The position numbers and the translations under genes are program-made. A stretch of DNA of 26,055 bases from Bdellovibrio sp. (GTDB taxonomy: Bacteria; Bdellovibrionota; Bdellovibrionia; Bdellovibrionales; Bdellovibrionaceae): contig JAKFCY010000004.1 in the NCBI GenBank assembly GCA_036676395.1, forward strand, positions 1 through 26,055, given 5' to 3'. The notes below the pieces were generated by a model. It was not told the DNA's origin and made no database searches. It saw only the letters and a program-made list of their open reading frames with translations. The number at the start of each line of letters is the position of its first letter. Within the stretch, counting starts at the first letter, position 1. Positions 1 to 26,055 of this stretch are shown one piece after another.

Positions 1-88
1 TGAGAATTCAATTCAAGTAGCTGATGATGCACTTTACCCAGTCGATTTTGTGCGTACTTGGCGTGTTGGTATGAGAGCAGATTTTTAA
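1..88 (+). CDS. 3' end of a TonB-dependent outer-membrane receptor (probable BtuB-like cobalamin receptor), partial
   Basis: Frame from base 2 reads ENSIQVADDALYPVDFVRTWRVGMRADF* (stop 86-88). The amphipathic terminal strand ending in Phe is typical of OM beta-barrels, and it lies directly upstream of btuM/bluB. Confidence 0.65.
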   Translation, partial: ENSIQVADDALYPVDFVRTWRVGMRADF

Positions 89-170
89 TTGATTCTTTTA
101 AGCCACATCTCAAAATGTTATGATGGCAACAATACAAGGTCGCAATTGCGGCCTTCTTGAAAGGCTTAAT

Positions 171-761
171 ATGTACGCATCTTGGATTTCAAACAATTTT
201 TCCAATAAAAACCTGATTATCGTAGGGCTCATCACATTTTTTATGTTGCTTACGCGCGGCAGTCATGTGCTCACTAACGTTTCATTGCCAGATGCTAGCT
301 TGGCTTTGTTATTAATTGGCGGTTTATATTTACGCAAAGCCTTATGGTTTGCTTTCTTTGTAGTGCTGGCTACAGCCATTGATTTTGGCGCTGCTGCAAT
401 TGATAGCTTTCAAGCCTTTTGCTTAACGCCTGGCTACTGGGGCATGCTACCAACTTATGCAGCCCTATGGCTAGCAGGCGTTTGGTTAAGCAAACAAAAT
501 GATCCTTTACAAGTGGTTAAGTTTGCAGCTATCGGTATTTCCGCAACTGTATTGGCTTTTGTAATTTCCACACAGACTTACTACCTATTTTCTGGCCGCT
601 TTCCTGCCGAAGGTATTGTAGAGTCCATGCAGCATGGTTGGGAATATCTGCCAAGCTTCTTAGGCTTCACTATGATGTATTTGGCTGGTTTCTGGGTGCT
701 GGCAAAAACTTTGCCGAAATATTTTTACATTCAAACCGAAAAAGCTAGTTCAGTAGCATAA
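171..761 (+). CDS. btuM: BtuM-like cobalamin transporter (solitary ECF S-component type)
   Basis: Hydrophobic protein with LLTRGSH..SLPDAS and FCLTPGY motifs (conserved Cys) in a cobalamin context. The ORF track starts at 120; ATG 171 preceded by GAAAGG is the more likely start. Confidence 0.8.
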   Translation: MYASWISNNFSNKNLIIVGLITFFMLLTRGSHVLTNVSLPDASLALLLIGGLYLRKALWFAFFVVLATAIDFGAAAIDSFQAFCLTPGYWGMLPTYAALWLAGVWLSKQNDPLQVVKFAAIGISATVLAFVISTQTYYLFSGRFPAEGIVESMQHGWEYLPSFLGFTMMYLAGFWVLAKTLPKYFYIQTEKASSVA

Positions 762-780
762 CTGGCAATGGAGTTTATGC

Positions 781-814
781 ACCGCGTTAGAGTTAAAACC
801 TAACGCGGTTTTTT
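781..814 (+). terminator. Rho-independent terminator-like hairpin
   Basis: ACCGCGTTAG-9nt-CTAACGCGGT perfect 10-bp stem followed by a T run, directly before the bluB ATG. Confidence 0.7.
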
Positions 815-1483
815 ATGGCTAATCATGCATTTACTGAATCAGAAGTCGCCGCAGTTTACCGAGCGATTGCCGAACGCCGTGATATGCGGCATTTTGCGAA
901 GGGTGAGATTGCGCCAACGCTTTTGACCAAGCTGCTCAATGCAGCACATCGAGCACCTAGTGTGGGTTTAATGCAGCCATGGCGTTTTATTCGCATCACC
1001 TCCCAACAACAACGTCATAAGGTTTATGACTTGGTACAGCAAGAGCGCATTAAAACGGCGCAAGCGCTTGGCGAATATGAAAATACGACGCGTATGGCTG
1101 AATTCATGCGGCTCAAGGTGGAAGGTATATTGGAGTGCAGTGAACTCTTGGTGGTGGCGCTTTGTGATAAACGTGAACAGCATATTTTCGGACGTCGTAC
1201 ACTTCCGGAAATGGATATGGCATCAGTCGCCTGCGCAATCCAAAACTTGTGGCTGGCCGCACGCGCTGAGGGCTTAGGCATGGGGTGGGTCAGCATGTTT
1301 GATCCTGTAGCATTGGGGAGCCTGCTTAACATCCCCGCCGACGCAAAAGCCATCGCTATCCTTTGCCTAGGTCATGTTGATCGATTTTATGCGCAGCCGA
1401 TGTTGGTAGAAGAAGCCTGGGCAAAAGAAAAGCCATTGTCTGAAATGGTCATGGAAAATCAATGGGTACTGAACAATGAATAA
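815..1483 (+). CDS. bluB: 5,6-dimethylbenzimidazole synthase (flavin destructase, nitroreductase fold)
   Basis: RRDMRHF, APSVGLMQPWRF, KVEGI, CAIQNLWLAARAEGLGMGWVS motifs. Confidence 0.93.
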   Translation: MANHAFTESEVAAVYRAIAERRDMRHFAKGEIAPTLLTKLLNAAHRAPSVGLMQPWRFIRITSQQQRHKVYDLVQQERIKTAQALGEYENTTRMAEFMRLKVEGILECSELLVVALCDKREQHIFGRRTLPEMDMASVACAIQNLWLAARAEGLGMGWVSMFDPVALGSLLNIPADAKAIAILCLGHVDRFYAQPMLVEEAWAKEKPLSEMVMENQWVLNNE

Positions 1484-2003
1484 TGTCACTTTAGTTTTAG
1501 GAGGAGCACGCTCGGGCAAAAGTGCGTATGCAGAAAATTTAGCCATAACCTCCGGTTTACCTGTTACGTATGTTGCCACTGCGCAAGTTTATGATAGTGA
1601 ATTTCAAACTCGCATTCAGCATCATCAGCAACGCCGCCCATCCGGTTGGAAATTAATTGAGGAACCACACTACCTGGCTAAAACACTGGTTGATACAGCA
1701 AATGAAAAGCAGTGCATTGTTGTTGATTGCTTAACGCTATGGCTTGCGCAATGGATATGCCCAGACTGTAAGCCGCCCAAGAACTCAAGTTGGTCACAAG
1801 AACGTGAAAATCTACTAGAAATATTACCTACTGTGCCTGGCACCATTATTTTAGTGAGCAATGAAGTAGGCATGGGAATCGTACCTTTAGGTGAGATCAA
1901 CCGTGAGTTTCAAGATGAGCAAGGCCGGTTAAATCAAGCCATTGCCAAACTTGCTACACATGTAAATTTTATAGCTGCTGGCTTACCACTGCAGCTTAAA
2001 TAA
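1476..2003 (+). CDS. cobU: Adenosylcobinamide kinase / cobinamide-phosphate guanylyltransferase
   Basis: GGARSGKS P-loop, RIQHHQQRRP, VDCLTLW, VSNEVGMGIVP, GRLNQ motifs. Confidence 0.95.
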   Translation: MNNVTLVLGGARSGKSAYAENLAITSGLPVTYVATAQVYDSEFQTRIQHHQQRRPSGWKLIEEPHYLAKTLVDTANEKQCIVVDCLTLWLAQWICPDCKPPKNSSWSQERENLLEILPTVPGTIILVSNEVGMGIVPLGEINREFQDEQGRLNQAIAKLATHVNFIAAGLPLQLK

Positions 2004-2006
2004 CCC

Positions 2007-2597
2007 TTACAAATTTACAAAGTTGATTCTCGGAATCTCGCCGTTAAACTCCAGTTGTGTAAGGCTGGCATGATCAATCGACAATCTAAACAATCGCTTT
2101 AAGGGAATCTGCATGACCTCTGCAATCAAAGCGCGAATCAACCCGCCATGGGTGATAACGAGCACATGCTTACCTTTTGAGTGACCACACATTTCATCCA
2201 AAAAACTTTTAGCGCGCATATGTAGCTGCGTAAAAGTTTCACCATTCGGTGGCGCCAAGTTGGCATAATCCTGTGCCCAGGCATCAAATACCTCTCGCGG
2301 AATTGTGTCCCAAGCACTTAATTCCCAATCACCAAAATGTAGTTCTTTCAGCCGGTCATCTACTTTAATTGTATGTCGCGTCAATCCCAAGTCAGCATCC
2401 AGACACAAGGCTTCGGCGAGCATTTGGCAGCGTAGTAGCGGGCTGGAGTAAACAGCATCAAAATGCAGGTTAAGTAATTTACTTTTTAATCCCGCCAGCT
2501 CTTGCTCAAATAAATGCGATACCGCAACGTCACTTTGCCCATAGCAAATACCCGCTTCAATATCTAACGAGGTATGCCTGACAAGCGTAATTTTCAT
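2007..2597 (-). CDS. cobC: Alpha-ribazole phosphatase (histidine phosphatase family)
   Basis: LVRHT, YSSPLLRC, ELHFGDWE, ITHGGLIR motifs; downstream of cobT-cobS. Confidence 0.88.
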   Translation of the reverse strand: MKITLVRHTSLDIEAGICYGQSDVAVSHLFEQELAGLKSKLLNLHFDAVYSSPLLRCQMLAEALCLDADLGLTRHTIKVDDRLKELHFGDWELSAWDTIPREVFDAWAQDYANLAPPNGETFTQLHMRAKSFLDEMCGHSKGKHVLVITHGGLIRALIAEVMQIPLKRLFRLSIDHASLTQLEFNGEIPRINFVNL

Positions 2598-2601
2598 AGC
2601 C

Positions 2602-3366
2602 TTATACCCATAGCGAAATACTCGCTAGCAAACCTACATAAAAAGCCACTTCAGTGAGTTGCTGCATCGCCCCTAAACAATCGCCGGTATAGCCGCCGAT
2701 CCTGCGTTTAATCTTTGCACTGAACCAGCACCAAACAATTACTACAGGGACTAACGCTAACAACACATATAGCTTCATAAATGCCAGTGGTAATAAACCA
2801 AAAAAAGTAGCCAGAATTAATTCTGGTAACTGTAACTGCGTTGCTAAAGGTTTAGCTTTGCCTTCTGGTTTTACGTAGCTTTGCGTTGCCATCACCAGCA
2901 CTGCACACAGGCGGCTGAGGGCATGCCCTGCAATTAAAGTCATAGGCACCAGGCTAGCCACCTGATAGCTGAGGGCCTGGTATTTGGTCAGCACCACTAG
3001 CAACAAGCCTATAGCCCCGTAACTACCCAACCTCGAATCGACCATAATAGTGAGCACTTGCTCTTTAGTCCAGCCTCCACCCAAGCCGTCAGTTGCGTCA
3101 GCGAGTCCATCTTCATGAAATGCGCCTGTCACTAAAATAGTAGCTGCCATGCTGAGCAATACTGCGATTTCTAAAGGTAATAAAAGGTCGCTTATCCAAA
3201 ACACCAATGCACCGAATGCCCCTACCAAAATGCCGATGAGCGGAAAATAGCGAGTGGCTTTATTTAAATTGGCCTCCACAAAATGGTTTAAGGTAATTGG
3301 CACGCGTGTAAAAAACATGAGTGCGGTGAGGAAATACTGCCATTCTTGCTTGATAAACAGCTTCAT
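2602..3366 (-). CDS. cobS: Adenosylcobinamide-GDP ribazoletransferase (cobalamin synthase)
   Basis: FFTRVP, TGAFHEDGLADATDG, DSRLGSYG, GGYTGDCLGA motifs; membrane protein. Confidence 0.95.
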   Translation of the reverse strand: MKLFIKQEWQYFLTALMFFTRVPITLNHFVEANLNKATRYFPLIGILVGAFGALVFWISDLLLPLEIAVLLSMAATILVTGAFHEDGLADATDGLGGGWTKEQVLTIMVDSRLGSYGAIGLLLVVLTKYQALSYQVASLVPMTLIAGHALSRLCAVLVMATQSYVKPEGKAKPLATQLQLPELILATFFGLLPLAFMKLYVLLALVPVVIVWCWFSAKIKRRIGGYTGDCLGAMQQLTEVAFYVGLLASISLWV

Positions 3367-4406
3367 AACGCTGATTTCTGTGAAACATTGGCCGAATCGA
3401 ACGATGCCATCTCATTTAAAAAATTTACGGCGCCAGCAATCAAGGGATATGCTAGGGCAGCTCCAGTGCCCTCTCCCAGCCGCAAATCAAGATTTAGCAA
3501 AGGTTTTGCATTCAGGAATTTCAGCATGCGTTGGTGACCAGACTCATCAGAACAATGTGAAAAAATACAGTATGCAAGAATATTAGGCTGCATTTTCACA
3601 GCAACCAATAATGCCGCCGTTGAAATAAACCCATCGATTAACAACAGACAACGTTTTTCTGCCGCTTGTAACATTGCACCAACCATCATAGCAATCTCGA
3701 ACCCACCAAAAGTCGCCAATACATGAGCAGGATCACCACTGTCCAGATTATGTAATTGAAGTGCTTGGGCAAGTAATGTCGTTTTTTTAATCACCCCAGT
3801 ATCATCCAGCCCCGTGCCGCGACCAACACATATCTCGATAGGTAGGGTGCACATCACACTCATAATGCAACTTGCAGATGAAGTATTGGCAATACCCATT
3901 TCCCCGAAGCCGAATACATTAGTACCTTGCGCAATTTCCGCACTCACGATCTCGGCACCACGTTGAATAGCCATGACGCACTCATCCAACGTCATGGCCT
4001 GCTCATACAAGAAATTGCGCGTACCCATGCCCACTTTGGCATTTAATAAACTGTCGTGCGGTTCGAACTGATGATTTACGCCGCTATCGATAACCCGTAG
4101 TGCCATTGCATTTTGCCTGGCAAATACATTAATGGCCGCTCCACCCTGCAAGAAATTTAATACCATTTGTGCAGTAACCGCTTGAGGGTAAGGGCTCACG
4201 CCTGAATGAGCAATACCATGGTCGCCGGCAAAGACCAAAATGCTAGGATTTTGTAATTTAGGAGTTAGTGTTTGTTGAATTAAACCGAGCTGTAAGGCAA
4301 TATTTTCCAGCTGGCCTAAAGCACCAGTCGGCTTGGTTTTGTGATTGATTTTATCGATCAAGGCCGTTTTTAATGTTTGGTCTAAAGCTGGGATATCAAA
4401 TTTCAT
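3363..4406 (-). CDS. cobT: Nicotinate-nucleotide--dimethylbenzimidazole phosphoribosyltransferase
   Basis: KTKPTGALGQLE, FAGDHG, GEMGIANT, GRGTG, LDLRLGEGTGA motifs. Confidence 0.96.
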   Translation of the reverse strand: MKFDIPALDQTLKTALIDKINHKTKPTGALGQLENIALQLGLIQQTLTPKLQNPSILVFAGDHGIAHSGVSPYPQAVTAQMVLNFLQGGAAINVFARQNAMALRVIDSGVNHQFEPHDSLLNAKVGMGTRNFLYEQAMTLDECVMAIQRGAEIVSAEIAQGTNVFGFGEMGIANTSSASCIMSVMCTLPIEICVGRGTGLDDTGVIKKTTLLAQALQLHNLDSGDPAHVLATFGGFEIAMMVGAMLQAAEKRCLLLIDGFISTAALLVAVKMQPNILAYCIFSHCSDESGHQRMLKFLNAKPLLNLDLRLGEGTGAALAYPLIAGAVNFLNEMASFDSANVSQKSAL

Positions 4407-4489
4407 GGTGGAATTTTACATGACAACGTGTGGCTGAATGTGCGCATTTGAAAGCACATAAATTCAGGTTAATTTCTTTTAATAATCCT

Positions 4490-4525
4490 TTGGAGAATCG
4501 CCAGTAAGTTTGCTATAATGCGCGA
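4490..4525 (+). promoter_or_regulatory. Sigma70 promoter of tRNA-Phe
   Basis: TTGGAG (4490)-18 nt-TATAAT (4514) with extended -10 TG and a GC-rich discriminator GCGCG, typical of stable-RNA promoters. Confidence 0.65.
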
Positions 4526-4567
4526 CTTGCAAACAAAACCGACGTTTGTAGACTGATTGAAAAATCA

Positions 4568-4643
<76 letters not shown>

Positions 4644-4649
4644 ACATCT

Positions 4650-4680
4650 AAAAGGGTCTAGTTTTTACTAGGCCTTTTCT
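4650..4680. terminator. Hairpin terminator after tRNA-Phe (possibly bidirectional, overlaps the integrase stop)
   Basis: AAAAGGGTCTAG-loop-CTAGGCCTTTT; a variant copy lies at ~20367-20395. Confidence 0.6.
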
Positions 4681-5729
4681 ATTTGTGGAACGTGACCAAA
4701 ACGTGACAAATTAATCACATTGTCGCCGGTTTGGATATCTAATCGACTAGCAGCGTGTGCAAGATGTTCTGTTGCAAACTTTGCATATCGATCAACCATA
4801 GACCGCGTTTTCCAACCACCCAGTTCTTTCAGTTCATCACAACTTGTTCCAGCTTGACGATGCCAAGAAGCCCAGGTGTGACGTAAGTCATGGAATCTAA
4901 AATCCTCTAGTTCCGCTTTCTTAAGTGCAGTGATCCAAGCATGATTCGAGATGTTGTAACGAATCGGTTCACTGTTATAAGTAAAACAGAATTTCGGGTG
5001 CTTCCCAACTTGATCTGTAAGAACTGCAACTGCACTTTTATTTAATGGAACCCCTCTCGGTGTACCGTTCTTAGTTTGGTTTAGCCAAGCAGTATTTCTA
5101 TTTAAATCGACTCTATTCCATTCCAAGCCCAATATTTCCCGAGCGCGGCATCCTGTCGCTAAAGCAAACTTCACAACAGCCGCTAAATGGTCTGGACATA
5201 CGGCTAACAACTTGTCCGCCTCTTCTTTAGTCAACCATCGATCACGCTCAACTTCGCCCGTTAACATGCGAATTTTAGGGATATGATCTATCCACCGCCA
5301 TTCATCACGTGCCATACGCAATAAGCCGCGTAAGACGGCTAAATATCGATTAACGGTTGCTGGCATATTCCCTTTTTTAAGTTCTTTTTCGATGACCAAC
5401 CAAACAACGTCGCCATTAATTTGATTGAGCATTAAGTCACCTAAATAAGGATGTAAGTTCTCACATATCCGTTTCACATCACGATAACTTTTGAGCCTTG
5501 CTTTAATTTCGAGATACCTTACAACAGCTTCTTGCCATGAGCGATGGGGCTTAATTCCGAAATGAATTGATTTATATGCATCTAGCTTTATTTTAGCTAA
5601 ATAAGCTTCAGCTTCTTCTCGGGTTTCAGTCCCAGAACTTTGGCGTACTCTTTTGCCGTTCGAGAGTGTTGCACTGATCCACCAATAAGGGGAATCCTCT
5701 CTTTTGTAGATTCCGGTTTCACGAGCCAT
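4668..5729 (-). CDS. int: Phage-type tyrosine integrase
   Basis: N-terminal arm-binding-like region (GIYKREDSPYWW..RVRQSSGT); catalytic motifs TGCRARE, TKNG, HDLRH, LGGW, RYA. Confidence 0.95.
   Translation of the reverse strand: MARETGIYKREDSPYWWISATLSNGKRVRQSSGTETREEAEAYLAKIKLDAYKSIHFGIKPHRSWQEAVVRYLEIKARLKSYRDVKRICENLHPYLGDLMLNQINGDVVWLVIEKELKKGNMPATVNRYLAVLRGLLRMARDEWRWIDHIPKIRMLTGEVERDRWLTKEEADKLLAVCPDHLAAVVKFALATGCRAREILGLEWNRVDLNRNTAWLNQTKNGTPRGVPLNKSAVAVLTDQVGKHPKFCFTYNSEPIRYNISNHAWITALKKAELEDFRFHDLRHTWASWHRQAGTSCDELKELGGWKTRSMVDRYAKFATEHLAHAASRLDIQTGDNVINLSRFGHVPQIEKA
4691..4709. promoter_or_regulatory. Putative integrase arm-type binding sites (direct repeat of CGTGAC)
   Basis: CGTGACCAAAACGTGACAA ~90 bp from the anticodon-loop core. 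The same CGTGAC motif recurs in every att-like repeat in the window and at 20406-20424. Confidence 0.6.
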
Positions 5730-5941
5730 TTTGTTTCCTTTCCGGCTCGCCCTCTCTCGTGCTGTTTATATTCCTCTAACCAAAGATCCAAGTCAACTTT
5801 GTCATATACCAGACGGCGACCAAACTTCACCACTGGAATTTCAAGTTCAGTCAGGAGCGTGACACCTATGCCCAGGTAACACGCAGCCTCTTCTTTAGAA
5901 AGACAACGAACACACGGCAAGGGCAAGTCGTTCTCTTTCAT
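5597..5941 (-). CDS. Excisionase / recombination directionality factor-like HTH protein
   Basis: LSKEEAACYLGIG..KFGRRLVYDKVDLDLWL winged-helix signature; lies between rep and int and overlaps the int 5' end. Confidence 0.75.
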   Translation of the reverse strand: MKENDLPLPCVRCLSKEEAACYLGIGVTLLTELEIPVVKFGRRLVYDKVDLDLWLEEYKQHERGRAGKETKWLVKPESTKERIPLIGGSVQHSRTAKEYAKVLGLKPEKKLKLI

Positions 5942-5943
5942 TG

Positions 5944-7257
5944 TTATTCACCGTCGGATGCTTTGCGATAGGCTTCAGCGGCTTCATCTATATCAAAATC
6001 ATTCGGCTCATTGTTGTCTAGCGTATTGAATGCCCTGGCTTTTAAATCAACTTTAGAGCTCACCAATTCTTCAAAGCTTTGGCCTAAATCCATTGCCTTG
6101 TTATTGATGTAATGATCCAAAGCCATGAAGAACAAATGTATAGAATCTTCATAATCTCTACGACCATGTGCGGCCATCCAAGACGTCACCCCACTGAAAG
6201 CACGATTAAGGGCGTCACTATCTTTAGGCGTCCTCTCATTCGAGAAGCGTTGCTTAAGTTCACCCCCGGGCGTTTCCCAATCAAGCGTGGCTAATGCAGA
6301 CCATAGCGGATGAATTGCCCAGCGTGAACGGGTTTTGTCATCAGGATTAGGGATAGTAAGTTTGAGCCATTCGGTAGTAGCGTAAGACCATAGCCCGTTT
6401 AGATTGGCTAATGCTTCCGTGAGCTTTGCGACATCTTTTTGAATGAGGAATTGACGCTTAAACTCAAACTCTAAACGCCATATTGGTTCTCCTGCATTCC
6501 AGCCAGCTTTTTGCCATAGTGGAATTAGATAACCTTTACCACTTTTAATGATCTCATTGAGCTTGTCATATAAACGACCAGCCATGACACTTCCTAAACC
6601 AATAGACCAGCCAGTGAATTTATTATCGATAGCATAAGCATTAACACTCGCTGCATGCGTGACCCAGGCTTCACGGTTCCAGGCTTCCATATTTTGATCG
6701 GAAACGAAATCGACAAACAGATCAATACGACTGACATTCGCCGTTGATTCAATGGCACCAAGCTTCGATAGCACGTCTGAGAGATGTTTTTCTGCTTCAG
6801 TTGGAGTCAGATAGGTTAAGTATTCACTTGAGAGCTTTACATAGGCCATAGGCACGGATTTGCCTGGACGGGATAACTGAATGCGAAAGGCATTGTCCTC
6901 AAGTACGTAGTTAAACATTGAAGTGCCTTTGTCTTTTACTTCAAACAGGTGGTCACCTATTTTGAATTGAGCTTTAGCTTGTTCTGATTCTTTGTCTGAT
7001 TGTGCTAAGCGTTTGAGATTGATTAACTGCTCATTGATTTGGGGATACAGTTCGCCTTGATAGGAAAGATAGAGACTATCAACTCCCCATCGTAAGAACT
7101 TAACAGCTCCATTATCTGTATTTTCTTTATTTATGCTGTTATTAGTAGCTGTGTTACTAGGCACCGCTACCGCTTCGCGGTCACCGTCCGCCTGCTGCGC
7201 AGTGCTGGCGGGTTCCCGTGTATCGGTTGAAAGTGTATTGTTTGACGGCTCTGTCAT
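5944..7257 (-). CDS. Rolling-circle replication initiator / relaxase of the Rep_trans family
   Basis: GVDSLYLS, VSRIDLFVDF, TGWSIG, GRLYDK, IWRLEFE motifs in the canonical order. Confidence 0.8.
   Translation of the reverse strand: MTEPSNNTLSTDTREPASTAQQADGDREAVAVPSNTATNNSINKENTDNGAVKFLRWGVDSLYLSYQGELYPQINEQLINLKRLAQSDKESEQAKAQFKIGDHLFEVKDKGTSMFNYVLEDNAFRIQLSRPGKSVPMAYVKLSSEYLTYLTPTEAEKHLSDVLSKLGAIESTANVSRIDLFVDFVSDQNMEAWNREAWVTHAASVNAYAIDNKFTGWSIGLGSVMAGRLYDKLNEIIKSGKGYLIPLWQKAGWNAGEPIWRLEFEFKRQFLIQKDVAKLTEALANLNGLWSYATTEWLKLTIPNPDDKTRSRWAIHPLWSALATLDWETPGGELKQRFSNERTPKDSDALNRAFSGVTSWMAAHGRRDYEDSIHLFFMALDHYINNKAMDLGQSFEELVSSKVDLKARAFNTLDNNEPNDFDIDEAAEAYRKASDGE
7145..7170 (-). other. Candidate double-strand origin / nick-site hairpin inside the rep 5' end
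   Basis: Minus strand GTAGCGGTG-CCTAGTAA-CACAGCTAC (8/9 stem), next to further GC hairpins. Rep_trans nick sites (pT181 dso, ICEBs1 oriT) lie in hairpin loops within the 5' part of the gene. Confidence 0.5.
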
Positions 7258-7330
7258 TTTCGAACTCCGTTAGTTGATGGAGTCCGAATCTTCGGATTTT
7301 TAATTAATTAAAATTGGGCGCTAGGGAATT

Positions 7331-7359
7331 AAATACTACGGTGAGCATGCGTAGTATTT
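7331..7359. promoter_or_regulatory. Perfect 10-bp inverted repeat upstream of rep (operator or terminator)
   Basis: AAATACTACG-9nt-CGTAGTATTT. Confidence 0.45.
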
Positions 7360-7398
7360 TTGAGCGGCTTAAAATCTAGGAAAACGAATTATTAGAGA

Positions 7399-8136
7399 TT
7401 ATTGTTCGGTACTATTTTTCTTAGAGGGACGTCCTACTCTGGCAGAGACTTCTTTAGGTGCAACTTCCTTTAGCCATCTACGTACGACATCTTTTGAGTA
7501 ACGCTGACCATCACCTAATTCTTGGACTTCATTTTTCTTGACCATATCGGCAATGGTTGTTGTTTGATCTAGTTTCCAAAGCTGCATAGCTATCTGCTGG
7601 CATGCAATTTTAGCTTTTTGAACATATCTTAAATTATCTGACGTCTTTACGTTATTAGTCTCATCGACATTTAAGTTTTCTATATATTCCTGCTTAGCTT
7701 CTTCTGACAAATCTCTAAACATGTAGCTATGCCCAGGAGGGAATTCATTTTCACTAAGTTGATACTCCATATGCCAATCTTTTGGAAACCAAAATTCGGG
7801 AAGGGGTGCATTCATCCTTTCACACCACTGTTTGAAATCATAGCGATTAATAGCAGCCCATTTCAAAAGGTCTGTACTTATAGAATTTCCAGAAGTCGTT
7901 GAGAAAAAATCGTCAACCCAATAATAGAAAGATAATTTGGCTTCGTCTTTCTGATATTTTCTTTTTTCCAAAGAAATAGACTCACAATAAAGTTCAGCTT
8001 TGTGTATAGCGTCAATCAAAGTTCTAGCAATGTCTTCAGCTTTTAGAGGCATACGAAGATAAAATTTCCTAGGATCGTACCCCGCCCATCTGTTGCTAAT
8101 ATCCCACACAGATAAATAATCGACTAATATTGCCAT
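7399..8136 (-). CDS. Hypothetical element-core protein, possibly DNA-binding
   Basis: 245-aa ORF co-oriented with rep/xis/int; basic C-terminus with a helix-turn-helix-like region and a GRP motif (VGRPSKK). Confidence 0.7.
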   Translation of the reverse strand: MAILVDYLSVWDISNRWAGYDPRKFYLRMPLKAEDIARTLIDAIHKAELYCESISLEKRKYQKDEAKLSFYYWVDDFFSTTSGNSISTDLLKWAAINRYDFKQWCERMNAPLPEFWFPKDWHMEYQLSENEFPPGHSYMFRDLSEEAKQEYIENLNVDETNNVKTSDNLRYVQKAKIACQQIAMQLWKLDQTTTIADMVKKNEVQELGDGQRYSKDVVRRWLKEVAPKEVSARVGRPSKKNSTEQ

Positions 8137-8162
8137 ATTCTCATTTTAATGAACCTAGAATA

Positions 8163-9551
8163 ATGGATAACTATATAAGAAAATTAAGTGTTAAGTCCCT
8201 CTTCAATGAAAAAACTAATTTGTCGTTAGATTTTGATGAGAAAGTTAACTGTCTGTTTGGCGTAAATGGTTCAGGTAAAACTACTGTAATTAATCTATTA
8301 GTAGCTTCTTTATTTTGTGATGCTTTCAAGTTATCAACTTTAGCTTTTACTAGCGTAATAGTTTCAATAGCACATACCGGCAAAAAGAAAGCTCGTCCTT
8401 TTTTTGAAGTTACCAAAATGGCAAATGGTGTTGCATATCGTTTTTTTCCAGAATTTGTAGATTCAGAAAAAGACGAAGCTGCAGAATTTATTTTTCCAGA
8501 TATATCTAGAAAAGAAGTTTCAAGGGCGGAAGAGATAAAGAAACAGAAAGTTTTAGAAAGAATAAAAGTTCACGTCTCAACAACATACGTACCTTTGAGT
8601 CGACTTCACGATAGCGAAATATATGATAGTGATTATTTACTCAGTCAAGCAATGCGCGTTAGGCACATACCACAAGAAGACATGGAGGATTTTTTAGATC
8701 CTAGCAGAAGAATGCTTCTTAAATTAGAAGCTAATTTTAAGCAAAAATATGCAGAAACCCAAAAGGAGATTAACAAAAATCTAGATGGGTTAAAAGATAC
8801 AATCTTAGAAAAAATGTTGATTAATCAGCAATTTGCTAATAAATACTCGAAGCAAAATATTAGTCTTAAATCAAAATTTACAAAACCTGTCTACGAACAA
8901 TTTCAAACGAAATTACAATCTGCTAATCTCAAAATTTCTGATACTGCATTGAGCCAACACTTCGAAATTATGGAAGTTAACATCAATAAGCTTAATACGC
9001 TAAGAGATGATTACAATCAGTTATTCAATACGACTTCAGAAGTTAAAAACAAAGATAAGCTGCTAAAAGAGATATCCGATAGCTATTCTATTGAGGCGTC
9101 AAAATACAGGGCTTTAAATCCTATTTATGAAAGATTTTTTGACGTATTAGAGGATGTTGAAAATATCCAAGCAAAAAAAGAAGAGCTTCTTAAACCATTT
9201 ACAGAAACAGCTAAGCTGATTAATGAATTCTTAATCAATAAATCATTCTTGTTTACTCCAACAGGAGGATTTGATATTCATTGTAATGGTAGGGAAATAA
9301 AACTTGCGGACTTGTCTTCAGGGGAAAAACACATGATAGCGTTACTTGGGAGGGTGGCTTTATCGCCAGAACAAGGTGCTGTATTTGTTGCGGATGAACC
9401 AGAGTTATCTCTACATTTAGAATGGCAAAGAAAGATAATTCCTGCAATTCAGTCTTTATCTCCGAGTATACAAATTATTGTTGCTACACATTCACCTGCA
9501 ATTATTCCTGACAGTGCGAAAATGATTGACTTGGAAAGCTCAGTAAAATGA
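8163..9551 (+). CDS. ABC/AAA_15-21-type ATPase, PARIS AriA-like
   Basis: Walker A GVNGSGKTT, long helical insert, signature LSSGEK, Walker B VFVADEPE, H-loop ATHSP. ATG 8163 (MDNYIRKL) is preferred over the TTG at 8130. Confidence 0.85.
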   Translation: MDNYIRKLSVKSLFNEKTNLSLDFDEKVNCLFGVNGSGKTTVINLLVASLFCDAFKLSTLAFTSVIVSIAHTGKKKARPFFEVTKMANGVAYRFFPEFVDSEKDEAAEFIFPDISRKEVSRAEEIKKQKVLERIKVHVSTTYVPLSRLHDSEIYDSDYLLSQAMRVRHIPQEDMEDFLDPSRRMLLKLEANFKQKYAETQKEINKNLDGLKDTILEKMLINQQFANKYSKQNISLKSKFTKPVYEQFQTKLQSANLKISDTALSQHFEIMEVNINKLNTLRDDYNQLFNTTSEVKNKDKLLKEISDSYSIEASKYRALNPIYERFFDVLEDVENIQAKKEELLKPFTETAKLINEFLINKSFLFTPTGGFDIHCNGREIKLADLSSGEKHMIALLGRVALSPEQGAVFVADEPELSLHLEWQRKIIPAIQSLSPSIQIIVATHSPAIIPDSAKMIDLESSVK

Positions 9552-10399
9552 AAAGGTCTGACGAGCTGAAATTTAGTCCAGAAGAAAATATCAGAAGAAT
9601 AATAATGGACAAAAAAACTAAATACATCGTTGTAGAAGGTGAAGAGGATGTTCCTAAATATGAGCAAACCATAAGAGCACTCATCTCTCAAGACTTCGAC
9701 TTTGAACCTATTTTTGTTGGTGGTCGAAAAAATATTGAAGCACTTTTAAAAAGTAATCCTAATCGTAATTTCATGGCGATTGCAGACTCTGACTTCAATA
9801 AGGAAGCCTTAACTTCTGACAATAGAGTAGTGGTTTTATCAAGATACTCAATAGAAAACTTTATGTTTTGCAATACTGTATTGAGTGCACTTATTGCGAA
9901 TGTTGTTAATGATACTGAAGCAAATGTACGAGCTTGGTTTAATTTATCTGATTGGATAAATCATTTGCACAGAAGGTTATTTTTCTTATTAAAGTCACTG
10001 CATTTTTATCAAAAAAATATTTACAACAAAAAGAAATGGTCAAAAGTTGATTTGAATATGATCAATTCTTGGGAAATTTGTGAAATTAAAATTTCGGATT
10101 TTCTAAACCACCTTTATGACAATTCAGTCCCAACTGAAGAAATTGAAAAAAGCGACCAATTTAACAATATTACAGAACGCGAATTCGTTAAATACTTTCC
10201 AGGTAAATTACTAATCACTAGTCTATATAGATTCATCTATATGAAATTGATTGATAAGTATGGAACGGCAAAAAAATTAACTACTAGAGTCGGTAACCAA
10301 GACTCTCTTATTTTTTCATGTTCTCCATTTCTGCATAGGCAGCATGATTTGAGAACGGAACTCAAAGGAATAGCAGATTTTTTTGCAGTGACAACGTGA
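9548..10399 (+). CDS. DUF4435 / TOPRIM-like nuclease, PARIS AriB-like
   Basis: IVVEGEED, GGRKN, ADSDF, YSIENF motifs; ATGA overlap with the ATPase stop. Confidence 0.75.
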   Translation: MKRSDELKFSPEENIRRIIMDKKTKYIVVEGEEDVPKYEQTIRALISQDFDFEPIFVGGRKNIEALLKSNPNRNFMAIADSDFNKEALTSDNRVVVLSRYSIENFMFCNTVLSALIANVVNDTEANVRAWFNLSDWINHLHRRLFFLLKSLHFYQKNIYNKKKWSKVDLNMINSWEICEIKISDFLNHLYDNSVPTEEIEKSDQFNNITEREFVKYFPGKLLITSLYRFIYMKLIDKYGTAKKLTTRVGNQDSLIFSCSPFLHRQHDLRTELKGIADFFAVTT

Positions 10400-10481
10400 C
10401 AGTTTTGGCATGCTTTAACGAGTATAAACGAGTTAGGGCGAGTCTATAACGCTATATAAATGATGATTTTTACAATTTGAA
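10392..10481. repeat. att-arm repeat copy 1
   Basis: CAACGTGACAGTTTTGGCATG...CGAG x3...CTATAACGCTATATAAATGATGATTTTTACAATTTGAA; joins a truncated attC. Confidence 0.9.
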
Positions 10482-10524
10482 TTAAGGAGCGCCTTTAGGC
10501 GTCCCGCTTGAATGACGGTTAGGC
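10476..10524 (-). other. Truncated integron attC site
   Basis: Minus strand GCCTAAC-CGTCA-TTCAAGC-GGGACGCCTAAAGGCGCT-CCTTAA-TTCAAA gives R'', L'', central stem and L'. The expected R' GTTRRRY is replaced by the att repeat. Confidence 0.75.
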
Positions 10525-10934
10525 GTTTCTCTTTCTGATTTTGAAAGATACTGAACTGTAGTTTTTATTTCATCCCCCGTGTATTGCAGTAGTGAACTTT
10601 CAGCCTCAAATTTAATAGACTCATCACCCACCATAATTATTTCGTACATTGCTCGCAAATTCTGTAGGTGTGTAAGCTTTATTTCAAGAATGCAGCCTAG
10701 ATAAGCATTCATGGTAAAACCTTCTCGGTTTATTGAAATACACAAAGAGCTAACATTTTTAAAACTTAGTCTAGCTGGTGCAATAACAAAGTTGCACGGT
10801 GTTTCGTCAAACAGCCACTCTTTAATATGGTCTATATCCAGTTCAAAGTCAGATGAGAAGTTTTCGTCCGTGAACGCCATAGCGTGAATATAGTTATCGT
10901 GGAATGACTCTATTTCAACGATATGAGAATTCAT
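10482..10934 (-). CDS. Hypothetical protein in an integron gene cassette
   Basis: 150-aa ORF; GTTAGGC 7 nt before the ATG; the C-terminal tail PNRHSSGTPKGAP is read-through into the attC. Confidence 0.75.
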   Translation of the reverse strand: MNSHIVEIESFHDNYIHAMAFTDENFSSDFELDIDHIKEWLFDETPCNFVIAPARLSFKNVSSLCISINREGFTMNAYLGCILEIKLTHLQNLRAMYEIIMVGDESIKFEAESSLLQYTGDEIKTTVQYLSKSERETPNRHSSGTPKGAP

Positions 10935-11052
10935 TATTAATGCCTAACAGTTAATATAGAGACCCATGGGTCCGCATATTAATAATTGAATGATCGTTGA
11001 TGCACCTTTGGCAGTTGAAATTAATCGCCATGCTTACGGGTGAGGTCCACAA

Positions 11053-11715
11053 TTACTTAAAGTTTCGAATTACTTTATAAGTAATACTAGTGTTATCAGC
11101 GCTAATAACTTCCAACATAGCGCCTTTGTAAGCAATAGTTTTTGAGGTGCTGAAATCGTATTCGACATCATTATTAAATGCAGGTCGCGCTGAATTATTA
11201 CTAAACTCTCTGTAACTAATTTTTAACTTATCGCCTACTCTTCCACTATATAAAAGTGTTTGTTGAAAGCTTGTACCTCTCTCAGAAATTTTAGTTGTTC
11301 TTTTGAAATTGCCTTGATAACAAACTGGGTTCCCGAATGTTGTAATCACACACAGTTCATTGGTAGCTGACTTGCTAACGCTCAAGGCATCAAATGGATC
11401 TGAAAGAGGATTTTTTGTAACGCCCTGTGCACTATAGAAATCATTTCTTTCATCAAAACCGATTTGCGGATATTTAAGGGGCGGAATTGTGTAGTTAAAT
11501 CCACCCATCTTTTCATATACTTCTAATACCTTTTCTTCAACTACGACGCCTTTTTCTAGCAATGGATCACCTATTGATGCAACCTCAACTTTGCCAATTT
11601 CTGGCCTGTCTATGAGCGTTGCTTTAGTATCTGAGCCATTATATTTGACGGCTACACATCCTGACATTGACAGTATTAGTAGGATTGCAGATATTGTAAT
11701 TTGTGGTTTATGCAT
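11053..11715 (-). CDS. Putative lipoprotein, unknown function
   Basis: Signal peptide with lipobox-like MSGC; 220-aa open frame. Confidence 0.75.
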   Translation of the reverse strand: MHKPQITISAILLILSMSGCVAVKYNGSDTKATLIDRPEIGKVEVASIGDPLLEKGVVVEEKVLEVYEKMGGFNYTIPPLKYPQIGFDERNDFYSAQGVTKNPLSDPFDALSVSKSATNELCVITTFGNPVCYQGNFKRTTKISERGTSFQQTLLYSGRVGDKLKISYREFSNNSARPAFNNDVEYDFSTSKTIAYKGAMLEVISADNTSITYKVIRNFK

Positions 11716-11764
11716 AATTCATTCGATTTTGTTGCTATCAAGAATTAAAACTAAGTGTAGGCTT

Positions 11765-11986
11765 TTAGTGGCAATGGTATGGAACTGATTTATTGTGACA
11801 CCCATAACTATCTAAACCGCCTCCATGTGAGGGTGCTCCACTCGTTCCAGTCTCATCATGAGTATGTCCACTGTAGAAAGCCACAGCTTTCCTAGGATTG
11901 AAGCCATCAGCATTTACTGCACCAATACCTACTGTAGCTACTGCAATGATGGCTAATACAGCTTTTTTTGCGTGTTTCATAAGCAC
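11765..11986 (-). CDS. Small secreted His/Cys-rich protein (YHYH-type)
   Basis: Signal peptide ending AVNA; HTH..SHGGGLDSYGCH..YHCH motif. Minus-strand GGAG lies just upstream, so the start may be GTG 11986 or ATG 11980. Confidence 0.7.
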   Translation of the reverse strand: MLMKHAKKAVLAIIAVATVGIGAVNADGFNPRKAVAFYSGHTHDETGTSGAPSHGGGLDSYGCHNKSVPYHCH

Positions 11987-12095
11987 TCCAAACAGTAATG
12001 TAATTTACAAGCACTTGATTAGTAATTTGACTATACTCTTAACGACGTAGGAATGTAATTACATATGCGCTGTTTTGAGCCGAAAGCACTCTTAA

Positions 12096-12234
12096 CAACG
12101 TGACAATTTTGGCACGCTTAAACGAGTATAAACGAGCGAGGGCGAGCCTATAACGCTATATTAATGATGATTTTTACAGTTGAAAATCCGATAAATTGAA
12201 TTATGTATCAATAAGTTAGACTGCTCACGTGACA
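12096..12234. repeat. att-arm repeat copy 2 with non-tRNA right arm (IHF consensus + CGTGACA)
   Basis: 86/95 identical to copy 4 through TTGAAAATCCG; then ATAAATT-8-TATCAATAAGTTA (12206-12218)-9-CGTGACA. Confidence 0.92.
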
Positions 12235-12277
12235 TGTCTATAATTCGACATAGTAGACTTTGCAGTAATTTATTGTT

Positions 12278-12829
12278 TTATTGAATATCACTTATTTTTA
12301 TTTGCAATAGGTTTTCACATTCTGTAATTACATTTACTTCTGGTGCTGCGGCAACCTCATCAATGTTATATTGCAATATTGGGAGATTCAATTTTTTTAG
12401 TATTTGCAAATTAGCATTATCGGGATTAGTAGAATCTTCAAACCGTATAGCCAAATAATTGGTTCCAACTAAAATTTCGATTGGCTCCACATTTGTCCAC
12501 GCTCTTCCTCCTGAACCATATAAAGTTCTCTTCTCAAAAACCTCAACTTTCCCACGCGAAATAGTGCCTTGGTACAAAGTTGATCCACTCAATTTGCCCC
12601 CTAAATAACTGTTGTAAACTAAGCACACGTCCTTGCTTTTTTCAGTGAGAAAGATTCTGGTATCAGCAAAAAAGGTAGGAGAGTCATTAACTTTTATTGA
12701 ACCCCCATCTTGAACTTGCCATAAACTAGTTTTAATTATGGGCGACTGATTGGTTTTCACTGGTAACTGATTACAAGCTGCCAATGATAAAAATACAGCC
12801 CACATTGAAAGTCGAAGAAAATTATTCAT
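12278..12829 (-). CDS. Putative lipoprotein, unknown function
   Basis: Signal peptide with LAAC lipobox. Confidence 0.75.
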   Translation of the reverse strand: MNNFLRLSMWAVFLSLAACNQLPVKTNQSPIIKTSLWQVQDGGSIKVNDSPTFFADTRIFLTEKSKDVCLVYNSYLGGKLSGSTLYQGTISRGKVEVFEKRTLYGSGGRAWTNVEPIEILVGTNYLAIRFEDSTNPDNANLQILKKLNLPILQYNIDEVAAAPEVNVITECENLLQIKISDIQ

Positions 12830-12846
12830 TTTTTTTATTGATTAAC

Positions 12847-14490
12847 TTAAGTTGTTAAATTAATCTGCACCTCTAGCATCCGTATGACTTCTTGGTTTGA
12901 AAAGTTTTTCGCAAAATCGAGAGCTGATTGTCCGTTATATTTAATTTCATTAATTTTTATAGTGGAACTCAATATAACTAACATACCTTCAGTTGACTGA
13001 TTAAAAATGGGTATGAATGCTATTGGAAAATTTTCCCTACCTACCCTTTCTGTAAGGCTAGCTCCTAAATTGATTAATCGCTTAGCTGAAATGAAATCAT
13101 TATTCATAAGCGCTATTGATAATGCTGTGTGGTTTTCTGGACTTTTGGAATCAATATTATTTTTAATTTTTACAAGGGATTTAAGAGCGCCTAAGGTATT
13201 TTTATTCTTTGACAGTTCTAGATACAGCTGTGGTCCTTCAGGAAAGAACGTTCTAGCTAAACCTATATATGCGTTTTTTCTCTCCGCATCTGATTTGTTC
13301 CAAGCTAAATAATATGCAATGCCTAAAGTGTTTCTTGAAAAGTCAGTTTTACATCCTTTATCAATAGCGGTTTGTGCAAGTTCAATCGCATTATCTATAT
13401 TAAATTGATGATTAATTTCAAATTTTGCATGCTCACTATAAAAACATGGGTATATCTGATACTCATTTTCACGTTGAGCGAGTAATTTATTAGCGCTCAC
13501 GAGATCATTTTCAGATATGTATATTTTGGTTAAATTTTTGTAAGCCTCTAATCTAGCTCTGTCATATGAATTTGTAGTTCGCTCACTGGCTATAGCTTTC
13601 TGATACATTTCCGCTGCTTTATCTAAGTTTTTCTTTCGCATCCATAAATCACCCCAATTAGTCCACAACCATAAGTTATCCGTACCAATCTTTTGAGCCT
13701 CCATAAACTCATCTTCAGCAGCTTTTAATTTGTCCTGATTAGTGTAAACATAGCCTAGTAATATGTGTGAATTAACATGATTTTTATTAATAGCTAATCC
13801 AGTATTAAGATGTTGTTCAGCTTGGCTCAAGCCTTCCATACTCCAATTATTTCTCATTACAATTCGTGCAAACTCCGGATACGCGTCTACATATAGCGGA
13901 TTCTTGATAACAATTTTTTCTAAATAACTTTTTGCTAAACCTAGATTACTAGCATTCTCACTGTCAATATATTGAACTGCCAATTTATAAAGCTCATCCG
14001 GCGATTTCTTTTTTAATTCTTTTGCTTGATGGTAAGAAAATAGATCAGGCCATTCAATAGTGAAGTTTTCAACTAATGACGCTTCTATATTTGGGTAACC
14101 AAGGTTTGCAATTACTTTTGTTGAGATTGCTGGGCTCATTGGAGTTATAGGTCTGCGAACTTCCAGCTTTACAGTATTAAGACCAATTTTAGCTTCTTGT
14201 GAAGACAGACCAGAACTCATCCCTTGAGATTTGTCGTCATTTGTTAACACTGCAATCAAGGTATTTTTTGGTAACCCATTAAAATAATATGTAACTTCAA
14301 CATCATAATTTTCACTACCTTGGTTTATTTTCATGGATTTAATGCTATTTTTCCCTGATAATTTTTGGGGTGTTTGTGGTTTATTAAGCTCAGTAAAAAA
14401 TTCCTTTTTTACCAAAAAAATAGCTATTACCGTTAATACTATTGCTAAAACAAGGGTTAATTTTTTATTATTTTTAATATTAATATTCAT
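12847..14490 (-). CDS. Membrane-anchored TPR-repeat protein with C-terminal ankyrin-like repeats
   Basis: N-terminal TM helix; TPR-like helices (LGYVYTNQDKLKAAEDEF, WGDLWMRKKNLDKAAEMYQKAI); NHTALSIA..LINLGA and GQSALDFA ankyrin-like motifs. Confidence 0.8.
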   Translation of the reverse strand: MNINIKNNKKLTLVLAIVLTVIAIFLVKKEFFTELNKPQTPQKLSGKNSIKSMKINQGSENYDVEVTYYFNGLPKNTLIAVLTNDDKSQGMSSGLSSQEAKIGLNTVKLEVRRPITPMSPAISTKVIANLGYPNIEASLVENFTIEWPDLFSYHQAKELKKKSPDELYKLAVQYIDSENASNLGLAKSYLEKIVIKNPLYVDAYPEFARIVMRNNWSMEGLSQAEQHLNTGLAINKNHVNSHILLGYVYTNQDKLKAAEDEFMEAQKIGTDNLWLWTNWGDLWMRKKNLDKAAEMYQKAIASERTTNSYDRARLEAYKNLTKIYISENDLVSANKLLAQRENEYQIYPCFYSEHAKFEINHQFNIDNAIELAQTAIDKGCKTDFSRNTLGIAYYLAWNKSDAERKNAYIGLARTFFPEGPQLYLELSKNKNTLGALKSLVKIKNNIDSKSPENHTALSIALMNNDFISAKRLINLGASLTERVGRENFPIAFIPIFNQSTEGMLVILSSTIKINEIKYNGQSALDFAKNFSNQEVIRMLEVQINLTT

Positions 14491-14534
14491 ATTTATTTGG
14501 TTTTTTTATAGTTAGGATACTTAGTTCCGTCCAC

Positions 14535-14580
14535 ATAGTAATTAATAGCAAGTACGGACGCAACCAAATAGAAATGCTAG
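14535..14580 (-). promoter_or_regulatory. Sigma70-like promoter block A
   Basis: Minus strand TTGCGT-17nt-TACTAT, 45 bp upstream of the 547-aa gene; 39/46 identical to 20113-20158. Confidence 0.6.
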
Positions 14581-14626
14581 GTAGTTATTTGAAAGCAAAC
14601 TTCAGTAAGGGTAGAAGCAATCTTAG

Positions 14627-14766
14627 CAACGTGACAATTTTGTCATGCTCTAACGGGTATAAACGAGTGAGGACGAGTCTATAACGCTATATAAATGATG
14701 ATTTTTTACAGTTGAAAACCCGATAAATTAGTTTAGTTATCAATAAGTTAAGATATTAGCGTGACA
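14627..14766. repeat. att-arm repeat copy 3 with non-tRNA right arm
   Basis: Same left arm, core TTGAAAACCCG, then ATAAATT-8-TATCAATAAGTTA (14738-14750)-9-CGTGACA. Confidence 0.92.
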
Positions 14767-14795
14767 AAGTCTGCTTTCGGCCCAAAGCAGTCGTT
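14766..14795. repeat. Short GC hairpin repeat (GCTTTGGGCCGAAAGC family, reverse orientation)
   Basis: CTGCTTT-CGGCCC-AAAGCAG stem-loop; relatives at 16838-16868 and 20199-20229. Confidence 0.75.
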
Positions 14796-14853
14796 CGAGC
14801 TATCATTAGCTCACCAATTCTGTCAAATTTGAGAATTAGATTATTCGTTTCCT

Positions 14854-16734
14854 TCAATCACCAACTGAAAATGTATCGCCCTCATATTCACCTTGAAACT
14901 TACTGATAGGCCTACCTGCCCACAAAAATGCATCATTATTTAGAGTTGTGTATTCAGGTGTATTTTTTTCAAAAGCCCAATTAGCGTAGTTGCCTCTCCT
15001 TACTATGACTTTAGTGTTACCTGCACCAGTAATTTTTGAGCCTTCATAACTAGTCACTATCACCGCAATTAATTTTGCACTCGGCTCTATAGCTAAATTC
15101 CAGCTAAGAGACTCATATGAGCTCAACATTAAAACTATTGGATTACGTGTTTTCTTCACAGTTACATTCACGATACGGTTCGTACCATCATGCTTACCTT
15201 GATAGACACCAATGGCTTGAACTTGAGCGTTGCTTGGAATATTTCCTATCAATCCAGCTCTTTTTTCTGCTATTTGCGTTTCAAATCCAGCCAGACTGCC
15301 TTGTTTATCATTCTTGTAATCAGCTTTTTTTTCCAACTCAGTCAATTCTTTTTTTACTCTATCCGTAACAAGCACAGATTCTAATGATAGTGGTTTTCCT
15401 ATTTTAACCTCATCACCAATCCACATTCCTTTGTGGACGCGTCGCATAAAGCCTTTGCGACCATCGAGAGGAGATACAATACCCCAGAACTCATCCGCTT
15501 CAATGGGTGATAATGTTAAATTATTTAAATTAAATACCCACGGATTTGGAAGGTTATTAGTTGAGTAGCCTATGCCGTCATGGGATGTGACCAAAAGCGC
15601 TTCTTCACTTAGTTTCGCGTAGTTATTTTTATTTAAAAAGCCACCTGTATCAAATTGTTTTTCTTTACCTGAATTTAGGTTAAATAGTGTAAAAAAATCA
15701 TTTTTAGGTTCTAAGAAAGACCTAAAAAAAATAGATTTGCCATTTTCCATTAAAATAGGATTGTCATAGGTAATTCTACTATTTACTAACTTATAATCCT
15801 TAACGATTTTACCTACTACTCCAGTCGATATGCGGATATTCTCAACTAGAGAAAAATCTTCATGTGATCGCGACCCTATTAAAAAGCGTGAGGGTGACTC
15901 ACTAATTTGCAAAGCCCAAGTCTGGCCATTATATGGAATGGAATAAGGTGCAATCTCTCCCGTTTTGAAATCTAACAACCATAATTTACTTTCTCCATTA
16001 ATTGTTCTATTTACTAAAGCTGCTTGCATTTCTGGAAACCAAGCGTAAAAATCACCAAATTTTCTGGCTCCCCACAACACTTGTCCTGTTTCATTATCGA
16101 CAAAGCTAAGTAAGCCTCCATTTCTTATCACAATCATTCTTCCATTAGGAGAAAGTACAGCGGTGTGGTCAGATGCATTTGGCATTACAGGTAGATGGGC
16201 TATTTGCTTACCACTAGGAATTTCATAGGAAACATATTCTCCACGTGTATATCTGAGTACCGCCACTCCAGACTTAGAAGCAGCTATTCCAGTAAAAACC
16301 TGCATACCTTCGGAGTTTGGTATGAAAGATGGTGAACCAAGTTTAACCATAGGCCTCAATGGTGGTTGCATAGAGCGAAAACTTACGAGGGATATTCCAA
16401 TAAGTTGAAGTAATTGCTCATCCTGCTCTTCAAGGCAGTTGTTGCGCAGAACAGTTAATGCCGCGATCTTTTTTGGATCAATTTCTTCCTTTGATACAAA
16501 TTTCACGCAAGTTAATACTCTAATTTCTAGTTTTGACTCATAACGATTTTTGAATAATTTTAAATAGTTATCTTCTGCTGGAATAATAGCGTCAACCCTT
16601 TCTAGGGCACTCGCAACCTCAGCACTGGGTGGAAAAGTCTTATTAAACTCTTCAATTGAGGATTGTTGGGCTTTTAAAGAATGAGCATAAATTAGCCCGG
16701 TAGCAAACAAAAAGCACAATATTGTTCTAGACAT
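14854..16734 (-). CDS. Secreted protein with probable beta-propeller and a C-terminal domain of unknown function
   Basis: Signal peptide (..SLKA-QQ); repeats such as LSPNGRMI and LLDFKTGEI; 626-aa open frame. Confidence 0.75.
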   Translation of the reverse strand: MSRTILCFLFATGLIYAHSLKAQQSSIEEFNKTFPPSAEVASALERVDAIIPAEDNYLKLFKNRYESKLEIRVLTCVKFVSKEEIDPKKIAALTVLRNNCLEEQDEQLLQLIGISLVSFRSMQPPLRPMVKLGSPSFIPNSEGMQVFTGIAASKSGVAVLRYTRGEYVSYEIPSGKQIAHLPVMPNASDHTAVLSPNGRMIVIRNGGLLSFVDNETGQVLWGARKFGDFYAWFPEMQAALVNRTINGESKLWLLDFKTGEIAPYSIPYNGQTWALQISESPSRFLIGSRSHEDFSLVENIRISTGVVGKIVKDYKLVNSRITYDNPILMENGKSIFFRSFLEPKNDFFTLFNLNSGKEKQFDTGGFLNKNNYAKLSEEALLVTSHDGIGYSTNNLPNPWVFNLNNLTLSPIEADEFWGIVSPLDGRKGFMRRVHKGMWIGDEVKIGKPLSLESVLVTDRVKKELTELEKKADYKNDKQGSLAGFETQIAEKRAGLIGNIPSNAQVQAIGVYQGKHDGTNRIVNVTVKKTRNPIVLMLSSYESLSWNLAIEPSAKLIAVIVTSYEGSKITGAGNTKVIVRRGNYANWAFEKNTPEYTTLNNDAFLWAGRPISKFQGEYEGDTFSVGD

Positions 16735-16837
16735 ATTTTTTATTCTTAAAATGTTCTTATATGATTGTTATGGACAATCATACTTAATACAAATAATAGA
16801 AACCACTACTGAAAATACTAGGATTTTAAATGAGGTG

Positions 16838-16868
16838 AATGTCAGCTTTGGGCCGAAAGCGGAGACAT
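16838..16868. repeat. Short GC hairpin repeat between two cargo genes
   Basis: AATGTCAGCTTTGGGCCGAAAGCGGAGACAT. Confidence 0.75.
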
Positions 16869-16930
16869 CAACTTCGAATGATACATATGGGACAAACTTC
16901 AATTTGCACAGTCTGAGCATTAGGCAATAT

Positions 16931-19900
16931 CTAATAAGCTTCTATCAACCCTGTTGAATCTTGATAATAACTTAGCACCTCATCATATTTACTTGGCATT
17001 TCACCATGCTCATATTCCCAATAAACGAAAGCTGCATTCGCTAAATCTTCACCTTTCGCATATTTTCGCCAGTTATTTGGATTGTTGGGGTCTGTTTTAT
17101 AAGCTCTAAATGCCGCCATATTAGTATCTAACAATGATTGAGCCTCATTAACACGCCCAGCTTTTTTCAACCAATAAGCACAGCTTCCAGCGGGGGAGCC
17201 ATAAGCCCACGACAAATCTTCAGAGACCTTTTTTCCTAGATTAAAGTAATCTTTATCTAAACTAACCTGTTTTTTATCTGCCAAATACCCTAAGTGACAC
17301 ATCGCCCTAGCTTTAAATTGCGCTTGCGGAATTATTTCAACGTGTTTTGCTAATTCAGTCAAATAGATGGGCAATTGCTTATCGCCCTGATCAACATACA
17401 TATCTAGAATTTCTAAAAAGCCGCCTATTGCTCTTCTTTGTTCTTTTGCGCCATGCTGGGTACCAAAATATTGATTGAAGGCGTTAAGTTCTTTAAGCAA
17501 TATAGGTTTCATTTCCCTTTGTTTTTTTGAATCTTTTTCAGCAATAGTCACTAAAGCATTAATTCTCAAATCTGAAGGGTTTAAATTATTAAGAATGTTA
17601 GTTGCTGCTTTCAGGTTGCCTCGATCAGCCTCATTGATAGCCATCTCAATTTCAATCGCATCTGCACGACGATTGTTTTGTATGCTTTCTGCCGGCGCAC
17701 TGTAATCAAAGTCAATTTGCAGTTTCTGAACATCCTCCACACTCGCCCCACAGTAGGCCATTCCCTGCGCAATGTAAGGTAGTAATGTGTAATGCGGATG
17801 CCTGATTACAAATGAATTATTTACATTCATTTTATTAAGCTGCAAAGATTTTACTGCATTGTTGAAACTATTTAATGCACCTTCACAATCACCATATTTT
17901 GCACGTAACCGTCCCACTTTGGTATAAACGCTTGGAGAAAATTTATACCAGCTACCTGCTTGCACAAAGCGTTCATACTCATCCGCAGCTTGCTTTGCTT
18001 CTTTAATCTGTCCACTAGCAAACAAACTATTTATTTTTTGAGAATAATAGTTCTGATTAATCCAGCTTTTATTGGTGCCCTCTTTAGCCTCAGATTCTTT
18101 TCGTTGCTTCTCAATAAAATCAATTGGCAGAGTTGGCAAACTCCCTTTGTAATGCAATTCGTAACTAAGCCACATTTGCGGATAGCCTGCAAAGCCCTCG
18201 CGCCCATAAGGATTGTTATAATTGCCGCCTACTATACGTTTAAGATCAAAAGGATATCTACATTCATCGATTGCCAATTTCAGAGTTTCTGATATTTGCA
18301 ACCGATTATTTTTTTGCATTGATATGGCACTAGATAGGAAATCTCTACCTGTTTGCAAATCACCATTTCTACACATATGTAAAGCCGAGTTAGCATAAGC
18401 ATACGCACTAAAATAAGTGCCATGTATGATAGGTTGGTCTCGGTATTCAATTAAATCCAACTGTCTTTTAGCAAAAGCTGTGTTTCCCATACGCGAATAA
18501 GCAATCGCCATTTCTGCCCTAATATTATTGATTCTCATAAGATCACTATCTGAGCCATGAAGCTTTTTGCTAGGAGTGTACAGCTCTAGTATTTTTAGTA
18601 ATTGAATAGCTTTGGCAGTTTGCTTGGTATCTGCATAAACTTCAGAGGCGCTTGCTAAAGCTAGTAAATAGGTTTCACGATCAGCTCCATCATTGTAATC
18701 ATTTATCTCAATTACAGTGCTCAAATCCGTATTCAGTGGCTCAACATAAACGGGCTTACGTAAAGCTTTTACTAGTGCTGCATTGTTTAGAGCAATTTCA
18801 GCTTGTTTAATTTCCTCTCGCGCTTCCGCCCTAACTTTGAGGAATACATCACTTTGTTTATTTACTTTCTTTTCGAAATCCAAGCCATAGGGATCTATTC
18901 CACGTTCTCGCATGTTTTGTAGAGTATGATTTAACTCCCCTTTTTTGCCGAGAGCCGTAAATAATCTACGTACTTTATAAAAAGTATGGACTCCGCCATT
19001 GGCGGTTTGTTTGAACGCAAAGTCACTCAAGCAGTCAACATTGGGCTTAAAAATACATGCTTCATATTGGGTTCTTAGGTCATTTGCTAACTCTATCTCT
19101 GTGATTGGCTTAGGAGCGGGCAGCGCGAATCGCGGATCTTCATTGGAATAGGACATCGCTTCGTCCAGCCAAGGGCATTTAAGCACTTGCTCAGTATGAT
19201 TGTCCAATGGTCGCAAATGTCGCATTCCAAGCTTATAGCGCTGATATGTTTCAGCAAAAGGAATAACATCTAACTCTCTTAAAGATTCAGGACGATGAGC
19301 ATTCCGGCCTAAAGTTGAAAGTCTTTCAGTAAAAACAAGTGATTTATCGACACTTAAGTAAATGTATCCGGATAAGAAAAAAGAGGACATTGGGTACATC
19401 TTGTTTGTTGGAATCTCGTAATCACTTTGCGTCCAATCAATCACGCCATATAGCTTTCCATCTTCATTAAAATATTTGGTATAGCCAACAGGCACACCAG
19501 AGCAGAAATACTCCTGACTTTGCAATTTGCCAGATGGCCAAAACACTTTGATTGCTTGATTTTTCTCTAATTCATAACTAATGGAGGGCGTTGATGGTTT
19601 ATAAAACCAAATTTTTGAATGTTCCTGATTGTTTGCTAAATAGGTAGTAGTAACACTAATTGCGTCAACTTCATGAACTGCCTTATATTTCAATGTTTTG
19701 TCTTCATGAAGGACTGTATGAATTTTTTTACTTTGCGAATATTGATTGAGCTGTTTGGCAAGCTCTAATTGTCTAAAAGCTTGAAGTAAATCTAATGGCA
19801 TTCTTTCATACTTTACACCTTCACTTTTACTCAACTGCGCAAAAGGGTGGTAGCTTTTTTCAGAACTGTAAGACTCATACACTCCAGTTTGCAAAGCTTC

Positions 19901-19972
19901 CTCATAAGTAGTATCAGCAAGGCTATCAAAAGATAGTAACGCTAAGAATAAGTAAACTGTGCATCGCATCAT
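16931..19972 (-). CDS. Large secreted protein with MORN-variant-like repeats and an alpha-helical (TPR-like) region
   Basis: Signal peptide (..DSLA-D); FWPSGKLQSQEYF..G..KYFNEDGKL repeats; long helical remainder; 1013 aa. Confidence 0.75.
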   Translation of the reverse strand: MMRCTVYLFLALLSFDSLADTTYEEALQTGVYESYSSEKSYHPFAQLSKSEGVKYERMPLDLLQAFRQLELAKQLNQYSQSKKIHTVLHEDKTLKYKAVHEVDAISVTTTYLANNQEHSKIWFYKPSTPSISYELEKNQAIKVFWPSGKLQSQEYFCSGVPVGYTKYFNEDGKLYGVIDWTQSDYEIPTNKMYPMSSFFLSGYIYLSVDKSLVFTERLSTLGRNAHRPESLRELDVIPFAETYQRYKLGMRHLRPLDNHTEQVLKCPWLDEAMSYSNEDPRFALPAPKPITEIELANDLRTQYEACIFKPNVDCLSDFAFKQTANGGVHTFYKVRRLFTALGKKGELNHTLQNMRERGIDPYGLDFEKKVNKQSDVFLKVRAEAREEIKQAEIALNNAALVKALRKPVYVEPLNTDLSTVIEINDYNDGADRETYLLALASASEVYADTKQTAKAIQLLKILELYTPSKKLHGSDSDLMRINNIRAEMAIAYSRMGNTAFAKRQLDLIEYRDQPIIHGTYFSAYAYANSALHMCRNGDLQTGRDFLSSAISMQKNNRLQISETLKLAIDECRYPFDLKRIVGGNYNNPYGREGFAGYPQMWLSYELHYKGSLPTLPIDFIEKQRKESEAKEGTNKSWINQNYYSQKINSLFASGQIKEAKQAADEYERFVQAGSWYKFSPSVYTKVGRLRAKYGDCEGALNSFNNAVKSLQLNKMNVNNSFVIRHPHYTLLPYIAQGMAYCGASVEDVQKLQIDFDYSAPAESIQNNRRADAIEIEMAINEADRGNLKAATNILNNLNPSDLRINALVTIAEKDSKKQREMKPILLKELNAFNQYFGTQHGAKEQRRAIGGFLEILDMYVDQGDKQLPIYLTELAKHVEIIPQAQFKARAMCHLGYLADKKQVSLDKDYFNLGKKVSEDLSWAYGSPAGSCAYWLKKAGRVNEAQSLLDTNMAAFRAYKTDPNNPNNWRKYAKGEDLANAAFVYWEYEHGEMPSKYDEVLSYYQDSTGLIEAY

Positions 19973-20112
19973 TTGCTAGCCTTTTGAGTGCAATTGAGGT
20001 GACTTATTGCATAGGTGGAATTACTTTTTGCATATTGGTATAACATTAAGTGAGCTAGCCTGGACATGTTTTTTTATTATTAACTTTTGAAGTTAGTTAT
20101 TGCTCTGCCCTT

Positions 20113-20158
20113 ATAGTAATTAATCGCACATACAGACACAACCCAATAGAAATGCCAG
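20113..20158 (-). promoter_or_regulatory. Sigma70-like promoter block B
   Basis: Minus strand TTGTGT-17nt-TACTAT upstream of the 1013-aa gene; homologous to 14535-14580. Confidence 0.6.
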
Positions 20159-20198
20159 TATATTTTTATGTACAGTGAAGAGAGTTTCTATTAATTTG

Positions 20199-20229
20199 AA
20201 TGACCGCTTTGGGCCGAATTCCGACATTG
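20199..20229. repeat. Short GC hairpin repeat abutting the attR arm
   Basis: AATGACCGCTTTGGGCCGAATTCCGACATTG directly before CAACGTGACA. Confidence 0.65.
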
Positions 20230-20358
<129 letters not shown>

Positions 20359-20450
20359 GTATTTAGAAAGGTCTAGCTTTTGCTAGGCCTTTTTTATTTG
20401 GTGAACGTGACCAAAACGTGACAAATTAATCACGTTATCGCCAGGTTGGA
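20359..20450 (-). pseudogene. Remnant of a related element's left end (terminator, arm sites, last integrase codons)
   Basis: Closely similar to 4644-4735 (..CGTGACCAAAACGTGACAAATTAATCAC..TCGCC..TTGGA), after which similarity stops. Confidence 0.8.
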
Positions 20451-20790
20451 CGGCTCCATATTATGACCCAGGAGTTTCGGCTAAAGACAATCAAGCGTAG
20501 ATAACTAAACTTAACCAACGATTAGACAGCATTGAGTACATATTAAGACAAATGATGAATAGGCTAAATGTCAGGTAACTCACAACCCTAACCACTAATC
20601 GGCGGTTTTTTATTGCCCATCTATTGAATTGGAGATCCACGCGTTTTTGTTCGATACTGCCCTTAAATTCCAACTTAGATTGTTTGAATCCTCACCCTAT
20701 TGATTTTTTCCAATTGAAGGATTAAATTAGTTATTCGCGCTAAATCAATGCTTTGGTTCAAATCACATTTTTAATATATGTGGAGGCCAT

Positions 20791-20970
20791 ATGATTAATC
20801 GTTCAAATAAAGCGTTAGAAGAAACTGTTACTACCGGACTGCAATTGTTCAAAAAAGGTGAATGTTTCGATGCAGTGATTTTGATGAAAAATCATGGCGT
20901 ACCCAATAGCGTAATTGCACGGGTGCTGTACGAACAGAACCGAATTAGAAATACTGATTTCCAGAATTAA
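20791..20970 (+). CDS. Small hypothetical protein (59 aa), not in the ORF track
   Basis: GGAGG RBS at 20782; MINRSNKALEETVTTGLQLFKKGECFDAVILMKNHGVPNSVIARVLYEQNRIRNTDFQN*; terminator downstream. Confidence 0.7.
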   Translation: MINRSNKALEETVTTGLQLFKKGECFDAVILMKNHGVPNSVIARVLYEQNRIRNTDFQN

Positions 20971-21008
20971 GCTTTAATCTTTCTCATTCTTTAAAAGAGA
21001 ATCCTTAC

Positions 21009-21031
21009 AAACCCGCTACCGCGGGTTTTTT
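21009..21031 (+). terminator. Rho-independent terminator
   Basis: AAACCCGC-TACC-GCGGGTTTTTT. Confidence 0.75.
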
Positions 21032-21213
21032 ATTGCCTATTGATAGGAAAGGTATAGGCTTATTTCTTTAAACGCGGCTTAAGATATTCCTCAACAGTAC
21101 TAACTACTAAGAACATCTTTTTGAAGTTCATCAGGCTTATCATCCCCTCAATTAAATCATAAAGCACATCTCTTCTCTCATGACAAAATCACTGCTTAGG
21201 ACCAGGACCTACA

Positions 21214-21315
21214 CCGTGACAACTTGTCACGGCTTTACGAGCATAAAAGAGTAAAGCGAGTCTATAACGTTATATAAATATGGTTTTAAAGTTAGATATC
21301 CGCGTGTCGTCAGTT
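21214..21315. repeat. att-arm repeat copy 5 (degenerate attR with partial tRNA fragment)
   Basis: CCGTGACAACTTGTCACGG...GCGAGTCTATAACGTTATATAAAT...ATCCGCGTGTCGTCAGTT. Confidence 0.85.
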
Positions 21316-21430
21316 TGGATATCTAATCGACTAGCAGCACGTGCAAGATGTTTTGTTGCACTTTGCTATCTATCACGCATAAATCTGCGTTTTCCAACCA
21401 CCTAGTTCTTTTCATTCAGCATAATTCGTT
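21313..21430 (-). pseudogene. Decayed integrase 3' fragment
   Basis: GTTTGGATATCTAATCGACTAGCAGC..GTGCAAGATGTT..GCGTTTTCCAACCACC matches ~4729-4848 with indels. Confidence 0.85.
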
Positions 21431-21442
21431 TGTACGGGTACA

Positions 21443-22546
21443 TTAAATACCACTAGAAGTGCGAGAGGCCTGTTTGAATTGCACCTTTGAAGCGCAATCC
21501 TGGACTTCAATCCCAATTTCTTCCGTCTGCCCAATGGCTATTACTTTGAAATTTTCTACATATTGATTTGCAATAGCAGAGGCAAAGTCTGCCCGATTTT
21601 CATCTGAGGTTTCATCTCCAAGTTGAAATGTCCCCCAATGAATTGGAATAGATTTTGTTGGTTTTAGGTCTATGTGAGCCTGTACAGCTTCGCTGGGGTT
21701 CATATGTTCGAAACGCATTAAATTGCGGGGTTTGTAAGCACCTATGGGCAAAGCCGCCATATCGATATGACCAACTTTTTGTGAAATTTGTTTAAACAGC
21801 TCTGCTTCATAAGCGGTGTCGCCCGCAAAATAGAATTTCTTATTAGCGTATTCAATTGTCCAGCCTCCCCACAATGTTTCGTTCTTATTTGTAAATGCTC
21901 TACCACTGGAATGTTGTGCTGGTACAAATACAAACTCTGCATTACCTAGTTTTATTTCGTCCCACCAATTTAGCTCTTCTACTTTTGCATCAGCGACATT
22001 GTTTTTAAACCAAGAATTCAAACCTAGTCCGGTTAAAAACAATGGACTGCCATTTTCTTGTTTGGCCAGGTTTCTTACAGTTTGTAAATCAAGATGGTCA
22101 TAATGATCGTGCGAGATCAGAACAATATCAATATGAGGTAAATCCTTCATATCCAACGGAAGTGGTACTAAGCGTTTAGGCCCTAGCGGTGGAGTAGGTG
22201 AGGCATATTGACTAAAAACTGGATCGGTTAATATCCACAGTTTTCCAGCTTTAATCAACATCGTAGCATGCCCCAGCCACGTCACAGAAAAGTCATCATG
22301 TTCCAATTGCTCCACACTTACTGATGATTGCTTAATGCTATTTTCATCGGCCTTCTTATTAGTAAGCTGAACCCAGGCTCGATGTAGCATATAACCAACG
22401 GAGGCACGTGATTTAGAATCTTTTGGATGCTCGAACAAATTTTTAAAAGGCACTCGCTTCTCGCTTGCATTGCTATTGGTAAATACAATTACACTAGTTA
22501 ATAAAATTGCTATTAATAAAACGAATTTGATCACAGAGTTTCTCAT
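21443..22546 (-). CDS. MBL-fold metallo-hydrolase (NAPE-PLD/RomA-like), with signal peptide
   Basis: TWLGHAT, LTDPVFS, SHDHYDHLD, PAQHSSGR, FAGDT, IHWGTF motifs. Confidence 0.9.
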   Translation of the reverse strand: MRNSVIKFVLLIAILLTSVIVFTNSNASEKRVPFKNLFEHPKDSKSRASVGYMLHRAWVQLTNKKADENSIKQSSVSVEQLEHDDFSVTWLGHATMLIKAGKLWILTDPVFSQYASPTPPLGPKRLVPLPLDMKDLPHIDIVLISHDHYDHLDLQTVRNLAKQENGSPLFLTGLGLNSWFKNNVADAKVEELNWWDEIKLGNAEFVFVPAQHSSGRAFTNKNETLWGGWTIEYANKKFYFAGDTAYEAELFKQISQKVGHIDMAALPIGAYKPRNLMRFEHMNPSEAVQAHIDLKPTKSIPIHWGTFQLGDETSDENRADFASAIANQYVENFKVIAIGQTEEIGIEVQDCASKVQFKQASRTSSGI

Positions 22547-22548
22547 TT

Positions 22549-23154
22549 TTACCTAGGCCAACTTTTTAAAGCGAACTCGACGATTTCCATGAGCTCTCTT
22601 TTTGATGCCCCGCTGGTTACTTGCACCGACATTCCTTGATGCAAGGTGGATAGAAACTTAGCTAAAGTTTCGGCGTTAGCATCAGCAGGCAAGTCGCCTT
22701 CTTTTTTTGCTTTCTCAAAACGTCTTGCTAATTGATGCTCATATGAATATCTATATTGGGTTAATAAATCTTTAACCATTAGGGAATCCGCACTTTCAGA
22801 CAGCGCGGCTTGTACAATTAAACAGCCTTTTGGGTGCTTCATGTCCGTAAAAAATTCTGCGGCCTGGATTAAAAAACTTTGAGCCACCTCATAAGCTGTA
22901 GGTTGATTTATTGCCTCTTGTATAAAAGCAACTGGGCCAGCAACATACCTTGATAGTGCCTTCTTGAATAACTCTTCTTTATTACCAAAGGCAGCATATA
23001 AGCTTGGTTTGTTGATGCCTAAAGTTTCTGTAAGCTCTGCAATAGAAGCACCCTCATAGCCCCTTTTCCAAAAGACTTCCAAAACCTTATCCAAAGCTGC
23101 ATCCATATCAAAAACCCGTGGACGGCCTCTTCGTTTGTTATTTTTTTCTAGCAT
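22549..23154 (-). CDS. TetR/AcrR family transcriptional regulator
   Basis: GRPRVFD..FWKRGYEGASIAELTETLGINKPSLYAAFGNKEELF HTH. Confidence 0.95.
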   Translation of the reverse strand: MLEKNNKRRGRPRVFDMDAALDKVLEVFWKRGYEGASIAELTETLGINKPSLYAAFGNKEELFKKALSRYVAGPVAFIQEAINQPTAYEVAQSFLIQAAEFFTDMKHPKGCLIVQAALSESADSLMVKDLLTQYRYSYEHQLARRFEKAKKEGDLPADANAETLAKFLSTLHQGMSVQVTSGASKRELMEIVEFALKSWPR

Positions 23155-23176
23155 AATTTATCTCTTTATTAATTAA

Positions 23177-23248
23177 TGTACCAATTGTTACAGAAATGTG
23201 TTGACAATGCAATATGTATTGAATTACATTTATGTACCGTTCGGTATT
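23177..23248. promoter_or_regulatory. Divergent promoter region with two putative TetR operators
   Basis: TGTACCAATTGTTACA (23177-23192) and TGTACCGTTCGGTATT (23233-23248) flank TTGACA (23201)-18nt-TACATT (23225). Confidence 0.65.
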
Positions 23249-23273
23249 TTATTAATTAGATAAGGAGTTACAA

Positions 23274-24179
23274 ATGAACAAATTCTTAAAATCTTTAGTT
23301 TTGGTTGCCACAACATTTTCAATAGTTGAGTCAGGCTCAGCTTTAGCAGCGGACAAACTAGAAACAGCACCTACTAAATATGTAGAGGCTAATGGAGTGA
23401 AATTTTCTTATCGCACATTGGGGCCTAAATCCGGTACCCCTTTGATACTTCTACAACACTTTACGGGCACTATGGATGCCTGGGATCCTGCAGTTGTAAA
23501 TGCTTTAGCTAAATCTCGTACTGTTGTAGTGTTCAATAATAAAGGTGTTGGTGCTACCAATGGCGTTGTTGCGGATAATGTTTCCCAGATGTCATCAGAC
23601 GCTTATGCTTTCATTCAAGCATTAGGTTACAAAAAAGTTGATTTGCTTGGTTTCTCAATGGGTGGCTTCATTGCGCAGCAATTAGCGGCTCAACATCCGG
23701 ACTTGGTCAATAAAGTGATTCTCGCTGGCACCACGCATCAAGGTGGTGGTAATAATTTAATGCAAGTTTTAGGCGAGGCGTTTTCTAGAACAAATGCACC
23801 CGACCCACGTGATTACTTATTCTTCTCGCAATCTGAAGCAGGCAAAAAAGCTGCGAGTGAATTTTTATCAAGAGTTTATGCAAGAACGAAAGACCGTGAT
23901 CCAGAAAGCGGTAAAGAAATTGCTGATGCACACGGTAAGGCACTCATTGTTTTCACAAGCACACCTGACCCAGAATTCAAGACACTCAAAGCCATCCATC
24001 AACCTGTATTAGTAGTAACTGGTAGTAATGACACGATGCTGCCAACCGAAGGTTCGATTACTTTATACAAGCAATTAAGTAATGCTCAATTGATTTTATA
24101 TCCAGATTCTAATCATGGCTCAATCTTTCAGTTCCATGACTCTTTCGTTAACTCAGCAGACTTTTTCTTAAGTCATTAA
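23274..24179 (+). CDS. Secreted alpha/beta hydrolase
   Basis: Signal peptide, GFSMGG nucleophile elbow, GSND and NHG catalytic positions; AAGGAG RBS. Confidence 0.9.
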   Translation: MNKFLKSLVLVATTFSIVESGSALAADKLETAPTKYVEANGVKFSYRTLGPKSGTPLILLQHFTGTMDAWDPAVVNALAKSRTVVVFNNKGVGATNGVVADNVSQMSSDAYAFIQALGYKKVDLLGFSMGGFIAQQLAAQHPDLVNKVILAGTTHQGGGNNLMQVLGEAFSRTNAPDPRDYLFFSQSEAGKKAASEFLSRVYARTKDRDPESGKEIADAHGKALIVFTSTPDPEFKTLKAIHQPVLVVTGSNDTMLPTEGSITLYKQLSNAQLILYPDSNHGSIFQFHDSFVNSADFFLSH

Positions 24180-24248
24180 AGTTAAGTTAGCCACATCCTA
24201 CGGGCTGTGGCTATAGTACTTAATCAATAATCTGAAAGTGATAAACAA

Positions 24249-25661
24249 ATGAAATCACTAACCCCAACATACGTACCAGCTGTAAAAGTCGCACCGAGTG
24301 CATGGCAGGTATTTACAGTTGCCAGTATCGCTATTTTTATGGCATCTCTAGATAGCACCATTCTTTATGCAGGGTTCAATAATATTTTAAATAGCTTTCC
24401 AAATTCTAAGGCTACTGATTTATCTTGGGCTATGACTGGATATTCGATTGTATATGCTGCGATGCTAATTCCTGCCGGTGGAATAGCAGACAAATATGGC
24501 AGAAAAAAGATCTTTATGCTGGGTACACTTTTGTTTATTTCGGCTTCATTTGCATGTGGAGCATCGCCCAGCGTTTTTTGGTTAATTGTAGCAAGAGTAT
24601 TTCAATCAATTGGTGCTTGCTTGCTAACACCTGCGGCACTGGCCTTGGTACTTGATGCATTCCCTAAAGAGAAGCGCATGATTGCGATGGGTGCATGGGG
24701 AGCCGTAGGCGCTTTAGCTGCAGCTTTAGGACCTGGCATAGGGTCCTATATTATTGATGTCGGTGGGTGGGAGTGGGCCTTTTTCATCAATGTACCCATT
24801 GGATTACTTTGCATTTGGCAAAGCTCAAAAATATTACACGAATCTACTCAGCCCAGAGACAAAATGCACATGGATTGGATTGGCATGTTCCAGCTGATTA
24901 TTGGTGTTGGGGCCATTGCTTTTGGCATTGTTGAAATGAAGTCGCCTGATTGGAATCATTTAGAGCTCATTGGGATTATTGTTCTGGGCTTTGCAATTAT
25001 TTTAAGTTACATCCCTTGGGCAAAATTTAATCCAGAACCACTGTTCGAGCTAAGCCTATTTAAAAACAAAACATTTATGTACGCAAATCTGGCAGGCATT
25101 ACTTTTGCAATTGCATTTTCTATCATGTTCTTTTCATTCTTTTTTTGGATGAAAAACATTTGGCATTTCGATCAAACATTAGCAGGTGCTGCAATTATGC
25201 CAGGCCCTTTAGCGGTTGTTCCTACTGCAATATTATCAGGAAGAATTGCATCAAAAATAGGCCATCGGTCATTATTGGTCACTGGTACAGTTTTATATGC
25301 TTTAAGCGGTTTATGGTTTTTATTAATTCCTGACGCAAATCCTAATTATTTAAAAGACTGGTTGCCAGGATTGCTGCTTAATGGCATTTCTATTGGATTG
25401 ATGATGCCATCTTTATCAGCTGCGGCAGTTTATGCTTTGCCTCCGAAGGATTATGCAGTTGGCTCTGCAATCAATCAAGCTATGCGGCAAATAGGTACAG
25501 TAATAGGAGTGTCTATAACCGTCCTTTTTTTAGCAAAGTCTCAACTAACAGTAACAGACTTTAGACCCACCTATTTAATACATATTGCATTAGCTGTGAT
25601 AACTGCATTCTTGTGTATGCCAATTAAGACTCATCCTAAACACTCTTTAACTGCTAAGTAA
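24249..25661 (+). CDS. MFS efflux transporter (DHA2-like)
   Basis: MASLDSTI, GGIADKYGRKK motif A, ARVFQSIG, GPGIG, WEWAFFINVPIG. Confidence 0.92.
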   Translation: MKSLTPTYVPAVKVAPSAWQVFTVASIAIFMASLDSTILYAGFNNILNSFPNSKATDLSWAMTGYSIVYAAMLIPAGGIADKYGRKKIFMLGTLLFISASFACGASPSVFWLIVARVFQSIGACLLTPAALALVLDAFPKEKRMIAMGAWGAVGALAAALGPGIGSYIIDVGGWEWAFFINVPIGLLCIWQSSKILHESTQPRDKMHMDWIGMFQLIIGVGAIAFGIVEMKSPDWNHLELIGIIVLGFAIILSYIPWAKFNPEPLFELSLFKNKTFMYANLAGITFAIAFSIMFFSFFFWMKNIWHFDQTLAGAAIMPGPLAVVPTAILSGRIASKIGHRSLLVTGTVLYALSGLWFLLIPDANPNYLKDWLPGLLLNGISIGLMMPSLSAAAVYALPPKDYAVGSAINQAMRQIGTVIGVSITVLFLAKSQLTVTDFRPTYLIHIALAVITAFLCMPIKTHPKHSLTAK

Positions 25662-25792
25662 CAGAAGACATGAAGCCGTTAAGATGAAAAGAAATGTCGT
25701 TATAAGTGTTGGAAGGTAGTGAGCCCGCTTCCAAAAATATCAAGTGAGTATTAAAAAATGCAGTTTAAATTAACCTAAAAATGGAGAATAAA

Positions 25793-26055
25793 ATGGAAAA
25801 TATACCAAAAGACTTAAAGTTTAATGGTGAAGAGCTTTTTGTCGAACTTAGCGATGGTGAAGTATTAAGGGTCATTAAAACTGGCCATGGTGAGCCACTT
25901 GTCTTGATGCATACAATAAGGACGCAAATTGAATTTTTTAGTGAGATGATCCCATTTTATGCAAAAAACTATACTGTTTATGCTGTTGATTTGCCAGGGC
26001 ATGGGCAATCTTCCATCAATAAAAAAATTAACTATGATGAACCATACTTAAGAAA
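25793..26055 (+). CDS. Alpha/beta hydrolase, 5' part (runs off the window)
   Basis: GGAG RBS; MENIPKDLKF..TGHGEPLVLMHTIRTQ..YTVYAVDLPGHGQS. Confidence 0.85.
   Translation, partial: MENIPKDLKFNGEELFVELSDGEVLRVIKTGHGEPLVLMHTIRTQIEFFSEMIPFYAKNYTVYAVDLPGHGQSSINKKINYDEPYLR

Follow-up and report, generated by a model that had tools for sequence, protein, structure and literature searches.

A conserved non-tRNA arm at integrase-less cassettes in tRNA-Phe islands of the Methylophilaceae

Described systems and how the locus compares

Many aquatic and soil bacteria have additive flexible islands beside their tRNA genes, and the arrival of the integrase-less pieces in them is mostly unexplained. One such island, fGI-2 of a 'Ca.' organism, belongs to the same bacterial family as the cassettes described here and displays similar general features, with variable cassettes stacked by a tRNA gene, recurring repeats, and many genes of unknown function. 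Its repeat is the tRNA 3' end. At the locus here, the recurring unit is instead a P arm with a core of 11 nt from the anticodon loop, and a non-tRNA arm comes after it; the junctions that carry this arm repeat only 11 tRNA nucleotides, and the tRNA 3' half recurs at position 20325 only. The passages of the fGI-2 description considered here mention no arm-type or IHF-type sites. The present locus lies in a stretch of 26,055 nucleotides (hereafter the window), and we refer to the non-tRNA arm, defined as the 44-47-nt stretch directly after the core, as the X arm. The contig (assembly GCA_036676395.1) is probably a mis-binned Methylophilaceae contig; the bulk of the source genome appears to be a different organism.

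CIMEs are defined as ICEs or IMEs that have decayed but still possess their ordinary attL and attR sites (PMC5704250), and their tandem accretion has been treated by Pavlovic 2004 and Bellanger 2011, as cited in PMC5704250. They resemble the cassettes reported here in being integrase-less, att-bounded segments in tandem with an integrase element 3' of a tRNA gene, and insertion at attR has been proposed for them (PMC5704250). The eight complete cassettes that we recovered are likewise att-bounded and have no detected integration or transfer genes. Unlike CIMEs as portrayed in the relevant parts of PMC5704250, they have at their left end a dedicated and conserved arm module with no tRNA part, common to cassettes of unrelated cargo, and they hold no int, transfer-gene or tRNA 3' remnants of a decayed ICE or IME with ordinary attL and attR. 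The locus is a variant of the CIME/accretion and additive tRNA-island systems, distinguished by a concrete site design: an arm of 44-47 nt, with two boxes at fixed spacing, placed before unrelated cargo.

Small, recombinase-less, att-flanked elements whose recombinase is encoded elsewhere include the H47 genomic island of E. coli, which has no recombinase of its own, carries att-type flanks and is said to follow a 'parasitic strategy' (PMC3191183), the CR2-sul2 unit, which is moved in trans by the GIsul2 integrase (PMC9376610), and the SCC-like cassettes that occur alongside SCCmec (PMC11470126). Our cassettes are likewise small, recombinase-less and flanked by att-type repeats, and would depend on a recombinase encoded elsewhere, but the recombinases and targets are other ones, and the accounts of those elements, in the parts that concern us, describe no tRNA-omitting arm that restricts docking to attR. 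IMEX elements use the host XerCD at dif; the site described here lies in the anticodon loop of a tRNA gene and adjoins a dedicated integrase.

In the attP site of phage lambda, the P' arm runs from the core through the IHF site H' to the arm-type sites P'1-3. The X arm has the same order of core, IHF-consensus site and arm-type site, with an A/T-rich stretch 5' of the IHF box, and its arm-type motif is, as in lambda, unlike the core sequence and present on the other arm too, so that arm-type sites distinct from the core lie on both sides of it. Unlike the lambda P' arm, the X arm carries just one arm-type site, which lies 42 nt away from the overlap, is an alternative to the island's own longer P' arm (the tRNA 3' half with arm sites at +86 and +97), and belongs to elements without an integrase.

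Integrons combine an integrase platform with an array of short integrase-less cassettes that recombine attC x attI, the attC site being folded as a single strand. The likeness is in the platform and in the cassettes, each with its own site and unrelated cargo. The cassettes here are unlike those of integrons in being larger (1-5.6 kb), mostly with more than one gene and with room for their own promoters, and in having what appear to be double-strand sites with arms rather than a folded attC: no imperfect palindrome of that type was found, and when the two window copies were folded as DNA, each on either strand, the z-scores were -0.86 to +0.65. A structured RNA or attC-like fold was rejected as an identity for the arm, as there is no folding signal and Rfam has no family for it.

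The tRNA-Phe island in the window

The tRNA-Phe(GAA) gene (4568..4643, + strand; ARAGORN, Rfam and the sequence) contains the attL core, an 11-nt identity block, TTGAAAATCCG, that covers the anticodon loop and 4 nt of the stem (4599-4609). It is followed by the canonical P' arm (4644..4718, +), which includes the tRNA terminator hairpin and, beyond it, a direct pair of arm-type sites, CGTGACC (4691-4697) and CGTGACA (4702-4708), located 86 and 97 nt past the anticodon loop; the second is the copy that the initial annotation reported beside the integrase, at 4702. The arm adjoins the gene for a tyrosine integrase of 353 aa (4668..5729, -; Pfam PF00589, 5e-33; phrog_1, 8e-69), which is intact as far as Pfam shows, the catalytic domain being covered over positions 1-170 of 172. 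Upstream of int and overlapping it is a 114-aa ORF (5597..5941, -) that matches phrog_7338 and Pfam HTH_17, the latter weakly and under the curated cut-off (E 1.4e-4); a CGTGACA at 5858 falls inside it, and the island of genome G183 holds a 112-aa counterpart. The ORF may encode an excisionase or regulator.

Further to the right, the repeat extends leftwards by about 117 nt, and this extension, the P arm (repeat family D1), is present in four copies in the window. Copy 1 (10370..10476, +; D1, 74%) has lost its core and right arm, with unrelated sequence in their place, and probably marks where the int-PARIS primary island ends on the right. Copy 2 with its core (12074..12190, +, the core TTGAAAATCCG being at 12180-12190; D1 repeat and sequence) carries at 12099 the arm-type site CGTGACA, which has an inverted but imperfect partner, and (A/G)CGAG recurs in it at 12122, 12132 and 12142. 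Next is cassette B (12191..14722, 2.5 kb), which lacks an integrase, encodes a 183-aa protein (12278-12829, -) and a 547-aa TPR/ankyrin-like protein (12847-14490, -), and ends in a P arm of its own (14605-14711) with the core next to it (14712-14722). Cassette C (14723..20324, 5.6 kb) contains 626-aa and 1013-aa ORFs (both -) of no clear family, and is closed by attR, consisting of P-arm copy 4 (20208-20313) and a core (20314-20324). The tRNA-Phe 3' half, which is the B' side of attR, and a remnant canonical P' arm (20325..20450, +; CGTGACC..CGTGACA at 20417) follow, and are the relic of an older tandem island; core, 3' half and P' arm together (20314-20450) form repeat D2, 90% identical to 4599-4735. 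A degenerate further P arm and core, fused to an integrase C-terminus remnant, is found at 21215..21430 (+; repeats D3, D4, D8 and D10).

The core, TTGAAAA(T/C)CCG, continues into the tRNA 3' half at 4599-4609 and 20314-20324, but at 12180-12190 and 14712-14722 the sequence parts from the tRNA directly after it, as had been noted at the outset. In cassette B the X arm (12191..12234, +) comprises 15 A/T-rich nt, an IHF-like box, TATCAATAAGTTA, at 12206-12218, a 9-nt spacer, and CGTGACA at 12228-12234; in cassette C (14723..14766, +) the IHF-like box is at 14738-14750 and CGTGACA at 14760-14766, with a hairpin next to it at approximately 14770-14793. The arm pattern given in the initial annotation, CCGATAAATT-N8-TATCAATAAGTTA-N9-CGTGACA, is found without any mismatch at 12188-12234 and 14720-14766; these are its only two matches in the window, none further appearing at 3 or fewer mismatches, and 100 dinucleotide shuffles yield none. 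Its statement that the boxes are identical and the spacers divergent is borne out, with agreement between the two copies at 30 of 30 box positions and 5 of 17 spacer positions. The fit of TATCAATAAGTTA to the IHF consensus WATCAANNNNTTR is likewise correct, but the consensus alone is weak evidence, since the window matches it seven times where 3.16 matches are expected, and three of 100 shuffles also have seven. For the CGTGACA motif the window count is 12 where 1.46 would be expected, a number reached by none of 100 shuffles, and 11 of the 12 copies sit in P, P' or X arms.

Homologous arms and the cassettes that carry them

Thirteen X arms are available from ten sources, mostly Methylophilaceae MAGs and metagenome contigs. 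All thirteen keep TCAA-N4-TTA, the N9 spacer and CGTGACA, with no indels, 14 invariant positions and both spacer lengths fixed, and pairwise identity is 100% in CGTGACA, 79% in box 2, 36-40% in the spacers, and 32% in the 13 nt downstream. The fit to WATCAANNNNTTR is exact in nine arms and one base off in the other four, and the 15 nt 5' of the IHF-like box are A/T-rich. The idea that boxes and not spacers are conserved thus survives a wider collection as far as the invariant parts of box 2 and CGTGACA are concerned, but box 1 (CCGATAAATT) diverges and is not a conserved motif: beyond close relatives only its CCG and A/T-richness persist. The core motif TTGAAAA is intact in 10 of the 13, and the TTGAAAATCCG block is common to the tRNA, attR and X junctions.

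How the arms were located bears on how they are read. Five of the thirteen came from patterns that already demanded boxes 2 and 3, and therefore inform only box 1, the spacers and the context. The arms of L009, L067 and L062 were located without using the X boxes, and in comparison with the two window arms they match at 20-24 of 27 box positions and 4-8 of 17 spacer positions, with Fisher p values of 1.7e-5 to 0.006 in five of the six comparisons and 0.11 in one. A census of Methylophilaceae at 2 or fewer mismatches gave seven sites in 6 of 361 genomes, and the reversed pattern, used as a control, gave 0 matches in the same number. X-type junctions were called by the expression TCAA-N4-TT(A/G)-N9-CGTGAC, under which a badly decayed arm would count as 'other', a class that holds 4 of the 39 readable Methylophilaceae junctions. 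The first P-arm pattern, CGAGYCTATAACGCTATAT, was over-strict and found one locus only. A BLAST-type search with the 167-nt site gave no match in 181 other genomes of the family to which the source genome is assigned, a result from which host range is not inferable, as such searches overlooked P arms of 74-80% identity that pattern scans found. There were 0 matches to either pattern in a viral contig collection, and searches of an open-access library gave no paper that describes the X arm or Methylophilaceae tRNA-Phe cassette arrays.

The P arm and core directly precede 10 of the 13 X arms, CGTGACA is also present in the P arms of relatives, and the 5' half of tRNA-Phe precedes none of the 13. 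Eight cassettes, of 0.96-5.6 kb, are complete and bounded by P-core junctions; six of these were scanned with Pfam and have no integrase family, and tblastn with the window integrase found no match in the remaining two. The window, G488 and contig Ga0209231_1001267 each hold an array with two X junctions, 1-6 kb apart and closed by the tRNA 3' half; in the array of Ga0209231_1001267, X-type and tRNA-3'-type junctions alternate. Cargo is unrelated between cassettes wherever it was compared or annotated: in addition to the window proteins described above, the L009 cassette encodes a PAS-GGDEF-EAL protein, that of G183 a frameshifted PAS-GGDEF-EAL on the other strand, and that of G488 five proteins with no integrase family. 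The G183 cassette was considered as a version of window cassette B and rejected, with BLASTP between their proteins giving E of at least 1.

Possible use of the arm

We think it rather likely that the X arm is the compact P'-type arm of non-autonomous cassettes, which are served in trans by the Int of the island and enter at attR-type sites. The combination of conserved boxes, unrelated cargo and no detected integrase argues for a selected arm of this type and against independent decay products. The cassettes would live inside Methylophilaceae tRNA-Phe islands, each holding the two halves of an attP-like site. The left half is the X arm, with about 15 A/T-rich nt, an IHF-type bend site, (W)ATCAA-N4-TTA, then 9 nt and one CGTGACA, and the right half the P arm of about 117 nt, with a CGTGACA / TGTCACG pair and ending in TTGAAAATCCG. 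In a circular form the halves would join as P-core-X, and the island tyrosine integrase would exchange strands in the anticodon-loop overlap in trans, probably helped by the small HTH protein encoded upstream of int and by an IHF/HU-type protein; HU/IHF-family genes are present in all three Methylophilaceae genomes checked. Viable targets would be a resident attR (P-core-tRNA 3' half) or another P-core-X junction, and such insertions would generate tandem arrays like that of the window, whereas insertion into an intact tRNA-Phe gene would break it, because the X arm lacks the tRNA 3' half. The proposal predicts that Int and IHF bind the arm, that strands are exchanged in the loop, and that the cassettes are mobile today and depend on attR. 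It counts against the proposal that, to our knowledge, recombination of attP-like with attP-like sites is not a standard reaction of lambda-type integrases.

Some of the X-arm copies are probably relics, given that the arms of G258 and G449 have no recognisable P arm, that of G267 has two core changes and chromosomal-looking genes beside it, and G488b has a change inside the overlap. We consider it unlikely that all P-core-X junctions are to be explained in this way, as fossils of one old tandem-accretion or deletion event (a CIME-like decay) whose now immobile cassettes spread with the islands by descent and by homologous recombination between P arms, the boxes being alike through shared descent. 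The damaged copies fit such a history, as do the truncated int neighbouring the L009 arm and the rightmost P arm, which is orthologous in L009 and the window (95.5% alignment) with differing adjacent cargo, an observation that also fits cargo swapping by homologous recombination. In the same direction, there is no recombination signal in four sequencing runs, in that no circle or cassette-loss joint at 12190, 14722 or 20324 is present among their contigs, which are all assembled and unable to show circles. Neutral decay is nonetheless disfavoured because the 14 box positions and the spacer lengths are spared in 13 arms, with spacers and flanks random-like at 32-40%; in addition, none of the eight complete cassettes has an int or tRNA 3' remnant at its left end, and the cargo behind the same arm is unrelated in those cases that were compared or annotated.

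The runs also contain related sequence. Runs X2 and X3, from another study, have contigs near-identical to 12282-14564, and leave 7270-10139 and 14732-19897 uncovered, which is not evidence of absence. In X1, one contig has a joint between 4644 and 12829, one side of which consists of only 30 letters of tRNA 3' end. An X4 contig departs from the window at 12196 and continues as an L009-type arm, and shows only that an L009-like strain is present.

That the arm is functional but unconnected to recombination is very unlikely in our view; it would then be a protein-binding control element 3' of the cassette genes, for instance an insulator, terminator or promoter that acts on neighbouring genes and depends on Int/Xis or IHF. 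In the window the arms do lie a short way 3' of the last cassette gene (stop codons at 12278 and 14854), and three (w3, L009 and G449) are followed by a hairpin, but cassette genes are on the plus strand in L009, L062 and G488, so that cargo orientation varies with respect to the arm. A promoter-like match at 12217-12244 overlaps the first window copy; the second copy has none, the region has five promoter-like sites against 12.9 in shuffles, and with that single match in the first copy only, a promoter was rejected. The link of 10 of 13 arms to a P arm and core, the CGTGACA motif shared with P and P' arms, and the lack of an Rfam family and of a folding signal are further points against a control element. 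Least probable of all is that X is the host flank (B') of a secondary non-tRNA site, with P-core-X an ordinary attR and chromosome to the right: downstream of the G267 arm come genes of ordinary appearance, among them Lnt- and DUF6279-type ones, and no second P arm for 9.6 kb, and the G258 arm is 134 nt past a tRNA-Met gene, but homology ends right after CGTGACA with different downstream DNA in 13 of 13 arms, a host flank would not be expected to hold the arm-type motif of the integrase with constant spacing to an IHF-like box, and the two-junction arrays are closed by the tRNA 3' half.

If the X arm is indeed a compact P'-type arm, it accounts for the mobilisation of cassettes in trans and for their stacking behind a resident island rather than entry into the tRNA gene, and it provides a sequence signature with which such cassettes can be located in further genomes. 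More tentatively, and as a possibility on which we would not yet rely, Methylophilaceae tRNA-Phe islands may be two-tier platforms, in which a resident island with a lambda-type integrase supplies Int and a safe attR dock to a separate population of dependent, integrase-less cassettes, whose short P' arm has an IHF box and one arm site but no tRNA half. Such cassettes would insert only behind a resident island, tRNA insertion being lethal, and by analogy the platform would be a double-strand, arm-dependent counterpart of the integron, in which the design of the cassette att site enforces dependence on a helper.

Architecture of the tRNA-Phe island

The tRNA-Phe(GAA) gene lies at 4568–4643 with the gene for a 353-aa tyrosine integrase (Int; 4668–5729) beside it on the opposite strand, and four copies of a repeat of about 117 nt, the P arm (family D1), are present at 10370–10486, 12074–12190, 14605–14721 and 20208–20324. 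Copies 2–4 terminate in the 11-nt block TTGAAAA(T/C)CCG, the core, which corresponds to the anticodon loop of tRNA-Phe plus four stem bases and is found within the tRNA gene itself at 4599–4609. From 20314 the block continues into sequence that repeats the tRNA 3' half and the integrase-proximal arm (D2, 90% over 137 nt); it is thus an ordinary attR with the remains of an older island behind it. The blocks ending at 12190 and 14722 lead into a non-tRNA right arm, the X arm. In the canonical integrase-proximal (P') arm the tRNA 3' half is accompanied by a terminator hairpin, and two arm-type sites lie 86 and 97 nt past the loop. Two older layers at the same site, the tRNA 3' half with what remains of a canonical P' arm (20314–20450) and a degenerate P arm and core fused to an integrase C-terminus remnant (21215–21430), are also present in a Methylotenera MAG.

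The X arms match CCGATAAATT-N8-TATCAATAAGTTA-N9-CGTGACA (boxes 1–3) with no mismatches at 12188–12234 and 14720–14766; no third match to the full pattern was found in the window with up to three mismatches allowed, and none in 100 shuffles. The initial annotation had described identical boxes with divergent spacers, and the pattern is exact, with boxes identical at 30/30 positions and spacers at 5/17. Its assignment of box 2 to the IHF consensus WATCAANNNNTTR also stands, though this consensus by itself is weak (seven window matches versus 3.16 expected). CGTGACA, which it had equated with the arm motif beside the integrase, occurs 12 times in the window versus 1.46 expected, a count attained in 0 of 100 shuffles. 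Eleven of these are in att-type arms, namely the P arms (10395, 12099, 14630, 20233/20244 and 21215/21225), the integrase-proximal arm (4702) and its relic (20417), and the two X arms (12228 and 14760); the twelfth (5858) is in a small ORF directly upstream of int.

This 114-aa ORF (5597–5941, leftwards), within which the 5858 motif falls, matches HTH_17 weakly, at an E-value (1.4e-4) that does not reach the curated cut-off; also encoded upstream of int is a 437-aa protein without a known family (5944–7257, leftwards). Both have counterparts beside int in the island of the Methylophilaceae MAG G183, a 112-aa ORF in the equivalent position and a 429-aa protein 62% identical to the 437-aa protein (tblastn). 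The primary island in the window includes a PARIS-like defence pair (8130–10399), an AAA_21/AAA_15 ATPase (AriA models, 1.5e-31) and a DUF4435 protein (AriB, 7e-16), and the equivalent spot in G183 codes for a 530-aa reverse-transcriptase-domain protein (L067 6728–8320), so the int-proximal module may be a defence hot spot.

Several smaller repeats accompany the arms. Within the P arm there are three (A/G)CGAG repeats with starts 10 nt apart (12122, 12132 and 12142), similarly placed in other P arms and replaced by GGCGAG repeats in those of relatives; they could form a second protein-binding array, for example for an excisionase. Copies of a small hairpin rich in G and C (GCTTTGGGCCGAAAGC or its complement) lie immediately outside P arms and X arms, and one separates the two genes of cassette C (window 12069–12090, 14770–14793, 16836–16872 and 20197–20233; L009 ~1245–1270; L082 ~7453–7475). 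A 55-nt repeat (80% identical) is found at 14526–14580 and 20104–20158, ~25–50 nt before the third and fourth P arms. It occurs elsewhere too, since assembled contigs from several runs join or depart from the window at 14535 and 14567. In P-arm copy 1, a 40-nt stretch (10476–10515) stands in for the core and right arm; it coincides with a 'goes back 40' joint in assembled-contig runs with many loose ends on both sides, and hence seems to be a short repeat occurring in many contexts.

Homologues and conservation of the X arm

A scan independent of the right arm, using the final 9 nt of the P arm together with the core (TTTTTACAGTTGAAAAYCCG), returned 29 loci from species-representative genomes and 28 from a metagenome collection. 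Removal of chance matches without a P arm left 37 junctions of the island family, truncated ones and one duplicate included, most of which continue into the tRNA-Phe 3' half and five into an X arm. Two of these five are the window copies, and the others come from L009 (a Methylotenera MAG contig), G183 (L025/L067) and a metagenome contig (L062). Three more arms were present in the flanks of loci retrieved for other matches (L034, which is G488a, and two in contig Ga0209231_1001267), and the pattern core + TCAA-N4-TTA + N9 + CGTGAC added one, from a MAG labelled Moraxellaceae (L068). Within the family to which the L009 genome belongs, a census with up to two mismatches gave seven sites in 6 of 361 genomes, and zero with a reversed-pattern control. 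The collection totals 13 distinct arms from 10 sources, the X class being defined by TCAA-N4-TT(A/G)-N9-CGTGAC. BLAST with the P arm over the collected loci, with manual reading of 16 'other' rows, gave 39 readable family junctions, 25 with the tRNA 3' half (two degenerate), 10 X and four other; two of the loci were retrieved through the X pattern, so that the X share is not an unbiased frequency.

Three arms collected independently of the boxes match each window copy at 20–24 of 27 box positions and 4–8 of 17 spacer positions; of the six comparisons, five give a Fisher p between 1.7e-5 and 0.006 and the sixth 0.11. Averaged over all pairs of the 13 arms, identity is 100% in CGTGACA, 79% in box 2 and 66% in box 1; the two spacers reach 40% and 36%, and the 13 nt downstream 32%. 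Five arms found with box-requiring patterns are informative only for box 1, spacers and context. TCAA, TTA, CGTGACA and both spacer lengths are invariant. Within box 2 the invariant bases occupy positions that the IHF consensus specifies, and variation falls on its four N positions; the consensus is matched exactly in nine arms and with one base off in four. Homologues bear out the conservation of box 2 and CGTGACA amid random-like spacers but not that of the box 1 sequence, in which CCG persists (one base altered in 4/13); a 15-nt stretch is kept A/T-rich (13–14 of 15 in the arms displayed in the alignment), and the 9 nt separating box 2 from CGTGACA are of mixed composition.

The window is an entire 26-kb contig of a 3.4-Mb assembly, and is probably mis-binned and of Methylophilaceae origin: the assembly has a second tRNA-Phe on a 0.6-Mb contig, none of 181 genomes in the family of the source assembly matches the site, 5.9 kb of the right flank is 95.5% identical to L009, and all but one of the related sites are labelled Methylophilaceae or beta-/Pseudomonadota. 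The result from the 181 genomes is then uninformative; the X-arm finding is unaffected.

Context and cargo of the cassettes

The P arm and core precede 10 of the 13 arms. L068 has a shorter, different left arm with CGTGAC ~50 nt upstream, the arms of genomes G258 and G449 have no recognisable P arm, and none of the 13 is directly preceded by a tRNA-Phe 5' half. The window, genome G488 and contig Ga0209231_1001267 each have an array with two X junctions. In G488 the cassettes measure 2.2 and 4.2 kb and attR closes the array; in the contig, junctions of X type alternate with those of tRNA-3' type. Eight cassettes are complete, with an X arm at the left and P arm plus core at the right, and range from 0.96 to 5.6 kb.

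Cassette B (12191–14722) codes for a TPR/ankyrin-like 547-aa protein and a 183-aa protein, and cassette C (14723–20324) for 626-aa and 1013-aa proteins of no clear family. The L009 cassette codes for a PAS-GGDEF-EAL protein, and in that of G183 a PAS-GGDEF-EAL gene on the other strand is frameshifted; the cassette B and G183 proteins are unrelated by BLASTP. The five proteins of the G488 cassettes include no integrase family, none was found in the six complete cassettes scanned with Pfam, and tblastn of the window Int against the other two complete cassettes, which are short, gave no match.

Two loci have irregular arrangements. In G258 (L080, ~9649–12283, reversed), an X arm lies 134 nt past a tRNA-Met; next come a photolyase gene and a core with the tRNA-Phe 3' half, with neither P arm nor tRNA-Phe 5' half on either side. 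In G183 (L083, ~3751–3818, reversed), just the tRNA-Phe anticodon stem-loop and 3' half lie beside int, and no tRNA is predicted by ARAGORN over 19.9 kb. Immediately to the left is a second integrase, a distant one of 394 aa, so the island seems to be separated from the real tRNA by another element.

Readings of the X arm

Some copies are damaged: that of genome G267 has two core changes, and downstream of it lie Lnt- and DUF6279-type genes but no further P arm within 9.6 kb; G488b has one change within TTGAAAA, and the int adjoining the L009 cassette is truncated. Such copies would fit relics spread by descent and homologous recombination, as would the lack of a recombination signal in assembled-contig runs, but we consider this unlikely because it leaves unexplained how 14 positions and two spacer lengths survive amid randomised DNA. 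A single promoter-like match, confined to one copy, favours a transcription control element, which is very improbable as gene orientation varies and the arm is tied to P arm and core. Least probable is the host flank of a secondary att site, hinted at by G267 and G258, given that the downstream DNA differs in every copy and the arm contains an integrase motif. A structured RNA or attC-like fold was rejected.

The 13-arm comparison supports selection on a compact P'-type arm, as the initial annotation had proposed for an attP-like site; its function we infer. In tandem elements at one att site, each junction would consist of the P arm of the left element, the core, and the P' arm of the right element. 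The X arm would then be the P' arm of the cassette to its right, whose own P arm would be at its right end. In place of the canonical P' content, the X arm has A/T-rich DNA, a box of IHF type and a single arm-type site, 42 nt past the loop. The phage lambda P' arm is arranged as core, IHF site and arm-type site, and the X arm has the same order, with an IHF-like site.

Integrase-less, att-bounded segments in tandem with an integrase-bearing element, inserted at attR, are described as CIMEs and accretion in PMC5704250. There a CIME is by definition an ICE or IME that has decayed and keeps ordinary att sites, and the present cassettes are not of this kind. Borrowing of a recombinase by small islands has been described, as for H47 (PMC3191183), and tycheposons are described as stacking in tandem at tRNA sites (bioRxiv 10.1101/2020.12.28.424599). 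Additive tRNA-linked flexible islands have the tRNA 3' end as their recurring repeat; in the window the recurring unit is a P arm and 11-nt core followed by a non-tRNA arm. Among the open-access papers searched, we found no account of the X arm or of tRNA-Phe cassette arrays in Methylophilaceae.

On the sequence evidence, the X arm is probably the P' arm of integrase-less cassettes that use the resident Int in trans and dock at attR or P-core-X junctions. With this role, binding of an IHF-type protein to box 2 is rather likely, and HU/IHF-family genes (counted together) are present in all three Methylophilaceae genomes checked; present-day mobility of both window cassettes is suggested more tentatively. 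Int would be supplied by the resident island, with the 114-aa ORF upstream of int as a candidate directionality factor. Identity between X junctions and the tRNA stops after TCCG, so any exchange must fall within the 11-nt block, and we infer that it would occur most simply in the 7-nt loop between the stem halves. A P-core-X circle entering an intact tRNA gene would fuse the 5' half to X and destroy the gene; entry into attR or another P-core-X junction would be harmless, and would yield the observed arrays.
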